From a virus, in IMG/VR virus record IMGVR_UViG_3300005573_001035, positions 73,620 through 137,619 of that record: a stretch of 64,000 nucleotides of DNA; one strand, given 5' to 3'. This document shows, piece after piece, positions 1-64,000 of this stretch; the stretch's first letter is position 1, and the number at the start of each line of letters is the position of its first letter. The notes under the pieces are model-generated. The model saw only the letters and a list, made by a program, of their open reading frames with translations. It made no database searches and was not told where the DNA came from. Position numbers and translations under genes: made by a program.

Positions 1-2731
1 CAGAATACCCAGAGAAACCACTCGTACCAGAATAACCCGAGAAACCACTCACACCTGAGTAACCAGAATAACCGCTTGAACCAGGGTTATCACCTGAGAA
101 TCCTGAGTACCCCGAAAACCCTGAGTATCCCGAATAGCCACTCGAGCCGGGATTATCGCCCGAGAATCCTGAGTAGCCTGAGAAACCACTCAAGCCACTG
201 TAACCAGAAAAACCACTCGTACCAGAATACCCAGAAAAACCGCTTACGCCAGAATAGCCACTAAAACCACTCCTACCAGAGTAACCCGAGAAACCACTCA
301 CGCCTGAGTAACCAGAATAACCACTCGAACCAGGGTTATCGCCCGAGAATCCCGAGTAACCACTAAATCCACTCCTACCAGAGTAACCCGAGAAACCACT
401 CACGCCTGAGTAGCCAGAATAACCACTTATTCCGGCGGGACCTTGAAGACCAGAATAGCCAGAGAAACCGCTTACGCCAGAATAGCCACTAAAACCACTT
501 ATACCTGAGTATCCCGAATAACCACTCGAACCAGGATTATCGCCCGAGTATCCTGAGTAACCACTAAATCCACTCGTACCAGAATACCCCGAAAAACCAC
601 TTACTCCCGAGTATCCTGAGTAACCACTTATTCCAGCAGGACCCTGAGGACCAGAATACCCGGAGAAACCACTCGTACCTTCAGGACCTTGTGGGCCAGA
701 GTACCCACTGAATCCACTAAAACCTGAGTAGCCACTAAAGCCGCTTGTTCCTTCAGGACCTTGTGAACCAGAATACCCACTGAATCCACTTACACCAGAG
801 TAACCAGAGAAACCGCTTGTTCCTTCAGGACCTTGTGGACCGGAATATCCCGAGAACCCACTTACTCCTGAATAACCACTAAAGCCGCTAGTTCCTTGAG
901 GACCCTGAGGTCCAGAAAAACCTGAGTAGCCAGAGAAACCACTTATTCCAGCGGGACCTTGAGGACCAGAATAACCCGAGAAACCACTCACTCCTGAGTA
1001 ACCACTAAAGCCGCTTGTTCCTTCAGGACCTTGTGGACCGGAATATCCCGAGAACCCACTAAAACCTGAGTATCCTGAGTAACCACTCGAGCCAGGGCTA
1101 TCTCCAGAATAACCCGAGAATCCACTAAAACCTGAGTATCCTGAATAGCCACTCGAGCCAGGGCTATCTCCAGAATAACCCGAGAATCCACTAAAACCTG
1201 AGTATCCTGAATAGCCACTCGAGCCAGGCATATCGCCGCTATAGCCCGAGAATCCACTAAAACCAGAATACCCACTAAAACCACTTATTCCTTCAGGTCC
1301 TTGTGGACCAGAGTAGCCAGAGAAACCACTAAAACCTGAGTAGCCAGAATAACCACTTATTCCAGTGGGACCTTGTGGTCCAGAATAACCCGAGAATCCA
1401 CTAAAACCAGAATACCCACTAAAACCACTTATTCCTTCAGGTCCTTGAGAGCCAGAATAACCCGAGAAACCACTCACTCCTGAGTAGCCACTAAAACCAG
1501 AAACACCTTCTAACCCAGAATATCCTGAGAAACCGCTCGTACCAGAATACCCACTAAAACCGCTAGTTCCTGCAGGACCCTGAGGACCAGAATACCCGGA
1601 GAAACCACTTGTGCCCGAATAACCACTAAAACCAGATGTTCCCGAAACGCCTTGAGGTCCAGAATATCCTGAGAAGCCACTAAAACCAGAATACCCACTA
1701 AAACCGCTAGTTCCTGCTGGTCCTTGAGGTCCAGAATATCCTGAGAAGCCACTAAAACCTGAGTATCCTGAGTAACCACTCGAACCGGGTATATCGCCAC
1801 TATAACCCGAGAATCCACTAAAACCAGAATACCCACTAAAACCACTAGTTCCTGCTGGTCCTTGAGGTCCAGAATACCCTGAGAATCCACTAAAACCTGA
1901 GTAACCACTCGAGCCAGCAGGGCCCTGGGGTCCTGAGAAACCGCTAGAACCTGAGTAGCCAGAGAAACCACTTATTCCAGCGGGACCTTGAGGACCAGAG
2001 TAACCAGAAAAACCACTAAAACCTGAGTATCCAGAATAACCACTTATTCCAGCGGGACCTTGAGGACCAGAGTAACCAGAAAAACCACTTGCGCCAGAAT
2101 AGCCACTTGAGCCAGGAAGATCACCACTAAAACCCGAGTATCCCGAATAGCCACTCCACCCGCTTACTCCAGAATAACCTGAGTAACCACTAAGACCAGT
2201 TCCAGAATATCCACTAAAACCTGAGTAGCCACTCCACCCACTCACTCCAGAATAACCTGAGTAACCCGAATAGCCACTCCGCCCACTCGTTCCAGAATAA
2301 CCCGAGAAACCACTTGGGCCTGCTGGACCTGGAGAACCCGAGTAACCCGAATAGCCACTCCGCCCACTCGTTCCAGAATAACCTGAGTATCCAGACCATC
2401 CAGATCTACCACTCGTTCCAGAATAACCCGAGTAACCCGAATAGCCACTCCGCCCACTCGTTCCAGAATACCCAGAGAAACCACTATAACCTACTGGACC
2501 TGGAGAACCCGAGTAACCAGACCATCCAGAGAAACCCATCCTACCACTATAACCACTCACTCCTGAGTAGCCACTAAATCCAGAGAAACCACTATGACCA
2601 GAAACTGCCTTCTTAGTAGAGGGAAAATAACTAGAACTAATAGAATAAGGTAAATCTGGAGCTTTCTCCTCTCCTGCAAATCCAGGAGGAGTAGGTAAGG
2701 ATATAGGAGGTTTAGTTGGGTTGTTTGCCAT
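1..2731 (-). CDS. Giant Gly-X-Ser (SGFSGYSG) collagen-like repeat protein, 3' end runs off the window
   Basis: Absent from the ORF track because it has no stop in the window. ATG at 2731 (MANNPTKPPISLPTPPGFAGEEK...) is followed by G-F-S/G-Y-S/G-P-Q triplets, and the same frame still reads GFSGYS at positions 2-19. Confidence 0.85.
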   Translation of the reverse strand, partial: MANNPTKPPISLPTPPGFAGEEKAPDLPYSISSSYFPSTKKAVSGHSGFSGFSGYSGVSGYSGRMGFSGWSGYSGSPGPVGYSGFSGYSGTSGRSGYSGYSGYSGTSGRSGWSGYSGYSGTSGRSGYSGYSGSPGPAGPSGFSGYSGTSGRSGYSGYSGYSGVSGWSGYSGFSGYSGTGLSGYSGYSGVSGWSGYSGYSGFSGDLPGSSGYSGASGFSGYSGPQGPAGISGYSGYSGFSGFSGYSGPQGPAGISGFSGYSGSSGFSGPQGPAGSSGYSGFSGFSGYSGPQGPAGTSGFSGYSGFSGFSGYSGDIPGSSGYSGYSGFSGFSGYSGPQGPAGTSGFSGYSGFSGFSGYSGPQGVSGTSGFSGYSGTSGFSGYSGPQGPAGTSGFSGYSGTSGFSGYSGLEGVSGFSGYSGVSGFSGYSGSQGPEGISGFSGYSGFSGFSGYSGPQGPTGISGYSGYSGFSGFSGYSGPQGPEGISGFSGYSGFSGFSGYSGDMPGSSGYSGYSGFSGFSGYSGDSPGSSGYSGYSGFSGFSGYSGDSPGSSGYSGYSGFSGFSGYSGPQGPEGTSGFSGYSGVSGFSGYSGPQGPAGISGFSGYSGFSGPQGPQGTSGFSGYSGVSGFSGYSGPQGPEGTSGFSGYSGVSGFSGYSGSQGPEGTSGFSGYSGFSGFSGYSGPQGPEGTSGFSGYSGPQGPAGISGYSGYSGVSGFSGYSGTSGFSGYSGYSGDNPGSSGYSGYSGISGFSGYSGVSGFSGYSGLQGPAGISGYSGYSGVSGFSGYSGRSGFSGYSGFSGDNPGSSGYSGYSGVSGFSGYSGRSGFSGYSGVSGFSGYSGTSGFSGYSGLSGFSGYSGFSGDNPGSSGYSGYSGFSGYSGFSGDNPGSSGYSGYSGVSGFSGYSGTSGFSGYS

Positions 2732-2841
2732 ATTCTCTTGTATAAATCTCTCCTTGTTTATTTTAGAAGCTACTAGAACTATTCTCGTTATAGAGTTAAG
2801 TCAGCAAAAAGAAATAAACACCCCAACAGAAAAAAGCATAC

Positions 2842-3369
2842 CTACTTTACTATCCCAAAAACTACATGTAACCATCCGTCATATGGAATCTTATGAAAGA
2901 AACATTCTTCAATGAATTTCTGGATTCTGTCTTTTGGTTCTTGCTCGTTGCTATTTGTCGTAGGAATCATAGAATTCATTAGCAAGAATCCTACTAGACC
3001 ACCCGTTCTATCTTTACCTCCAGCGCAATGGATCCAAACTTTTTTCTTTGAGCAGATACTCGATTGAGCCACAGAAACAAAATGACGAAATCTTTCTAAA
3101 TCTTCTTCTTTCATAATACCAGTCGAAGAGAAATCATAGCACAAGTGTAAAACTGGCTTGGTTCGAAAAAAGTTAATCTCAGCCGCCTCAGGACCTCTTC
3201 TTTGATCTGGTCGAATGTTCATTGCTAAGACCACATCTGGTTTCATTAACCAGTACATAAGCCTAAGTCTAATGGGACCAAATTGTCCACTTCGATATAA
3301 CTGATCAGATAGAACTACGCCAAAGTTTTTCCATAATCTAGCAAGCAGCCATGAAAAGAATTGAGACAT
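2842..3369 (-). CDS. Tyrosine/dual-specificity protein phosphatase (PTP/DSP fold)
   Basis: Catalytic loop WIHCAGGKDRTG (HCx5R) and N-terminal LYRSGQ motif. Confidence 0.85.
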   Translation of the reverse strand: MSQFFSWLLARLWKNFGVVLSDQLYRSGQFGPIRLRLMYWLMKPDVVLAMNIRPDQRRGPEAAEINFFRTKPVLHLCYDFSSTGIMKEEDLERFRHFVSVAQSSICSKKKVWIHCAGGKDRTGGLVGFLLMNSMIPTTNSNEQEPKDRIQKFIEECFFHKIPYDGWLHVVFGIVK

Positions 3370-3473
3370 ATCTTTGCCTTTACTCCTTTTTTATTTGTAG
3401 AGAGTTTTGTTCTTTAGACAAAGAGCAAAGCTTCCCCTTCCTCATATATTTCATAGTACATTCAAACTAAGAT

Positions 3474-4619
3474 CTATTCTTCATACATTCCTGCGTTTTG
3501 AATATTCAAAATTAATAGAGGGGAAGAAATAGTTTCCCTATACATTCTATTATTTAGTTCTACAACTTGCTTATTAGAAGAGTAATCAATATAGAACTCA
3601 TTAGGACTAACTTGCTTAACTGGGTAAAAGAATCTAGATGGAATCACACCATCAAACCATCTAATTTTTTCGTATATTCTCACCCGAATCCTATTTCTAG
3701 CATTATATTTTGTTGCTATTCTCCGTAGTGTTCTTAGGTTATCGATGTGTTCAGAAAGCATTTCGTTGCTTAGAAAAGGAAAATCATTTAAGAGAGTTAT
3801 TTCTGCGGTTCCGTTGTGTTTGATAATCTCTTCAATTAGCTCTAAGCCCTTAACTACGTCATATCCTTTTTGTAATGTATCTACTATGGTTTGGGATAAA
3901 GCCTCTAGACCAATTAGAAATACATACTGAGAAAGGTCTCTATCTTGAAAAATAGAGACATCTAGATCTGGTCTAATAAAGAACTCAACAAAGATATTCT
4001 CAGGGAGATTCAAACTGGTAAACGCCTTCTCAAGAGTAGGACCAGGAACAGAATCTTGGCATGTAAAAATATAGATCTTGCTATCTATACTAGAAAGTCT
4101 TCCCCCAACATTTGCAAGTTCTGCTAAGACCTCGATAGATCCAGGTCGATTGTATCGAGATACATACTTTGAGTAACAAAATAGACAATCTCCATAGTAA
4201 CAACCATTTGCTATACTAAATGAGAATACTACGTTTTTAATCTTCTCATTTGAAGATAGCATCTTTTTAATGAAATCTTCAAAGTAGAAACTAAAATTGG
4301 ATGAGATATCTAAACCAAATGCTCTTTCAAAGGGCCCAGTAATAACTCGACACCTTGTTTCTTGAATAAAATCCATTAAGGGACCACCAAGAGTAAACTT
4401 ATCTGTAATTATGCTCTTGACCCTAGCATACTGGCTAGTAAAAAATAGAGATAAGAAGACATTATCCGAATCATTAAATACGTAATTAGTATGAAAATTA
4501 GATGGAATAAATACATGTAAATAATCATTCTCTTTAAGATAGTCATCGAAAAAGGAGTAGCCATTGAATATTCTTAAAGAATTGCCAGATATGCTATACA
4601 AAGTGATTGCATAGTTCAT
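3474..4619 (-). CDS. Radical SAM protein (resembles B12-binding/class B type)
   Basis: GCYYGDCLFC (Cx4Cx2C variant), IGLEALSQTIVDTLQKG, upstream LGGP. Confidence 0.75.
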   Translation of the reverse strand: MNYAITLYSISGNSLRIFNGYSFFDDYLKENDYLHVFIPSNFHTNYVFNDSDNVFLSLFFTSQYARVKSIITDKFTLGGPLMDFIQETRCRVITGPFERAFGLDISSNFSFYFEDFIKKMLSSNEKIKNVVFSFSIANGCYYGDCLFCYSKYVSRYNRPGSIEVLAELANVGGRLSSIDSKIYIFTCQDSVPGPTLEKAFTSLNLPENIFVEFFIRPDLDVSIFQDRDLSQYVFLIGLEALSQTIVDTLQKGYDVVKGLELIEEIIKHNGTAEITLLNDFPFLSNEMLSEHIDNLRTLRRIATKYNARNRIRVRIYEKIRWFDGVIPSRFFYPVKQVSPNEFYIDYSSNKQVVELNNRMYRETISSPLLILNIQNAGMYEE

Positions 4620-4648
4620 TTCTACTTTTTCCCTCTTTCAGAAAAAAG

Positions 4649-5233
4649 CTACATGCTTATAATCTTACAACCAGGATCTTTGCTTAACTCATCAATGGAA
4701 TCTAAGTCGTAAAAAAGCTCCCTATCAGATCGATTAAATAGGATAAGATGAACGTCCCCATCAGAATCTTTCATAATAACAAATTTGTTTTGTTTCAAAA
4801 TTGTAAGTAAATTAATGATCCACATATTCTTTACTGAGTACTGGGGTATTTCAATACTCAGATCCATACATATGATTATCTTTCCAGTGCTTTCTTCACA
4901 TACGTTCTTAATAACAAATCTTACATCACAAAAATCATATGGAATAATTTTACAGAACTCAACAAGATTCGAATTCTTAGCAAAAGATATACATTCTTCA
5001 TTCTTTTTATCGATAACAAATACGATGTCTATCCCATGATAAGATTCAATCTCAGTGCTCCGAATCATAGACAATAAGAACTCTAAAAAACTATCTTCCG
5101 AAACTCCCTCATCTACCAAAATTAGAATAAGAACTTCTTTTTCTTTATTTGGGCTTGATCCAAGGAGATGGAGAAAATTAGTATACCGAAGATTGAATTC
5201 TACCTTGCCACATTTCTTTTTAACAAACTTCAT
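4649..5233 (-). CDS. Hypothetical protein, possibly a degenerate GT-A glycosyltransferase
   Basis: IVFVID...STGKIIICMD pattern resembles the GT-2 core; lies in a cluster of modification enzymes. Confidence 0.35.
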   Translation of the reverse strand: MKFVKKKCGKVEFNLRYTNFLHLLGSSPNKEKEVLILILVDEGVSEDSFLEFLLSMIRSTEIESYHGIDIVFVIDKKNEECISFAKNSNLVEFCKIIPYDFCDVRFVIKNVCEESTGKIIICMDLSIEIPQYSVKNMWIINLLTILKQNKFVIMKDSDGDVHLILFNRSDRELFYDLDSIDELSKDPGCKIISM

Positions 5234-5268
5234 TCTTTCCTCTCAAACTTAGTCTTAAAGAAAAAGAA

Positions 5269-5925
5269 CTAGATCTTAGTCAAAACAAATTGTATATCCG
5301 AAACTACGTTATTATAGTTCTTTTGAGCAAATGCAATTCTATCTCTCGGTTGAATTGATGGAGACCAATCTTCGGTTGTAGACAGAAAGAAACTTTCAAG
5401 CTTAAAGTAAGGTTTGTTCTCTATACCGTATCTAAGAAGCAAGTCTTTAGAAAACTCGTACCATGGATCACTATCTTCAATCTTAATCCATGGTAGAACA
5501 GATAGCTCTGAAACAAATCTTTTTACTTTGTAACAAACCGTTTGATTTATACTCGTATAGTAAGTACTTTGAATTAGCAATGTCCCACTAGATTTTAGCA
5601 AAGTATGTAAATTTTTCATTAAGGTGTGAATATCTGTAACTTGTTCAAACTGGTAGTACAAAAAAATCTTATCAAACTCAACGCGTTGAAATAAAAGACT
5701 ATCTAGATCCTCTGGATCATGATAAGCATAGAATGTAGACTTATTGTCCTCAGGCGGCAGGCCCACCTTGCAATATGATTCTGGAAGAATAAGAACTAGC
5801 TCTTTGTAAGATTCAAGATCGTGGAAAGGTTTCTTTCCTGGTTTCGACCTGCTAGTTTCATTACTACTAGTTAGATTCGTTACTTTAGGCTCTTTGAGTT
5901 TTTCTTCCATCTTAATTTCCCCCAA
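5269..5925 (-). CDS. Class I SAM methyltransferase-like protein (degenerate)
   Basis: FDKIFLYYQFEQV...MKNLHTLLKSSGTLLIQSTY resembles the 'FD.I......EH....E..R.LKPGG.L.I..P' segment; motif I is not evident. Confidence 0.5.
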   Translation of the reverse strand: MGEIKMEEKLKEPKVTNLTSSNETSRSKPGKKPFHDLESYKELVLILPESYCKVGLPPEDNKSTFYAYHDPEDLDSLLFQRVEFDKIFLYYQFEQVTDIHTLMKNLHTLLKSSGTLLIQSTYYTSINQTVCYKVKRFVSELSVLPWIKIEDSDPWYEFSKDLLLRYGIENKPYFKLESFFLSTTEDWSPSIQPRDRIAFAQKNYNNVVSDIQFVLTKI

Positions 5926-5949
5926 CTTTCTCTTCTTTGTACATGTTTT

Positions 5950-6819
5950 CTAGAATACCTCTCCTGTGAATATATTCAAATGGCCAAGTACAATCCCAGT
6001 ATGAACCGCCAGTTTGTAACCATTTTCAACAGCTTTCTTCATAAAGAATAAATCTTGAGTTGAGTAGGCAATCGTTCCAACTTCGGTAATTTCATTCTGA
6101 GTCTTAAACCATTTACCATCTGTTTTAAGCCTAGGATCTTCGAAAAGAGTTCTCTTCATTAGAGTGAACCCCATTCCCATACCATTACACTCAACAATGT
6201 CTCCTGGTTTCCAGTCCGTTCTTGGGGAAAAGTTATCTTCACCTGGAGTTCCCAAGATAAGAGGAGTAGGAGGAATTCCTTTTGTATGGTACAAGCCCCC
6301 AACAATATCATACTTATCGGTTAATTTCACAAGCTCTAAGAATGGGCCCTGTGTATTGGGCATAGATGGAATCAGTATATCATCTTCAACAAACAAAAAG
6401 AATGGTATATTATCAAATGCTTTATTTCTTAAGATCTCCTCAATTACTACATTGTATGCATCTGCGACTTCGAAACCCACAGCAAACATTCTGAAAAAAG
6501 GATGGTTCAAAGGCTTTATAATCCTATCCCAAGAATCAACTACCATGGGATGGATTCCAGTTACGATAGTCGTTTCAACTTGCTCAACCTTACCGCAATT
6601 CTTACAAACAATATTCTTTCTCTTTACATACTTGCCCCTAGTAGCTACTATCATTATACAGCCTAGATTCTTAAAAGAATTCCCAAATAGAAACTTAGAT
6701 CGTTTATCTTTTACGGAAGAATCTGAAACTAGATTTTCTATAGTGGTAATGGGGGCATTGGTAACTTTTTTCGGAATTCTCTTCTTAGATTGTCTCTTCA
6801 TTTTCTGATTCTCGTCCAT
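5950..6819 (-). CDS. Glycosyltransferase (GT-A/GT2-like)
   Basis: FFLFVEDDIL (DxD-like), DIVGGLY, VECNGMGMGFTLM, QDLFFMKKA..GYKLAVHTGIVLGH. Confidence 0.8.
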   Translation of the reverse strand: MDENQKMKRQSKKRIPKKVTNAPITTIENLVSDSSVKDKRSKFLFGNSFKNLGCIMIVATRGKYVKRKNIVCKNCGKVEQVETTIVTGIHPMVVDSWDRIIKPLNHPFFRMFAVGFEVADAYNVVIEEILRNKAFDNIPFFLFVEDDILIPSMPNTQGPFLELVKLTDKYDIVGGLYHTKGIPPTPLILGTPGEDNFSPRTDWKPGDIVECNGMGMGFTLMKRTLFEDPRLKTDGKWFKTQNEITEVGTIAYSTQDLFFMKKAVENGYKLAVHTGIVLGHLNIFTGEVF

Positions 6820-6949
6820 CTTTCTTTCCTACCTCCTAGATCCAAGTATATCTCGTGGTGGTTTCTATACATCTTTCCAAGAAATCGGCTTAGAGATTCC
6901 TATGCATTTTTCAGAAGATCTCCCCCTTGCCATTGAACAAATTGTCTAA

Positions 6950-7560
6950 AGCTAGAAACGAGAATCAATTTCTCTGTAATAAGAAGAATCTCGTCTGTCT
7001 AATCGACATATATAAACTAGTCCAGCCTCCAACAAAGCTGGATTCATTATACGATGTTTAAGAATAAGACAAAAAAATCATCAAAATCTTTCATAAAACC
7101 ACAGTTTTCTTAGTTGTATATCTAAGAAAGCTAACTTTGAGTAAGAACTAATAGGAGTAACCAGGTAGGGAGTTTTCTCAACAGATAGTTCTTGGATGCT
7201 TCTTACCTTAAAGAATGATAGTTTCTTAAGAGTGTCGCTTTCAATCCAAGAAATAGGCTGGTCTTCAGAGTTTACTCGTATTTTGTTCAAGAATCTAAGG
7301 ACCAAGTAATCTAATAGGTCTGATCTTTTGGTCTCAAACTTTTCCCTACAAAGTAACGAATCGAAGATTCATTCACAATATAACAATCTATAGAAAGTAA
7401 AGAATCTGAGTAATAAACTCACAATGTACCACGTCTTTGTATTCTCACCGATTAGAATTTGTTGCCAAAGATCATTAATTTCAAACCAATCAGAATATAA
7501 CTCGTTTTGAATGGTGGATGGTAGAAAACTATCTCTTATATACTCAGTAATGTAGTACTA
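6950..7560 (-). pseudogene. Possible decayed gene
   Basis: One minus frame is open from ~7557 to 7081 except for a single TGA near 7370; no good start or recognisable motif; ~800 bp gap in an otherwise dense genome. Confidence 0.25.
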
Positions 7561-7624
7561 CCAACCTGGAAAGGTTCAAACATTATTCTTGGCTCTTTCT
7601 TTTTTATGATACTAGCAAAACTAG

Positions 7625-8458
7625 TTAAGCAGCTCCAGTTTCTGGATCTATGGACGTAAACAGAATGTAAGGAATAACACATCCTCCCTGGTCAGTTACT
7701 ATTTGCGTATTTAGAATTGAAGATGGAAGGTTGTACGTAATCAGACCACCCCGACCTCCAACAAACGGAGCTGGAAACCGAGTGCCAAGAATTCCATCGG
7801 CTATTAAACCGCTGAGACTATAAGTCGAGGCAGTTGCTCCAGATCCCACAACATATCCTTTTACTCTCTGACCTACTATATAGATTTCGTATCCACTTGT
7901 GGTCCAGGAAGTTCCGAAAACACCAATTAGATATGTACTTCCGCCTACCAAGTTCACATTAAAGCTAGTCTGAAAAAGAAGCGCGTATCCGGAAATAGAC
8001 CCCTCACCTGAGAATCCGAACCAACCGTCCGTATAACTAGCGGTTGAAAACGTATTTCCAGTCTTGGTATATATACCAATCTCAATAGTGTACTCATTAC
8101 TCCAAGTTGCTGGTGAGGTTTCTAGATTATTTGTAAGCAAGATAGGTAATCTAACCGAGACAGCACTTACATTCCCAGGGACATATACTAAAGAAAAGAT
8201 CGGCACTGCATCATAACATCGGTGCGCTTCCGTTAGTTCTGGGATGGCGTTATTTCCGAGAGTGCAGAACCATCGCATTGATGAGAAAACAGTACTTCCG
8301 CCTACCAAGTCAACGTAAGATCCACCATTTATAGATTTCTTTAGTTTCAAAGTCGAGCTATCAAGGATAATATCACCCTCATTAGAACTAGATACAGAAG
8401 GAGATGTACAAGAACGAAGATTTTCCAGTACCTCTGTAAGAGTGCCTCGGAATTCCAT
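7625..8458 (-). CDS. Hypothetical virion/fibre-associated protein, paralog B
   Basis: Shares N-terminus (MEFxGT...VSSSNExxIILD...GGSY) and C-terminus (GTRFPAPxVGGR...PYILFTSIDPETGA) with 8463..9257; S/T/G-rich, beta-type composition. Confidence 0.6.
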   Translation of the reverse strand: MEFRGTLTEVLENLRSCTSPSVSSSNEGDIILDSSTLKLKKSINGGSYVDLVGGSTVFSSMRWFCTLGNNAIPELTEAHRCYDAVPIFSLVYVPGNVSAVSVRLPILLTNNLETSPATWSNEYTIEIGIYTKTGNTFSTASYTDGWFGFSGEGSISGYALLFQTSFNVNLVGGSTYLIGVFGTSWTTSGYEIYIVGQRVKGYVVGSGATASTYSLSGLIADGILGTRFPAPFVGGRGGLITYNLPSSILNTQIVTDQGGCVIPYILFTSIDPETGAA

Positions 8459-8462
8459 TTCT

Positions 8463-9257
8463 TTATAGGGTCGCTCCAGTTTCTGGATCTATCGATGTAA
8501 AGAGAATGTATGGAACAACAAATCCTCCCAGGTCAGATTTTATCTGGGTCGCAGATATGGGTGAAGGCAAAGCGGCGGTTGTCGTAGAAAACCGACCCCC
8601 AACAAGCGGAGCCGGGAACCGAGTACCAGCACCTCCCTCTGTTACTAAGCCTGCTATACTTACAGATGGTCCCGACATCTGTTTTCCAACTATAAACGCG
8701 TTGCCAGAAGTATTTGCCCTAGCAACTAGAACCCCAACTAAGTAATAGCTCCCAGACGCCAGCACCACAGAATTATTTTGTATCGCACTAGATGATATAT
8801 TAACAAAGTAGGCCTTACTATTCAGTAAAGTTGAGGACCCACTAAACGATACTGTTGCCGTCTGAACGAGAGCCCAGGTTGAGAAACCTCCAGTATATAA
8901 ACCAAAAGTTGCCGTATATGAGTTTGCTCCACTGGCGGTAAAATAAAAAGCCAATCTAATTAATTTTGCTGTCAGATTTCCTGGTACATACATAGAACTT
9001 AGCACCAGGTACTTATCGGTAGCTTGTGTAATATTAGTTAAACTCACCACAGCTGAGATTCCATCTGTCGCGGTAAACCATAACAAACTTAATGGTCTGC
9101 ACCCTATTTCCGAATACGATCCACCACTAATAGAGGCTTTTAGCTTCATATCATTGGCATCTAAGATAATATTAGCTTCGTTAGAACTTGATACAGGTGG
9201 TGATGATACCGCCTTAAGAGTTAGTTTTATCTTTTTGGTTGTACCCTTAAATTCCAA
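8463..9257 (-). CDS. Hypothetical virion/fibre-associated protein, paralog A
   Basis: Tandem paralog of 7625..8458; directly downstream of the spike-collagen gene. Confidence 0.6.
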   Translation of the reverse strand: MEFKGTTKKIKLTLKAVSSPPVSSSNEANIILDANDMKLKASISGGSYSEIGCRPLSLLWFTATDGISAVVSLTNITQATDKYLVLSSMYVPGNLTAKLIRLAFYFTASGANSYTATFGLYTGGFSTWALVQTATVSFSGSSTLLNSKAYFVNISSSAIQNNSVVLASGSYYLVGVLVARANTSGNAFIVGKQMSGPSVSIAGLVTEGGAGTRFPAPLVGGRFSTTTAALPSPISATQIKSDLGGFVVPYILFTSIDPETGATL

Positions 9258-9287
9258 CTTACCAGAAAACCTCCTTCGACAGTTATT

Positions 9288-12200
9288 TTAGACAGCAGCT
9301 ATAACCACCCTGCCATTAAATCTTGAATCTGGACTAGAACTAACATATATTCTTACATTATTAGAATCAATAATTGTAATCTGATCTGGAAATACAAGAT
9401 TTCCAGTAGACGTATCCCACGTGCTAACTAACAGGGCTGAAGAATTAAGATTGTGAGTAAACGTTATGTAATAGTTACCGGTTCCAGAAGTCCACGATGT
9501 CGTATTATTGAACGTAGTTGTGTACCTAGAAAGAGATCCGCTAAAACCCGAGTAACCACTAAAACCACTTACTCCAGAGTAACCACTAAAACCAGATTTA
9601 CCACTAAAACCACTTACTCCAGAGTAACCACTAAAACCACTTACGCCTGAATAGCCCGAGTAGCCACTAAAACCAGATTTACCACTAAAACCACTTACTC
9701 CATCTAGTCCTTGAGAACCAGAATAACCCGAGTAGCCACTAAAACCAGATTTACCACTAAAACCACTTACTCCATCTAGTCCTTGAGAACCAGAATAACC
9801 CGAGAAACCGCTTACGCCAGAATAGCCACTAAAACCACTTACTCCATCTAGTCCTTGAGAACCAGAATAACCCGAGAAACCGCTTACGCCAGAATAGCCA
9901 CTAAAACCACTTACTCCATCTAGTCCTTGAGAACCAGAATACCCACTAAAACCACTTGTTCCCGAATACCCACTAAAACCACTTGTTCCTTCGAGACCTT
10001 GAGAACCAGAATATCCTGAGAAACCACTTACGCCCGAATACCCACTAAAACCACTTGTTCCTTGAGGACCAGAATACCCCGAAAAGCCGCTCGTACCAGA
10101 ATATCCACTATATCCACTCGTACCTGTGGGGCCTTGAGGACCAGAATACCCAGAGAAACCACTTACACCAGAGTAACCCGAAAAGCCACTTGTTCCAGAA
10201 TACCCACTAAATCCACTAGTTCCCTCAGGTCCTTGAGACCCAGAATACCCACTAAAACCAGAAACACCTTGTGGTCCAGAATACCCTGAAAAGCCACTTA
10301 CACCAGAATACCCACTAAAACCACTTATTCCTTCCGGACCCTGAAGACCAGAGTATCCAGAGAAACCACTAGTACCACTTATTCCAGAATACCCACTAAA
10401 ACCACTTGTTCCCGAATACCCACTAAAACCACTTGTTCCCGCAGGACCTTGCAACCCAGAATATCCAGAGAAACCACTTTCGCCCGAATAGCCACTAAAC
10501 CCAGATGTTCCTTCTGGTCCTTGAGAACCAGAATACCCCGAGAAACCACTTATACCTGAGTAGCCAGAGAAACCAGATTTACCACTAACACCACTCGCCC
10601 CAGAATACCCCGAGAAACCACTTACACCCGAGTAACCACTAAAACCAGATGTTCCTTCTGGTCCTTGTGAGCCAGAATATCCCGAGAAACCACTTACACC
10701 CGAGTAACCACTAAAACCAGAAGTACCTTGTAGTCCAGAATACCCACTAAATCCACTCGTTCCTATGGGACCTTGTGGGCCTGAATATCCAGAGAAACCA
10801 CTTACACCTGAGTAGCCCGAGAAACCACTTGTTCCTGTAGGACCTTGAGGACCCGAGTACCCACTAAAACCACTTTCACCCGAGTAACCACTAAAACCAC
10901 TCACACCTGTAGGACCTTGAGGTCCAGAATATCCACTAAATCCACTTACACCAGAGTAACCAGAGAAACCACTTGTTCCTTCGGGTCCTTGAGGACCAGA
11001 ATAGCCCGAGAAACCACTAAAACCACTCGTACCTGTTGGGCCTTGAGGTCCAGAATATCCACTAAATCCACTTACACCAGAGTAACCAGACAAACCACTT
11101 GGTCCCGAGTAACCACTAAAACCAGAAATTCCTTCTGGTCCTTGTGGGCCGGAATATCCACTAAAACCAGACCTCCCACTTACACCCGAGTAACCCGAAA
11201 AGCCACTGGTTCCAGAATACCCACTAAATCCACTCGTTCCTGTAGGGCCTTGAGGACCAGAATACCCAGAGAAACCACTCGTACCAGAATAGCCACTAAA
11301 TCCAGACGTTCCTTCTGGGCCTTGAGAACCAGAATACCCAGAGAAACCACTCGTACCAGAATAGCCACTAAATCCAGAAGTACCCTGGGGTCCAGAATAC
11401 CCAGAGAAACCACTTACACCAGAGTAACCCGAAAAGCCACTCGTCCCCTGGGGCCCTGGTTCTCCACTATATCCACTATATCCACTCGTTCCAGTGGGAC
11501 CCTGAGAACCAGAATATCCCGAGAAACCACTAACGCCCGAATAGCCACTAAAACCAGAAGTTCCAGTGGGACCCTGAGAACCAGAATATCCCGAGAAACC
11601 ACTAACGCCCGAATAGCCACTAAAACCAGAAGTTCCAGTGGGACCCTGAGAACCAGAGTAGCCACTAAATCCACTTAGACCCGAATAGCCACTAAATCCA
11701 GAAGTTCCCTGGGGTCCTGGTTCTCCACTATATCCACTATATCCACTCGTTCCAGCGGGGCCTTGAGACCCGGAATACCCAGAGAAACCACTCGTACCCG
11801 AATAGCCACTAAAACCAGAAGTTCCCTGGGGTCCTGGTTCTCCACTATATCCACTAAAACCAGATGTTCCCTCTGGACCCTGAGAACCAGAGTAGCCACT
11901 AAATCCACTTAGACCCGAATAGCCACTAAAACCAGATGTTCCAGTAGAGCCCTGGGGTCCGGAATAACCCGAGAATCCACTCGTTCCAGAATACCCACTA
12001 AAACCAGATGTTCCCTCTGGACCCTGAGAACCAGAATATCCCGAAAAGCCACTCGCGCCCGAATAGCCAGAGAAACCACTTGGTCCAGAATAGCCACTAA
12101 AACCACTTGTTCCCTGAGGTCCTGGTTCTCCACTATATCCACTATATCCACTCGTTCCTTGAGGGCCCTGACAACCAGAATACCCCGAAAAGCCACTCGT

Positions 12201-14099
12201 GCCCGAATAGCCAGAGAAACCACTTGTACCTGAGTAACCAGAAAAGCCACTTGGGCCAGAATACCCAGAGAAACCACTTAGACCCGAATAACCACTAAAA
12301 CCAGATGTTCCCTGAGGACCAGTCTCCCCACTGTATCCACTAAAACCAGACGTTCCCGAAACGCCTTGTGGACCAGAATAGCCAGAGAAACCACTTGTAC
12401 CTGAGTAACCAGAAAAGCCACTTGGCCCCGAATAACCACTAAATCCGGATGTTCCCTGGGGTCCAGCTTCTCCACTATACCCACTAAATCCCGAGTAACC
12501 ACTTAGACCAGACCTTCCACTATAACCACTAAAACCCGAATAGCCACTCGAACCAGGAGCATCCCCACTATAGCCCGAAAAGCCACTAAATCCCGAGTAA
12601 CCACTTAGACCTGAGTAGCCACTAAAACCACTAAAACCCGAATAGCCACTGGTTCCCGAAGGCCCAGAAAAACCACTAAATCCCGAGTACCCACTTAGAC
12701 CAGGCCCCCCACTATAACCACTAAAACCCGAGTAGCCACTGGAACCTGAGTAACCAGACAATCCGCTAAATCCTGAGTACCCACTATAACCACTAGGCCC
12801 TGGGGGTCCAGAGGAACCACTATAACCGCTCCTGCCCGACTGGCCACTAGCTCCAGAATAACCGCTAAATCCACTCTTGCCAGAGAAACCACTCAACCCA
12901 CTTACACCTGCAGGACCTGGCTGCCCAGACCAACCACTAAAACCTGAGAAACCAGACAAACCAGGTACTCCGGGTAAGCCACTCCAACCAGAGTATCCAC
13001 TCCATCCAGAAAAACCACTTTGTCCACTAAAACCACTAAAACCTGATTGGCCTGGTTCTCCACCACCGCCACTACCGCCACTACCTCCTTCTCCCCCACC
13101 ACCACCGCCGCCACCAGTACCAGCCGAAGAACCAGGGCCACTATACGAAGGAGGAAGATACGAAGGTGGAGGTTGCTTATCTCCTGCGAAACCTGGAGGA
13201 GCAGGCATAGCCTGAGGAACTGAACTAGGGGTTGAAGGCGTGGATGGAGTATGAGTTCTCTCAGAAAAGGATTCCCAGGGACAATTTCTATCTCCTATTG
13301 GATTAGCTCTTTCTGCATATTTGGCTAGTCCTGTTTGATCACATCTCTTACGACCATCAGTGTTTATGTCTTTGTCAGCTCGAAGATTAAACTCATCTTT
13401 GGTCCATATTCGAATCTCACCATCAGCAATAATATGAATCTTCTTTCCAACTTTCAGAAATAAGTTTCCTTCTGTTTCAAGGTGAACATCGTCTTTAAAT
13501 TTCGCATGGAATTGTCTCTTAGTAATATCAACCCGGAAGAAATCTCCAAGATACGTTCTAAATAGAAATTGTTCCTGTTCTTCTCTCTCATCTAAAACAA
13601 GGACGGTTTGATTATCATCAACTTTACAGATAGATGCTATGTCACCAGCAGGCGGGTTAGTCAGGAGGCGCTTTTTCCCTGTAATTTCCCAGCGCTCATC
13701 TTGAGGGTCGTCAGATATGACAATCGTTCTGCCTTCTGGAGATTTGAAGAGAACCCACTTATCTTCATACTTTCCGACTTGGCACTCAGGTAAGACTTTC
13801 GAAGATTCAATTTCCAGGGATGCAAAATAGTAGGGTCTGTTTGCATTTCCCTGCTCAAAAAAGACCCAAACCCAAGACCCTTTTCTAGGAACTAAGCAAG
13901 CACCATAGTACCAATTCTCAGGGTTCGCTTCTAAGTTTCTTCCACCCAGATACGTATTAGCTGGACGGGCCCAGATTGCCTTTTCTTTATCTAGCTCAGG
14001 CATCAAAGCTGGAATCCAGACCTTGACCCTGCCAAATTGCTCTGGGTCTCTATTATCTATGACTTCTGCTCTGAAGAAGCCATTCAGAAGTTGCTCCAT
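9288..14099 (-). CDS. gp5/VgrG-like baseplate spike (OB-fold) fused to a ~1170-aa Gly-X-Ser collagen-like repeat and a small C-terminal beta domain
   Basis: N-terminal FRAEVIDNRDPEQFGRVKVWIP...WARP...VPRKGSWVWVFFEQGNANRP (gp5 OB-fold signature); Pro/Gly linker; G-X-S triplets; C-terminal THNLNS...VFPDQITIIDSNNVRI. Confidence 0.85.
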   Translation of the reverse strand: MEQLLNGFFRAEVIDNRDPEQFGRVKVWIPALMPELDKEKAIWARPANTYLGGRNLEANPENWYYGACLVPRKGSWVWVFFEQGNANRPYYFASLEIESSKVLPECQVGKYEDKWVLFKSPEGRTIVISDDPQDERWEITGKKRLLTNPPAGDIASICKVDDNQTVLVLDEREEQEQFLFRTYLGDFFRVDITKRQFHAKFKDDVHLETEGNLFLKVGKKIHIIADGEIRIWTKDEFNLRADKDINTDGRKRCDQTGLAKYAERANPIGDRNCPWESFSERTHTPSTPSTPSSVPQAMPAPPGFAGDKQPPPSYLPPSYSGPGSSAGTGGGGGGGGEGGSGGSGGGGEPGQSGFSGFSGQSGFSGWSGYSGWSGLPGVPGLSGFSGFSGWSGQPGPAGVSGLSGFSGKSGFSGYSGASGQSGRSGYSGSSGPPGPSGYSGYSGFSGLSGYSGSSGYSGFSGYSGGPGLSGYSGFSGFSGPSGTSGYSGFSGFSGYSGLSGYSGFSGFSGYSGDAPGSSGYSGFSGYSGRSGLSGYSGFSGYSGEAGPQGTSGFSGYSGPSGFSGYSGTSGFSGYSGPQGVSGTSGFSGYSGETGPQGTSGFSGYSGLSGFSGYSGPSGFSGYSGTSGFSGYSGTSGFSGYSGCQGPQGTSGYSGYSGEPGPQGTSGFSGYSGPSGFSGYSGASGFSGYSGSQGPEGTSGFSGYSGTSGFSGYSGPQGSTGTSGFSGYSGLSGFSGYSGSQGPEGTSGFSGYSGEPGPQGTSGFSGYSGTSGFSGYSGSQGPAGTSGYSGYSGEPGPQGTSGFSGYSGLSGFSGYSGSQGPTGTSGFSGYSGVSGFSGYSGSQGPTGTSGFSGYSGVSGFSGYSGSQGPTGTSGYSGYSGEPGPQGTSGFSGYSGVSGFSGYSGPQGTSGFSGYSGTSGFSGYSGSQGPEGTSGFSGYSGTSGFSGYSGPQGPTGTSGFSGYSGTSGFSGYSGVSGRSGFSGYSGPQGPEGISGFSGYSGPSGLSGYSGVSGFSGYSGPQGPTGTSGFSGFSGYSGPQGPEGTSGFSGYSGVSGFSGYSGPQGPTGVSGFSGYSGESGFSGYSGPQGPTGTSGFSGYSGVSGFSGYSGPQGPIGTSGFSGYSGLQGTSGFSGYSGVSGFSGYSGSQGPEGTSGFSGYSGVSGFSGYSGASGVSGKSGFSGYSGISGFSGYSGSQGPEGTSGFSGYSGESGFSGYSGLQGPAGTSGFSGYSGTSGFSGYSGISGTSGFSGYSGLQGPEGISGFSGYSGVSGFSGYSGPQGVSGFSGYSGSQGPEGTSGFSGYSGTSGFSGYSGVSGFSGYSGPQGPTGTSGYSGYSGTSGFSGYSGPQGTSGFSGYSGVSGFSGYSGSQGLEGTSGFSGYSGTSGFSGYSGSQGLDGVSGFSGYSGVSGFSGYSGSQGLDGVSGFSGYSGVSGFSGYSGSQGLDGVSGFSGKSGFSGYSGYSGSQGLDGVSGFSGKSGFSGYSGYSGVSGFSGYSGVSGFSGKSGFSGYSGVSGFSGYSGFSGSLSRYTTTFNNTTSWTSGTGNYYITFTHNLNSSALLVSTWDTSTGNLVFPDQITIIDSNNVRIYVSSSPDSRFNGRVVIAAV
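9540..13060 (-). repeat. Intragenic 9-nt-unit degenerate repeat encoding G-X-S/G-P-Q triplets
   Basis: Recurrent ccactaaaacc/ccagaata units; near-exact higher-order duplications, e.g. 9661-9960 and 11491-11660. Confidence 0.95.
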
Positions 14100-14146
14100 T
14101 TTCTACCCTATCCACCAGAAAGTTAGTTTCCTTTCCATACCGTTGC

Positions 14147-15070
14147 TTATAATCTCGTTACAATTATCTCGATAGCTTTTGATATACGGGTATAAGAATA
14201 AGAATGAAACTTCGAGAAAAATGAACCAGCAATGGTTGATCCTTTAAGCTCAGAGCAAATAAAGAATGAGACAAACCTACCATAATCTTCCAGCGCAGCC
14301 ACAAAACTAGATCCAAAACTACGAAATAATACTGACGAAAATACAAAGGGGCTTATACCCGGCATAATAGAAAAGTCAGATAGGGCAGCTACAAAACTAG
14401 TAATCTTGGAAAAATCATATGATTCTAACCTATCTTTTATTAGATCAGGAGAGAACCCAGACATAGAACTAGCTCTTAGATAAAGTCTATCTCCACTGGG
14501 GATACTAAAAAACGAACTCAAAACATAACACGCGACCATAAACTTAAGAGAGCCAATAAGATAAGAGTAACTTGTAAGAAGACCATATTTCTTACCAAAT
14601 ACTCGAATTAAGATAGCAGATAAGAAATCGCATATAAAAGAGGCATAGTCCTCTGACATTCGGCCTCGTTCTAGACCATGCACATGATACAAAATAAACC
14701 CGTACAATGCTAGACCATATAAATTTCTGTAATCAACTCGACCTATGTTACTGGCAGAAAAATAAGATATGTTTAAAAAGACTTGTTTCTCGGACTTAAC
14801 ATACGCTGCTGGTAAAACATATGAGGGAGCTAAACATATGGTAAATGCTTTTGGATTATTTTGTAAGAATCTAACTAGTGGCTCCTTACTATAATGGCTA
14901 ATCGTAGGAAGGCTAGAGCCAATAATAGAAACTAGGTCTTTTTGGGTGGCAATTTGTTGAATTTGACCCAATTCTGACTTCGTTTTTGCAATATTAGGGG
15001 TCTTTTCGAGTAGTTCAAAGTCGTATTTTTTCTCCTTTCCAGATCCAAGAAAAGAAACAATTCTAGCCAT
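14147..15070 (-). CDS. Hypothetical protein
   Basis: 307-aa ORF in the operon direction. Confidence 0.7.
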   Translation of the reverse strand: MARIVSFLGSGKEKKYDFELLEKTPNIAKTKSELGQIQQIATQKDLVSIIGSSLPTISHYSKEPLVRFLQNNPKAFTICLAPSYVLPAAYVKSEKQVFLNISYFSASNIGRVDYRNLYGLALYGFILYHVHGLERGRMSEDYASFICDFLSAILIRVFGKKYGLLTSYSYLIGSLKFMVACYVLSSFFSIPSGDRLYLRASSMSGFSPDLIKDRLESYDFSKITSFVAALSDFSIMPGISPFVFSSVLFRSFGSSFVAALEDYGRFVSFFICSELKGSTIAGSFFSKFHSYSYTRISKAIEIIVTRL

Positions 15071-15166
15071 GCTCCAGACTGCTTGACCTCTCTTTCTTAT
15101 ATATACGCACCTCTGAACCTATGTAAAGCAAAAAAAGAGACAAGACCCTAAGAAAAACTAGTTTCT

Positions 15167-15556
15167 CTATAAGGGAAAAGACCTAAGATCAGAAACTGGT
15201 TTTGGAAGAAATCTATCTCTTGCAACTTCTAGGATTGCGGCAAAGTCAGGAACTAAAATTGTGGGCATTACGAATTCCTCTATGCTGTAAGCCCCATTAA
15301 CGAAAAGAATAAGAGGCCAAAGAACCACAGTTCCATATTCCTGGTAAGATACATAGTCTGGTCTGTATTTAAGTTTCGGGGTCATAGGAATCTGTTTCGA
15401 TCTTTGTAATAAGTAGAATAAGTTCTTCTCAACTGCCCACACCTCAAAAGATGGAAAAATAAATAGTCCATTCTCAGTCTTATACTGAGCCCTTAAGTTA
15501 TCAATATCCGTAGTTAAAGATATGTTAGAATTTGTCTCGGCGTCCAGAGTGTACAT
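15167..15556 (-). CDS. Baseplate wedge gp53-like (LysM-like) protein
   Basis: YRPDYVSYQEYGTVVLWPLILFVN matches the gp53/tail-X pattern RPD..S...YG....W.IL..N. Confidence 0.65.
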   Translation of the reverse strand: MYTLDAETNSNISLTTDIDNLRAQYKTENGLFIFPSFEVWAVEKNLFYLLQRSKQIPMTPKLKYRPDYVSYQEYGTVVLWPLILFVNGAYSIEEFVMPTILVPDFAAILEVARDRFLPKPVSDLRSFPL

Positions 15557-15565
15557 TCTTAAGAT

Positions 15566-16276
15566 TTACTCTCCTTTTTCCTCTGGGTTTTTGTCGCTTA
15601 GAACCATTCCAGGATAATGGTTTGACCACCAAGAAGGAAACTTAGTCCAAGATTGAACCGCTAATCTAGAATTTATTTCTTCCAGATCATAAGTATCGAA
15701 GACTAAATTCGATAGACACCAAAGATAGTCTCCCTGAACTAAGTTAATAGGAATATCAAGTTTTCCATTATGAAATTTTTCATGCATAGTTTCTGTCAAG
15801 GGAACATAGCCTAGACGATTTTGATAGTGGATTTCAATTACATCTCTCGCAATATCGAAAGTACAGAACTCCTTCTCCTCTTTCATATATTTTTGAATCA
15901 CACCCTTAACTAAAAGAAACAAAGAAGGAATATGGTGATGAATACAAATAGAAACATCTTCTTTGCTTTCAAACGTTATGGCGCATTTGCTAACTTTTAG
16001 AACTTCAAGAATGTATTGTCTCCAAAGAGAAAATTCATAGCTCTTTCTAACGAGGGATTCTACGTTCTTTATAAATTTAACGAATTGTTTATCATCTTCA
16101 AACTCTCTAATTCTTAAAGACAAAGAAAAGGCGTAGTTAGGAGAAAAAAGAATCTTATCAGAAGTATTCGCAGTAATAAGACTAGATCTATCTTCCTTGC
16201 TTTCTGGTTGGAGAAAAAGACCCTCTTCCTGTTGCTTAAGAAGATCTTCTAAGCAAATACTTGGTTTATCCTGCAA
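15566..16276 (-). CDS. Hypothetical protein with an HNH-like His pattern
   Basis: KCAIT...ICIHHH...VPLTETMHEKFH. Confidence 0.55.
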   Translation of the reverse strand: MQDKPSICLEDLLKQQEEGLFLQPESKEDRSSLITANTSDKILFSPNYAFSLSLRIREFEDDKQFVKFIKNVESLVRKSYEFSLWRQYILEVLKVSKCAITFESKEDVSICIHHHIPSLFLLVKGVIQKYMKEEKEFCTFDIARDVIEIHYQNRLGYVPLTETMHEKFHNGKLDIPINLVQGDYLWCLSNLVFDTYDLEEINSRLAVQSWTKFPSWWSNHYPGMVLSDKNPEEKGE

Positions 16277-16316
16277 TTCTTCTTTTCCTCTCTTTTATCT
16301 TTTTATGTATATTTTA

Positions 16317-17507
16317 CTAAGATAAACTATTCAGTAACCTCTTTCTAGAGACTCCAATTCTAGAAAATATAGGATTTTTCAATTGGCTTGGTTCAACAAT
16401 ATCAGAAGAAAGCTTCATATTCGCAAATAAGACTCGATAAGAAACAGCTGCGCATAGATCTTTAAATGGGTGTATACAAAAATAAACAGAGGAGGATACA
16501 TTGTCAACAACACAGAGGTCAGTCCATCCAGATAACCTAGCTCTAAATCTTAGTTTTCCTTGTGCCAAAAGATCATAGTTCTGGATTGATTGCCTAGATA
16601 AAATCACATGGAGCAATTTAAAGTTTTCCGGCTTGTAATGAACCATAGCTTCCAAACTAGGAGGAGATCCAGATGTAAGAACCCTAACTAATTTACTTGT
16701 ATATACTTTTCTCCAGGTTCTATACAACTTTTTTGTAATTCTTCTGCCCGCCATCACAAATAAATTTAGTAGAGCAGGTCTGGTTATATCCGAGATTAGA
16801 ACTTTGCTAATTTTCTCAGCAGGCATCTTAAAGAAAAGACACTTGACACCAAGAATTACGTTCACCGATTCTTCCGAACTGGCCTTTGACTTCTTAAATT
16901 CTTCAGTTGAGCCTGTAAGGGTTTGACCTTTCTCACCAAAATCATACTGAAATTTTTGCGAAGTCACAACATTGTCAACTAACTCAGATTTGGTTAGCCG
17001 GATAACAATCCATGTTGGATCTGGATATAACTCAGTTACTATAGTGGGTGCACTACGGGGCTCGGCACTAATCGTAGGTGGGGGCGTGGAACTAGGAACA
17101 GGACATGGGCCACCAGCACATGGTCCTCCTCCACCTTTGCCAGCAGTTGGATGGGGCCCTTTGGGGGGCGGGGGCGAATAAGGTACAGGCAAGTTAGACC
17201 CAGATTGCGATTTTTCTACTGATAGTTGCCATGGTATCTTAAAAGTATCGGAGAGAGAAGAACTTGGCTTTAACCCATACCTCCGAAGAATAGAAGATAC
17301 TAGTCTCTCAAGGCCAGGTTTATTGATCTTAAATGTTCGTTCCGCCCCTGGTATTTTCATTACACTCCTAGCCCATTCTGGAAGAAGAGAATTAAGAATT
17401 ATATCTAGACTATATATAAGAGCTAGACGCTCTATAGATTTTCCGATTACAGCGGCTACGTTATCATCAACATCATCTGAAACCAAAACTGGGATTATAT
17501 AGATCAT
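16317..17507 (-). CDS. Hypothetical protein with a Pro/Gly-rich insert
   Basis: 396-aa ORF; PPPPKGPHP...GGPCAGGPCP linker. Confidence 0.65.
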   Translation of the reverse strand: MIYIIPVLVSDDVDDNVAAVIGKSIERLALIYSLDIILNSLLPEWARSVMKIPGAERTFKINKPGLERLVSSILRRYGLKPSSSLSDTFKIPWQLSVEKSQSGSNLPVPYSPPPPKGPHPTAGKGGGGPCAGGPCPVPSSTPPPTISAEPRSAPTIVTELYPDPTWIVIRLTKSELVDNVVTSQKFQYDFGEKGQTLTGSTEEFKKSKASSEESVNVILGVKCLFFKMPAEKISKVLISDITRPALLNLFVMAGRRITKKLYRTWRKVYTSKLVRVLTSGSPPSLEAMVHYKPENFKLLHVILSRQSIQNYDLLAQGKLRFRARLSGWTDLCVVDNVSSSVYFCIHPFKDLCAAVSYRVLFANMKLSSDIVEPSQLKNPIFSRIGVSRKRLLNSLS

Positions 17508-17557
17508 ATTCGTTTTACCCCCAGGAGAAAAAACTCTAAGAAAGAAAAATATGGTGC

Positions 17558-18496
17558 TTAGTAAGACTTTGATGCCAAAAGATTCGTAATCTTTGATTCA
17601 GGCAAATCTTCTAAACAAGATTTACAAAGATTCTGAAAACTACAAAAATAACAACTTTCTCTTTCATATTCGGGAGGTGGAATAGTAGATTTCGATAAGT
17701 ATTCTAAAAGTTTGAGAGATCGATTCAGAAATGTCTCTCCTACTTTCTGGTCATAGGGAAAAGTCTCGAATTGAATAAGTCTGTCTTTAGGTTTGTAGTA
17801 AATTATCTCAACGTTACGAATTGAATAACCGTATTCTAAATTTAAAACGCAAGCATATGTTTGGACTTGGTCAAAATCTTTCTTGCTTGGTAACCCAGTC
17901 TTAATATCAAAAAGAGTAGATTCTGTAATCGCGTCAACTCGGCCTTTTAACATGTATGTATCTGACTTAAATGATTTCTCAGTCTCTAAGAACTGATAGT
18001 ACTTATAGAATAAAGAATGAATAAAGGTGCCAATTTCTTGGTCAAAAACTAAGAATGGATCTTCTTGCTTCTCTTCTAGGGGGTACTTTTTTCTCGTAAA
18101 GTAGGCAGATCGCAAACAACCAACTACCTCAGAGACCGAGTTATAAGTCTTTGTGTACGAAAGCTGCCTTCTTTTTTGTTCCCTAAGAACTGATACCAAA
18201 TTAGACTTAAACAACTCGTAATCAAAACAATGGGAAATAGAAGAAGGCTTAGAACTATTCCCAGAATAACTAAGACTAAGATCTGAGTAACCTGTTGTAT
18301 TACTAGCACTTAGTTCCTCTTTTTTAACTTCCCAAAACGAGGTTTCTTCCTTATCAGATACTTGGCTGCTAATAGTAGTAGAAATCGAAGTTTGCTTATT
18401 AGACTCTAAAATCTTTCTTTTCTTATTTTCTTCCTCCACTATTTCTAGAAGCTTCGAATAAATAGACATTGTTCTGTCCTTGTGGTTTTCTAACAT
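17558..18496 (-). CDS. Cas4-like PD-(D/E)xK exonuclease
   Basis: GCLRSAY, GTFIH, GRVDAI, DIKTG, QVQTY and C-terminal CYFCSFQNLC (1+3 Cys Fe-S pattern). Confidence 0.85.
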   Translation of the reverse strand: MLENHKDRTMSIYSKLLEIVEEENKKRKILESNKQTSISTTISSQVSDKEETSFWEVKKEELSASNTTGYSDLSLSYSGNSSKPSSISHCFDYELFKSNLVSVLREQKRRQLSYTKTYNSVSEVVGCLRSAYFTRKKYPLEEKQEDPFLVFDQEIGTFIHSLFYKYYQFLETEKSFKSDTYMLKGRVDAITESTLFDIKTGLPSKKDFDQVQTYACVLNLEYGYSIRNVEIIYYKPKDRLIQFETFPYDQKVGETFLNRSLKLLEYLSKSTIPPPEYERESCYFCSFQNLCKSCLEDLPESKITNLLASKSY

Positions 18497-18513
18497 ATCG
18501 AAATTTCGTTACA

Positions 18514-19113
18514 TTACTTGGCATTTTCAGAAGTTATTTCTCGTATTAGAATTGCAAACTCAACCAACGATTCTCTTAGTATATTATAAGCATCAAATGC
18601 AAGCCTTCCCTTCCTAGAAGAAAAATACGCAGCAACTTCTGGTTGCTCACTAATAGGCCTTCCTAAAAGCAATCGATCACATGCTAACCCAAGCCCCACC
18701 TTTTCTACCTTTTCAGATATGTATTTCTGGACCTTTGAGCTGGTTCGATCTTTCATCTTAGAGACTTTCTTAATAACCGATTCTCGAATCATTTTCCTTG
18801 TTTCCTGCTCAAGAAGGGCCTGTTTTGCATAGAGCTTAGCAGAATCAGAAGCCAACTTTGCCTCTTTTAAAAGTTTGCTTTTTGAAGAAGGCACAGACCC
18901 GGTAAGAAATTTTGAAGCAACATAATGCATATCAGAATACATCTCAATGAGAACCGATAAGACCGCAGCCTTGGTGGTCATGTATTCCTTTATAACTTGA
19001 GGACAACATATTCCAGATAACTCAGTTACTGGCTTTTGAAAAAATAAGTAATCTAACGAATACAAACATTCCAAGATACGAACTTTTGTGCTTTTGGGCA
19101 AAGAAACAGACAT
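18514..19113 (-). CDS. Hypothetical protein (basic, helical)
   Basis: 199-aa ORF with upstream AGGGGG Shine-Dalgarno (SD)-like site. Confidence 0.65.
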   Translation of the reverse strand: MSVSLPKSTKVRILECLYSLDYLFFQKPVTELSGICCPQVIKEYMTTKAAVLSVLIEMYSDMHYVASKFLTGSVPSSKSKLLKEAKLASDSAKLYAKQALLEQETRKMIRESVIKKVSKMKDRTSSKVQKYISEKVEKVGLGLACDRLLLGRPISEQPEVAAYFSSRKGRLAFDAYNILRESLVEFAILIREITSENAK

Positions 19114-19136
19114 GTGTATATCCCCCCTTAAATGTC

Positions 19137-19484
19137 CTAATCGTCTTCACTACTAGACCCAGACGAATTAGCAGAACTAAATGTATGCAAAGATCTTTTA
19201 GATGGAATAAACCTTTCATCCTCTAAAAGCTCCAAACGAACCTTTCTAGTATCATCTGGAAACTTTACATTTTTAACCGAATTCAGAATTTTTACCAGAG
19301 CAGAGATGGTGGCGCCTTTCTTACCAATAATCTTACCATAATCGCTCTTATGAGCTTGCACTTGGATTAGAATCATTTTCGTAGTTAAAAGAATACCAAT
19401 CTTCACATCTTCTGGTTTGCATACCAGATTCTTTAGAATATTATATGATGCATCCATCAGAGCTTCTTTCATATTTGTTGTCAT
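19137..19484 (-). CDS. khpA: KH-domain RNA-binding protein, KhpA/UPF0109 family
   Basis: LVCKPEDV...DYGKIIGKKGATISAL (GxxG loop)...VRLEL; strong GAGGAGG SD. Confidence 0.85.
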   Translation of the reverse strand: MTTNMKEALMDASYNILKNLVCKPEDVKIGILLTTKMILIQVQAHKSDYGKIIGKKGATISALVKILNSVKNVKFPDDTRKVRLELLEDERFIPSKRSLHTFSSANSSGSSSEDD

Positions 19485-19538
19485 GATTGTTAGTTCCTCC
19501 TCTTTACGTATTTCTTATTCTCGTTCCTTACTTGTATA

Positions 19539-19550
19539 TATAGTTTTGTT
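19539..19550 (-). promoter_or_regulatory. AACA-N6-TA putative phage promoter
   Basis: gAACA aaacta TA, upstream of khpA; same motif at eight other upstream sites. Confidence 0.45.
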
Positions 19551-19603
19551 CAAATCTTATGCTTTTCTTTTCTTCGAACTTCTTTTTAGTAAGGATCAAA
19601 TTT

Positions 19604-20236
19604 CTAACTTTCTGACCTATGTCTACTAAGAACTACTCGGTCTTTTGCTTTTCCCCTATAAGCATAAGAAAGTCTATAGTTTCCATACATATGCGCTAAC
19701 TTACAAGTAAAGAAACTACTCCAAAAAGAACTCATTGGGAATGCGCATTGGATTTCATCTGCAACGGAAACCGCAACGAAGTACCTGTCTTGGTAAGATA
19801 AGACTTCAACGGAAATCTGACCAAGTTCATATAGATGATCAAGGGCGTAATCTAAAGATACTTTTAAAATTGGAGGTATGATCCTATACAAAATCGGGTC
19901 TTCAACATCGATATAAGGCAAACATGGCTTTATATCACATACTATAGAATCATTATGGTATACATCTATGTTGGTGACAAAAGAAAGATATAGAACAAAA
20001 CAATGAGCCTCAAACCAATTACTAAACTCAAAGAACTTAGTAATATTTTGATACGAAACTGCTATAATACACCCATCTCTTTCCCAGCTTATGACATATA
20101 TGGTATGAATCTTAGGAATAACATCTTTCCTAAGGTACTTTTCCAAAGATTGTAGAATGTATTCTCTTCTAGTCTTATACGTCCTATACTGACGAATATT
20201 TCGAAGTAATTTCCGAATCGATGGCATCCGTAACAT
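19604..20236 (-). CDS. Hypothetical protein
   Basis: 210-aa ORF overlapping the end of the recombinase gene. Confidence 0.6.
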   Translation of the reverse strand: MLRMPSIRKLLRNIRQYRTYKTRREYILQSLEKYLRKDVIPKIHTIYVISWERDGCIIAVSYQNITKFFEFSNWFEAHCFVLYLSFVTNIDVYHNDSIVCDIKPCLPYIDVEDPILYRIIPPILKVSLDYALDHLYELGQISVEVLSYQDRYFVAVSVADEIQCAFPMSSFWSSFFTCKLAHMYGNYRLSYAYRGKAKDRVVLSRHRSES

Positions 20237-21638
20237 TTTTCTCGAACTCCTCTCTAAATTTCTGATCTGTCATATATCTTTCGAGAGCATCTCGAGTTCG
20301 AAATTTAACATTTGGCATCGTTTGGAGGTAATTCCAGGCCCCCGATACTATTCTTTTAGTCAGTTTCAAGAAAGAGAAATTTGACCAAAAATCACTAAAC
20401 CCACTATTATAATCTAGAATTAGAGGAACTCGAATATTCAAAGCAAAAAGCTTATTCTTAGAACACTTAGCAATAACCTCAATTCCATCAAATCCATACA
20501 TATCTGGTTTAAGAGCGGAACTTATAGTAAGTTCTAAAAGATGAAACGCATTGTATTTTAATGAATTCCCGCCCGGCATCTCTTTTCCAGCAGATAGAAA
20601 CTTCAAGTCTCTGGGTGTTGCATATGGTCCCAATTGAAGAAGATCTCTAAGTTGGTTTACAACAATAAATAAGATATTGTACTTGCTACAATTAGCAACG
20701 TACTTGGGAATCAACAAAGACATTAATCTACTTCGATAACCTACCACCTTAGCAGGATCTGTAGTTTCTAGTTCTTTTTCAGAAAGTGTATTTGCTAAAC
20801 TATCCCAAACTACGATACTAGGTACATCAACCAGTTGCTTGCTTTCTTTAAACAAACACATAGCCTGGAGGACCTTAAAAACTTTCTCAAGAGTTAAGTC
20901 AGTATAAGGTTTAATCTTGGGGTTTCGAACCCCCAATTGAGCCAATCTTTGAGTTGTAACTGCGTGTTCCGAATCCAGATATACACTTAAACATTCTTTT
21001 CCAAACATATTTTGAGCATTTGCAATTACTTGGGCTGCCAAGGTGCTCTTACCACATCCAGGAGCTCCTGTGATAACTGGCATTGTGCCTATAGCAAACC
21101 CACCTCCCAAAATAGCATCAAGAAGGCGGATTCCTGTTGGAATAAGGTTCTTAGTTCCGCTAGAAGATTCTATCTTAGCCTGAACTCTCATGTATTCAGA
21201 AAACTGGATATAGATATCCTCCTTGTCCTCGTCAGTAGATGGCTCTGAGAGGCTTCCTTCTTGAGATTCTTCAAGAGAAGTAGTTCTGGGTTTTCTTCCT
21301 CTTCTTTTAGGAGAGCCAATGATTTCTTCGCTTGGTGGGGACAATGAACTTAGCTCTTCATGAACCTTAGACGCAGCAGAAAAGAAATCATCCACCACTT
21401 CCGACTCAAATCTAGGTTCTTCCAGAATAAGAGAATCATCATTAGAAGACAATAAGTTATCTTCTGGGAAATTTGGTTCGTTCGTTTCATAAACCAAAGC
21501 AGAATCCTCATCATTTACATCTAGATGAGTTTCCCCGCCCCCCTCACCTTCTTCTACAAAGACTCCATCTTCAAAAATTTCTGAGCTTCTTTTTATCATC
21601 TTTCGCCTATCCTCCTCAGAAAAAATGTTGGGTTTCAT
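20184..21638 (-). CDS. uvsX: RecA/UvsX-like recombinase with a long acidic N-terminal extension
   Basis: IPTGIRLLDAILGGG, Walker A GAPGCGKS, YLDSEHA, Walker B VVWDSLA, VNQLR, PGGNSLKY, KNK. Confidence 0.88.
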   Translation of the reverse strand: MKPNIFSEEDRRKMIKRSSEIFEDGVFVEEGEGGGETHLDVNDEDSALVYETNEPNFPEDNLLSSNDDSLILEEPRFESEVVDDFFSAASKVHEELSSLSPPSEEIIGSPKRRGRKPRTTSLEESQEGSLSEPSTDEDKEDIYIQFSEYMRVQAKIESSSGTKNLIPTGIRLLDAILGGGFAIGTMPVITGAPGCGKSTLAAQVIANAQNMFGKECLSVYLDSEHAVTTQRLAQLGVRNPKIKPYTDLTLEKVFKVLQAMCLFKESKQLVDVPSIVVWDSLANTLSEKELETTDPAKVVGYRSRLMSLLIPKYVANCSKYNILFIVVNQLRDLLQLGPYATPRDLKFLSAGKEMPGGNSLKYNAFHLLELTISSALKPDMYGFDGIEVIAKCSKNKLFALNIRVPLILDYNSGFSDFWSNFSFLKLTKRIVSGAWNYLQTMPNVKFRTRDALERYMTDQKFREEFEKNVTDAIDSEITSKYSSV

Positions 21639-21650
21639 CCAATTATTGTT

Positions 21651-22295
21651 CTAGAAGGAAAAGAAACAAGAATCATTTTTAGATAGGAATATATGACCCC
21701 TAAAAGATGGTACATACACTCCTACTCGGAACAAAGAGGGATTTGTAGAAAGAAACTGAGTTACCGCTCTTTTAACATCCGGAATATAATCAAAGTCATC
21801 TATCAAAACATGGGTACAGAACTTAGAAAATAATGCTAGATCAGAATAACAAAAATCAAAATCATGGTTTCCATCAATGTATCCGAGATCAAAACTAGAA
21901 GGAAGTTCTTTTATTGTGCTTGAATCGCATATCATAAATTCAATCTTCACCGAAGGAAACGAAGAAAGAAGTAACTTTTTAGCATGTTCAATATAGCCAA
22001 CCATACCACCATGCAAAGACGAGTTGTTATCTATGCCAAGATATCGTTCTACATATTCCTTAGCCCCAGATAACAAGGCATAAGATGAGTAACCCCCACG
22101 AACACCAATTTCTACGATTGATCTAGGTCTGAGTCCTCTAGCAAAGAAATATAGAAGATTGTAGTATCTTTGTTTATAACTTTCGTAATCCTTGCTTGTC
22201 TTATCCCCTGGAACCCAAATAGAAAAAGGAATCTCCCACTTTAAATCTAAGAATTCTTCTCTCCTATCCAAAAGATCACATCTTATGAGATTCAC
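21651..22295 (-). CDS. Class I SAM methyltransferase (Methyltransf_24-like)
   Basis: IVEIGVRGGYS, FDLGYIDGNHDF, LIDDF. Confidence 0.85.
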   Translation of the reverse strand: MNLIRCDLLDRREEFLDLKWEIPFSIWVPGDKTSKDYESYKQRYYNLLYFFARGLRPRSIVEIGVRGGYSSYALLSGAKEYVERYLGIDNNSSLHGGMVGYIEHAKKLLLSSFPSVKIEFMICDSSTIKELPSSFDLGYIDGNHDFDFCYSDLALFSKFCTHVLIDDFDYIPDVKRAVTQFLSTNPSLFRVGVYVPSFRGHIFLSKNDSCFFSF

Positions 22296-22317
22296 TCTTC
22301 TCTATATCCTTTCTTTG

Positions 22318-22455
22318 TTAGATATCTAGGACATCTTTAAGATTAGTTAGAGAAAATGATTCATTCTCGTCTTCAGGCTCTTCGTCAAAATCATCGTCAT
22401 CAGACAAGAACTCATCAACATCAAGATTATCGTCATCTTGTTGTAGGTACATCAT
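22318..22455 (-). CDS. Small highly acidic protein (45 aa)
   Basis: MMYLQQDDDNLDVDEFLSDDDDFDEEPEDENESFSLTNLKDVLDI*; upstream AGGAGG; below the ORF-track cutoff. Confidence 0.55.
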   Translation of the reverse strand: MMYLQQDDDNLDVDEFLSDDDDFDEEPEDENESFSLTNLKDVLDI

Positions 22456-22506
22456 TTTAGGTACATTCCTCCTTCCTACTAAAAGTTTAACCTCCTCTTA
22501 TTTTTT

Positions 22507-22614
22507 CTAAGATATAGGCAAGACAATATTGAAAATAAGTAATGCCGCAATAATAATCTTTAGAACCTTTCGGATAGTCAGATCTTTACTAGAATCAAAA
22601 ACTGGAGTCCTCAA
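22507..22614 (-). CDS. Possible small membrane peptide (35 aa)
   Basis: TTG start, ...KVLKIIIAALLIFNIVLPIS*; no clear SD. Confidence 0.25.
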   Translation of the reverse strand: MRTPVFDSSKDLTIRKVLKIIIAALLIFNIVLPIS

Positions 22615-22633
22615 ATAAGTTACTAAGTATATA

Positions 22634-22924
22634 CTACGTCTCTTCTTTCATCTGAGATTCCATCTTTTCCAGAAAATCATAGTACCTTGGATTTTCCTTA
22701 AGATGGGCCTTAGCAATCGCCTTAGCAATCTGGGGATTATCTGTATGTTCCATTTCGACTTTGATTCCTTTTTCTAGTTGATCTGGAAGAAAGTCTGAAT
22801 CTGGATCCTGACTATGCTTCAAGTCTTCCAATTTAATGGAGATAGGGCTTGTATCTTCTTCCCTTAGAATCTTTCTTAGAGCCTCATCTAAAAATGCATC
22901 TAATTTTACTGTCTTGAGTTTCAT
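22634..22924 (-). CDS. DUF5661-like phage protein
   Basis: QLEKGIKVEMEHTDNPQIAKAIAKAHLKENPRYY. Confidence 0.75.
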   Translation of the reverse strand: MKLKTVKLDAFLDEALRKILREEDTSPISIKLEDLKHSQDPDSDFLPDQLEKGIKVEMEHTDNPQIAKAIAKAHLKENPRYYDFLEKMESQMKEET

Positions 22925-22943
22925 ATCTTTTAGTTTCCTCCCT

Positions 22944-24203
22944 CTAAACTGGCTGAGATCTAGAAACCTCGATAGGAGTTCTTAGCAACGAGACAATTGT
23001 TCTACAATGCCACTCAGGCCCCCCAGTCACTCGTTGGAAAGAAAACGAACTCGCCTTCAAAAGATACTTCTCTCCAACAACCCCATACTCAATTGTTAGA
23101 GGATAGAATAGAACTGGTTCTCCAATCTTCATTAAGTTATACATATAGGTATTTCGAAAGATCTCTAGGTGGATCTGGCTCAAATTTGCATAATCCCTAG
23201 TTAATCTAGCATCGATAAAAGTCTTATCTCTTTCATACCCAGTATGAGAAACAATGTATCTAGATCTTTGTATCTCAGAATTAATGGTCAGATTCATACT
23301 GGGGTCTGAAATAGATTTCTCCGCAATTTCCTGCTGTTGGCGCTCGAATTTATAAAAAAGCGTATCTTTTGGACTAGAAATAATTTTCTGCGTGTTTCCG
23401 TAATAAGTTGGAAAAGCATGTCCTCCATGAACCACTTGCACAGGATCTATGGTATAGTAATCCGTCCCATTGGTACATCTTTCAATGATAGCAGGAAGAT
23501 CTGGGTGATCAGCGGCTAGAGCATAGATTGTAAATTCTGGAGATCTTAGCATATTTGCATGAAGAGATTCAATCCTAAACACATCGTCAAAAGTATAGAA
23601 TAGTAACAATGGCCCAGGAAAGATACCAAAATTAAAATCCAAGTAACGAATCGACTGAATATAAGATAAAGGAGGAACTACGACTTGATCCAAGATTGTT
23701 TCATTGATTTCTTCCGTTCGCAATTGCAACTTTGGGATCATGGCTTTAGAAGATAAATCTCTAAGAATAACCTCAAGTTTCTGGTTCATGTAAGTTTCAT
23801 TTACTAAGGTGCTTAGTTTCTGAATGGCATTCTTGACTAAGGCTGTAAAGGTAACTGGAACTCTCTCTGCCGTGCTTCCAAAGGGAGGAGGTGTCCTAGC
23901 AGAAATCGTTCTAGTATGAGCAACGGTATCTTCAGTTAGCACAAATAGTTCTAGATTTTGAATAACATTTTCATGAAGTTGGCCATGTTCTTTCATTAAG
24001 GAAATAGATAAGCTCCCATGTTGCTGGCGCAATAATTCTTCTACCAGTGATTCTATGGGGTCGATCAGAAGAGAAAACTGAATAACGGGCCATATCGTTA
24101 GCAAGGAAAAAGTCATGTTTAAAGAAAGAAGATACCCAGTAACATCTTGAGATCCGATCTTAAGCTCAATAATATAAAGCTCTTTCTGGATACCTGGAAT
24201 CAT
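22944..24203 (-). CDS. Hypothetical virion protein, possibly baseplate hub (gp27-like)
   Basis: 419 aa; length and layout (VVPPLSYIQSIRYL...MKIGEPV...KYLLKASSFSF) are compatible with hub proteins. Confidence 0.4.
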   Translation of the reverse strand: MIPGIQKELYIIELKIGSQDVTGYLLSLNMTFSLLTIWPVIQFSLLIDPIESLVEELLRQQHGSLSISLMKEHGQLHENVIQNLELFVLTEDTVAHTRTISARTPPPFGSTAERVPVTFTALVKNAIQKLSTLVNETYMNQKLEVILRDLSSKAMIPKLQLRTEEINETILDQVVVPPLSYIQSIRYLDFNFGIFPGPLLLFYTFDDVFRIESLHANMLRSPEFTIYALAADHPDLPAIIERCTNGTDYYTIDPVQVVHGGHAFPTYYGNTQKIISSPKDTLFYKFERQQQEIAEKSISDPSMNLTINSEIQRSRYIVSHTGYERDKTFIDARLTRDYANLSQIHLEIFRNTYMYNLMKIGEPVLFYPLTIEYGVVGEKYLLKASSFSFQRVTGGPEWHCRTIVSLLRTPIEVSRSQPV

Positions 24204-24241
24204 TCTACTTTAGTTTCTCTCTTAGTACAAGAACCTGGTTT

Positions 24242-24284
24242 TAAGATTTTGTTCATTCTAATAAAAGAACGGAACAAATAATTG
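24242..24284. promoter_or_regulatory. Pair of divergent AACA-N6-T(A/G) motifs
   Basis: Minus strand AACA aaatct TA (24242-24253) and plus strand AACA aataat TG (24273-24284), between divergent genes. Confidence 0.5.
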
Positions 24285-24327
24285 AAGTATGGTTATGTAG
24301 TTTGGAGAAAAAGAGGAGTTATATAAA

Positions 24328-26031
24328 TTGCAAATCCAGGCTAGAAAAGCAATATCTAATCAAAGTACAAAAATTATTCAAGAATGGTTCAAATGTAAAG
24401 AGAATTTCGAATATTTCTGTAGGAATTATATTAAGATAGATCTTCCTGGTGCAACAACTTTACTACAACCTTACAAAGAACAGCTAAGAGTCATTAACTT
24501 TATACAGGACCAGAAACATGTTGTAATTCTTAAATCAAGGCAGATTGGAATTTCTACGATCATTCAGGCTTACCTAGTATACTTAGCGGTATTTTTTAAG
24601 AATGTTAGTATAGGAGTTATTTCAAAAGATGCAGGCGAGGCCACTCAATTCGCCAAAGTATGTACGTCTATGCTTGAGTACCTTCCCAAGTGGATGAAAC
24701 CGAAATTTAAGAAATCTACAGAACAATCTTTCATTCTAAGCAACGGATCTAAGTTACAAGTCTCTGCAATCTTACCATCTAACCCCCAAAAGACTTTTCG
24801 AGGACGAAACTTAACAGTGTTGGTTCTAGACGAAGCAGCACACTGCCAATACATTGATCAAGCATGGATAGGAATGTCTCCTGCTCTCGTTACGAACCAA
24901 AAACATGCTCGAGAAAATAACATTCCATATGCTACAATCATCATCTCAACACCTAATAAAACAACGGGTATTGGTAAATGGTTCTTTGAAAAATACAAAG
25001 CAGCTTTAAATGGAGAAGGTGCATTCCGAGCCACTTCCGTTCATTGGAAAGATATTCAAGAACTAGGTAAAGCTTGGTACCAAGAGCAATGCAGCCTTCT
25101 TGGTTATAACCAAAGCGCTATTGATCAGGAGCTGAACTTAAAATTTATTCCTGGTGAAGGAGCTTTCTTCCCAGAATGGATTGCTTCTAAGTTACAAGAA
25201 CAAGAAATAGAACCCAAGATGAAAATCAATCTTCTTCCAGGAACTCCCCATGAAGGATGGATCTTCCAAGAACCCGATACATCTAAGTTCTATCTTATAG
25301 GAGTTGACACAGCATCTGAATACGGACCTTCCAAAAGTGCAATTGAGATATTTGAATACGATACCTTAGAACAAGTCTTTGAGTTCCAAGGAAAATTACC
25401 AATCCTGAATTTCAAGCAAATAATCATAAAGATTGCAAAATTGTATCCAGGTATTCTAATTGTAGAAAACAATAGCTATGCTAATCAAATGGTCAGTGAG
25501 CTTGCACTTATAGATGGGATAAACGTATTTTCAGAGATCAAACCTGGGGGGAAGATTTCCTACGGAATTAGCACAAATGCCAAAACTAGACCCCTTATGA
25601 TAGATGCTTTGTACTCATACGTAAGTCAGTATCCAGAAACAATTAAATCTTCTCGTTTAAAACTCGAACTTGTGGGACTAGTAGAAAAAAATGGGAGGAT
25701 ACAAGCTGACAAGGGAGAGACTGATGATCTAGTCCTCGCATCTTCTTTTTGTTACTACGTAAGGAAGTATAGCCCTCCTCTATCAGCCGTACTAAGAGAT
25801 AGAAAACCTGGGGAAGAACTACCTTCGGAACTCGACCTACTTAGGTCAATAGCGGGATGGAATTTCGAGTCGAGCGAACAACCATCTATTTCCAACATAT
25901 ATCAAAACGCATCTGAGAGTGCTTCTCTGTCTTCATTGAATCGAGAAATTATCTCCAGAGTTAGACAGAACTTAGAACGAGGGGAAATAGAAGATATATT
26001 CATTAGAACGATTCCTTCGATAGCTTCTTAG
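24328..26031 (+). CDS. terL: Terminase large subunit (T4 gp17-like)
   Basis: LQPYKEQ, KSRQIGIST (Walker A), LVLDEAA (Walker B), ISTP, IGVDTA, VENN, DDLVLA. Confidence 0.93.
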   Translation: MQIQARKAISNQSTKIIQEWFKCKENFEYFCRNYIKIDLPGATTLLQPYKEQLRVINFIQDQKHVVILKSRQIGISTIIQAYLVYLAVFFKNVSIGVISKDAGEATQFAKVCTSMLEYLPKWMKPKFKKSTEQSFILSNGSKLQVSAILPSNPQKTFRGRNLTVLVLDEAAHCQYIDQAWIGMSPALVTNQKHARENNIPYATIIISTPNKTTGIGKWFFEKYKAALNGEGAFRATSVHWKDIQELGKAWYQEQCSLLGYNQSAIDQELNLKFIPGEGAFFPEWIASKLQEQEIEPKMKINLLPGTPHEGWIFQEPDTSKFYLIGVDTASEYGPSKSAIEIFEYDTLEQVFEFQGKLPILNFKQIIIKIAKLYPGILIVENNSYANQMVSELALIDGINVFSEIKPGGKISYGISTNAKTRPLMIDALYSYVSQYPETIKSSRLKLELVGLVEKNGRIQADKGETDDLVLASSFCYYVRKYSPPLSAVLRDRKPGEELPSELDLLRSIAGWNFESSEQPSISNIYQNASESASLSSLNREIISRVRQNLERGEIEDIFIRTIPSIAS

Positions 26032-26073
26032 TAAAACATACATATGTGGATAGTATAGGGGGAAAAAGTACAA

Positions 26074-26994
26074 ATGGATATACTAGACGAAAGTAAAGAT
26101 CTTTTACAGGAAATCTTTGCTTGGCCTGGTGGAGAACCAGTTATTAGCCTTGACGACCAAGTTACATTGTATACAAGCCCGGATCTAAAACAAAAATTCA
26201 TAGAAGGAATGTCTGAACACAAACTAACAGCCCCAGTGAGTAAAACAATACAAGAACTAGTTGAAAAAGATAGACTCATTCCTTGTTGGGTTAATAAGGG
26301 GCTAGGATCTATAATCTTATTCAAGATCTTTGCTCCACTGGATGTAAAAAGCATCGGTTCTTTTTACGCACCAAGTGAGAACGTCGTTGCATTACTAATG
26401 GATAATTCCACTTTTTTTCTTTTCTACATTCCAAATAGAACGCTAGCCTATCTTACCTTGCATGAGTTATGTCATTATGCAGCAGGAAACAGTTCCTCTT
26501 TCCCATCTCTAAGCGCAAAAATTCTAACCAAGTACTACGAAGTCCTGTTTCATACTTTATTTGAAATGTTTGCTGGTAAAAGATTAGATCCAAAACCAGA
26601 CCTAACGAAAAGAGCAACAAAGTACTGGTCTAATCTAGTTAGTAAGGAACAAAAAAGAACTGCAGATATCGTAAAAGGCGATGATATCAAAAATCTAATT
26701 CTTAAATGCTTTGGGGACTACCTGGGGTTAAAAGATGTGGCCCAAGAAGTTTCTGAAAATGTGAAGATACTAGTGGACACTGCAAGGAAAGACTTAGGGA
26801 AGATTCTAACAAACATTGAGAAATTTAAGTATGTTCTTATACCTCTCTATATCGCTTATGGAGATGGATTGGGGTTTAAGAACTTAACCACATTTGCAAT
26901 TCAAGAATACTGGTGTGCCTCAGAGGTAATATGCGTATGCGCAGAGAATCCGTCAAGATTTCCTGTTGTTTACAAAGTTATTAGCTCCATCTAA
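26074..26994 (+). CDS. HExxH zinc metallopeptidase-like protein
   Basis: LTLHELCHY; distal QEYWCASE. Confidence 0.55.
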   Translation: MDILDESKDLLQEIFAWPGGEPVISLDDQVTLYTSPDLKQKFIEGMSEHKLTAPVSKTIQELVEKDRLIPCWVNKGLGSIILFKIFAPLDVKSIGSFYAPSENVVALLMDNSTFFLFYIPNRTLAYLTLHELCHYAAGNSSSFPSLSAKILTKYYEVLFHTLFEMFAGKRLDPKPDLTKRATKYWSNLVSKEQKRTADIVKGDDIKNLILKCFGDYLGLKDVAQEVSENVKILVDTARKDLGKILTNIEKFKYVLIPLYIAYGDGLGFKNLTTFAIQEYWCASEVICVCAENPSRFPVVYKVISSI

Positions 26995-27032
26995 AGATTT
27001 CGAACTAAAAAATAGAGGAGAATAGAAAATAG

Positions 27033-30000
27033 ATGCCAATTTCAGCACCTAAAGATCCTAAGCTAAAGGCTCTGGTCTCTAAGTTAGATAGGGCTAAAAA
27101 GATCACAGCTATGGCTACGGCCCAAAGGAAAGCCGCCTTAAAAGAGAGCAAGTTTCCCACCGGTAACACAGAAGTAAGAGCTATTAAGAAAGCAGGAATC
27201 GAGGCGGCCACCCGAGTTAGAAAAACCACAGCAAGCCGACGAGTCCCAGAATCTCCAGAGGTTGTAACTCAGATTGCCACTGCTGCAGTTGAGGTATCAA
27301 AGGTTAGTGCGAACTTAGTTGAGAGACTGGGTGAAATTTCTGCTAAGATCGTCAAAGCGACTGCTCAAAACTTAGGCAAAGCCGTTTCTGATTACTCGAA
27401 AGCTATTTCCGAAGACATTAGCGTGAATAAAAGAAATCTAATGGCCCTCTCATTAAGTGCCATAAGCCCTATTGCAGGATACTTTGCATCCAAGTTCTTT
27501 GAAACAGAATTCTTTCAAAACATAAAGAATAAGTTTAAAGAGAAGGCATCTGACGTACTATCCCTTATTGGCGAAAAGATAAGAACAGTTCTTAGTAAGA
27601 TTCCCGTTGTTAAGAGCTTTGTTGCTGGAATTTCTAAGGTCAGCAGGGCAGAAAAGACTGAGGAAATTCCCCAGTTACAACACGGTGGCGTGGTTAAGAA
27701 AGCAGGTCTTGCTAAAATTCACGCAGCCGAGGTCATAGGACCAATAGATAAGGTCATTCCTTTTACAAATCGAAAATGGAGACGTGAACTTATTGGAGAT
27801 GCTCTTAGTCAAATAGGCAAACTTAGTGGAATTAAAATTGGATTTAACAAACTATCTAAGTACTTAACAAAACAAGTTTTTGGAATCTTCTCCGCTATTG
27901 GGGCTAGGATAGGTAGGTGGAAACAGACCTACGAAATGTTTATGGCTCGATTTCCTATCTTTAGAGATATTAAAGAGTGGACAGGAGCGATGTATAAATT
28001 TATTTCTTCTCCTTTTAGGTTTCTCTTCAAAGTCCGAGGTTACACTTATGCAAAAGATATCATGAGAAAAGGAAGCCTCTTAGAACAGATGGTCCATATT
28101 CTAGCCACAACATACGTATCTACAATGTATCGATATGATTATCTTCTTGCATATCTTAGACAAGCCACATATCGACTTGGAATAATCGCACAATTAAAAG
28201 ATCCCAGTGTCCAAGAACCATCTGGTCCTATGGGTTGGAGAATAGCAGGAAAGGTCACGGGGGGCCTATTATTTCTCCCTAGCCTATTAATCAAAGCTCT
28301 TCTTGGGTGGGGTGGACCTCTTAAACTATCTAAAAGACTCCTAAGAGGAAAACGAAGAACCACAATAAAGTCGCCCTTTTGGTACACTGCTTTGCCTGAG
28401 TCGTTTGAATCAGAATGGGGCCCAACACAACCCCAAACTATTAACCAAATTCTCGTTCTAGTTGGAGAATCTGGTCTTAAATTACTAAGAAAGAGAAAAC
28501 AAGGACTTATAGGACTTACTTCTGGTATCACAACTGAAAGCAAACAAAAGGCGCTACCCTCGCCTCCTTACCCAACCCCTCTTCTCGTCACCGAAGCTGA
28601 ACTCCATGCGCTAAGAAGCAAAAAAGGAACGATTATAGAAATTCTCTCAGAAATCGTGTCTGGAATTAGAAAGAAACTATCAGAAGAGAAAAAAACTCTT
28701 GCTAAAACCATTAGGAGCAAATTAGAAGATATTACGGGTGGCATTAAAAAAGACCTACTAAAAAAGAAAGAAACTCTACCTAAAATTCTTACAACCGTAC
28801 TAACTCGTACTACATCTCCATTTTCTAAGAAAATCTCGGCTTTCATAACCGCAGCTTTGGATTTCTTCAAAAAGTTTGGAGCTCTTTCTAAGAGTCTAGC
28901 CAGAAAAGGCGGATCTTATTTCTTTAAGATACTGGGGGTTCTTGGTAGTCTTGCTAGTTCGGTTTTTGGTTTTTTGGGTTCGGTGGGTATGAGATTTCTT
29001 TCTTTAGCAGTTGGCAGATTCCTCCCTTCAGTTGGAAGACTTTTTCCTTTCGTTGGTAGATTCTTCCCTTTAATTGGAAGATTTCTTCCTTTAATTGGTG
29101 GTTTTCTTGGTAGATTCCTTCCTTTCGTTGTAGCAAGAATTCCTTTACTAACAGCCCTGCTTGGAGCTGGTAAGTTTTACAGTGAGCTTAGTAAGGAAGA
29201 AACGCCTAGAGAAAAAGCGTTTAGAGAAAAATACAATATTCCCAAAGCAGGAATGGCCGGGGTTAGTGCATTTAGCACTATAGGGTCCCTTGTTGGTCTA
29301 GATTTAGAAAAAGAAATGAAAGAAGCTGATGAGGCCATTTCAAATATTGATAAAAAGAGACAAGAATCCAATCAAATCTTTTTAGAAAAGAAAATTTCTC
29401 AAATGTCTCCTGCGGCTCGAGACGCCTTCGAGAAACAACTCAGGCAAACCGCCGCAGAAAGGGGCCCACAAGCTGCCGTCGAAGCTCTGCTAAAATTAAG
29501 ACGGGATGGTTTATTGATTTCGAAAGATCAGAAACTATACGTAGCAGGTGAGCTTGATATAACGCCCATTAAAGAAAAAGCTAAACAAACTGTCCAGTCA
29601 AAAATTGAAGAAGCATCAGAAAAAGCCAACCAAATAATTTCAAAAGGAATAAAGATTACAGAAGATATCAAACATAAATTAGAACAGGAAGGAGTTGTAG
29701 AAAAGGTAAATAAGATAAAAGAACAAGCCTTAGACAAACTAAAAAGTAGCGCAGAAAAAATAAAGAAACTTAAGAAAGAAGGAGATATTTGGTCAGACTA
29801 TCCATACGAACTAGGAATGCCTCCTGAAGAAGCAACAAGCGACAAAATTAAGAGAATTGCTGAGCGCCAAGCAAAGGAGGGATACAACATTGCTAAAGAA
29901 AGTATAGAAAAAACGTATAACGAACTTGTATCTGATACATACAAACAAATAGAGAAACTTTTTTCCATAAACATAAAACAAGCCTTTTCAGAGGGCTCAG

Positions 30001-31163
30001 AAAAAATCACAAGCTATCTAGATAGTTTATTCTCTGGGGTGAAAGACAAACTGACATCGATAATGGGGGAAATCTCTCCGGTTATTTCCAAGTTTAGTAA
30101 TTTCTTAGACATAGCTCAAAGATTTATAGAAGAAAAAGCAACCCCATTTATAACGAGTCTACTCGAAGAAGGCAAAGCCCTACCACAAAAACTAGGGTTG
30201 AAAAAACCTAAGTCTCCATTAGAAAACATATTTGATACGTTAAGAAACCTTCCTCAGAAATTAGGAGCAAAAGAACCTAGTGCGTCTCCATTCGAAAACT
30301 TGTTTGATAAGATAAGAAACCTTCCTCAGAAATTAGGAGCAAAAGAACCTAGTGCGTCTCCATTCGAAAACTTGTTTGATAAGATAAGAAACGTTCCTCA
30401 AAAATTAGGGTTAGAACCTAAGTCTCTATTAGAAAACATACTTGATACGATAAGAAACGCTCCTCAGAAATTAGGGTTAAAACCCAAGTCTCCACTAGAA
30501 AACATATTTGATACGTTAAGAAATCTTCCTCAAAAACTAGGAGCAAAAGAACCCACTACGTCCCCAATAGAAGACTTAGAAAGATTCTTAGGCCTAAGAA
30601 AAACACCCTTAGAAAAAGCTAAAGAGAAGATCGAAGAAATAAGACTAGAACCCGTACTCAGAAGGTCCTCCGATTTTATATCAGATGTAGCAGATCTTGT
30701 AAAATCTTCAATAGAAAAAGGAACAACCAGAATCGAAGACATCTGGGCCCTAGCTAAGAAAGATCTATCTGAAACTGATATTCGGTCGGGTCTTTTGTAC
30801 CAAATCATGCTTCAAGTACAAAGAGATTTCGTAATGGAGCAAATGCAAGAAGGGACAATTCCATTTCCCCAGGGCCTGTTTTCTAGTAGTCAATCAGCCA
30901 AGATTCAATCTGAGCAAATTCGAATACTACGAAACATCGAAAACAAACTAACTCCAAAGCCTACGGTTGAAAGTGGAGGTAGCAAGGAGGGAGGAAGTTC
31001 ATCTACCTCAATCAACCAGAATATCTTAACTAACCAGATAAGCAACAATTCTATAATCAATCGTGGAGTTGCAAGAGAAAGTAAAGCAGGTATCCCGAGC
31101 CCAGCAGATGCATTGCAGTTTGGGAATCTAAGCGAGAGCTACATTCCTAGTATAGTGCAATAG
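27033..31163 (+). CDS. Tape-measure-like long helical tail protein
   Basis: 1376 aa, helical; LQHGGVV...AKIHAAEVIGP motif; amphipathic GRFLP repeats. Confidence 0.6.
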   Translation: MPISAPKDPKLKALVSKLDRAKKITAMATAQRKAALKESKFPTGNTEVRAIKKAGIEAATRVRKTTASRRVPESPEVVTQIATAAVEVSKVSANLVERLGEISAKIVKATAQNLGKAVSDYSKAISEDISVNKRNLMALSLSAISPIAGYFASKFFETEFFQNIKNKFKEKASDVLSLIGEKIRTVLSKIPVVKSFVAGISKVSRAEKTEEIPQLQHGGVVKKAGLAKIHAAEVIGPIDKVIPFTNRKWRRELIGDALSQIGKLSGIKIGFNKLSKYLTKQVFGIFSAIGARIGRWKQTYEMFMARFPIFRDIKEWTGAMYKFISSPFRFLFKVRGYTYAKDIMRKGSLLEQMVHILATTYVSTMYRYDYLLAYLRQATYRLGIIAQLKDPSVQEPSGPMGWRIAGKVTGGLLFLPSLLIKALLGWGGPLKLSKRLLRGKRRTTIKSPFWYTALPESFESEWGPTQPQTINQILVLVGESGLKLLRKRKQGLIGLTSGITTESKQKALPSPPYPTPLLVTEAELHALRSKKGTIIEILSEIVSGIRKKLSEEKKTLAKTIRSKLEDITGGIKKDLLKKKETLPKILTTVLTRTTSPFSKKISAFITAALDFFKKFGALSKSLARKGGSYFFKILGVLGSLASSVFGFLGSVGMRFLSLAVGRFLPSVGRLFPFVGRFFPLIGRFLPLIGGFLGRFLPFVVARIPLLTALLGAGKFYSELSKEETPREKAFREKYNIPKAGMAGVSAFSTIGSLVGLDLEKEMKEADEAISNIDKKRQESNQIFLEKKISQMSPAARDAFEKQLRQTAAERGPQAAVEALLKLRRDGLLISKDQKLYVAGELDITPIKEKAKQTVQSKIEEASEKANQIISKGIKITEDIKHKLEQEGVVEKVNKIKEQALDKLKSSAEKIKKLKKEGDIWSDYPYELGMPPEEATSDKIKRIAERQAKEGYNIAKESIEKTYNELVSDTYKQIEKLFSINIKQAFSEGSEKITSYLDSLFSGVKDKLTSIMGEISPVISKFSNFLDIAQRFIEEKATPFITSLLEEGKALPQKLGLKKPKSPLENIFDTLRNLPQKLGAKEPSASPFENLFDKIRNLPQKLGAKEPSASPFENLFDKIRNVPQKLGLEPKSLLENILDTIRNAPQKLGLKPKSPLENIFDTLRNLPQKLGAKEPTTSPIEDLERFLGLRKTPLEKAKEKIEEIRLEPVLRRSSDFISDVADLVKSSIEKGTTRIEDIWALAKKDLSETDIRSGLLYQIMLQVQRDFVMEQMQEGTIPFPQGLFSSSQSAKIQSEQIRILRNIENKLTPKPTVESGGSKEGGSSSTSINQNILTNQISNNSIINRGVARESKAGIPSPADALQFGNLSESYIPSIVQ
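30175..30560 (+). repeat. Six 22-24 aa PQKLG repeats in the tape-measure-like gene
   Basis: LPQKLG(A/L)K...SP(L/F)EN(I/L)FD(T/K)(L/I)RN; two copies form a near-exact 72-nt duplication. Confidence 0.9.
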
Positions 31164-31192
31164 AAAACTTCTAAGAAAGAGGTCTAAAAAAC

Positions 31193-32302
31193 ATGGTTCA
31201 AATACCAAAAATCATAGGCTTTCCTCCAGACCAGGTCATAGAAGGCCAGAATATGCTAATAAATTCTATTCCAATAATGATGCTTAAACCCTGTCTTCCT
31301 GAATTTGAAGCGGGAATACAGTTATTCAGATTAAGCCCTTCTATGGATAAGTACAACGAGAGGTTGAGCCAGTATGGATTTTCCTTTGGGGGTGATAATT
31401 GGATTAGAATAGCATTTAGACCAGAATCATTTACGGAAGATTTTTCTGCCGAGTACGGAGAAACATTCTTTTCAAAATTAACTGATGTGGTTAGTGGGGG
31501 CTTAGCAGATCTTGCCTATATACTAGGAACCAGAACCGCCGGTGAGGCCGGACGAAAAGTGGTTAGCCCAGAAAGTGCTCAAGGCAAGATAATCAGAGAA
31601 ACAGAAGAACAAATTGCAAGAACGGCTGGTGAGTTCCTAGGCGAAAGCGCTGTAGAGAAGCTCAGTAAAGCGCTTCATATGGTTGGTCAGGCCCTAGCAG
31701 GACAAAGATTTCAATTTCCATTGGTTTGGAAAAACAGTGCCTTTTCTCCATCTTACGATGTCACGATCACCCTCTATAATCCAAAACCAAAAGATCCAGA
31801 ATCTACCAGGAAGTACATAGTTGGACCCTTAGTAGCATTATTACTATTCACGGTACCCCAATCCGAGGATGGTACCATGTATAGTTGGCCATTTTTGTGC
31901 GAAGCTAAATGCCCAGGAATCTTCTATCTTCGAGCCGGTTGTGTAACCTCCGTCAATATTACGAAAAACATAGAGCAATATACCGCTTATAACCAACAAT
32001 TGGGCATCGTAGAGGTAAGAATTAGTCTCAGATCTTTGTACTCAGTTCTAGTCGATTGTGGGTCTACTCTAGGAGGAGCTCTTCCAAGACTCCACGACTA
32101 TGTCGAAGTCATGAAAGAAACAAAAGAAACCCGCCCAGTTCATAGTCTTGGATCTTCACCTAGTGATCAAAGAGGAGGAAAAGGAGGCCGGTTAAGCCAG
32201 TTAGGGGCTTCTGCTCAACCCTTAACTAGATCTTCTGATTTTAACGAGGAGCCAAAGAGCAGAGTATCTCCACAGGACCAAGCCATAGCAAAGTTATTTT
32301 AA
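31193..32302 (+). CDS. Putative baseplate/tail-tube initiator (gp48/gp54-like)
   Basis: Follows the tape measure gene; FPLVWKNSAFSPSYDVTITLYNP...WPFLC...VTSVNITK. Confidence 0.45.
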   Translation: MVQIPKIIGFPPDQVIEGQNMLINSIPIMMLKPCLPEFEAGIQLFRLSPSMDKYNERLSQYGFSFGGDNWIRIAFRPESFTEDFSAEYGETFFSKLTDVVSGGLADLAYILGTRTAGEAGRKVVSPESAQGKIIRETEEQIARTAGEFLGESAVEKLSKALHMVGQALAGQRFQFPLVWKNSAFSPSYDVTITLYNPKPKDPESTRKYIVGPLVALLLFTVPQSEDGTMYSWPFLCEAKCPGIFYLRAGCVTSVNITKNIEQYTAYNQQLGIVEVRISLRSLYSVLVDCGSTLGGALPRLHDYVEVMKETKETRPVHSLGSSPSDQRGGKGGRLSQLGASAQPLTRSSDFNEEPKSRVSPQDQAIAKLF

Positions 32303-32316
32303 TGTGCTTGGGAGTC

Positions 32317-33504
32317 CTATGGTTTTTTCGTGCTATTGGGAGTGGGGAAGAAGCATAGCTTATTCCTACAATATAGAACCAAGTACAACGCAATAAACCA
32401 TCGGAATAAAGCCATTGTTTGGGAACTTATAGTATAGCCCCTAGGGTATAAGGCTAAGAGAAGATCTGTACAGAGTTCATCGATTTGTTGCTTAAAGTAA
32501 ATAGGTTTCTTTGAAGTTTTAACTGATAGCAATCTTCGAGTAAAATCTAACATTTCTGGATTGCAAAATAGTCGATAGTCTTTAATCTCAGAAAATAACA
32601 AAGACAAAATAATTTCTAACTTATCTGTATAGGCGTGGGTTGATAATTTCTGGATAGATTTTCTCGCTAAATCAATTCCAATTCCAGTTCTATTCTTAGC
32701 CTGAATCAACGCTTCCTCGTCTATCGATGAGTAAATTGTAATCCTTTCCACTATGCTTCGAATAAAAGCTTTTCTTCGAACCTCGTTTGTAATATCTACC
32801 TGGATACCGAAAGGAGCCTGCTCTGGACTATAATCGGTTGTGACGGTGGTTCCAAGTTTCTTCCTTTGAATATCATAGTACATAGCCAGAAACGATTTCA
32901 AAGAAATTGACACCCTAGTTCTAGTCTCCCTCACAAGAAAACTAAACAGATTCGCACCCAAGATCCTATCTTTCTTGTTCAAGAAAGTCTTAAATTCTAG
33001 TTCATACTTCCTAGAGATTTCGGAAGCTAAGTGGTCTAAGGCTCCACTAATACCTCCTTTCTTTCTAAAGAGATGGGTTTTAGGAATGAGTTGTAAGGCG
33101 AGGGAAAAAGCATCTGGGTTACAGTACTTAAGGCTCTTATGCAAGAAATTCGAATAATGTAAAATTACAAGTAGAAGCAGCGAAGTCTTATACATGCTCA
33201 TATCACCAACTGACAAAAAAGAGCCAGCCAAAGAAACTAAAAGATAAGAATCTGGATTTCGTTCTAGTTTCCAATGTTCTTTAATTTTACTTCCAGCAAA
33301 AAAGGAATCCATCGAGTTGAGGATAGCCGAAGGACTAATTCCTAACTCCCTAGTAAGTTGCAAAGAAAATTCTCTAAACTTTGGGTAGAAACACGCTCCA
33401 GATAAAGAGGCAAGATCCGATGCAGCTTTCTTAACAATTAAGATTCGTACATTTCTTTGGGTCGATATAGGAGAAGAAACAATTTTTGTAATTAGATCAA
33501 GCAT
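32317..33504 (-). CDS. Hypothetical protein
   Basis: 395-aa ORF converging on the plus-strand island. Confidence 0.7.
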   Translation of the reverse strand: MLDLITKIVSSPISTQRNVRILIVKKAASDLASLSGACFYPKFREFSLQLTRELGISPSAILNSMDSFFAGSKIKEHWKLERNPDSYLLVSLAGSFLSVGDMSMYKTSLLLLVILHYSNFLHKSLKYCNPDAFSLALQLIPKTHLFRKKGGISGALDHLASEISRKYELEFKTFLNKKDRILGANLFSFLVRETRTRVSISLKSFLAMYYDIQRKKLGTTVTTDYSPEQAPFGIQVDITNEVRRKAFIRSIVERITIYSSIDEEALIQAKNRTGIGIDLARKSIQKLSTHAYTDKLEIILSLLFSEIKDYRLFCNPEMLDFTRRLLSVKTSKKPIYFKQQIDELCTDLLLALYPRGYTISSQTMALFRWFIALYLVLYCRNKLCFFPTPNSTKKP

Positions 33505-33570
33505 CTTTTTTTGACTCTCTCTTTTCTATATGTGTGTAGTCTAGCATATGTATACTGTACATAAAAGTTC

Positions 33571-34365
33571 TTACGATTTAACTTGGCTAGATAATACGGT
33601 AATCGTTATGTCACTTTCTGTAAAATATAAGAACTCAGGAACATATTCTAACAGTTCCTGCTCGGATAAATCCTCTAGAGTATAATTATAAAAGATATTG
33701 CATCGTGGTTCAATAAGCCTAACGTGCTCCACCCCATCTATGTTATGACAGACATCAATAATTTCAGATCGAAACAGGCTTTTCTGAATTCCGAAACGAG
33801 ACTTAAAGGACTTAACCAAAGTTTCCTTCACAGTAGGAATCAATAGAACCTCCGAAACTGGAGACAGAGGTTCCCTAACAAGTTCCAAAGAAATCTTTAG
33901 AGGAATCGTAAACTCTGGAACTACCCACCCTAGATCACCGAAAACGTATTTCTTCTTTTTACTTCGTACGTACACAATGTCATCTACCTTTGGCTGTATG
34001 AAGCTCCATTGCATAGTTGGAGTTACTTGCTCTAGCTGAGCGATCATATCTTTCTTACCTTGCCATGGTCCACCCTCAGCGCCCGAGACAATGTAACGAT
34101 CTCCTACGGTTCCGCTTGAAGGAACTTGCTTTAAGTCCATATCCAACACATCTTGCTGTGTAACTCGATTGTATTGCATATTTCGCATAGTACCATAACA
34201 ATTCGCAAATTTTAAGTTTACGAAATCAGTTAACATCCTGTACTTAGAAAATGTTGCGCTCTTTAAGAGTTTCTGAATAATATTTAGCTCAAAAGCCTTC
34301 TTGTCGATGGAATCATAATAAGATTTTAGAATAACAGGAACATCGTAGACGATGATTTTTGACAC
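33571..34365 (-). CDS. Baseplate wedge (gp6/baseplate-J) C-terminal module with a DUF2793-like insert
   Basis: LFRSEIIDVCHNIDGVEHVRLIEP; PSSGTVGDRYIV...WQGK..MIAQ...WSFIQP; own AGGAGG SD. Confidence 0.6.
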   Translation of the reverse strand: MSKIIVYDVPVILKSYYDSIDKKAFELNIIQKLLKSATFSKYRMLTDFVNLKFANCYGTMRNMQYNRVTQQDVLDMDLKQVPSSGTVGDRYIVSGAEGGPWQGKKDMIAQLEQVTPTMQWSFIQPKVDDIVYVRSKKKKYVFGDLGWVVPEFTIPLKISLELVREPLSPVSEVLLIPTVKETLVKSFKSRFGIQKSLFRSEIIDVCHNIDGVEHVRLIEPRCNIFYNYTLEDLSEQELLEYVPEFLYFTESDITITVLSSQVKS

Positions 34366-34389
34366 TAGATAGTTCCTCCTTCTTGTTTT

Positions 34390-37300
34390 TTATTGTAGTA
34401 TGTACTTAGTTCCAATAGCTAACTTAGACCAATCTCCTAGCGAGTAGTAAGAACCGAATGGAACATCCCAGTAAACAAAGAAATCAGAACTTGGAATTTG
34501 CTCAGTTTTAGTCCCATCCTGAGTTCTGTAGGTTATTCGGAGATTAACTCCTGTTGATTGGTCTAGAACAAAAACGGTATTAGAATTATCTTCTTGCGTT
34601 TCTATGAAAAGGACAATTGGAAATACATCCCACGTAAAAGGAATAGTAACGGGAGAGGTAGAATCGAGAACATAACTCACTAATTCCTGTATTACTGGAG
34701 TAATATCAATGGTTAGTTCGATACTTGTGGTTGCGTCATTAAAAACAACCTCTTTCTCTACATAGGTGCTGGTTTTACTTCTAGAAATGAAATCTTGTGG
34801 AGAACTAAATAAATCTGGATGAGAACTCAGCTCAGCTCGGATTCGAAAAGTAACTTTTCGGTCCTCTTCCACTAAATCTTGGTCTAAGTTATTGCCCCCT
34901 GAGATAGGAACTAGGTCTATGGAATCAAATTTAGGAGTTGCTTCTTGAACTTTCATATTGATCTCGGCTTTTGTTAAATCTTGTATCCAAGACCAAGTGT
35001 AGCGAATATATTCGGTCGAAGTTTGAATCACTTCTTTCAGTCCTGTTGTTGCTTGGGTCCAACCCCTGTTGACACCCCAGTCAGACATGGAGCACGCAAG
35101 ATTTAGAGAACTTCCATCAAACCAAAACACGTTGTTAAGATTATCCTCTCCAGCTGAACTATAGGCCATAGCGCCACCGTATCTAGAGTTCGAGCAACTA
35201 GCACCACCAGCAATTCTATCTAAAAGGGTCCCAATAAAACTTGCAGATCCGGAAGAAACTAATGAAAATTCCTCCATATCAAAATAATATTCATCTCCCG
35301 TTCCATCAGTTATTCCTCCAAATAAAGTGCAAGTATAAGGACTATCGTACACGTATGACCCAGCTCTGCTAGCTTGTAAAGATCCCCAATAAGATCCCAC
35401 TCCTTCAGATCCCGCATACAAAACCTCAATATCCGATACATTCGCCACAATACTGGTAGTATCAAAAAATTGTGTCACTCCCCCAATAACAAAACAATCT
35501 CCAACATAACTTTCAGCCGCGTTAGAAATACCTCTCGCATATGAAAGAGACGCCGTACTGGTAGTTAGCGTTCGATCATCATAGAGATCCAAAACCACGT
35601 CCGTAAATAATGAGTTATCTACTCTAAAACCACCAACAACAGTAATCTTACCATACGCAGTAGTAAAAGAAACTGGCCAAAGAAGGCCATTACTTAAACT
35701 AGTAGTCCATGTAGACCAAGTATCATCTGGCAGATAATAGAACGTTACTTCTAAAACTGAGTCGGTTAGATCTGGAACCGTCGTGAATGCACTAAAAGAA
35801 TCAACCCAACTATGTGATCCACCAATAAAAACCGCCTCGGAGCCTCCAGAAATGCATGAGGCAGTCCCAGCAAGTCTTCCACCCCAGTATAGGTCATTGT
35901 TTGTAACCAAGACCTCTTTAGTGGTAAAAGATATGATAGAGAGTCGATTAAAAGAGTAGCCACCTAATTCTGTGCATCCTCCATGAAAAATCCCAACATC
36001 GTACCAATGGACAGTCTGGACTTCTTCCGCTCTCCATAGATTTAATGGCCCAATATTGTATTCTCGGCCGTAAGGGGCTCCAGAAAAACGAAACCCCAAA
36101 GTGCTGCTCGATTGAACTCGAAAAGTGCTTCTCATCACAGGAAACAAGTCTACAGATAATCGAAAATTTGTAAGGGCTTTCGTTACTAGTTCGGAACTAA
36201 TAATGGAAGTTGAATCCTCGACTACTAGAAAACCAAAATTAATCTCAGCTTGAATCTCTTCTCCTGTAATAGCCCTAGGGGTTGGAACAAGGTCAATATT
36301 GGTAAAAGATGTTTCAAAGAATTCGTCTGACCCCTCGCTAAGTTCAATTTCTGAGTTCGTATCCAAGAATTTAATCTTGCAAAACCACTTATAAGAATAA
36401 TCTTCATTCGTTAATTCTGGAAGCTCATTTTGGTCTCTTTTCACATTAACTCGGAACTTTGTGGGACTTCCAGAATATGTAACAAAAGATATAAGGCCTG
36501 ACTCATAATCCGGATTTTGATATATGACATTGGGACTTATGATTTGATTTTTAAGAGGAAGAAGATACTTGAACTGGTTAGACCTAGTACTGAATACTCC
36601 TGCAAAGATCGAAGTGTAGAATTCTCCATCAATTTTAAATACCTGATCGGAAGGAATAAAGAAAAACTCGTTACCAGGATCTAGACCAAAAGTAAAGTTA
36701 AAAGCAAGCTTCTCAGTCCTAAAAGGAACTAAGGTTTCTTGCATCTTAGACGTGATGATATCGTATGTTTCTGATTTCGCAATTATGTATTCTTGGATAT
36801 CATTTATCTGAGTATCAGATCTTTTAAGAATAGGAATACACTGATCATAAGAGGTTTCTCGATCCACAACTTGAAGATTCTTATAGTCATTCGTAGAAAC
36901 AAGCTTAAAAATAGTGCTTATATGTTGAAGAGAATTATAGCGAACCGTTTCTAGATCTTCTTCATCTTTCCCACCAGAACTAGGAAATGGATTCCCTACC
37001 ATCAAAGATACGGTCCTAGAAACGGGACCATCTTGAACCTTAACTTGGCTTTGTAAACTAGTTATAGAATATGCTGGAACATTACCCATGGATCCCATAG
37101 TTTCATAGATCTTAACTCGGACTTTAGATCCAGGGGGAGGTTGTTTTCCTATAAGAGAGTTGCCAAAAAAGATTCGAACTAGTTTTTCATTTCCCCCAGT
37201 AGAAACTCTTTTGTAGACAAAACCCTCGCTATCTGATAAAAGAAGAAACAAACTACTATACTTCTTATAAGGAATCCAAGTTGCCGAACCGGTTTCTAAG

Positions 37301-37983
37301 ACCTCAACCTCAACATCATATAATTGATTAGAATATAAGAAATCCATCGTTAAGAATTGGTATGGTTTTATATCAGAGGGAATTGTGGTAAAGTAAACTT
37401 TCTCATCTAATTGTTTAATAGAAGTTGAGAATATAACGTACGGAGCATCATTCGTGGTGGTATCTAGAACAAACGGCAAAGATTGAGATTCAGATGTATC
37501 TGGATCTATCTCGGTTACACTCTTGGGGTAGCCTCCAGAAATTTCTATTAGAATATCTTTAGGAATTCGAAATACAATGTCGTTCGAATTGTATTGAGAG
37601 GTAACAGCGGTTCCTTTTGGAATTTGAATTGTAATCTGAGGTGAAGCAAAATCTAATCTTAGAGCAATGTTTAGTTGCGTTTCGCTATAATATGCATTTT
37701 TAGGAGAGTACGCAACAAATGCTGCCAAATTATAGATGCTCTCTGGCAGCTTTGCTTGGGTAAGAAAAAACTCTCTGTACGAAACCAAAGAATAAAAAAG
37801 CTGGTTAATAGATAGTTCAGATAGAATCTTACATATAGAATAAATGACCGGAGTCTTAGAAACATCAATATTCTCAACTTCTAAGTAACTTTTTACATAG
37901 TCCCTAATGTAAGAATAGATTGTATCTTTATTTAGTGCAATCTCCTCGCTAACTAGCGAGACAGGAAAAGTTTTGTCAGACAC
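34390..37983 (-). CDS. gp6-like baseplate wedge, paralog B, with an appended Kelch-like acidic region
   Basis: REFFLTQAKLPESIYNLAAFVAYSP, IFFGNSLIGKQP, SSGGKDEEDLE; later FIGG/VVGG/VIGG/LFGG repeats. Confidence 0.75.
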   Translation of the reverse strand: MSDKTFPVSLVSEEIALNKDTIYSYIRDYVKSYLEVENIDVSKTPVIYSICKILSELSINQLFYSLVSYREFFLTQAKLPESIYNLAAFVAYSPKNAYYSETQLNIALRLDFASPQITIQIPKGTAVTSQYNSNDIVFRIPKDILIEISGGYPKSVTEIDPDTSESQSLPFVLDTTTNDAPYVIFSTSIKQLDEKVYFTTIPSDIKPYQFLTMDFLYSNQLYDVEVEVLETGSATWIPYKKYSSLFLLLSDSEGFVYKRVSTGGNEKLVRIFFGNSLIGKQPPPGSKVRVKIYETMGSMGNVPAYSITSLQSQVKVQDGPVSRTVSLMVGNPFPSSGGKDEEDLETVRYNSLQHISTIFKLVSTNDYKNLQVVDRETSYDQCIPILKRSDTQINDIQEYIIAKSETYDIITSKMQETLVPFRTEKLAFNFTFGLDPGNEFFFIPSDQVFKIDGEFYTSIFAGVFSTRSNQFKYLLPLKNQIISPNVIYQNPDYESGLISFVTYSGSPTKFRVNVKRDQNELPELTNEDYSYKWFCKIKFLDTNSEIELSEGSDEFFETSFTNIDLVPTPRAITGEEIQAEINFGFLVVEDSTSIISSELVTKALTNFRLSVDLFPVMRSTFRVQSSSTLGFRFSGAPYGREYNIGPLNLWRAEEVQTVHWYDVGIFHGGCTELGGYSFNRLSIISFTTKEVLVTNNDLYWGGRLAGTASCISGGSEAVFIGGSHSWVDSFSAFTTVPDLTDSVLEVTFYYLPDDTWSTWTTSLSNGLLWPVSFTTAYGKITVVGGFRVDNSLFTDVVLDLYDDRTLTTSTASLSYARGISNAAESYVGDCFVIGGVTQFFDTTSIVANVSDIEVLYAGSEGVGSYWGSLQASRAGSYVYDSPYTCTLFGGITDGTGDEYYFDMEEFSLVSSGSASFIGTLLDRIAGGASCSNSRYGGAMAYSSAGEDNLNNVFWFDGSSLNLACSMSDWGVNRGWTQATTGLKEVIQTSTEYIRYTWSWIQDLTKAEINMKVQEATPKFDSIDLVPISGGNNLDQDLVEEDRKVTFRIRAELSSHPDLFSSPQDFISRSKTSTYVEKEVVFNDATTSIELTIDITPVIQELVSYVLDSTSPVTIPFTWDVFPIVLFIETQEDNSNTVFVLDQSTGVNLRITYRTQDGTKTEQIPSSDFFVYWDVPFGSYYSLGDWSKLAIGTKYILQ

Positions 37984-38039
37984 AATTCTTTCTCCCCCTA
38001 GTTTAAGAAAACTTATGGAACTTTCATTTTACCTCTTTT

Positions 38040-41000
38040 CTACATACTACAAGCATCTGGGTTCAAAGATCCAGTAATATCGATATCTAAATCTGCTATC
38101 TGCTGAGTTAAAGACCCAGAAGAAAAATCAATAGTAAAAACAGAGCTAACATAATTGCTGGTTCCAACGGGTTTTCGGACCATACCACAACCTTTATCCA
38201 GAGAACGACTAGCCTGAGAACTAGAAACTGCCCCTAACCCATAAGGCTGAGAGGAAGACAAGAAACTAAGTTGTAGCAATCCAGATGCAATTTCTCCAGT
38301 TGCGAAAGAAATTTCATCCATGTAACTATAAGTCCAAGAACTAGATCCAGTTAAGGCCCCTAGCAAGTAAGAAGAAAACCTATTGCTCATGCTCCTAGTA
38401 ATGCAAGCTAAAGATAAAGATCCCATCTGTTGCACAGAGGTATAGTTATTAACAAACTTCTCACAAGTCGAAAGATACAAAAGATTAGGGCTTACACTAC
38501 TTACACCCCCAAGAATGTAAAAAGATGGATTAGAATCATAATCAAAATTACAAGCAATGGCATGTCCAGCTCTTGCTCCTAAACAAAGATTGCCAAATGC
38601 AGTGCTTGAAGACCAGATACCAATCTTAGAAATATTACTTAGAGTTGTAGTTCCAGAGCCTCCCACGCCCCCACAATGGAAACCAATCTCATTGGTGCCA
38701 GGAGAGTACATTTGGGCAGCAGCCCATTTAGTGGTAGCGGTGAGAAGTGGGTATCCAGAACTCACAACATAATTGGAATTAAGTTTCTGCCCAGTGGTTG
38801 TAGAAACCGTCCCACTTGAATCGGAACTCCCGCCAAGCAAAAGAACTATATCGGAATAAGTTTTATTTGTAGCTGCCAACCCGTACCTAGTACCTCCCGA
38901 ACTAGCAAGAGTCCCTGTTTTAGATTGGGTATACAGATTATAAGTTGTGAAATTCCAGGAACTAGATGACTGAATCCCCGGATGCACAAACTTTGTGTAA
39001 AGCATATCAAGATCTAAAACAAGGATATTCTGAGATAGAACCATTCTAATGGTTTCTCTTGAAAGACCAAGTACAAATTGCTTCCTCCCACGACCAATCT
39101 CAGAATAGTACGTTGGATCAGCAAAACTTGGTGTGATTGTTTCCTGGCCAGAAGCTAAATTTCCAGCATCTTCAATAAATGCATACTTGGCGCTTTGTAA
39201 GGAAAAAGAAACAATATCTTCTTGATCTTTAGCTTGGGGAGCATAGTAATTAAGCCAGAAGAATACTCCCCCATCCGCAACGCTAGTTGGTTGCCAAGAG
39301 ACAGTTGCTGACATATCAGAAAGCTGGGCTAGGTGAAAGTTGTTACATTGAAATGGGTCTACTAAGATGGTATCTGAATATTCTCCTATATATTGCCCAT
39401 AGATTGCGCAGACCCGAATATACTGAGGTTTTACCTTGTTCCTTACTATGTATGAGGTATCGGGTATGAAATAAGTATTCAAAGCAGTTTGAAAGTCAGG
39501 ATCTTCAGCAACTTGAACTTTATAAAGACTCGCCCCAAGGACTGGGTTCCAAGATAAAGAAATACTTCCATCAGAAACTTGAACTGAGGCTTGAAGATTC
39601 TCAACCCTCCCTAAGCCAAGAAACAATCTAGTGGGTTGGGCTGGAGTGACTGCAAGATCGGTTTCTCCATTCTGAGGAGTCTTAGATGTTATAAGTGCGT
39701 ATCTTTCAACCAAAGGAACAAGAGGAATGGTGACAGACGTTTCTTCTATATTCTCATACTTAGATAGATAGTTTTGAGGAGAAACGGAGGTGGAATCTGA
39801 GAGGTATATACAGTAGGAAACTTTGCTTTTAGAATCTAGTATGGGGTCCCAGAATAAAGTTACCGTCTTAGCTTGCGTATTATAGACTGGATCTTTAAGG
39901 GAGGGAGAAGGGGGAGGAGAAATAATAGGACTTAGCATCATCGTTTTAAGATTCATCGTAATTATACAATCCCACGAATAAGTGAACAATTTCTGGGTAC
40001 CTTGTAAATAGATGCTCAGTTGGAAATGAAGGTTTCCATCTGGAAAGTAACTATAATGAGGAGTAAGAATTGTAAATTTCTTATCCCCCGCAAAGTTAAT
40101 AGATCCAAGAGTCTTATTCCACTCTTTGACGAATAGGGTGGCAGTTGTCTGGTTGAAAGTTGGTTCTGTGGTGTCATACATGGCATCGATAACTACGGTG
40201 CCATCTTGATTCCTACTAATATGAATCTTACTAACCGATAAAGCATACTCTTGAGGGTAGAAATTTTGCATAGAATCAGGAGATAGTTCTATTTCAATAT
40301 CTGTAACTTTGTACGAGTACTCACAACACCCATTTACATAATCAAAGCTAAGATCAAAGGGAAGAATATACTCATCGTTATCATCCAGGGCAACAATCTG
40401 CGACCCTTGAGATAAAGATGAAGGTTTAGATGTGATATCTATTTGTACACTTCTAAGAGGCAACCAAGCAGAGTCGGAACTGGTTCCATCTACATAGTTA
40501 CAAGTGCTGGATAAGTAACAAAACACGCTGTTTCTATGAATTGGAGTTGTTTTGGCGATTACATACGAGTCAGAAAATGGAAAATCTTCCAACAAAGAAG
40601 GCATATTCTCAAAATCAAGATTCGTAACCAATCTAGACAACTCGGTTATACTATCAATAGCTTGGCGCCTGGTAATTTCTGGTAGCTCAGCGTCTTCTCC
40701 ACCACTAGCAGGAAACGGATTCGTAATAGAGAATTCTAGAAGTTGCAATTCCTGGGTTACTGGATCTTGAACAAAGATTCGATCACAGCTCTTTATTGAA
40801 CCGGCAATAACATTTCCCGCTGACCCCATGGTCTCCTCAACGGTAACTCGGACAGTAGATCCAGGCTGGGGTTGTTGACCGAGAAGGCTATTGCCAAAAT
40901 AGATCTTAAGATTATTTCCAGATCTTCTAACTACGTATCCCCGATCATAAGGGGACATAAGGAATAAGCTATAGAATTCTGTATATATCTCTGGTGTGGA

Positions 41001-41666
41001 TGATCCAGGGGGGATAATAGAAACCTCTATACGTGAGGCCTGATCAGTTAGTGGAACCGAAATGCTCCAGAATTCATACGTTTGGATCTTTTCTTCTACT
41101 TGAAACTCATGGACTGTTTCTCGAACCTGTTCCACATCTACTAGGAAATGAAAGTACTTGACTCCAGTCTCTGAATTCGTTGAGTATCTGACAGGAATAG
41201 AATATATTCTATTTTGATCATGGACTTGAATAGATGCCGTATTGTTATTTGTCACGGTAATACGGCAAGAATACATAGAAAGAAACTCAACATTTGATGC
41301 ATAGAATTTATGCTTTTCAGGAATAACGAAACTTATACTACTTCTACTAAACATAAAAGGAACGCTAAATAGAACCTTTGCCCTTGCCTTAGATGCTGGC
41401 TTGGGCGAATAACCAAGTAACAAAGCCAAGTTTCTTATGTTATCCGACGAAAGAGCCTTAGTAAGATAAAATTCTCGATAAGCAGACGTAGAATAAAAAT
41501 TCAGGTTGCTAATAAGAACGGATATTATGTTGGTAAAGTACGCCAGAAAATTTGACTTGACCCAATCAATATTCTCAATTTCGTTCTGTTCTTTAAAGAA
41601 GTCAATTATCTGCTTTCTGATTCTATCTCTAGAAGAATAAACTAATCCATCAATTTTGTTTGCCAA
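38040..41666 (-). CDS. gp6-like baseplate wedge, paralog A, with FN3-like and Kelch-like domains
   Basis: REFYLTKA...NLALLLGYSP, IYFGNSLLGQQP, ASGGEDAE; ISLSWNPVLGASLYKVQVAEDPDF (FN3-like); LLGG/HCGG/ILGG repeats. Confidence 0.78.
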   Translation of the reverse strand: MANKIDGLVYSSRDRIRKQIIDFFKEQNEIENIDWVKSNFLAYFTNIISVLISNLNFYSTSAYREFYLTKALSSDNIRNLALLLGYSPKPASKARAKVLFSVPFMFSRSSISFVIPEKHKFYASNVEFLSMYSCRITVTNNNTASIQVHDQNRIYSIPVRYSTNSETGVKYFHFLVDVEQVRETVHEFQVEEKIQTYEFWSISVPLTDQASRIEVSIIPPGSSTPEIYTEFYSLFLMSPYDRGYVVRRSGNNLKIYFGNSLLGQQPQPGSTVRVTVEETMGSAGNVIAGSIKSCDRIFVQDPVTQELQLLEFSITNPFPASGGEDAELPEITRRQAIDSITELSRLVTNLDFENMPSLLEDFPFSDSYVIAKTTPIHRNSVFCYLSSTCNYVDGTSSDSAWLPLRSVQIDITSKPSSLSQGSQIVALDDNDEYILPFDLSFDYVNGCCEYSYKVTDIEIELSPDSMQNFYPQEYALSVSKIHISRNQDGTVVIDAMYDTTEPTFNQTTATLFVKEWNKTLGSINFAGDKKFTILTPHYSYFPDGNLHFQLSIYLQGTQKLFTYSWDCIITMNLKTMMLSPIISPPPSPSLKDPVYNTQAKTVTLFWDPILDSKSKVSYCIYLSDSTSVSPQNYLSKYENIEETSVTIPLVPLVERYALITSKTPQNGETDLAVTPAQPTRLFLGLGRVENLQASVQVSDGSISLSWNPVLGASLYKVQVAEDPDFQTALNTYFIPDTSYIVRNKVKPQYIRVCAIYGQYIGEYSDTILVDPFQCNNFHLAQLSDMSATVSWQPTSVADGGVFFWLNYYAPQAKDQEDIVSFSLQSAKYAFIEDAGNLASGQETITPSFADPTYYSEIGRGRKQFVLGLSRETIRMVLSQNILVLDLDMLYTKFVHPGIQSSSSWNFTTYNLYTQSKTGTLASSGGTRYGLAATNKTYSDIVLLLGGSSDSSGTVSTTTGQKLNSNYVVSSGYPLLTATTKWAAAQMYSPGTNEIGFHCGGVGGSGTTTLSNISKIGIWSSSTAFGNLCLGARAGHAIACNFDYDSNPSFYILGGVSSVSPNLLYLSTCEKFVNNYTSVQQMGSLSLACITRSMSNRFSSYLLGALTGSSSWTYSYMDEISFATGEIASGLLQLSFLSSSQPYGLGAVSSSQASRSLDKGCGMVRKPVGTSNYVSSVFTIDFSSGSLTQQIADLDIDITGSLNPDACSM

Positions 41667-41809
41667 GTTCTATAACCCCTCTCTCATGTAAGTGAAAAGT
41701 CCTCTTCTCTCCCCTAATTGGAAATCAAAGGGGTGTGTGTTCCCGGTAGAAATATATATAAAGTTCTAGGTCAAAAAAATATACAAAAAATAAATCTTTG
41801 TAAAGAATC

Positions 41810-42466
41810 TTAGACGTTTAGAAGGTAAAGACCAGAAACAGAATCGAATTTTCGATTTAGCTCTGAAACTACAGATTGGTTCTTGTCCATAATAACTAGT
41901 AAAGATTGGGCAATATCCAAAGGATACAACTTTTTAGTGTATTCTAGAAACATGTACACATCAGTAACCTGAGGTTGGATTTGCTCTTCAGTTATACTCT
42001 GTTCTGTTTCCGCCTTTAATTTTGTAAACGTAATGTTGGTTTGGGTAGAACGTTCTACACCAACAACCTTTAACAAGGGATAATTAGCACCTTCTGGTTG
42101 TATTGGATGAATACAGTACGGTTTAACTAGATCAAAAACATAAGGCTCAAATCCAAACTCAGTCGGAATAACAAAACTGGTATCTCCTCCCAGATCTTGG
42201 TATCCACTCTCTTCCGCAGACATCTGGGAATTGGTTTCCTCGATATAAAAAACAGGCACCAATAGGAACTTCTTCCATTTCAATCCTGATAAAGATCCAA
42301 TCCTTTCATATGGCCCTGACATAAGAGACTGGTCTTCCCACACCGTCTTATCTATATCAATATTATAATACGTAACAAAGAAAGGAATGGCATGCTTTGC
42401 ATAGTACTTATAGACTAGATAAAAATATTCTTCTATGTACTTGGAAATTGAATGGTATAGTTGCAA
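41810..42466 (-). CDS. Hypothetical virion structural protein (possibly head-tail joining)
   Basis: 218 aa, within the structural module. Confidence 0.5.
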   Translation of the reverse strand: MQLYHSISKYIEEYFYLVYKYYAKHAIPFFVTYYNIDIDKTVWEDQSLMSGPYERIGSLSGLKWKKFLLVPVFYIEETNSQMSAEESGYQDLGGDTSFVIPTEFGFEPYVFDLVKPYCIHPIQPEGANYPLLKVVGVERSTQTNITFTKLKAETEQSITEEQIQPQVTDVYMFLEYTKKLYPLDIAQSLLVIMDKNQSVVSELNRKFDSVSGLYLLNV

Positions 42467-42505
42467 GTATCCAAGCTCCTTTACATAAAGAAAGAAAGAG
42501 TCTTG

Positions 42506-43090
42506 TTATTTCTTATTGAGTTGGTAAGAAAGTTTCTTAGAGGAAGATACTCCGGTTCCTCTTGAAATTCTTGCGACAACTGGGAGTAATTTCTTCCTAG
42601 ATTTGTCTGCGAATTCCTGAATTACAAGCTTAGAAGATAGAGGAATAGAACTAACATCGAGTTTCGCAGAAAGACCAGAAATATCATAGTTTATCTGGTT
42701 GCTTAGATCATATAAGTACTGGAGAACAAACTTGCCTTGTGGGAAAATTAAACTAACTCCCTTCACTTTGTATGAAACTGGGTCAACAGCCGGTCTCCAT
42801 CTGTTAGGTATGGTATGCATTACGTCAAATCTATCTACTAATTGCATATCCTTTTGAGTAATCGCATAATCTATTAAGCCTGAGTGAGCAACAATGGGAT
42901 TTACTATCAAGAGGCTACAGTAATAATAATTTGGGGAAGAAGATTGGCGACCGAGGACAGAAAGCGCTAAGGATCGTTCCTCTTGAGGGATAAACATTAT
43001 TAACCTAGAAGCTACAACCTTCTTCTTAAAAAAGCCTTTTTGAATTTTTAGAAGAAAGATTCCGACCTCATCTATGTAAGTGGTTGCCAT
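42506..43090 (-). CDS. Hypothetical protein
   Basis: 194-aa ORF with GGAGG SD. Confidence 0.65.
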   Translation of the reverse strand: MATTYIDEVGIFLLKIQKGFFKKKVVASRLIMFIPQEERSLALSVLGRQSSSPNYYYCSLLIVNPIVAHSGLIDYAITQKDMQLVDRFDVMHTIPNRWRPAVDPVSYKVKGVSLIFPQGKFVLQYLYDLSNQINYDISGLSAKLDVSSIPLSSKLVIQEFADKSRKKLLPVVARISRGTGVSSSKKLSYQLNKK

Positions 43091-43117
43091 TGATGTATTT
43101 TTCCTCCGCTTACTTCT

Positions 43118-43558
43118 TTAAATTGTACCTTGCCTAATGAAATTAAAATAAGATTCCTCGGTAATAGCCACCTTTAGATCTTTAACTTGCTTTCTGTATT
43201 CCACCGTTATGGTCACAATGAAACCTTTCCGGTTAGGCAGATAAGAAATATCAATCTTAGAAATATTAGCCCTAGAATCGAAAGCCAGAAGAGAGTACTT
43301 AATTTCTTCTTCAATGGCTGAGCGAGTATCATCATCTGCTGGTTCAAATAGATATTTGTAAAGATTCGATCCAAAACTAGGATCAAATAGGTACGTCCCC
43401 CTAGGGACAATTAATATGTTGCTCCATGAGGATAAGATGACATCTAGATCATTTATCTTTCTAAAGTCTCCAGATGGAGAAATCTGGTGAACATAGTCAA
43501 CGAGAATATCTTTACGACCAGCAACATTCTTTCTGAATCGATCTAGGTCTTTAATCAT
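43118..43558 (-). CDS. Baseplate wedge gp25-like protein
   Basis: NILIVPRGTYLFDPSFGSNLYKYLFEP...FDSR. Confidence 0.88.
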   Translation of the reverse strand: MIKDLDRFRKNVAGRKDILVDYVHQISPSGDFRKINDLDVILSSWSNILIVPRGTYLFDPSFGSNLYKYLFEPADDDTRSAIEEEIKYSLLAFDSRANISKIDISYLPNRKGFIVTITVEYRKQVKDLKVAITEESYFNFIRQGTI

Positions 43559-43629
43559 GTTTGGTTCTTACTTTATGCCCTCTCTCTATCTTTTCTCAGA
43601 TTGAGATTTTTGTATTTGCTTTCTAGTAT

Positions 43630-43875
43630 CTATGATGATAGACCCAATCTTTTGTACTTAAGATTAGAAGAGTCACTCAAAGCTTTTAGTTCTGCCTTTT
43701 CTCGTTCTTCGTCCAGCTTTACTTTCAATTGCAGGATATCGTAGAATCTCTTAACTGGCATTGCCATAATATCTTCGTAAGGTTGATGAAGGAGCTCCAT
43801 CATTGCAAAGATATTCTCATTGAGAACTTTCAGGTAACTCATCACGGGGTTCACTTTCTTCGAGCCCCGACCCAA
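43630..43875 (-). CDS. Small tail/baseplate assembly chaperone C-terminal-type ORF (possible frameshift extension of the upstream gene)
   Basis: ENIFAMMELLHQPYEDIMAMPVKRF pattern; overlaps the upstream gene in the +1 frame; no clear SD. Confidence 0.6.
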   Translation of the reverse strand: MGRGSKKVNPVMSYLKVLNENIFAMMELLHQPYEDIMAMPVKRFYDILQLKVKLDEEREKAELKALSDSSNLKYKRLGLSS

Positions 43876-44695
43876 ATACCATCCGAAAAAACTGTGAGAC
43901 TAGATCAATATTCGATACTTGGATTTCCCCACAAGCTACACACTTGCTCCTAAATTTTAATTCGATTCCATACTTACCAAATTCATCCTTGTATTTATTA
44001 AAGATAAGTTTTCTATCAGGACTGGGCAAAGAAATGTAAGCAGAAATAATATCTTCCCTTGCTGTGTACTCATCCGTGGATCCAGAATCCAAAGTCTCCA
44101 CGATTTTCTCTATAACAAGGGTTTCCGTTACTAGGTCTTCCATCATTTTATCAGGATAAGCATAATTCTTGGTTGCGTCTTCTTCCATGAAAATAGTTGG
44201 TTGTCTAAGAACGACAGTTATATTTGGACTGCTCGTTAATTGAACAGAAACCCTCTTTTGTAAGATACTCATCCCAGCCGCTTCAACAGGCTGGCCTACC
44301 TTAACATTCTCATTGTAAGGAGTCACAGAAAAGGCCTCAGCCAAATTAACAGAAACCGAATAATCTTTCCCGCAAGAAGTACAAGTTAGGTCATAGTTCC
44401 TAATATCTCCATACGTCACATGATACAAACCATATAGAAGAGCATCTCGATCTTTCAAGGTAACGTTCTTCGTAAAAGCCGAGTAATCTCGAATATGATC
44501 TGGTTTCCTAACAATGCAATCCCAAAGAGTTCGGTTTAGAACTTCTACAAGTCGGTTTGGAAGTTTAAAACTTCCTTTTAATCTCTCTTCATCCTGGACC
44601 GTCATTGTCCTCACTGAGAAAGTTTGAAGAGTTTGAGGAACAATGACATCATATTCTGGATATACAAGAGTTCTAAATCCTTTAAATAGCGGCAT
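43817..44695 (-). CDS. Baseplate hub assembly protein, gp26-like
   Basis: VRTMTVQDE, DRDALLY, two CxxC pairs (CTSC, CVAC), C-terminal ...SQFF. Confidence 0.75.
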   Translation of the reverse strand: MPLFKGFRTLVYPEYDVIVPQTLQTFSVRTMTVQDEERLKGSFKLPNRLVEVLNRTLWDCIVRKPDHIRDYSAFTKNVTLKDRDALLYGLYHVTYGDIRNYDLTCTSCGKDYSVSVNLAEAFSVTPYNENVKVGQPVEAAGMSILQKRVSVQLTSSPNITVVLRQPTIFMEEDATKNYAYPDKMMEDLVTETLVIEKIVETLDSGSTDEYTAREDIISAYISLPSPDRKLIFNKYKDEFGKYGIELKFRSKCVACGEIQVSNIDLVSQFFRMVFGSGLEESEPRDELPESSQ

Positions 44696-44763
44696 TTTTC
44701 TAGTTTCTCCTTTCTTCTTTATACAAAAATCGAAAAAAGAATCATCGTTTTTTGTTCACACAG

Positions 44764-46029
44764 TTATTTCTTCTTTGATTTTGTTTTGGCTCGCCTAGCT
44801 TTATAGCCAGCAACTCGGCCCATAGAAGCACAGAAGGCCCAGGGATCGGACACTTTGTCTTTCATTTTACTGACACAGGTTCGAATCTTTCTTTTTCTAC
44901 CTCTAGTCATTGTCATAAAGGCTTTCTTTACACTTTTCTTAGTCCACCCTCTAGGGAGACTCGACCAAGCTTTACTTTTCGCCTCTAGAACTTGAGACTC
45001 GCTTATCTCTTCTCCTTCCTCTTCCTTCGAAGCACCAGAAATCATATTCAGTAAGAATCGAAGCTTATCTTCAAGTCTTCTTCTTCTCGCCATCAGCATA
45101 TGGGCGCATGGACGAGGAAGGTCTGATCCAGAACATAAAGACTCAGTTTTATTCAAGTAAGAAATCTTCTTTAATTGAATACTAATATGTGCCTTTAAGA
45201 TACATTCTGCTAGTGCATCTTCATCCTCTCCCGCAGACTCCTGGCAGGATCGATATAAGGGTTCAAGTTTAGAATCTAGTTCTTGGTAGCATTTGTAAAG
45301 AATAATTGTAAGAAGTGTTTGATAAGGAATCTTATCAGGATTCTTAATTAATAGAACCTTATCCGCTACGGTTTCAAAAGAATTGGAAAAAGATTCAGAC
45401 TTTATTCCGCTTTCAAACACTTCTTTGTTACCATCAATTATAGAACTTATTGTTTCTAGCAATGTTTTTCGATACTTCTTTAAAGCCGCAATTGATTCTG
45501 CTAGCTCAGACAGAGACTTTCTATACTTCTGGTCAGAAAGAACTTTCTTATCTTTTGACCTAAGTTTCCTAAACTGGTCTAGCAATCTTTCTTCTTCCCG
45601 AAGAGCTAAGCCTAGTTCCATGAACAAAGTGGCTTTGCTAAGCTTAAATCCGCCACCTAGTTTAACTTTTGAGAAGTTCATAGACTCGGAAAGAAACTTC
45701 TTGCTCGTGCTTGCTCCATGTAAGCAGACCAAGTTTTCTCGTAGATTTAAGCTAGTTTTCTGGCCTATAACTTTTGAGTGTGCCTTAATAAAAGACTTAA
45801 ATTTTTGCAAGATAGCTTCCTGCAACATATAAGATTCAGATAGAAAATCGATTGGAACTGGAATCTTCTTTCTACTCATAAGATAGTAAAGAATCTCAGC
45901 ATCAGATGCATCTTCCAAAATGTACTTCTTCGCTTGTGGGTTCTTTGTTATATTAGAAAGAACAGATCTTGCCGTTACTAGAAATCGAATCGTTTCCTGA
46001 ATTTTTTGCTTAGGACTTGTAGAACTCAT
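44764..46029 (-). CDS. Paralog array member 6 (divergent; extra C-terminal Cys/Trp motif)
   Basis: SDAEILYYLM N-motif; C-x13-C-x22-C-x8-C; tail WSSLPRGW...CVSKM...WAFC. Confidence 0.75.
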   Translation of the reverse strand: MSSTSPKQKIQETIRFLVTARSVLSNITKNPQAKKYILEDASDAEILYYLMSRKKIPVPIDFLSESYMLQEAILQKFKSFIKAHSKVIGQKTSLNLRENLVCLHGASTSKKFLSESMNFSKVKLGGGFKLSKATLFMELGLALREEERLLDQFRKLRSKDKKVLSDQKYRKSLSELAESIAALKKYRKTLLETISSIIDGNKEVFESGIKSESFSNSFETVADKVLLIKNPDKIPYQTLLTIILYKCYQELDSKLEPLYRSCQESAGEDEDALAECILKAHISIQLKKISYLNKTESLCSGSDLPRPCAHMLMARRRRLEDKLRFLLNMISGASKEEEGEEISESQVLEAKSKAWSSLPRGWTKKSVKKAFMTMTRGRKRKIRTCVSKMKDKVSDPWAFCASMGRVAGYKARRAKTKSKKK

Positions 46030-46075
46030 AGCTTTGTTTCCTCTCTTTCTTTAGTAAGAAGTAACTGGAAAATAG

Positions 46076-47092
46076 TTACATTCCAGTTTGTATACGAATC
46101 TTATCTAATTGGAGCCTTGTTGCAGTTAGTTTCTTCATGGTTGAAACTATTTCTTTCTGAATCTTTGTTGAGCATGCGCTGGGATCTTTGGCTTTGGTAC
46201 ATTTAGGTAGCGAAGATCTAAGAGCATTAACTTGGTCCGTTAAGGCTCTAACTTTATATTCCTTTATGCATCGATCTGGATCTGGGTTAGTCCTACATGC
46301 TTTGGCGGCTTGGGAAAACTTCTTCTCGTAGACATATTTTGCTATCTTCACAATAGCCGCAGCAACAGGTAGAGCAATTCCAACAGTTGTAAGTGTAGAA
46401 AGCGCTCCCCCTAAAGCCCCTACTGAAGCTCCAGAACCAACCAAAGCTTTGGCTAAGCCTCCAAGACCCCAAGCAGTCATTGCTTTTCCTGCGCCAGCCA
46501 TAGCAATTGCACCTGGTTTTTGCTCAGGTGGGGCAGCCGCAGCAGCTAATTTTTGTTGCATTCCTGCCACTTGGGCCTTGAGTAATTGGATCTCCTTTTG
46601 CCCGTTTTGAATTTGTTTCTGTAAATCCTGGATTCTTGTATTAATGGCATCCTTCTCAGCTGGTCTCTTTGCCACTGCTAGCTGAGATTGAAGCTGGTTC
46701 TTTCTTGCCTCAAGTTGTTTAACCTCAGCTTGTTTCTTTTGGATAGCCGTCTGCTCCCGAAGTAATTTCCTAACTATTGGATAATTGCGAGATGAAACCC
46801 CAAACAAAGAGGGTGGAATAAAAGATACCTCTTTTTCTTTTAGTAACTTAGAAAAAGGAGGAGAAAAAGATATAAATGATAGCAGAAATACTTCTTTTAG
46901 AGGTTCATTTTTAGACTTTTTTACTTGATCCAAAGACCCAGTTAAGTAGAATTCAAGAAGTTGTTGGTCTGAACATAAAGCAACGAACTCTCTAATTTTA
47001 GGGTTATGTTTATTCTTAACAAAAAGATACTTTCTTAATCCATACAATATAGCTGTAGTATATAGAAGAGATTTATTATCGGAATGTTCCAT
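46076..47092 (-). CDS. Paralog array member 5
   Basis: SDQQLLEF; LLREQ; coiled coil; Gly/Ala hydrophobic segment; C-x8-C-x22-C-x8-C. Confidence 0.8.
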   Translation of the reverse strand: MEHSDNKSLLYTTAILYGLRKYLFVKNKHNPKIREFVALCSDQQLLEFYLTGSLDQVKKSKNEPLKEVFLLSFISFSPPFSKLLKEKEVSFIPPSLFGVSSRNYPIVRKLLREQTAIQKKQAEVKQLEARKNQLQSQLAVAKRPAEKDAINTRIQDLQKQIQNGQKEIQLLKAQVAGMQQKLAAAAAPPEQKPGAIAMAGAGKAMTAWGLGGLAKALVGSGASVGALGGALSTLTTVGIALPVAAAIVKIAKYVYEKKFSQAAKACRTNPDPDRCIKEYKVRALTDQVNALRSSLPKCTKAKDPSACSTKIQKEIVSTMKKLTATRLQLDKIRIQTGM

Positions 47093-47138
47093 TCTATCTC
47101 TTTGTCTCCCTTATATTTGTAAAAGAAAACTCGCTTTA

Positions 47139-47184
47139 ACAAAAAAAGAAAGGGTAGAAATTCAGATTTTTCTACCCTTTTCTT
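47139..47184 (-). terminator. Intrinsic terminator-like hairpin
   Basis: 12-bp perfect stem AAAGGGTAGAAA/TTTCTACCCTTT followed by a T-run on the minus strand, downstream of the gene ending at 47219. Confidence 0.7.
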
Positions 47185-47218
47185 ACTAAGAAAAAAACAA
47201 ATAAGTGGAAAAAATACT

Positions 47219-48265
47219 TTACATCATTTTTCTCATCTTGTTTCTAATTTCTTTGATCTTAGCCTGAATTCTATTCGCACACTTCTTAGAATTCCTAACC
47301 TTTCCACATATCGCTATGGATCGTCTTAACTGAGCCTCTCTCTTTCTTAAGGCATCCACCTTGTACTTCTTTATGCATATAGATTTCTCTGCGCCCTTCT
47401 TCCTAGAACATGCCTTTGCAGCTTCGCTAAAATAACGATCATATACCTTCTTGCTAGCATAGATAATAAGAGCTGCCAACGCCACTCCCGCAACCATGTA
47501 AGCAGCCGGACCCAAGGACCTAATCTTCGACACAATGTCATCGGGGTTTACTTGGGGAGAATTTCGGACAGCATCAATTATGTCCTCCATACCCTGCCTG
47601 GCCTTAGCGGCATAGTCGGATACCATTTTCGAAATTTCGCTGCTGCTCTTACCCGCCTTAGCGCCTAGATTCGAAATAAACTCTTTAGCACTAGAAACGG
47701 CACTACCAATGCTAGGAAGACCACCCTGTTCAGACAATAACGTCTTCGCATAATTAGCATACTCAATTCCAACACTGGGGTCAAAACTTAAAGATGCTTC
47801 TCGAATAAGCATAGCAGCCAGATCTTTTCGAATCCTCTTTTTAGTTTCGGATAACTTAGTAGGAGTTAAGTTGGGAAGTTTCTTTCCTCTCTTCTGAAAG
47901 AAGACTCTGGCTTCGCTAAGTTTCGAAGACAGACCAAAAGATCTCAAAGGAACCGCTGAGGATATAGTCTGAATAATTTCCTTTTTCTCCTTTCCCATCT
48001 CAGAAGGAAGAATTTGATTCAGAATATGAGATGCTTTCCTTGAGAACTCATCTAAAAGAATCAGCTCCCGAATATAGTTCTTATCATTTGGTACAATCTT
48101 GCCAGTTGTCACCATTTCAAGCAACTGGTAATCAGATAACTCATTTAGGACAAGATTTTGAACTTGTTTCTTTCCTCTTGGAGTTTTTGCTTTTTGTGAA
48201 AGATATGAAGCGAGCTCCTTCCTAACCAAAGTCAATAGAAGAAGATTTTCTTTAATTGCATTCAT
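47219..48265 (-). CDS. Paralog array member 4 (start likely ATG 48265, MNAIKEN)
   Basis: AGGAGG SD before 48265; SDYQLLEMV; LLSEQ; hydrophobic helix; C-x10-C-x22-C-x8-C. Confidence 0.8.
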   Translation of the reverse strand: MNAIKENLLLLTLVRKELASYLSQKAKTPRGKKQVQNLVLNELSDYQLLEMVTTGKIVPNDKNYIRELILLDEFSRKASHILNQILPSEMGKEKKEIIQTISSAVPLRSFGLSSKLSEARVFFQKRGKKLPNLTPTKLSETKKRIRKDLAAMLIREASLSFDPSVGIEYANYAKTLLSEQGGLPSIGSAVSSAKEFISNLGAKAGKSSSEISKMVSDYAAKARQGMEDIIDAVRNSPQVNPDDIVSKIRSLGPAAYMVAGVALAALIIYASKKVYDRYFSEAAKACSRKKGAEKSICIKKYKVDALRKREAQLRRSIAICGKVRNSKKCANRIQAKIKEIRNKMRKMM

Positions 48266-48391
48266 TACTAAATTTACCTCCTTACACATTTGTTAAAAAA
48301 TTCTCTATCTTCAGACAGTTTTTTGTTAAGTTTTTTCTCTTAGTTGTCATGTCCTTTTATCCATTTCTCAGTAAATATTTTGGGGAAATTA

Positions 48392-48582
48392 TCAGTCTGA
48401 GATCAATCCCCCTCTACCAACTACCATCTCTAAGATCTGGTAATCTGTGAGTTCATTAAGAATAGTATCCTGAAGTTTCTTCTTTTTAGTTCTAGCCTTT
48501 GGAAAAGAAGCTATAGATTCCAAAGAACGCTTCTAGCATGAGCTAGTAATAATAAAATTTCCTTATTAACATTAATGTGCAT
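48392..48582 (-). pseudogene. Frameshifted, truncated remnant of the paralog N-terminal domain
   Basis: MHINVNKEILLLLAHARSVL / frameshift / ESIASFPKARTKREKLQDTILNELTDYQILEMVVG*, colinear with the N-terminus of 49145..50341. Confidence 0.8.
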
Positions 48583-48684
48583 TTTAGTTCTTTCCCCTTA
48601 TCTCTTTTTCTTTGCAGGGAACCCGCCTTTCAAAAAGCAGGCTTCCCTCAAGCAAAGTTAAAAATGCTAGTAGGATCTGCCACC

Positions 48685-49160
48685 TTAGAAATTGCCAGAG
48701 AATGGTCTGTTTTCGGCCAATTTTTTGTTAAGTTTGTCTCTTAGTTTAGCTATCCTTTTATCAATTTCTCGGTTACACTTTGGGGGATTGTCAGTTCTCA
48801 CGCATAGTTGTCTTGCTTTCTCAAGATCCTTGATTTGTTTCTGGAGTGTTTCAATCTCGTATTTCCTAACACAGCTTTCATAAGCTCTTTTTGGCAGCCC
48901 CTCGCATTTTGACTTTTCTACAGCTCGAGTGATGCGTTTTACTCTCGAAATAATCCATATAACAAATGTTATATAAGCTGCAAGAGGAATAATATTAAGA
49001 AGTTCCGGATTATGCCTTATCACGTGAAAAACAACATCTATGCCTTGACCAGTTTGTTCTACAAGATCTTTCAGAAAATTGAATACACCCCCAACACCCT
49101 CTTGTTCTGCTAAAAGACTAGCCTCCTGAAGGGAGAAAAGGTCCTCACTTCCTAAAGTTT
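48685..49160 (-). CDS. Paralog array member 3 (C-terminal module only; frame open upstream of the called GTG)
   Basis: Frame is open from 49200: ...SEDLFSLQEASLLAEQEGVGG...; hydrophobic helix; C-x10-C-x22-C-x8-C; true start uncertain. Confidence 0.65.
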
Positions 49161-50341
49161 TTTTGGACCGACTCAGACATGGTTTTCTGGAGCTTTGCCC
49201 TTAGTTTAGCAATCTTTTTCTGGATTTCCATATTGCACTTCTGAGGATTTCTGGTCTTAGAGCACAGTCTCGCAGATGACTGAAGCTGTTTAATTTCTGC
49301 CTGGATGGCTTGGGACTTGTACTTTCGAACGCAAGCATCAAAGGCTTTTCCTCTTTGTCCCCTACATGCCCTTGCAGCCTGAGAGAAGAATCTTCGATAT
49401 ATTTTTGTACCAGCATATAGAAGAGTTCCTGCCAAAGCCGCAGCCCCAATTCCACCAGCTAAAGCGGGATTAGTTTCAATCCACTTCTGGACAGGTCCCA
49501 GTTGTCCTTGCGCCTTATCTACAAGCCCTCGCATAGTGTCGTATGCACTTTGGGCTGCTCCTTGCGCAGTATTGTATGCACTTTGGGCTGCTCCTCCAAC
49601 TTTATTCATAAGAGCGGAAGCTGCAGAAGGCACTTCGCCCATCGTATCAAGTGCTGTGTCGGTGGGTACTTCGCCTATCGTATCAAGTGCTGTGTTGGGA
49701 CCCTCACCAGACAGCCCAGGAGCCACAGGCTTTTTAGCAGCCGCTTTAGCTGCGTTGAGCCTTGCAACCTCCCTAGTATAGGCAGCCGGGTCTGAAAGTG
49801 CAAGCCATGGATCGACAAAATCAGCTTCAAGAAGCATCTTAGCCTTGCCTAAAAGCTCCTTCTCCTTCAAGGGATCAAGAACCGATCTAGATTCAGAAAT
49901 AAGAGCCTTTATAAGTTTTTGCTTAGTTTGAGTCTTAATCTTTGAAGCTTCCTGCAGAGAAACATATGGAATTTTCTTTTTGCCCTTTAGATATTCCTTA
50001 GCTTCGCTAAGACGAGAACTCATCTTGTAGAAACGAAGGGGAAGAGAATTTCGAATCGCTTCGGCAAATTCCTTACCAACTCCTGCTTGAAGGAGAATTC
50101 TAGATGCTCTCCTGGTAAAAGTCTCATGTAGGACTAACTCTCTAGCAATATTAGACTTGTTAGAAGTTACTATGCCTCCAATTACCATCTCTAAGATCTG
50201 GTAATCTGTGGCTTTGTTGAGAATAGCATCTTGGATTTTCTTCTTCTGATTTCTAGTCATTGGAAGAGAACTAATAGACTCAGAAAGCGAACTTCTAACA
50301 TGACCTAGTAATAATAGAATTTCCTCATTAACATTAAGCAT
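49145..50341 (-). CDS. Paralog array member 2
   Basis: TDYQILEMVI; LLEAD; internal 11-12 aa duplications; hydrophobic helix; C-x10-C-x22-C-x8-C. Confidence 0.8.
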   Translation of the reverse strand: MLNVNEEILLLLGHVRSSLSESISSLPMTRNQKKKIQDAILNKATDYQILEMVIGGIVTSNKSNIARELVLHETFTRRASRILLQAGVGKEFAEAIRNSLPLRFYKMSSRLSEAKEYLKGKKKIPYVSLQEASKIKTQTKQKLIKALISESRSVLDPLKEKELLGKAKMLLEADFVDPWLALSDPAAYTREVARLNAAKAAAKKPVAPGLSGEGPNTALDTIGEVPTDTALDTMGEVPSAASALMNKVGGAAQSAYNTAQGAAQSAYDTMRGLVDKAQGQLGPVQKWIETNPALAGGIGAAALAGTLLYAGTKIYRRFFSQAARACRGQRGKAFDACVRKYKSQAIQAEIKQLQSSARLCSKTRNPQKCNMEIQKKIAKLRAKLQKTMSESVQKNFRK

Positions 50342-50414
50342 TTTTGGTTTTCCTCCTTGTTTTTCTCTATCTAGTAGGATTTTCTACTAAGCTTAGCATA
50401 CAGAATCCAACACA

Positions 50415-51818
50415 TTATGCCTTGGATAGTTTTTGTCTCTTTTGGATTAGTTTCATTAGCCTCTTTCTTAGAAATGCCTGGCATTTCGAAGGATTGGATG
50501 TCTTTCTGCATAGAGACATACTAGACTGGACTTGTGAGATTTCTTTCGCCAAGGCTTCCCTCTTAGCTTTCTGTACGCACTCATCAAAAGCAGCTCCCTT
50601 TAAGTGAGAACACGCTCGGCCATACGCACTAATATGCCTCCGATAAATCCTTCTTCCAGCATAAGCCAATAAGCCAGCCAACGCAACCCCACCAATAATG
50701 TGGGTTAGGGTTGGGTTGGAATCAACCCACTGCTTAACTTGCTGAAAAGAACCTTCATGTTTATCAATCATTTGCTTTAAAGCATTATAGAAATCTGAAA
50801 TTTTCTCGCTCGCCTTATCAACTAGAGATGGAGTGGTGGCCCCAGGTTCTCCGCTAAGTGGTGGAACTTCTGTTTGTTCTGTTCCATAAGCAGACTCTGG
50901 ATAGTGCCTTCCTGTAACTGCGCCAGAAAATTCGGGTCCAAGGCTATACTCATCCCCAGGTCCAGGTACAGATGCCGCTGGCTCGAGGCTTGTATAGTAG
51001 GGATGGGTAATTGGGTTTGGCCCAGTAGGTCCTCCTATATAACTAGGATGAAGGGCCATGGTTCCTCCAGATTTACCAAGTTCTCCGATCGCTTCTGGTG
51101 TTATAGTCCCAGCAGGAAGTGCATTCTCAGGACCTGCCCAGCCCCTTGCAGCATGGCGAACATCCTGCTGAGCAATTCGGGCAACGTCCGCTGGAGATGA
51201 GGATTGTCCAATTACCTTTTTCCAGTACTCATAAGGCGTCCTTAGGAAGAAATCTTTAGCTGCTTCAAGAGCGTCTCCCCTACCCTGTTCAGCTAAAAGT
51301 CTAGCCTTAGACAAAAACTCCATTCTTTTCAAATTATCGAAGGTACTCTCCGACTCTCGAAGAAACGAGGCAATAAGAACTGGTCTTAGATTCTTTCTTA
51401 CTTTCTTCATTTCATTTAAAGAAAGAGAAGGAAAAGATTTCTTTCCAGAAACAAACTTTTTGACTTCGGTTAATCTGGAGCTGGTCTTAAAGATTCTTAG
51501 AGGAACAGAATATGCAAAGACCTCGGAAAGTTCTTTTAAGGAACTTGACTTCTTAGATATAGACCTAAGTATAGAAGCAACCTTAAAAGAAAAGGCCTCA
51601 TGCAATATAACTTCCCTTGCAATGTCATGTTTCTTAGAAACCATTCGTCCATTAATTACCATTTCCAGAATCTGATAATCGGTTAGCTTGTTCAAAATAA
51701 TATCTTTAGCACTGGCTCTGTTCTTTTTGGCAATGTAAGGAAGCAAGGCTTCTGAAAGAGCTTCTCGAATATGAAGTAAAAGAAGCATAGTTTCCTTTCT
51801 GGGATCATATTTAGCCAT
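50415..51818 (-). CDS. Paralog array member 1
   Basis: TDYQILEMVI; LLAEQ; Pro/Gly-rich variable region; hydrophobic helix; C-x10-C-x22-C-x8-C. Confidence 0.8.
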   Translation of the reverse strand: MAKYDPRKETMLLLLHIREALSEALLPYIAKKNRASAKDIILNKLTDYQILEMVINGRMVSKKHDIAREVILHEAFSFKVASILRSISKKSSSLKELSEVFAYSVPLRIFKTSSRLTEVKKFVSGKKSFPSLSLNEMKKVRKNLRPVLIASFLRESESTFDNLKRMEFLSKARLLAEQGRGDALEAAKDFFLRTPYEYWKKVIGQSSSPADVARIAQQDVRHAARGWAGPENALPAGTITPEAIGELGKSGGTMALHPSYIGGPTGPNPITHPYYTSLEPAASVPGPGDEYSLGPEFSGAVTGRHYPESAYGTEQTEVPPLSGEPGATTPSLVDKASEKISDFYNALKQMIDKHEGSFQQVKQWVDSNPTLTHIIGGVALAGLLAYAGRRIYRRHISAYGRACSHLKGAAFDECVQKAKREALAKEISQVQSSMSLCRKTSNPSKCQAFLRKRLMKLIQKRQKLSKA

Positions 51819-51869
51819 GTTTACAAAGTCTCCTTTCCAAGAAATATTCTTTTAAGTGTGCTTATATAC

Positions 51870-52583
51870 TTATCGACGTCCACCATATGTCTTAACAAGC
51901 TCTTTAGATCCTACAAATTGCTCCTGGATTCCCTTAATGTAGTTCAAAACCCATGGTTCTCGATAAGCATAATCAACATGGAATGGAATTTCAACGTCCA
52001 ACCTAGCAATCGACTCAATATCAAAGGAATACAAGTCCTGAGGATCCTTTAGAGGGAAACACCCATCATAGCAAACAAAGTACTCAACCGAAACACCATC
52101 TGGGGCAGTGGTCCAGTAATAGATCAAGCAACCAAAGGTCTTCATAGAATACCCATCGCCCTGGTCACCATCAATAAGATCAGTAGCCCCAGTTCTATAG
52201 TCTCTAATCATCTTAATCCAAGCATGGAAAATGTTGAGAATAGGAACCTTGTTAAATTCTAAGAACTTTATAGAAATTTCATTACCATAATCAATGTTAC
52301 CTGGCACTGCCCACTTCAAACCACCAAGACCAGGTAACTCAACTTTGGCCAGAGTTCCCCCAACTGGAGTTACAGAAAGACATGACGCAGATAGAATTAA
52401 CTGGACTTCTGACAGAGAAGTAATGTTACTATCTAGCAATGAAACATAGTCTCCAAGCGCTCGAGGCAAACGATCAAACCAAGTAAAACCATACCCTGAA
52501 GTATAAGGATCAGCAGTTCCAGTTAACCCACCAAACTTACGACTAAATAGATTTTCCCTTAGAGCAGCAAAAGACGTTTTCAT
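51870..52583 (-). CDS. Tail tube protein (gp19-like)
   Basis: SVTPVGGTL...VPGNIDYGNEISIKFLE...IFHAWI...YDGCFP...VEIPFHVDY follows the tube-protein pattern. Confidence 0.7.
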   Translation of the reverse strand: MKTSFAALRENLFSRKFGGLTGTADPYTSGYGFTWFDRLPRALGDYVSLLDSNITSLSEVQLILSASCLSVTPVGGTLAKVELPGLGGLKWAVPGNIDYGNEISIKFLEFNKVPILNIFHAWIKMIRDYRTGATDLIDGDQGDGYSMKTFGCLIYYWTTAPDGVSVEYFVCYDGCFPLKDPQDLYSFDIESIARLDVEIPFHVDYAYREPWVLNYIKGIQEQFVGSKELVKTYGGRR

Positions 52584-52588
52584 TCAGA

Positions 52589-52909
52589 CTACCCCCTATT
52601 TTTAGAAGCGTGTGTATTTTTGTCCTTCTTGGATTTTGTAACCCTTCTTTTCTTTTTACTAGGCAAAGAAGCAGAGATGATTGAGTTTCCAGCCGCTATG
52701 GAATCTGGATATGGAACTCGGAGGACAGACTTCTCTCTAGATGGGGCTGGAGAGTCTATTGGCAAAAAAGACTCAGCAACTTTTCTAGCATATTTCATGA
52801 ACATAAACTCTACCATTGGATCAAAGAAGAAATCTGAATCCATCAAGAAGATCTCCTCTTTTTGCAAAAAGATAGAATTTCCTAATATTTTGTTCTTAAC
52901 ATAGTTCAA
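52589..52909 (-). CDS. Hypothetical protein (start probably the internal MDSDFF)
   Basis: Short ORF; AGAGGAG precedes the internal ATG. Confidence 0.45.
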   Translation of the reverse strand: MNYVKNKILGNSIFLQKEEIFLMDSDFFFDPMVEFMFMKYARKVAESFLPIDSPAPSREKSVLRVPYPDSIAAGNSIISASLPSKKKRRVTKSKKDKNTHASKNRG

Positions 52910-52969
52910 ATCTACAGAAAATGGATACTCAAAATATGAACAAATTAGTTTCTTAGTTACATACTAAGT

Positions 52970-53527
52970 TTATTCTTCTTGTTGGGATGTTGGGAGGCTG
53001 GAGGGACTTGTTTTCGAAAGAGAGACTTTTCTTCGGACTTGCATCGCGGAATCAACAGCTTCGATAAGCTCATAAATCTGCTCTTCTTCAAGAAGACCAG
53101 TTCCTGGACCATTTTGTCCAACTTTTCGAACCATCTCAAACTCATCTTTCAAAGATCTAGATATCTCCTTCCTTATTTCTAATAGCACTCGGAATAACTC
53201 GCTCAGAGACTTAACTCTTTCCGTGTAAACCATTGAGTTTCTAAAATCTGGCCGGTCTGGAAAAAGGAGGTCTATCTTCTTCTTTGTATGATCCAATTCT
53301 TGGATTAATTGAAAAAGAGCATTTCGGTTCGTAGCAAATTCTTGAAGCAAAGAATTTAGTCGTTCCTGGGGATCTATGCTATTAGGATTCGTGACTCCAG
53401 GAAGACCACACCCATCATCTATTGATACCGGAAGGTCCAAAGATGAAGAATTCTGGTCTTCCTGGAGTAGGGGATCTTGGTCTTCGAAATCAATCGAGGT
53501 AGTTAAACTTTCGTCTTGGGAACTCAT
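52970..53527 (-). CDS. Hypothetical coiled-coil protein (start likely MSSQDES)
   Basis: AGGAGG before ATG ~53527; overlaps the end of nrdD-C. Confidence 0.65.
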   Translation of the reverse strand: MSSQDESLTTSIDFEDQDPLLQEDQNSSSLDLPVSIDDGCGLPGVTNPNSIDPQERLNSLLQEFATNRNALFQLIQELDHTKKKIDLLFPDRPDFRNSMVYTERVKSLSELFRVLLEIRKEISRSLKDEFEMVRKVGQNGPGTGLLEEEQIYELIEAVDSAMQVRRKVSLSKTSPSSLPTSQQEE

Positions 53528-55337
53528 AAGTCCTCCTAGTTTTGGCCCAACTAGAAACCGGAGTAAAGTAACCAACAACGCGAGTGATGTAATCTGAAAC
53601 TTTCTCCCCACAAATTGGACATATTTCCACTTTCTTTAAGACGGAGTGCCTATTTGGACATACAGAAAATACAGGATTCAAGGCAAAGTGCTCAAGACCA
53701 CATGAAATGGCATATTGAATTAGTTTTTTCATTTGGTCTTTCGTTGCTGGGGCTCCAATATTTAGATGACTAATCATACCACCTGTAAAGTACTTACTCA
53801 TAATTCCATCAATTCTAGCTCTATCAAATAGGTCAATATCTAACCACAAAGGAACGAATTGGTTAGCATATAACATATGCTCATTGTCTCCAAAAAAGAC
53901 CGCATCCTTTCTTGCCGACACAATAGCTGCGCCTTCTGCAGGAACTTGCTCAATGTTAATTGGAATAGAATACTGGTCTATTTTATCTTTAGCTAATGAA
54001 TTTAGATAGTTTAGAATTTCGATGGCAAAATCTTGATTCTCAATTAAATCATAGCCCATGTACCTGAGTCCCTCATAGAAACCATTTATACCAACCGTAG
54101 AATAGAACATACGATCCAAATCAAACCACTTAAGAGGACTAAAGAATTGGAGACTCCCCTCTTCGATCTTATCCCTAAGAAGCATTCTATGAGCATAAAG
54201 AATCTTTACACTATCTTCAAAAGAATCTGCAATATGCATCTTAAATAAAGACTTATCTCCTCCGCTCATCCTACCTAGTCGTGCTACGTTAATTGTGCAC
54301 ACCCTGTGTGAGCCAATATTAATACCTCCATTCCCAAAACTATCAATCCCCTTGTATTGCATCAAATCAGCAACATTATTAATTAGTCGGCAACAAGATG
54401 CAATCTTTGCATAATCAGTTGTTATAAAGATATTAAAGAGCCCTTCTCGATTATAATTAGCAACCTGGTCTATAAAATCATAGTCTAAACTACCATTTGC
54501 AAAAATATTACAGGTAGTAACTGGGAATCTATATGGCAAGTTGGTCATGGGATCTTTATCGGCCATAAACTTTAAGAAAATATTTTGCACTTCTATAATA
54601 ACGTCTTCTATATCTTTAGCACATGTACCATCTGGAAAGTAATGATTATCGAAAACTCTCTCCAAAGTAGGCCTATCAAAAATAGATACGTTTGTAAAGG
54701 GACTATTATGAGCATAGATTCCAGAAGAACAAACAAAATTCTCATCTCCTTCAACGGAAATATCATACACGTAGTTATCTACTGCTAAGTTAGTTTCTAT
54801 TTTTGTAACAAATGCAAGTTCTTTGGTTAGGACCTGAGATGGATTATTTGGATCTTCCGATTCAACAACTACTTGCATTCCCGGTTTGGTCTGGTTAGGA
54901 GAGAACGTTCTAATTATTCCATTTTCATCTTTGTAGAAAAGACTATGGTCTTCGGTGGTAGAGATCTTGGATCCATCTTGAAGGTACAGATCGTAGAGAT
55001 CATTTTTCCTAACATGCTTCTCAACTGCGTAGATCTTGTGGAACATTTCTGTTCCATCTTCCGTATTAAATGACTTGGTGTAGTAGGAATCACTTCCATT
55101 TAACGGAAAGTAAAGATCGAAATTGGTTGATTGGGGAATAAACCTATCAACAAATTTACCAATTTCTATATCCATCGGCTCTAATTCAACGAGTTCTATA
55201 TCGTAATCTGGTGGAAGAATATGTATTGTTCCATTCTTCAGTGTAATGTAAACCATCCCATCTTCTTCTCGAATGGACTTAATGTTTTGTTTAACGATTG
55301 TCAAGCTTGGGTAAATAACTTGTTTCTGATTTGGCAT
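53490..55337 (-). CDS. nrdD: Anaerobic ribonucleotide reductase C-terminal half, preceded by the split-intein C-fragment (aa 1-211)
   Basis: Intein block B TTEDHSLF and blocks F/G VYDISVEGDENFV...GIYAHN/S; extein SPFTNVSIFD, SCCRL, EQVPAEG, CPNRH...CPICG, glycyl radical YITRVVGYF. Confidence 0.92.
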   Translation of the reverse strand: MPNQKQVIYPSLTIVKQNIKSIREEDGMVYITLKNGTIHILPPDYDIELVELEPMDIEIGKFVDRFIPQSTNFDLYFPLNGSDSYYTKSFNTEDGTEMFHKIYAVEKHVRKNDLYDLYLQDGSKISTTEDHSLFYKDENGIIRTFSPNQTKPGMQVVVESEDPNNPSQVLTKELAFVTKIETNLAVDNYVYDISVEGDENFVCSSGIYAHNSPFTNVSIFDRPTLERVFDNHYFPDGTCAKDIEDVIIEVQNIFLKFMADKDPMTNLPYRFPVTTCNIFANGSLDYDFIDQVANYNREGLFNIFITTDYAKIASCCRLINNVADLMQYKGIDSFGNGGINIGSHRVCTINVARLGRMSGGDKSLFKMHIADSFEDSVKILYAHRMLLRDKIEEGSLQFFSPLKWFDLDRMFYSTVGINGFYEGLRYMGYDLIENQDFAIEILNYLNSLAKDKIDQYSIPINIEQVPAEGAAIVSARKDAVFFGDNEHMLYANQFVPLWLDIDLFDRARIDGIMSKYFTGGMISHLNIGAPATKDQMKKLIQYAISCGLEHFALNPVFSVCPNRHSVLKKVEICPICGEKVSDYITRVVGYFTPVSSWAKTRRTYEFPRRKFNYLD

Positions 55338-55369
55338 GCGTATATTTCTCCTTCTCTTTTTTTTCTAAA

Positions 55370-56233
55370 CTAAGTGGTTAGGACTCGATCTGCTAAACGA
55401 ATAGTTGGGTACAAGTAAGGAACAACCTCTATGTTACCAGAAGAAGGTATTCGAACTACCACTCCCCCAAGATCTGGTTGGACTTTTCCGTAGCAATTTA
55501 CCAACTTTGACCATCCTCCCCAAAGTTTCCAACATGGAGCTTGAATAAGAACTCTTGATGGAAATTTCAAGCATAGGAATCTATGAAGATGTCCTCTTGC
55601 ATATAAGTCAATTTTATCTCCTATTCGATACAAACTTTGATCCAAGAAATTAGACTCTCTTTCCAAAGAGGTAGACAAATAGATTAAACTCTGACTTGAA
55701 CCATGGACAAAGAAACACCTGGTTCCTACATTCTTCAATCTAATATTAGCAACTAGACCAAAGAAAGTCCCTCCCAACCTTAAGGTCACAAGTTTATCTA
55801 GTGACAAATCTATAGAATTATGATATCTAGATCCATCAACTGAGATAATTAACTTCCCACCAGATACCAAAGGGGTTAAGATCTTAGAGGCCACTTGAAG
55901 TTGAGCATCTAACTCTGCGGTTGTTAACTGGCGCCCAAATTCTCTTCTGTTATTTCCTTCACATATATCTCCAAGAAGAACAACGGTATCACACCCAGAT
56001 GCCTTCTCACAGAAATCATTCCAATATTCTAATAGAACTTTTTGTGCGGAATTTGCTCTAATCTCAAGTGAGTCACCCGAAAAGTCACTCCATAACCCGT
56101 ACAAACTTCCTACATGGAGGTCCCCAACAATTGCTATCTCTCTCGATTTAGATGGTAGTCTTGGCCTCTTTTTTGATGCCATTCTACTTTCCCCCTCTAT
56201 TATGCACATATGTGAACTAGGTTTGAAGTACAT
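55370..56233 (-). CDS. Calcineurin-like metallophosphoesterase
   Basis: GDLHVG, LLGDICEG, DGSRYH, FVHG, RGHLH. Confidence 0.8.
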   Translation of the reverse strand: MYFKPSSHMCIIEGESRMASKKRPRLPSKSREIAIVGDLHVGSLYGLWSDFSGDSLEIRANSAQKVLLEYWNDFCEKASGCDTVVLLGDICEGNNRREFGRQLTTAELDAQLQVASKILTPLVSGGKLIISVDGSRYHNSIDLSLDKLVTLRLGGTFFGLVANIRLKNVGTRCFFVHGSSQSLIYLSTSLERESNFLDQSLYRIGDKIDLYARGHLHRFLCLKFPSRVLIQAPCWKLWGGWSKLVNCYGKVQPDLGGVVVRIPSSGNIEVVPYLYPTIRLADRVLTT

Positions 56234-56319
56234 GTATAGATCTTACAAAAAGTAGGTCCTGACAAGAAAGAAAAACCTCGAGAGGGGAGAAAGCATAAAA
56301 CTAATGTAATCGAATTTCG

Positions 56320-56667
56320 TTAGACTTCAAAAATTTCTATACTAAATGGATCCAGGTCATTAGGAGTATCTGGTATCTTCTCATTCATAGTAAGGGCATC
56401 TCGTTCCTGTTCTATTGTTTTGGTTTGTTTCTTTCCTCCTTCTTTTACTACATTCACACTACTAGAAACTTCTTCTAGTTTATTGTAGTCAATTCGTCTC
56501 GATACTATATCCTTCATAGTAAAACCAAACGCGTACAATTTCTTCTTAATCGAACTGGTAGTTCGATATGGAAGAACCTCGGCAATTTCTTTAAACGAGC
56601 ATCCCTTTCGAGCCAAGTCTAGAAGAACCTGAATTTCTTCTTCTGACCACCCTAAGTTCTTGATCAA
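56320..56667 (-). CDS. Myb/SANT/GcrA-like helix-turn-helix protein
   Basis: WSEEEIQVLLDLARKGCSFKEIAEVLPYRTTSSIKKKL. Confidence 0.7.
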   Translation of the reverse strand: MIKNLGWSEEEIQVLLDLARKGCSFKEIAEVLPYRTTSSIKKKLYAFGFTMKDIVSRRIDYNKLEEVSSSVNVVKEGGKKQTKTIEQERDALTMNEKIPDTPNDLDPFSIEIFEV

Positions 56668-56783
56668 AGTCTATCTCCCTCTCCTCTCTCTTTCTAGTCA
56701 ATAAAAGTACAAAACTTTTCAACTTTTATTTTTATGTTCAGAGAGAGGTTAATTTTCACCCCTACTATCACCAAACAACAAGA

Positions 56784-57605
56784 CTAAGCTCCAGTCTTCT
56801 GATTAGAAAAATTAGAACATAACTCCAAAGCCGTCATTCGTTTAGAACTTTTTACTCGGTAGACTCGAATCTTTTCGCAATATCTAAGAGAATCTCCACC
56901 AACTCGAAACTTGTTATTAACCGTATGCACAAATCTCTGAAATTCGTTTCGAATCTTAGATCGAATCTGAGAATTCTCTCTAATAAAAGTTGCTATAGCC
57001 TGTTTAGGTAGATGATACTCTTGTATAAGGTCATTTACAAGAAACCAAGAATAGTTGACAAATAAATCTGCTAGAGCAACTGCCCCAGCAAAATTCTGAG
57101 ATAAGTCCATGGTAGTTTCAACTACCTGGGAAATATAGGAATCCGTCCTTTTAGGAGGTCTAGAAAAAAGATCTCCAAACCTTCTTCCTTCAAGAATCAA
57201 ATGATATGTACTAGCCCCAATACAATAAGGAATAACCCACTTAGTAAGATCATGGGGGTAGTAGAAACCAGAAATGCATTTAGAAATAATTCTATTCGCG
57301 GTCTCAATATTGAACAATTTCTTTAAGTACATCCAGAGAAGATAAAGACCATTTAGTTTCATAAGACCCTTGAAGATCTCATTCGTATACGTGTTAAAGG
57401 ACTTGCTTTGGCCAACATTCGCGTTGGGATCTACCGAAATATCGGAAGTGACAGATCGAAAGAACTTCTTTGACATATCTGAAAAATCAAGCTCATCTCT
57501 AGAAATTCCAGTAAGTTGAAGAAGTCTCTTTTTCTTCTCCGTGGTTCCAAAAGATGTATAGAGGTCACAAAAATCCTTATCATAGTTAATAGAAACATGC
57601 AACAT
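56784..57605 (-). CDS. nrdD: Anaerobic ribonucleotide reductase N-terminal half, followed by the 35-aa split-intein N-fragment
   Basis: SVDPNAN, YPHDL, PYC, SQNFAGA, FQRFVHTVN..RVGGD, then intein block A-like SLRYCEKIRV (starts at 56891). Confidence 0.9.
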   Translation of the reverse strand: MLHVSINYDKDFCDLYTSFGTTEKKKRLLQLTGISRDELDFSDMSKKFFRSVTSDISVDPNANVGQSKSFNTYTNEIFKGLMKLNGLYLLWMYLKKLFNIETANRIISKCISGFYYPHDLTKWVIPYCIGASTYHLILEGRRFGDLFSRPPKRTDSYISQVVETTMDLSQNFAGAVALADLFVNYSWFLVNDLIQEYHLPKQAIATFIRENSQIRSKIRNEFQRFVHTVNNKFRVGGDSLRYCEKIRVYRVKSSKRMTALELCSNFSNQKTGA

Positions 57606-57649
57606 GTCACCTAACCCCCTCTGAATATTCTATTATTTTAGTTTGTAAC

Positions 57650-58159
57650 TTAGTGCATTGCATTGAAAGAAGATTGTGGTGAAGTTTGCTTATTGATTGG
57701 AAGTGTGCTAGGATCAACTAGTTGGCGAGAAACAAATACCCTCTGGTTAGAAGATGAGGGAAAAGAAGAAGTTCTTTTAGAAAAATCAAACTCGCCATCA
57801 ATAACCACATCTAAAACCTCCTTTATATCTTCTCTTAAAGACTCGTACTTGAAACCCGTATAAAGAATCGTTCTTAGATTATTGTTTTTACAAAATGTGG
57901 CTAGATCCAAAAGCTGATCTGGATACAAATTAAATTCACCGCCGCAAAACACAACAGAATCAATTAGAGGTAGTCGGGATCTAATTTTTTCCTTTATTTC
58001 ATCCAATGACATTTCAATGCCGTAGGAGGGATCTTGGAGTTCTGGTTGCTGGCACTTATAACACCGCCTATTGCATCCTGCGCAAAAAATCGTTAAAGAA
58101 ATCCCCAGGAACGGATCATCATTTAACGTAATCGAAAAAGACGCAATAGGTACAAACAA
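57650..58159 (-). CDS. nrdG: Anaerobic RNR activating radical SAM enzyme
   Basis: GCNRRCYKCQQPE, FCGGE, YTG, DVVIDGEF, SSNQR; adjacent to nrdD. Confidence 0.9.
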   Translation of the reverse strand: MFVPIASFSITLNDDPFLGISLTIFCAGCNRRCYKCQQPELQDPSYGIEMSLDEIKEKIRSRLPLIDSVVFCGGEFNLYPDQLLDLATFCKNNNLRTILYTGFKYESLREDIKEVLDVVIDGEFDFSKRTSSFPSSSNQRVFVSRQLVDPSTLPINKQTSPQSSFNAMH

Positions 58160-58318
58160 GAACGGTCTTCCTTTCTCTTACAAACCAGACTTTCTTTTTT
58201 TTTGATTACTGGTGAGGAATAAAAAGTAATTTTTGTTCTAGGTTGGAGAGAACCAAAAAAAGCAGAAAAGCATCCTTAAACCAGAAAGACTAGAACTAAG
58301 AAGAAAAAAGAAAAGAAC

Positions 58319-58540
58319 TCAGCCAAATCGCAACAGATCTAGGCAATCTGTTTTCTGAGGATAGCACTCACATTCTACAAAAATAGAATTATCACAACAA
58401 ATTATAGAATGGACTCTTTGGCACCATCCCTTAGCCGAGTAACAAACTAGGTCTGAATAAGAATCACAATCTCGCGGGTCTTCTGGGACAATCATTCCGT
58501 TATCCAAAACTTTAACTTCGACAGGACGAATAATAGTCAT
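58319..58540 (-). CDS. Small Cys-rich hypothetical protein
   Basis: 73 aa with 8 Cys; GGAGGG SD. Confidence 0.55.
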   Translation of the reverse strand: MTIIRPVEVKVLDNGMIVPEDPRDCDSYSDLVCYSAKGWCQRVHSIICCDNSIFVECECYPQKTDCLDLLRFG

Positions 58541-58567
58541 TTTCTTTCGCCCTCCGTATCTGGTAAT

Positions 58568-58972
58568 TTAGACTTCCTCTTTTCCCCTAAAGAACAACCA
58601 CGATGAAGACTTGTAGTAACCAGGAACCTTAATTAGGTGGAAAAGTCCCTTTATTTTAGATCCTTCAAAAACTAACGAAATCTTCAGGTCATCTTGCCAA
58701 GATAAGATACGACATATGCCATAATCCCACTTCGTATATTCATTTCTTTCAGGACTTCGTAATAAGGCTTGCTCTTCTGAATGATCTGGAGTTTGGAACA
58801 ACATGATTTTCTGATTAGATTTCTCAGGAAGGACTAAGTAGAGCTTCCTAGTAGCAAAACTAAGCCAAAGTTTTCGCTTTTCCTTAGGATGAAAGGGAGG
58901 GTACTTAATTCTTATATCGTGGTGAGTACTAGGTCTCCTATGAACAAGGATAATGAAAAGCGTCTTTTGCAT
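58568..58972 (-). CDS. Stand-alone LigD-type 3'-phosphoesterase domain
   Basis: FIILVH...HHDIRI...SFATRK...QTPDH...WDYG...FEGSKIKG matches the LigD PE pattern. Confidence 0.72.
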   Translation of the reverse strand: MQKTLFIILVHRRPSTHHDIRIKYPPFHPKEKRKLWLSFATRKLYLVLPEKSNQKIMLFQTPDHSEEQALLRSPERNEYTKWDYGICRILSWQDDLKISLVFEGSKIKGLFHLIKVPGYYKSSSWLFFRGKEEV

Positions 58973-58977
58973 TTCTC

Positions 58978-59541
58978 TTACTTGATGCCTCTCTTTTCTT
59001 GAACTAGACGAATGAAATCTTTGTAAGAAACATTTTGAACCAAATTAAATAGAAGAACAATACTCACATCATTCCTTGGACTACAAAGATAAGACACTTC
59101 TTTGGGGAGCAACTTGTCCAGAACGAGATTCATAGTTTCGTATGAAAAGCAACATATCGCATCGAAATAATTCTTCTTACAAACAAGGAGAGGTTCTTTT
59201 CCGGATCTTTCCGCATCTCGCTTAGTTTGGTTCCAGAAACAAAGAATGCCATGTTTCTTATCAGGTAGAAGAAAATCAGCTAGATCAAACGAAGAATAAA
59301 ACTTCGTCTCAACATTGAAGATAGAGCAAAATGTAAAACCTTCACCTTTTGTACCACAAAGATCTCCAGATTGCCCTTTAAGAGACTCTCCACTTCCCTC
59401 CTTGAGAACTCTGGAGGTAAAGCGGGCTCCTGAGGAATGGCTTCGCCACAACAGGTCTTTATCTTTTCCCTCGCTAATCCACAAAGATAAGATCTTAGAT
59501 ACAGTTCTCTCAAATGAAGATCCCTTCGCTTTTCCATTCAT
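58978..59541 (-). CDS. Holliday junction resolvase (Hjc-like PD-(D/E)xK)
   Basis: KAKGSSFER, SGA, GDL, VETK, FWNQ. Confidence 0.78.
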   Translation of the reverse strand: MNGKAKGSSFERTVSKILSLWISEGKDKDLLWRSHSSGARFTSRVLKEGSGESLKGQSGDLCGTKGEGFTFCSIFNVETKFYSSFDLADFLLPDKKHGILCFWNQTKRDAERSGKEPLLVCKKNYFDAICCFSYETMNLVLDKLLPKEVSYLCSPRNDVSIVLLFNLVQNVSYKDFIRLVQEKRGIK

Positions 59542-59548
59542 GCTTCCA

Positions 59549-60256
59549 TCACCCTACATCAACTACTACCATAGGTATCGAACCTAGCTCAAGTTTATCT
59601 ATTAGTTCTCTTTTTTCTTCTTTCCCCTCGTCTCCAATTGCCTCATTGATAGGAATCTCCCCAAACGGAGTTCTTAGATTTCCCGAGTATCTCTTTCTAA
59701 TAGCCCCAAGTTGGATCTTAATATCAGCCAAAGCAAATTTCTTAAACCACATCTCGAAACTCACTGGAATGGTCGATAAGTTAGAAGCATGTATCGTTTC
59801 GTATTCTGCGACTATAGGACCAGAATTTGGTCTGGGAGAGATTCGAACTATATTAGGATGCTCAAACTCGTACGTAAAATCAAAAGATGAGAACAATTTA
59901 ACCGTCTTAGCAACTTCAACGTTTAGCGCCCATTCTCTCAGTTCAAACTGAGTAAAGGGACCCAGAGGAGGATGACCAAAAAGAAGTTCTTCTGCCGCAG
60001 AAAAATACAATTTAACCAAACGAATTATTTCTAAGTGCGCTGGATCTACAACATAGTACTTATTATAAGCATCTGGAACTTTGTCCCGGCTAGGATCAAT
60101 GGTAGCCGTCGCTTTTCTGGGTAAGTAGAAAGAAAATTCTCTGAGTGTATTATTAACAATGTAGTTTGAAATATCCGTATCAGAAAACTCAACAATCTGA
60201 AAAGGAAAACCTAAGTTCATTTTTATGTAATCTAGAACAGAACCTATAGTTAGCAT
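59549..60256 (-). CDS. Neck/head-tail adaptor protein (gp13-like)
   Basis: YIKMNLGFP..VE, WFKKFALADIKIQLGAIRKRY, EGKEEKRELIDKL, C-terminal DVG. Confidence 0.72.
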   Translation of the reverse strand: MLTIGSVLDYIKMNLGFPFQIVEFSDTDISNYIVNNTLREFSFYLPRKATATIDPSRDKVPDAYNKYYVVDPAHLEIIRLVKLYFSAAEELLFGHPPLGPFTQFELREWALNVEVAKTVKLFSSFDFTYEFEHPNIVRISPRPNSGPIVAEYETIHASNLSTIPVSFEMWFKKFALADIKIQLGAIRKRYSGNLRTPFGEIPINEAIGDEGKEEKRELIDKLELGSIPMVVVDVG

Positions 60257-60317
60257 GCTTTTTTATCCTCTTGTAAAAAAGACTATGCTATAAAGAAGAC
60301 CATATATTTGTTCAGAT

Positions 60318-61529
60318 CTAAAATCTAGGTTCCATAGGTGAAACCAGAGAAAAAGCCACCTTTCTTTCTTCAGGGTTTAGGTACTGCTCAAAGATTGTGA
60401 AGATTGTGCCTTCATCTCTAAATATACCCAAGGCATCACAAACCTTCATGAAGTCAGCATAACTAGAACGTTTCTTCAAGATGTCCAGGCTATTTCTAAT
60501 TATGGAGGCTCTTTTAGAAAGATTCAAATCTCGTTCCATAAACTTACATAAGACCTCAAAAGATACCAGCTTTAGGTTCCTAGATACAACCAGATTGAAC
60601 TCTTCTTTATCGACCTTGGTAATACTATGGATTGGGGTATAGTCTAAAGAGGAGGGAAAAATTGGCTCATCATTTATAACAGAATCGTAGATTTTGTCCA
60701 TAGAAAGACCCGCTTTTGCCATATAACGGGCAATTTTATATGCCTTTTTGTACCCAACGTTCTTAATATTAGGAACGCTGTCTGAGCTATCTCCTCCAAT
60801 AGCTAAAACCAGTGGAAAATAAGAACAATCTAAGTCATTCGCTCCTGGATCTTTTAAGAAAAAAGACATAAGATCTGATCTGGAAATAACACTTATCGTT
60901 CTTTTGTTTTTAACCAGCTGCTTAATTTTATCTCCCTGGGTTGTTGAAAAGCACTGGAATAAATCTTTATCATTAGAGTATATGACAACTTTTTTACTCT
61001 CAGCATCAATCAGGTTATTTCTAAGAAGATAATAGGGAATAAAGTCAGCTTCTAAATGTTCTAACTGAATATTACATACTGAAGGCATAGCATTGCATAC
61101 ATCGACACTCAAGTTCATGTTTTTTCGAAGCACCTGAAAAAATAAATCTTTGTACTCATCATCTAGGCCATAGAACGGATCTAGTTTCCTAGCAATCTTG
61201 TAACTAGACATAATATTCTCGTGGTAGAAAGATCGGCCCACTTCATGAAAGAATATAAAAGAGACTTCTATGTTCCTAGATTGGGCAAATTTCCTATGAA
61301 ATTCAATAAAGTAAAGAATCGCAGATAAGATACTGGTATCAATTCTTGAAGTCCTAGAGGCTATATCACAAACATACTCGACAAACTCTTTCATATAAAT
61401 AGATTGAAGGCAGTTTCTAAGATCAACAAAAAGAAGCAAGTCTTTTTTCTCGCCGCTACTAGGATCCAGAACTAAAGAATCCAACACACTATAAGTAGGA
61501 ATATACGGAATTAAAGACCGATCCCACAT
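60318..61529 (-). CDS. 5'-3' exonuclease / T4 RNase H-like flap nuclease
   Basis: FVD, YKIAR, LEADF, SNDKDLFQ, GDSSDSVPNIKNVGYKKA. Confidence 0.85.
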   Translation of the reverse strand: MWDRSLIPYIPTYSVLDSLVLDPSSGEKKDLLLFVDLRNCLQSIYMKEFVEYVCDIASRTSRIDTSILSAILYFIEFHRKFAQSRNIEVSFIFFHEVGRSFYHENIMSSYKIARKLDPFYGLDDEYKDLFFQVLRKNMNLSVDVCNAMPSVCNIQLEHLEADFIPYYLLRNNLIDAESKKVVIYSNDKDLFQCFSTTQGDKIKQLVKNKRTISVISRSDLMSFFLKDPGANDLDCSYFPLVLAIGGDSSDSVPNIKNVGYKKAYKIARYMAKAGLSMDKIYDSVINDEPIFPSSLDYTPIHSITKVDKEEFNLVVSRNLKLVSFEVLCKFMERDLNLSKRASIIRNSLDILKKRSSYADFMKVCDALGIFRDEGTIFTIFEQYLNPEERKVAFSLVSPMEPRF

Positions 61530-61556
61530 GTAAGAAGATCCTCTCTCTTTCCCCTT

Positions 61557-62345
61557 TTATTCTTCTAAGAAACTAGCTTTGCAGTAACAAGAAACAGGAA
61601 CATTAGATACCAAGCCCTCAAACTTAAATATCATATTCGAAGAAGTTTCTTGGGATGCCAGAATCTCAACACGAATGTCTTCTCCATCATATGGTACTAA
61701 GAAGGGGAAATCAGGAACGGATGCAATTACGTCATTTTCATTATCGTCTAATTCGTCGCTAAGAAGAGATCCTACTTGTAGGTTATCTTGGACAGGAATT
61801 GAAAAGATTCTAGCAAACTCGCTCTGGTTTAAAGAATGGGTTGTAAAAAGAATTTGCTCCTTTGAAAAATGAACTTGGACCGAAGATGAACTAAAACTTT
61901 GGTTACATGCTCCAATCTTAGCACAAATGCTAAGGGGAACCCTAGCATCTACTATCGATGAAAACGTGCTTAGATTCATTAAGGACTCAATCGAGTCAAC
62001 AAACTTGTTATCCAAAAACTCTCTCGAGGGCTTGAGAATCTTAAGCATAGAAATGGAATCAGAAATCGTAAAGAACTCATCATGAATTGCTAACTTAACA
62101 TCTACGGATTTGAAGAACCCTTTAAAAAGCTCCAATTTCTGTCTAATATTACAGATGGGAACAGAAATCGTATCAATCCCTGAAAAAACAGGTTTGAGAT
62201 CAATCATAAAAAGAACAGTTCTGTTGGTAGATAACTGCTGAATAAGAGAATTCTGGATGTCTACATCGTTACATAGATCTTTGAGAATTGAGATAACATC
62301 CGTAAGAGCTTTAAATTTATCCTTATCAATTGTGATTTCTTGCAT
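61557..62345 (-). CDS. Putative sliding clamp (gp45/PCNA-like)
   Basis: 262 aa, acidic, alternating alpha/beta; located between the exonuclease and primase. Confidence 0.5.
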   Translation of the reverse strand: MQEITIDKDKFKALTDVISILKDLCNDVDIQNSLIQQLSTNRTVLFMIDLKPVFSGIDTISVPICNIRQKLELFKGFFKSVDVKLAIHDEFFTISDSISMLKILKPSREFLDNKFVDSIESLMNLSTFSSIVDARVPLSICAKIGACNQSFSSSSVQVHFSKEQILFTTHSLNQSEFARIFSIPVQDNLQVGSLLSDELDDNENDVIASVPDFPFLVPYDGEDIRVEILASQETSSNMIFKFEGLVSNVPVSCYCKASFLEE

Positions 62346-62371
62346 TTTGCTTTTCTCCCCTCTCGTATTTA

Positions 62372-62857
62372 TTAGTCGTCTTCTTCCAGAAGACTTTGAA
62401 TCCTCTCAACAAGAAGTTTCGATTCTTCATTATCCTCTATCTTTCTAGAGACAAGAAGATAAATAAACTTATCCTCTGATTTAGAAATGAATTTAGTTGA
62501 GTGTAGTACGACCAAACATTTCTCTAAGACCTCAATCATTTCTAATGCGTAATCTGTGATCGAGTTCTTTAATGAGCTAGGAACTAAGAAAATAACAAAG
62601 ATATGGGGTTTCTTGTTCTTTATAACAAGCTGGGTTATATAGAAAACATTGCCCAATTTTAGAAGATCATCTGGCGAGGGCGCAGATAAAAATAACTTAT
62701 GGGCAGATTCTTCGTCAATATCATCTAAATCAACCTTCTCGAGGAATGGGTTTTTGGTCGGTGGTCCTTTAAGACAAGCACAAATATTTTTTAACAATGT
62801 TTGGTAAGTTTGAAGTTTCTTCACTTTATGTTCCCTCCTCAAATTACTTGTCCGCAA
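62372..62857 (-). CDS. Hypothetical protein
   Basis: 161-aa ORF overlapping the primase stop. Confidence 0.6.
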   Translation of the reverse strand: MRTSNLRREHKVKKLQTYQTLLKNICACLKGPPTKNPFLEKVDLDDIDEESAHKLFLSAPSPDDLLKLGNVFYITQLVIKNKKPHIFVIFLVPSSLKNSITDYALEMIEVLEKCLVVLHSTKFISKSEDKFIYLLVSRKIEDNEESKLLVERIQSLLEEDD

Positions 62858-63998
62858 AAATTTTCTTCACACTAGGAACTATAGCGTGAGTCTGAAAAGA
62901 CACATCACTGCTAGCAAAATCTTTACTATTTGCATTATATGAAACTTTGAAACTCCCCACATTTAGAAAGCTCTTAGAAAGATTCCGATAGAAAGATAGA
63001 TCTATTCCATAATCTGACAAGATAATTACTTGTGGATGCACACAAATTGAGAAATCAAAAAAGATAGATCTAATCAAATTGGAATAGCTAGTTGATAAAG
63101 CAGATGCTATTATAAAGTTCCTTTCTATGTCTTCAGAGGGAGTGGAAGGAGTAAACTCAAAGATTTTATTCTTTGCTGGTACAAAGGCTTTTCTTATAAA
63201 TTCATTATAGAACATTTGCCTATATTCTAAACTGTGTCTTAGATACACGCTAGTAACCAGGGCATCAAATATTCCTTCACATAGAACAATAACCGGTAGA
63301 GAAGAAGAATTCCTTCTGGGTTTCGTTGCCAGATAGTAATCAAAAAGAGCTAGGTACTTAGCTCCGTTCATATTCTTAACTTCTCTTGGAAGCAAAGAAA
63401 AAGATCGATATCTCGCCGAAGAATTTTTATCGTTCTCTTGAACCTTTATATTTCTACCAACAAGCTTGGTTTTCTTATAAGTTACAAAGAAAATGTAATC
63501 ATTTCGATAAGTTTGGGCTTTTTGAGTTAGTTCATCCCACTCTAACGATGAGTAACTAGATAGCAAGAAATCTCGATTTTGATAAAGAAACATACCAACA
63601 TCTAAAATAACTCCAGGTACAAAATTACGAAACACTCTGGCTGCATTGTCTGGGGTAAATACCTCTGGAGGTAAATTCAATCTTCGCCATAAGTACATAG
63701 ACTTTTCTAGGTTACTAGAAACTAGCTTGGCATCTATTTCTTGGACAAGTATGTTTGTAGCAAACTCGGAAAGAACCTTATCTGCGTTTGAAGACATCTT
63801 ATCAGAATTAACTCGAAAAAACTCACCAGCCCGATTAACAAATTCTCGTATCCTGGTAATTTCATCTACACAATCGTTTCCAAGAATTTTTCGAACTAGT
63901 TTATCTAGGGTTCCGGCCGAATCACACCTAAAACAATGGTAAATGGGTTTCTCTTTGTCGACATACAGATGGTAGTGGTTTTTGTTTATTTCTCCAAC
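62844..63998 (-). CDS. DNA primase (5' end outside the window)
   Basis: TOPRIM VLCEGIFDAL; frame is open to the window edge and includes the zinc-finger half HYHLYV...YHCFRC. Confidence 0.82.
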   Translation of the reverse strand, partial: VGEINKNHYHLYVDKEKPIYHCFRCDSAGTLDKLVRKILGNDCVDEITRIREFVNRAGEFFRVNSDKMSSNADKVLSEFATNILVQEIDAKLVSSNLEKSMYLWRRLNLPPEVFTPDNAARVFRNFVPGVILDVGMFLYQNRDFLLSSYSSLEWDELTQKAQTYRNDYIFFVTYKKTKLVGRNIKVQENDKNSSARYRSFSLLPREVKNMNGAKYLALFDYYLATKPRRNSSSLPVIVLCEGIFDALVTSVYLRHSLEYRQMFYNEFIRKAFVPAKNKIFEFTPSTPSEDIERNFIIASALSTSYSNLIRSIFFDFSICVHPQVIILSDYGIDLSFYRNLSKSFLNVGSFKVSYNANSKDFASSDVSFQTHAIVPSVKKIFADK

Positions 63999-64000
63999 TT

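Follow-up and report, generated by a model that had tools for sequence, protein, structure and literature searches.

A Conserved Family of Four-Cysteine, Predicted Helical Proteins in the Putative Contractile-Tail Gene Module of Uncultured Giant Phages

The window analysed here is a stretch of 64,000 nucleotides from a hot-spring giant phage. At 44764-51818 on its minus strand lie six consecutive paralogous ORFs, A to F, whose coordinates were confirmed. They stand beside a tail-tube-like gene, as the original prediction had it, and are followed directly by a T4 gp26-like baseplate hub gene (Table 1). The tube-like gene also shows a weak tblastn match to the gene after the sheath gene in Bacillus phage BpSp. 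Among 76 related loci, homologs of the tube-like gene are present in 59 and homologs of the hub gene in 61.

Table 1. The array, its flanking genes and the separate tape-measure-like gene, with positions in the window
Feature	Position	Strand	Remarks
Tail-tube-like gene, directly upstream of array	51870..52583	-	phrog_45 'tail tube' 3.5e-4; phrog_21400 2e-8
Paralog A (467 aa)	50415..51818	-	N-domain, Pro/Gly-rich middle, hydrophobic helix, 4-Cys module
Paralog B (398 aa)	49145..50341	-	N-domain, hydrophobic helix, 4-Cys module; short internal duplications in the middle
A7 run near the end of B	49158..49164	-	point at which B's frame gives way to that of C (+1)
Paralog C (112 aa from GTG)	48685..49023	-	hydrophobic helix and 4-Cys module only; no N-domain
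Remnant of a seventh copy, between C and D	48290..48582	-	N-domain HMM match 48392-48523
Paralog D (356 aa as listed)	47219..48289	-	N-domain, hydrophobic helix, 4-Cys module
Terminator-like hairpin (12 pairs, then T run), between D and E	47149..47180	-	consensus scan only
Paralog E (338 aa)	46076..47092	-	weak N-domain, hydrophobic helix, 4-Cys module (x8/x22/x8); the middle is a Gln-rich coiled coil
Paralog F (421 aa)	44764..46029	-	N-domain, no clear hydrophobic helix, 4-Cys module (x13/x22/x8)
T4 gp26-like baseplate hub gene, directly downstream of array	43817..44695	-	PF12322 3.4e-13 over whole model; phrog_150
Tape-measure-like gene (1376 aa)	27033..31163	+	phrog_15478 'tape measure' 7.7e-4; tandem repeats

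What do the six proteins have in common? The C-terminal domain is present in all of them with the predicted spacing C-x(8-13)-C-x22-C-x8-C, the first interval being 10 residues in A to D, 8 in E and 13 in F. The four Cys and one Lys are the only invariant columns of the six-way alignment. A hydrophobic helix had been claimed for five of the six, which agrees with the best 19-residue Kyte-Doolittle values: 1.48 (A), 1.49 (B), 2.12 (C), 1.95 (D), 1.95 (E) and 0.83 (F). The N-domain said to be shared by five was recovered in A, B, D and F by an HMM that also matches the remnant of a seventh copy; E, missed by the HMM, has a weak one seen by eye only, and C has none. The middles are unrelated as described, giving no alignment among the six. 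After a predicted all-helical N-domain, a full family member has a basic, flexible linker that varies in length and is rich in Ala, Lys and Gly; this leads to a hydrophobic helix, rich in Ala and Gly, with a pair of basic amphipathic helices behind it. The pI of the six proteins is 9.7-10.0, and 84% of 153 relatives have pI above 9; the N-domain itself is acidic in most relatives (median pI 4.5). Paralog F carries an additional basic tail with two further Cys.

Several junctions in the array deserve a closer description. Between 49200 and its GTG at 49023 the frame of C stays open, and codon reading finds no start codon there; a Shine-Dalgarno sequence is absent upstream of this GTG, and homologous sequence runs on there in frame. 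The equivalent junction is fused in paralog P0003, and B and C correspond to the two halves of that gene. The junction stretch is identical in contigs from two hot-spring runs, both of which may be the source sample, and such a comparison reproduces the sequence but is blind to slippage. A protein identical to B (P0001) is on record from 4 contigs. Between C and D, the start of an N-domain (ATG at 48582, then stops and frame breaks) is joined to the last ~20 codons of a gene, and ~1.33 kb is missing relative to the related locus L001: window 48936-48409 aligns with L001 1-538, and window 48398-48201 with L001 1871-2065. The true start of D is probably at 48265, behind AGGAGG, which gives 348 aa. 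The terminator scan of the region returned 10 sites against 9.0 expected, so the hairpin between D and E is a lead and not a finding.

Are these genes under constraint? The dN/dS of the array genes against their orthologs in L001 and L002 is 0.10-0.32, compared with 0.03-0.08 for the tube, hub and gp25 genes; at the level of substitutions, the array genes are shown to be real and constrained. Pooled by part, dN/dS is 0.15 for the N-terminal part, 0.35 for the middle and 0.20 for the C-terminal part, in keeping with the proposed family of paralogs with conserved ends and a fast-changing middle. Paralog A is 91% identical to its L002 ortholog (dN/dS 0.26), F has a dN/dS of 0.10 and a long branch in the C-module tree, and E groups in that tree with copies from other phages.

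The family extends far beyond this phage. A family profile search found 1418 cluster representatives at E<=1e-3, 794 of them at E<=1e-10, and with the dN/dS values above this argues that the homology within the array is more than chance. Related loci were found by an alignment-based scan of viral contigs, while scans with single window proteins found nothing. At least one family member lies between the tube and the gp26-like hub in 49 of the 49 related loci holding both genes, and nothing but family members lies there in 44. The order of the module is sheath, tube, family, gp26-like hub, gp25 and gp6. Copy number between tube and hub varies from 1 to 8 per locus with lengths of 119-501 aa, and where there is a single copy it encodes 179-437 aa. 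In a large clade of uncultured giant myoviruses, judged by gene order in these loci, the family is syntenic and belongs to the core of the contractile-tail gene module. Further short members occur among baseplate genes in 10 loci and adjoin tail-fibre-module genes in L067. N-only and N-plus-C forms are adjacent in 8 loci (including L057, L060, L064, L072 and L075). An N-core motif can be seen by eye in some proteins classed as C-only, where the HMM finds it in 4 of 46, and we do not claim it. In L034 an endolysin-like gene is followed directly by an additional copy, from which all four Cys have been lost; L048 has the same gene order, the endolysin-like identity being taken from L034 only. The genome collection held one locus, on a 211-kb contig filed as a Woesearchaeota MAG, and therefore it gives no host clue.

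The array had also been described as expanding and diversifying. Diversification holds, given the variable copy number, the fresh deletion in the remnant and the repeated lineage-specific duplications in the C-module tree. Mostly new copies, on the other hand, are not what is seen: for 76 of 94 C-modules in multi-copy loci the nearest relative is a copy in another locus, so most copies are old paralogs.

Structure prediction (AlphaFold2) gives a more detailed picture. The N-domain is predicted as an all-helical fold of ~130 residues with pLDDT >90; of the targeting leader originally proposed, the shared N-terminal part therefore stands, while a short signal does not fit this model. The C-module is modelled as a three-helix bundle (pLDDT 89, pTM 0.76; helices 21-47, 53-82 and 88-109, Cys at 48, 59, 82 and 91), and paralog D as a whole protein reaches pLDDT 80 and pTM 0.75. 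The hydrophobic helix is the first of the bundle and is predicted to be hidden in it. Helices 2 and 3 are amphipathic with net charges of +3.7 and +4.6, and the module carries about +0.20 net charge per residue. The hydrophobic stretch contains 31% Ala and 13% Gly, with a mean Kyte-Doolittle value of 1.21 and a median of 3 small-xxx-small motifs; it is the single such helix and follows 130-300 residues, close to the C-terminus. About 12% of modules (hydrophobicity <=1.2), as well as paralog F, are without a clear hydrophobic helix.

How are the four Cys used? The spacing x10/x22/x8 is found in 76 of 105 modules. Among 264 distinct modules, all four Cys are present in 256 and Cys3 and Cys4 are jointly absent in 6, which retain Cys1 and Cys2 and are probably one lineage; the other two, one without Cys1 and one without Cys4, are read as alignment-edge cases. 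In the predicted bundle there is one Cys pair per turn, and the two pairs sit at opposite ends of the 30-residue helix. Since Cys3 and Cys4 are lost only together, the pattern and the model hint at two separate staples rather than one Zn(Cys)4 site. The Cys-stapled helical hairpin of the original prediction thus survives as a predicted stapled helical module, while its likeness to a hairpin of the twin-Cx9C kind does not, the model having three helices and the spacing being different.

Is the family already known? The claim that it belongs to no known family held in Pfam, PHROG, NCBIfam, PDB and fold searches, all of which were without a significant match. Paralogs A to D hit no Pfam or PHROG family at E<=0.01; Pfam, PHROGs, NCBIfam and PADLOC returned only coiled-coil or low-complexity noise, and no Pfam family recurs in more than 6 of 146 members scanned. 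DUF6619 (E 0.0016, sub-threshold) was dropped, since in five whole contigs it appeared in 1 of 5, below the cut-off. Sequence-profile searches of PDB with whole-family and C-module profiles gave nothing under E 0.2, and the ESM Atlas gave no usable match. A tblastn search of 50,697 GenBank phages gave no match for either of two family members or for the hub protein, and the tube protein weakly matches AR9/BpSp-like giant phages only. Foldseek searches (PDB on both models, VIA wide and BFVD) gave no significant fold match; the matches are generic helical ones, the best Z of 8.0 is below the noise level for helical proteins, and the N-domain alone is barely covered. Profiles of PHROG ejection and lysis families match none of the window proteins. 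No description of such a family was found in the literature, which is weak evidence because a sequence family is not findable by words.

What might these proteins do? During tail function the family probably works at the host membrane or within it. Our best reading, put forward tentatively, is that the proteins are tail-borne and switch from a soluble to a membrane-inserted state at infection. They would be made late, together with the tail, kept soluble by the three-helix bundle, and incorporated through the N-domain at the hub end of the tail or beside it. At infection they would exit with or ahead of the tape measure and open up, so that the hydrophobic helix could insert into the host membrane while the basic helices rest on the acidic lipid surface or on DNA; the insertion may help to form or anchor a DNA conduit. 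On this view the array might have arisen as a host-facing part was duplicated and diverged time and again. There is precedent for hiding the hydrophobic helix of a tail-delivered membrane protein: the T4 tape measure, according to a preprint (10.64898/2026.03.06.709160), carries a transmembrane segment sheltered by a helical bundle and forms the inner-membrane pore. A weakly hydrophobic helix that is buried, as modelled, in a soluble bundle would suit a protein avoiding the membrane of the producer cell, and Cys staples would suit a particle exposed to air. Other points count against this reading. That preprint also reports that the T4 tape measure alone makes the pore, and the 1376-aa tape-measure-like protein of this phage contains a long hydrophobic block, so an additional membrane protein is not obviously needed. 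In phage P7-1 the tail lumen is filled, by calculation, with six copies of the tape measure (PMC13338283), which would leave little room for cargo. The modules without a clear hydrophobic helix, paralog F among them, sit less well with it, and so do the copies behind the endolysin-like gene in L034 and L048, the one in L034 lacking the four Cys, and the generic fold matches. No RNA run was found to contain the stretch.

Could the array itself serve as the tape measure, whole or as one piece of a split ruler? In many contractile-tail phages the tape-measure gene stands between those for tube and hub, just where the array lies; the array proteins are predicted to be all-helical with a hydrophobic segment, and tape measures are among the weak, non-significant rows from BFVD. 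We consider this very improbable, and largely refuted by the separate 1376-aa gene: each of 5 of 5 large related contigs has one homolog of it (883-1442 aa), the same phrog_15478 motif is found in three relatives, and the L035 homolog matches phrog_167 at 2.2e-7. With 1 to 8 copies of unequal length the family does not fit one ruler, and the single-copy proteins are short. Tape-measure profiles match none of the six window proteins, and none is among the 25 Pfam families listed for 146 relatives. A stronger contender, although still rather unlikely, is an assembly factor or membrane anchor that works in the producer cell and is absent from the particle. Its cytoplasmic N-domain would bind hub or tube parts, the helix would span the inner membrane, and the basic module would lie in the periplasm with its Cys pairs closed by host oxidising enzymes, so that tail or hub assembly starts at the membrane. 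Tail assembly chaperones are usually encoded in the slot after the tube gene, which the family fills, and paired Cys, present in the module, are typical of extracytoplasmic domains. The adjacent N-only and N-plus-C forms also favour it, and so does the position directly beside the gp26-like gene (61 of 76 loci), since T4 gp26 appears among the chaperones of hub assembly in Table 2 of PMC3004832. Yet the high positive charge disfavours export of the module across a membrane, the helix is weakly hydrophobic and predicted to be packed inside a soluble bundle, and it is rare for assembly factors to reach up to eight copies or to outpace their clients 3- to 10-fold in evolution.

Two further roles were considered. 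The proteins might be membrane proteins, produced late, that shield the infected cell or set its timing, by superinfection exclusion with Imm-like binding of a tape measure or by lysis control. Diversifying paralog arrays with strain-level turnover would fit an arms race, and T4 Imm is reported to be a small membrane protein binding the tape measure (10.64898/2026.03.06.709160). The extra copy after the endolysin-like gene of L034, with the same gene order in L048, agrees with lysis control, but no holin-like partner was found beside the L034 copy, its 62-aa neighbour having no hydrophobic stretch. Exclusion genes are normally early or lysogenic; in each of the 49 loci these genes share the strand of the tail structural operon and lie within it. 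A long N-domain before a single helix sets the proteins apart from known holins, spanins and Imm, and profiles give no match. This role is considered unlikely. Still more doubtful is a soluble, tail-carried cargo of anti-defence or host take-over effectors, for which the N-domain would signal loading and the membrane would play no part. Tail tubes have an acidic inner face, which would suit proteins as basic as these and most of their relatives. Paralogous injected virion proteins do exist in other giant phages, for example the PF12699 family (Goslar preprint, 10.64898/2026.04.21.720040). But no enzymatic or known effector domain was found with the profile libraries, the hydrophobic helix and Cys module rather than the variable middle are the most conserved, and space in the lumen is limited.

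Returning to the reading of a soluble-to-membrane switch, a more speculative extension can be drawn, which we regard as improbable, about on the level of the assembly factor or slightly below. The family might be a second class of tail-delivered membrane proteins beside the tape measure, in which spring-loaded three-helix bundles, held by the two turn staples and tethered by the flexible linker to a hub-binding domain, flip their buried Ala/Gly helix into the host inner membrane. The up to eight or nine diverged copies would then record an arms race against exclusion proteins, from the host or from rival phages, that block the conduit in the way T4 Imm blocks the T4 tape measure.

Why does the family matter? 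It is absent from Pfam, PHROGs and NCBIfam and so far undescribed. The crossing of the inner membrane by contractile tails is still being worked out, the pore made by the T4 tape measure having been reported only recently in the preprint. A conserved multi-copy family with a predicted hidden membrane helix, central to the tail module of an entire clade whose phages measure 200-300 kb, is a candidate additional player. It is useful as a marker for this uncultured clade, and the compact module, a stapled three-helix bundle as modelled, is suited to direct expression and testing. Even if only an assembly helper, it fills an annotation blank for about 1400 protein clusters.

How does the family compare with named systems? 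Twin Cx9C (CHCH) and small-Tim twin Cx3C proteins are short helical hairpins with two Cys pairs bridging one hairpin. The family likewise would have a short helical module held by two Cys pairs, but its modelled module has three helices with one pair per turn, and its spacing is x8-13/x22/x8 and never x9...x9 in 105 modules. A zf-Tim10_DDP match (Pfam, E 0.0085, one protein) was at chance level, and the 25 commonest Pfam families listed for 146 members include none of the CHCH or Tim kind. The lambda gpG/gpGT chaperones are small and acidic, arise by a programmed -1 frameshift and lie between the tube and tape-measure genes. The family resembles them in following the tube gene directly, in having forms that share an N-terminal part with or without a C-terminal extension, in the one frame-shifted pair B and C, and in the acidic N-domain of most relatives. 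Unlike them, whole family proteins are basic, carry a hydrophobic helix and a Cys module and occur in up to 8 copies, the frame relation of B and C is +1 and not -1, and the tape-measure gene is located elsewhere; Phage_TAC profiles match neither the window proteins nor their relatives. The single helix near the C-terminus and the tail-operon position of the genes set the family apart from holins, spanins and Imm. The PF12699 family of Chimalliviridae is also a set of giant-phage paralogs; it is head-borne and has no homology to the array family, whose context is the tail module. With T4 gp29 there is no sequence or fold match, and family members are small, separate and multi-copy with putative Cys staples, in a phage that has its own tape-measure-like gene. 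What they share with gp29 is the location among tail genes, a hydrophobic helix hidden by amphipathic helices when soluble, and a proposed membrane role at DNA entry.

The original prediction had described six consecutive open reading frames next to a tail tube gene. The ORF listing of the window gives all six in succession on the minus strand at 44764-51818 (paralogs A to F), with a tube-like gene on one flank and a T4 gp26-like hub gene on the other; profile matches place a gp25-like gene and then two gp6-like genes beyond the hub gene. The paralogs can be aligned at both termini, and the invariant columns of the six-way alignment are four cysteines and one lysine. The predicted pattern C-x(8-13)-C-x22-C-x8-C is found in every copy, spaced x10/x22/x8 in A to D, x8/x22/x8 in E and x13/x22/x8 in F. 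The hydrophobic helix expected in five of the six was likewise recovered, immediately N-terminal of Cys1, with Kyte-Doolittle values of 1.48-2.12; the best window in F reaches only 0.83. All six proteins are basic (pI 9.7-10.0). From the ORFs, shared ends, cysteine spacing, hydrophobic windows and pI, the description is therefore accurate.

Features of the window, with dN/dS computed against the L001/L002 orthologs (two related loci)
Feature	Position (strand)	dN/dS	Remark
Tube-like gene	51870-52583	0.03	
Paralog A	50415-51818 (-)	0.26	
Paralog B	49145-50341 (-)		
A7 run	49158-49164		frames of B and C meet
Paralog C	48685-49023 (-)		
N-domain remnant	ATG at 48582		in 395-bp C-D gap
Paralog D	47219-48289 (-)	0.23	start probably at 48265, matching its ortholog's start
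Paralog E	46076-47092 (-)	0.32	
Paralog F	44764-46029 (-)	0.10	
gp26-like hub gene	43817-44695 (-)	0.08	PF12322 at 3.4e-13
81-aa ORF	43630-43875 (-)	0.26	59-nt overlap with hub gene end, +1 frame
gp25-like gene		0.05	
gp6-like wedge genes, two in tandem	34390-37983, 38040-41666 (-)		about 1200 aa each
1376-aa gene	27033-31163 (+)		
72-nt repeat, x5.1	30201-30553		in 1376-aa gene
21-nt repeat, x4.2	29011-29098		in 1376-aa gene
Collagen-like tail-fibre genes, two	2-2731, 9288-14099 (-)		PHROG E to 1e-256
NrdD matches (PHROG), two	53490-57605		

How large is the family, and is it like anything described before? A word-based search gave just three relatives. A profile built from 12 sequences and scored against 1.84 billion cluster representatives matched 1418 proteins with E<=1e-3, including 794 with E<=1e-10 and 13 with E<=1e-30; all ten representatives that were looked up lack a name. 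Among 146 aligned members the four cysteines are the sole invariant columns. One N-domain plus one C-module is the architecture of 126 of 153 proteins, 18 having the C-module only and 9 repeated domains. In these 153 the linker spans 19-260 residues, with a median of 120, and its composition favours Ala (16%), Lys (14%) and Gly (10%); the N-domain has a median pI of 4.5 and the C-module one of 10.1. Profile and fold searches of Pfam, PHROG, NCBIfam and PDB gave no covering family or structure, and literature searches by words, to which a sequence family is not amenable, found no published description. The family is new.

The C-module of D (110 residues, 81 input sequences) was modelled with pLDDT 89.0 and pTM 0.76, and the whole of D (146 input sequences) with pLDDT 80.1 and pTM 0.75. 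The module model has three long helices (21-47, 53-82 and 88-109), the hydrophobic stretch being helix 1. The whole-D model is all-helical, with pLDDT above 90 in the N-domain up to about residue 130, a poorly defined linker at 190-265 and values of 94-97 in the C-module. The top Foldseek matches of the module were three-helix bundles (MIT domain, designed bundles) at E 0.35 or worse, and fold searches of PDB, wide VIA (best Z 8.0) and viral models gave no significant match. In the model Cys1 lies at the end of helix 1, with Cys2 six residues into the next helix; Cys3 stands at the end of that second helix, with Cys4 three residues into helix 3. Helix 2 thus has one pair at either end. All four cysteines are kept in 256 of 264 distinct modules. 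Six others lack Cys3 and Cys4 jointly and retain Cys1 and Cys2; since all six are the final short copy ahead of the hub in related loci, this may be one event. By eye, locus L034 holds a second paralog in which this pair is likewise missing, and a third with none of the four. Because of the paired loss and the opposite placement in the model, we favour two independent turn staples, putatively disulfides, over a single four-cysteine metal site. A functional disulfide network has been reported in a phage tail (PMC10811340).

An IMG/VR pattern scan with an 11-sequence alignment gave 76 loci. N-domain and C-module HMMs were used to count family ORFs in 79 sources, namely the window, L001, L002 and these loci. 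As many of the loci are truncated, the totals are minimum values; they come to one in 30 sources, two in 29, three in 7, four in 5, five in 6, seven in the window (a remnant counted) and nine in one. The genes run in the order sheath (660 aa, phrog_19666/23), 65-aa ORF, tube, family, hub, ~76-aa ORF, gp25, ~170-aa gene, ~218-aa gene and gp6; homologs of the tube were found in 59 of the 76 loci, of the hub in 61, of gp25 in 58, of the 218-aa gene in 57 and of gp6 in 55. Tube and hub occur together in 49 loci and flank the family in every one: 19 of these loci have a single copy at this place, 19 have two, 10 have three and one has eight, and in 44 of the 49 no other gene is present there. Ten loci have additional, mostly short members beyond the hub gene amid baseplate genes, and in L067 two members adjoin homologs of the window genes at 14147-15556 (tail-fibre region).

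Several features of these neighbourhoods may be recorded. L034 has, at 314-1833, an extra family copy directly 3' of an endolysin-like gene (phrog_435, 1e-39) and upstream of the sheath gene, the copy having lost all four cysteines; L048 has the same gene order, the endolysin-like identity being established in L034 alone. An ORF of 63-80 aa occupies the place of the window's 81-aa ORF at the hub end in many related loci, and the overlap could reflect coupling or recoding. The hub protein has invariant CxxC...CxxC pairs. Relatives have a single gp6-like gene of ~830 aa versus two in the window, and the very long collagen-like genes overlie its high-GC (0.48-0.49), strongly skewed stretches.

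Five whole contigs behind family loci measure 207-312 kb, two of them complete with terminal repeats, and the clade is therefore one of giant phages. The GenBank phage set contains no cultured phage with a match to either the family or the hub protein. A member is carried by L081 (BPGB01000002.1), a 211-kb contig listed under a Candidatus Woesearchaeota MAG, and a tape-measure relative (P0158) is filed under Pacearchaeota; these contigs of giant phages seem to have been binned with DPANN archaea.

Is the family then the tape measure? Its slot between tube and hub suggested so at first. This was rejected, as the 1376-aa protein bears tape-measure features: it is Lys/Glu/Ala-rich with a long Gly-rich hydrophobic block, and its gene holds tandem repeats. 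It matches phrog_15478 'tape measure' weakly (7.7e-4), with the same motif matched in three relatives, and its L035 homolog matches phrog_167 at 2.2e-7 over nearly full length. Five large related contigs have one homolog apiece (ORF 883-1442 aa), about 10 kb from the main family array in the four where that array is evident (G001, G002, G003 and G005). The gene lies 3' of the terminase gene. Behind it comes the gene of a conserved 369-aa virion protein, a succession that would correspond to gp29-gp48 in T4.

The family is under constraint and in turnover. Pooled by part, dN/dS is highest in the middle (0.35), against 0.15 in the N-domain and 0.20 in the C-module. In multi-copy loci the nearest C-module belongs to another locus for 76 of 94. 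In the tree of 88 C-modules, coarse because the module is short, old paralogs are interspersed with many pairs specific to one lineage: window E clusters with L032 and L074 copies, and the lineage-specific groupings include window A/B/D along with pairs in L014, L049, L056, L032, L019 and L021. The C-D gap holds the stop-interrupted beginning of an N-domain, fused to the final ~20 codons of a family gene, and the close relative L001 has an intact 542-aa gene (P0003) there. At DNA level, window 48936-48409 aligns with L001 1-538 and window 48398-48201 with L001 1871-2065, so ~1.33 kb has been deleted in the window. P0003 has one N-domain and two 'hydrophobic helix + 4-Cys' modules, and its relative P0002 has three, thus the C-module is a repeatable unit. 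Judged by sequence, B and C are split halves of a fusion gene. C's frame, +1 relative to B, is open for 60 codons 5' of its GTG, where it has neither start codon nor Shine-Dalgarno and is homologous to the linker of a fused paralog. B's exact protein is recorded from 4 contigs, and the junction is identical in contigs from two hot-spring runs, so the split state is reproducible; it may be a decaying fusion, a +1 slippage or an independent start at the GTG. Lower-depth variant contigs from two hot-spring runs show strain-level differences, as joints and indels, within the array (44000-52600), for example 48313 joined to 48716, and 49303 to 49826 replaced by 477 letters; some of them may be cross-mapping among paralogs.

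The position, architecture, constraint and turnover of the family are thus established. What might the proteins do? Because the family keeps one place in the tail operon, and further copies stand amid baseplate genes, we tentatively infer tail-borne proteins, soluble at first, that would insert into the membrane and help DNA entry. The helix before the cysteines, 31% Ala and 13% Gly, is weakly hydrophobic (mean Kyte-Doolittle 1.21) and would pack against two basic amphipathic helices; the bundle would be tethered through the flexible linker to a folded domain. Against this, the tape measure may be sufficient alone, and space in the lumen is tight, six tape-measure copies being calculated to fill it in phage P7-1 (PMC13338283). 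One copy adjoins an endolysin-like gene, and F and some relatives are without the hydrophobic helix, which also counts against a tail-borne helper. Among the alternatives, an anchor for assembly in the producer cell is doubtful, and a late membrane protein with a role in exclusion or lysis is less likely still; soluble cargo is improbable, and a ruler very much so.

The proposed helper of DNA entry also bears comparison with known systems. The design of the family resembles, by analogy, that of soluble proteins entering membranes later. The T4 tape measure is reported to have its transmembrane segment covered by a helical bundle and to make the pore of the inner membrane (10.64898/2026.03.06.709160). 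The family is probably a variant of tail-associated membrane-active proteins.

Follow-up and report, generated by a model that had tools for sequence, protein, structure and literature searches.

A split Ser1/Ser+1 intein whose Int-N is short probably joins the halves of a fractured class III ribonucleotide reductase in a hot-spring phage

Results

In the window analyzed here (64,000 nucleotides of a virus record), the class III ribonucleotide reductase (RNR) gene nrdD is divided between two minus-strand genes, and we infer that a working, atypically split Ser1/Ser+1 intein most likely stitches the NrdD halves together after translation. All of the computational tests that we ran agree, at the level of sequence and predicted structure, in supporting a naturally split Ser1/Ser+1 intein within NrdD that has a short Int-N and an Int-C extension of ~50 aa. 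An earlier note had proposed such an intein from two ORFs; both are found in the ORF list on the minus strand exactly as it described, and Pfam, NCBIfam, an eight-intein profile, and structural alignments bear out the atypically split Ser1/Ser+1 type that it named.

Layout of the locus

The upstream ORF (56784-57605, minus strand; 273 aa) encodes the N-terminal part of NrdD, in which the extein ends in ...FRVGGD and is followed by a 35-aa tail from 56891 that starts with SLRYCEKI and contains 8 basic and 2 acidic residues. The downstream ORF (53490-55337, minus strand; 615 aa) has an ATG preceded by a strong Shine-Dalgarno sequence and encodes a 211-aa intein part, with the motifs IEIGKFVDRF, TTEDHSLF, VYDISVEGDENFV, and YAHN, followed by the C-terminal part of NrdD from SPFTNVSIFD. 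This two-ORF arrangement of nrdD and intein is far beyond chance. Two more ORFs on the same strand, each preceded by a Shine-Dalgarno-like sequence, lie in the 1.4 kb that separates the halves (Table 1). The second intervening gene has an Atlas feature score of 0.96 and a structure TM of 0.83 to phage phosphoesterase clusters; its real start is likely an ATG located 51 nt inside the ORF, with a Shine-Dalgarno-like sequence of its own. Searches of Pfam, PHROGs, NCBIfam, and Atlas identified no endonuclease family in the insert, although a nuclease of a new type is conceivable. The gene for the partner activase, nrdG, adjoins the N half of nrdD directly upstream.

Table 1. Features of the fractured nrdD locus, in window coordinates
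Feature	Position	Strand	Basis
nrdD N-extein, codons 1-238, C-terminus ...FRVGGD	56892..57605	-	NF006127 positions 3-223; 63% identity to P0003 1-237
Int-N core, 11 codons SLRYCEKIRVY, Ser1 + beta1-beta2 (block A)	56859..56891	-	two block-A profiles
Int-N tail, 24 codons (5 basic, 1 acidic) + stop codon	56784..56858	-	without profile match
Myb-like helix-turn-helix protein, 115 aa (intervening gene 1)	56320..56667	-	Pfam Myb_DNA-binding 1.7e-6; PHROG 323, transcriptional regulator
Calcineurin-like metallophosphoesterase (intervening gene 2)	55370..56233	-	Pfam Metallophos 0.0022 (weak); Atlas
Int-C leader, codons 1-51	55185..55337	-	AlphaFold; common to P0002 and weakly P0137
Int-C HINT core, codons 52-211	54705..55184	-	PDB structural alignments; TIGR01445, TIGR01443
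nrdD C-extein, codons 212-615 + stop, from Ser+1 (SPFTN)	53490..54704	-	NF006127 positions 221-627; 63% identity to P0003 236-636
nrdG, class III RNR radical-SAM activase	57650..58159	-	Pfam Fer4_12 1.6e-18, Radical_SAM 1.9e-11; PHROG 626, anaerobic RNR small subunit

Joined exteins

The N ORF covers positions 31-154 and the C ORF positions 157-560 of Pfam NRDD. The two halves also divide NCBIfam NF006127 (631 positions) between them as given in Table 1, with a summed score of 536.6 bits that is slightly below the 545-bit whole-protein cut-off. We used BLASTP to align both ORFs against the intein-less relative P0003, and residues 1-239 of the N ORF and 211-611 of the C ORF aligned over the ranges listed in Table 1. 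The joined exteins cover P0003 and the NrdD profile with nothing missing or doubled, and P0003 reads FRVGGDSPFTN across the junction; as the earlier note had observed, joining the exteins restores the conserved NrdD motif RxGG(Q/D)SPFTN.

Int-N

Ser239 of the N ORF is the first intein residue and directly follows extein residue D238, at the position where P0003 has GGD-S. A profile was built from the N-terminal 26 residues of eight contiguous NrdD inteins; its positions 1-8 matched the tail of the N ORF and its positions 15-25 matched Int-C, each with a score reached by 0/500 shuffles. The Int-N core also matched a block-A profile made from 47 inteins, at positions 1-11 (score reached by 3/1000 shuffles). 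The 24-codon remainder had no match in either profile or in NCBIfam. When intein models were searched with both fragments, as the earlier note had suggested, Int-C was recognized by three of them (Intein_splicing, TIGR01445, and TIGR01443), whereas the 35-aa tail alone matched none in NCBIfam.

Intein residues 1-17 were invariant in 5/5 natural N-half variants, whereas 6/18 positions of the distal tail varied among five close variants, and six codons ahead of the Int-N stop, at 56804, contigs from run X1 and run X4 diverge. Because the N-half relatives found by protein search are all close, this conservation applies within ~95% relatives. At 35 aa, Int-N lies within the range of 15-37 aa given for known natural short Int-N in excerpts of PMC13014065. 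Judged from these comparisons, the working Int-N appears to comprise ~11 residues, the only ones that match block A, and the remaining 24 appear to form a variable, poorly constrained basic tail that looks like a loosely constrained remnant.

Int-C and the position of the split

Pfam Intein_splicing matched Int-C residues 89-211 (profile positions 25-155 of 155), Intein_Nterm TIGR01445 matched residues 57-134, starting only at profile position 16, and Intein_Cterm TIGR01443 matched residues 189-212 of the C ORF; both TIGR matches were above the cut-off. AlphaFold modeled Int-C with a mean pLDDT of 77.9, and the model aligned to all 50 PDB entries listed, consistent with a HINT fold; 47 of these are inteins, with Z-scores of 11.1 to 17.9. 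Among these entries, the aligned part of the model runs from residue 48-55 (69 in one entry) to ~211, and in chains numbered from the intein start the alignment begins at chain residue 11-25, and at 11-14 in most. For VidaL (6vgv), it begins at chain residue 17, just past an Int-N of 16 aa (length from excerpts of PMC13014065). Because the profile is divided into positions 1-8 in Int-N and 15-25 in Int-C, and the structures align from residue ~11-14, sequence and model place the break after strand beta2, the "S1" site, as in VidaL and PolB16.

The motifs in Int-C were assigned as K107-H108 (NX), T128..H131 (N3), D192 (C2), and H210-N211 (C1), and all seven of these residues, together with S212, are invariant in an alignment of four Int-C sequences with 32-40% identity. 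NX was assigned by sequence alignment, in which K107-H108 falls on the R-H found in P0201, a Ser1 mini-intein; excerpts of Pasch et al. 2023 (PMC10189870) describe NX as a His preceded by Lys or Arg, upstream of N3, in cysteine-independent Ser1 inteins.

The leader module of Int-C

The N-terminal extension of ~50 aa that had been noted on Int-C is present; it is moreover conserved and predicted to fold independently, as a beta module rather than a mere spacer. AlphaFold predicted residues 1-10 as disordered and residues 11-50 as a five-strand acidic beta module, with pLDDT of 83-92 in context and 88-94 when folded alone, and with the same strands in both predictions save for one residue at two strand starts. 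The leader is common only to P0002 (17/41 identical) and, weakly, P0137 (7/34), and a search of the PDB returned no clear fold match (best Z 3.7). With low confidence, we suggest that the acidic module probably maintains solubility of the incomplete fold, aids capture of the very short basic Int-N, or both. A more specific and tentative possibility is that the ~40-aa leader is an undescribed split-intein accessory domain, either a chaperone/capture device or a strand-exchange cage, that enables a functional Int-N of ~11 residues; if true, no shorter natural Int-N would be known, and its chemistry would be cysteine-free.

Proposed mechanism and alternative explanations

The reading that we consider probable is a functional class III RNR gene in a large tailed phage from a hot spring. 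The gene would have been fractured at a site where NrdD inteins recur, and each of its two products would bear one portion of a cysteine-independent class 1 intein (Ser1/Ser+1) split at S1. NrdD(1-238)-Int-N would contribute Ser1 and ~11 residues (beta1-beta2), and Int-C (211 aa)-NrdD(C) would contribute the remaining HINT fold. After association of the two fragments, an N-O acyl shift at Ser1 would be aided by T128/H131 and K107-H108, the acyl group would pass to Ser+1, and cyclization of Asn211 would follow, aided by H210 and D192. The product would be native NrdD with the junction VGGD-SPFTN, which the adjoining NrdG would then activate.

In work on Aeh1 nrdA, a split phage RNR reportedly can function without splicing. 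Excerpts of PMC3653736 describe split phage nrdA as still functional, and the NrdD halves might likewise form a noncovalent complex without ligation, in which the intein parts serve only as association handles, or Int-C self-cleaves via Asn211 cyclization, with the Int-N tail left over as a remnant. In a phmmer alignment, Int-C residues 40-56 pair with PI-PkoII residues 2-18, so Int-C may itself retain a pseudo beta1-beta2, which Int-N would have to displace. This possible pseudo block A, the leader that is predicted to fold alone, and the poor constraint on the distal Int-N tail are compatible with the absence of ligation. However, the N-junction residues (NX K-H and N3 T..H), which would be needless for C-cleavage alone, are invariant at 32-40% identity, the first 17 residues of Int-N are invariant while its tail varies, and Int-C lacks canonical residues 1-10 in both the structural and the profile tests; we regard a product in pieces as unlikely.

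A leader that is beta-rich, acidic, and conserved, and that lies directly before the start of canonical homology, could also fill the beta1-beta2 groove and cage the intein in an auto-inhibited state until Int-N displaces it by strand exchange, such that splicing would be conditional or slow. The leader hairpins of P0002 and P0137 bear a weak likeness to beta2-turn-beta3 of block A (scores reached by 61/1000 and 63/1000 shuffles, respectively), but the window's own leader has no block-A signal (score reached by 431/1000 shuffles) and is predicted to fold alone with its strands almost unchanged, and we find such caging rather improbable.

Two unrelated genes separate the halves and a variant contig diverges within the Int-N tail, as might be seen if a mobile cassette had destroyed nrdD and left a decaying pseudogene, or if the contig were chimeric or otherwise an assembly or sequencing artifact. 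We disfavor this reading as very improbable. In X1, which may be the source run, one contig of 5330 nt spans 53300-57389 without a single difference, and three other studies supply contigs across both junctions: one of X4 (56458-57009) over the Int-N end, and those of X3 (55204-55521) and X5 (55205-55491) over the Int-C start. These contigs speak against the mis-assembly that had been raised as a concern. Frameshifts and stops are absent from all five protein variants of the N half and all three of the C half, and Int-C lineages with 32-40% identity retain the split form. Of 103 differences, 40 were listed; among these, the nrdD C-extein has 7 synonymous versus 0 nonsynonymous, and nrdG has 15 versus 2. 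At the protein level, relative to P0001, the intein differs at 17/211 positions and the C-extein at 7/404.

Joining at the RNA level, with the 1.4-kb insert spliced out as an intron, is hardly credible: group I introns are known in phage nrdD genes (excerpts of PMC3653736), but Rfam, searched at E up to 1, matched no intron in positions 52500-58500, the insert has two ORFs with ribosome-binding sites, the mapped contigs (DNA only) contain no joints, and the intein halves already account for the break.

Discussion

Contiguous NrdD inteins

A large intein occupies the insertion site of the split intein in nine contiguous NrdD proteins (P0024, P0126, P0128, P0130, P0136, P0144, P0176, P0194, and P0219), and others occur at metagenome loci L021, L043, and L044. 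Like the split form, they are Ser1/Ser+1 inteins inserted after R-x-x-x-Q/D, starting with Ser and ending in HN before S-P/A-F-T/S-N. Their block A reads SL-x-Y/F-N-E-K-I, and P0144 is identical at 7/11 residues of the Int-N core. The seven of the nine that were measured are 408-494 aa long, which leaves room for an endonuclease domain, and P0024 has a LAGLIDADG match. Unlike split NrdD, the contiguous inteins are single polypeptides without a leader module or a tail.

Other split inteins and fractured genes

The closest parallel in type is PolB16 OarG, an intein of a PolB-type polymerase from a sheep-gut metagenome that is split at S1, has Ser1/Ser+1 and an Int-N of 15 aa, and trans-splices, according to excerpts of PMC10189870 and PMC13014065 (structures: PDB 8cpn/8cpo). 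Based on those excerpts, the two share a natural split after beta2 (S1), a short Int-N, Ser1 and Ser+1, class 1 motifs, and an NX of [K/R]-H, which is the invariant K107-H108 in the phage NrdD intein. In contrast to PolB16 OarG, the predicted NrdD intein comes from a different host gene and a hot-spring phage, and has an Int-N of 35 aa (~11 of which match block A) and an extra ~40-aa folded N-terminal module on Int-C; sequence similarity between the two is marginal (E 0.33-0.34). Because PolB16 OarG is already characterized as an atypically split Ser1/Ser+1 intein, this kind of intein is known; new here are NrdD as the host gene and the add-ons (Int-C module and Int-N tail). We found no split intein in NrdD in the literature.

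The VidaL and AceL/GOS TerL inteins also combine a natural split, a short Int-N, and a metagenomic sequence. Their host genes, TerL (AceL/GOS) and UvsX (VidaL), are phage genes. Unlike the NrdD intein, they are cysteine-dependent, and in the TerL inteins the split follows helix alpha1 (S2 site). The excerpted literature on VidaL and AceL/GOS TerL does not report an N-terminal accessory module on Int-C.

As in the fractured genes of Dassa et al. 2009 (PMC2677866) and AceL NrdHF (PMC7891396), a phage DNA-metabolism gene is present as two pieces on the same strand. In the sense of Dassa et al. 2009, the nrdD locus is a fractured gene, with a split-intein part at the end or start of each piece and foreign genes inserted between them. 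The loci of that type have their break at the canonical endonuclease-insertion site (Int-N of 98 aa in AceL NrdHF) rather than at S1, and they usually contain an endonuclease (GIY-YIG, HNH, or Vsr-like) that is free-standing, whereas the nrdD insert encodes a helix-turn-helix protein and a metallophosphoesterase. NrdD occurs 0 times in the text of PMC2677866.

Significance

A paper of March 2026 describes PolB16, in the excerpts available, as the only known natural intein of its kind, slow and prone to C-cleavage (PMC13014065). The phage NrdD locus would be a second example, unrelated to PolB16 and with ~11 functional Int-N residues. Its hot-spring origin suggests that the intein may be heat-tolerant, and it could serve as a protein-ligation tool. 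The locus points to fracturing by a cassette without a recognizable homing endonuclease, and its conserved leader module poses a question of function. Together with the diverged P0002 and P0137, the NrdD split intein would constitute a small family that extends fractured genes to class III RNR.

Layout of the split nrdD locus

In the NCBIfam model NF006127 (631 positions), the N ORF, which encodes the NrdD N-extein and Int-N, aligns to positions 3-223, and the C ORF, which encodes Int-C and the NrdD C-extein, aligns to positions 221-627. We used BLASTP to align both ORFs to P0003, the closest intein-less relative (640 aa); P0003 residues 1-237 align to N ORF residues 1-239 and P0003 residues 236-636 to C ORF residues 211-611, in each case with 63% identity. 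Because the exteins align to P0003, which reads FRVGGDSPFTN across the break point, the earlier note's account of an nrdD gene fractured in two is correct to the residue. A Shine-Dalgarno-like sequence precedes each of four genes, and a promoter and terminator scan gave counts not above those of shuffled sequences. The 3' end of nrdD shares 122 nt with a 213-aa GTG-start ORF (window 52970-53611, minus strand), which probably has its true start at a more downstream position.

Genes of the split nrdD locus (window coordinates) and catalytic residues of Int-C (Int-C numbering)
Feature	Position	Strand	Basis or assignment
nrdG	57650-58159	-	ORF in same-strand run
NrdD N-terminal third, 273-aa ORF (N ORF)	56784-57605	-	Pfam, PHROGs, NCBIfam
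Myb-like HTH protein, 115-aa ORF	56320-56667	-	insert between nrdD halves
Calcineurin-like phosphoesterase, 287-aa ORF	55370-56233	-	insert between nrdD halves
Intein splicing domain (residues 57/89-211) and remaining NrdD, 615-aa ORF (C ORF)	53490-55337	-	Pfam, PHROGs, NCBIfam
K107-H108	Int-C		fits NX motif
T128, H131	Int-C		N3
D192	Int-C		C2
H210-N211	Int-C		C1

The split arrangement is genuine and not an artefact. In a 5330-nt Logan contig from X1, a sequencing run that is a possible source of the record, 53300-57389 is covered with zero differences. More telling evidence comes from runs of three other studies, in which contigs at ~97-98% identity span the end of Int-N and the start of Int-C. 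The X4 contig (56458-57009) runs from the end of Int-N into the next gene, and the X3 (55204-55521) and X5 (55205-55491) contigs connect the last part of the phosphoesterase gene with the start of Int-C; these three contigs are small and of low depth, and the parts of the stretch that they leave uncovered carry no weight. Five N-half variants, each 273 aa, and three C-half variants, one of them a truncated call, are present in the protein collection, and none of the eight has a frameshift. Rfam identified no intron within 52500-58500.

The intein is split at the S1 site

Four independent lines of evidence, drawn from sequence and from a predicted structure, place the intein break after strand beta2, at the S1 site, which is also the split site of VidaL and PolB16 (PMC13014065). 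An exhaustive search of representatives with Int-C residues 1-215 returned 141 matches at E ≤0.001; these, together with the matches of a further search, include nine contiguous NrdD proteins that carry an intein at exactly the same site (P0024, P0126, P0128, P0130, P0136, P0144, P0176, P0194 and P0219). These inteins are 408-494 aa long in the seven proteins other than P0024 and P0219, which lie outside this measurement; P0024 has a LAGLIDADG match. Most of the same-site contiguous inteins start with SL-x-[YF]-N-E-K-I-I-V-D-G-K-x-V-E-I-G-K-F-V. In a profile built from residues 1-26 of eight such inteins, positions 1-8 align to N-ORF tail residues 1-8 and positions 15-25 align to Int-C residues 57-67, each with a score reached by 0 of 500 shuffles. 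When 47 related Ser1/Cys1 inteins were used to build a block-A profile, its positions 1-11 aligned to tail residues 1-11 (score reached by 3 of 1000 shuffles). The TIGR01445 match to Int-C begins at position 16 of that model, and the Pfam match begins at position 25.

AlphaFold, given a 15-row alignment, modelled Int-C residues 1-225 with a mean pLDDT of 77.9. Among the 50 PDB entries listed as aligning to this model (Z 11.1-17.9), 47 are inteins, two are hedgehog domains and one is an intein-like domain; the aligned region of the model begins at residue 48-55 (69 in one entry), and for most intein chains whose numbering begins with the intein, the alignment starts at chain residue 11-14. VidaL, which has a 16-aa Int-N, aligns from chain residue 17 of its structure. 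A HINT profile searched against six frames of the whole window identified no second intein.

Catalytic residues and selection

K107-H108, T128, H131, D192, H210-N211 and Ser+1 are invariant in four Int-C sequences at 32-40% identity, and Ser1 is located on the N half. The serine nucleophiles claimed at both junctions are present, as are the other residues required there. The NX motif has been described for Ser1 inteins (Pasch et al., PMC10189870). If Int-C did no more than cleave itself off, one would not expect the N-junction machinery to be conserved; in the proposed reading, Int-N and Int-C would associate and carry out the splicing chemistry.

Contigs from other runs differ from the window at 103 nucleotides, and synonymous and nonsynonymous changes were counted for 40 of these. 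In that subset there were 7 synonymous and 0 nonsynonymous differences in the nrdD C-extein and 15 and 2, respectively, in nrdG. This synonymous excess therefore indicates purifying selection on the ribonucleotide reductase system, which argues against a dead gene. Compared with the close relative P0001, 17 of 211 intein residues and 7 of 404 extein residues have changed, so that the intein is changing ~5 times faster; faster change of the intein than of the extein is usual for inteins.

Int-N tail and the insert between the halves

The Int-N part of the N ORF is 35 aa long, but only some 11 of these residues form part of the fold. Intein residues 1-17 are invariant among five natural variants, whereas the 18 residues after them include 6 variable positions; in the same variants, ~13 of 238 N-extein positions vary. 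The tail has five basic residues and one acidic residue. Some X1 and X4 contigs leave the window at 56804, within the tail and six codons before its stop, and continue with 99 and 255 letters of unrelated sequence; a 30-mer of this loose end, taken from 56804, is absent from the window. This divergence suggests that a variant co-exists in which the end of the tail and the downstream DNA differ, and alternative cassettes may occupy the site between the nrdD halves. Because the distal positions vary and contigs diverge at 56804, the Int-N tail appears to be a read-out into the inserted DNA under loose constraint.

The intein HMM search proposed for both fragments succeeded for Int-C, which matches TIGR01445 and Pfam; the 35-aa tail alone had no match in NCBIfam. 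No additional intein remnant was found in three frames of the intergenic DNA past the Int-N stop, and a protein search found no N-half partners of P0002 and P0137, two proteins from diverged Int-C lineages.

Atlas comparisons (feature score 0.96; structural TM as high as 0.83) put the phosphoesterase of the insert in a family that is common among tailed phages, and a comparison with PDB sequences gave nothing meaningful. Unlike nrdD and nrdG, its first 55 codons have 8 nonsynonymous and 2 synonymous differences (from the same 40 of 103), and this N-terminus looks to be under either relaxed constraint or diversifying selection. The real start is probably an ATG 51 nt inside the ORF, and three of the N-terminal differences lie upstream of it. 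Fractured-gene loci of the type described by Dassa et al. 2009 usually contain GIY-YIG, HNH or Vsr-like endonucleases (PMC2677866; for AceL NrdHF, PMC7891396); the present locus departs from that type, because no homing-endonuclease family was detected in the insert using Pfam, PHROGs and Atlas.

The Int-C leader

The earlier note's extension of ~50 aa at the start of Int-C is present as a leader of 51 residues, shared with only two other intein hits. In P0002 (608 aa), which has the same split-C architecture, 17 of 41 leader residues and 60 of 157 core residues are identical; the similarity is weaker in the truncated P0137 (291 aa), with 7 of 34 and 45 of 132, respectively. AlphaFold predicted five beta strands in leader residues 11-50, with a pLDDT of 83-92 in context; residues 1-58 folded alone (pLDDT 88-94) gave the same strands up to one residue at two starts. 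No convincing structural relative emerged: a fold search of 48,161 chains gave only generic beta-meander matches (best VIA Z 3.7), which leaves novelty of the fold unproven, and Foldseek at E ≤0.001 found none.

The leader is acidic in all lineages (net charge -2 to -6), whereas Int-N has a net charge of +6; we therefore tentatively propose that the predicted module aids solubility, helps to capture the very short Int-N electrostatically, or does both. That the leader instead acts as a cage remains a live rival, because phmmer aligned Int-C residues 40-56 with PI-PkoII residues 2-18. The idea that the leader is a duplicate of block A was rejected: the resemblance of the leader to canonical block A seen by eye had no support in the profile test, in which its window score was reached by 431 of 1000 shuffles (not significant), and the leaders of P0002 and P0137 gave only suggestive values (61 and 63 of 1000).

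Phage setting and relatives

Judged from its sequence, the window is part of a large tailed phage, with genes for terminase, baseplate wedge, a collagen-like tail fibre and a UvsX-like recombinase. It was found in hot-spring metagenomes, with no RNA run among those listed as containing the stretch, and 137,619 bases is the largest recorded contig for these proteins. The 1603-aa tail-fibre protein (9288-14099, minus strand) gives many matches to collagen-like repeats, as many as 17 stretches for a single PHROG family. The UvsX-like recombinase ORF (484 aa; 20184-21638, minus strand) matches its family from residue 153 only, which leaves ~150 N-terminal residues unexplained. Three ORFs have no PHROG match at 1e-5: 27033-31163 (plus strand, 1376 aa), 44764-46029 (minus strand, 421 aa) and 50415-51818 (minus strand, 467 aa), the last with a middle region rich in Pro and Gly and a hydrophobic stretch close to the C-terminus.

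A DNA search of phage genomes with the locus gave no match; searches of viral contigs with the C ORF and with A2, an alignment numbered along Int-C, identified no relatives, nor did the A2 search of genome contigs. In metagenome contigs, A2 matched 123 relatives; among the best 80, every match starts at query residue 53 or later, none covers the leader, and the 96% relative is not included. A motif screen of these 80 loci placed an intein at the NrdD junction in only three (L021, L043 and L044), all contiguous NrdD inteins.

Seven short metagenomic proteins (P0127, P0182, P0187, P0199, P0222, P0230 and P0250) start with Met, have block B (T-x-D-H-S-L-F) after only 40-100 residues and end in AHN, followed mostly by an extein beginning SYSIGGVSLD, or SFRPPASEKF in P0222 and the first of two P0127 units; they resemble the Int-C parts of further atypically split inteins, which would belong to a different family of phage genes. 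In P0161 (189 aa), ~30 residues precede a HINT domain; the protein has what may be its own Ser1 block A and a C-extein of only 11 residues, and could be a further intein that is split or degenerate.

Comparison with known systems

The PolB16 OarG intein is a Ser1/Ser+1 intein split at S1 with a 15-aa Int-N, and it trans-splices (PMC10189870, PMC13014065). The NrdD locus would work in the same way; however, the two inteins are not closely related (E 0.33-0.34) and their host genes differ. A folded Int-C leader and an Int-N tail are not mentioned for known atypical split inteins in the available portions of the literature. The earlier note knew of no described example in NrdD, and our literature search likewise found no description of a split intein in NrdD (none in the available text of PMC3653736; 0 occurrences of NrdD in PMC2677866) and nothing on an atypically split intein in a ribonucleotide reductase. 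The biological interest of the locus is moderate; its practical interest lies in the NrdD intein as a candidate cysteine-free ligation tool with a short Int-N, which may also be heat tolerant.
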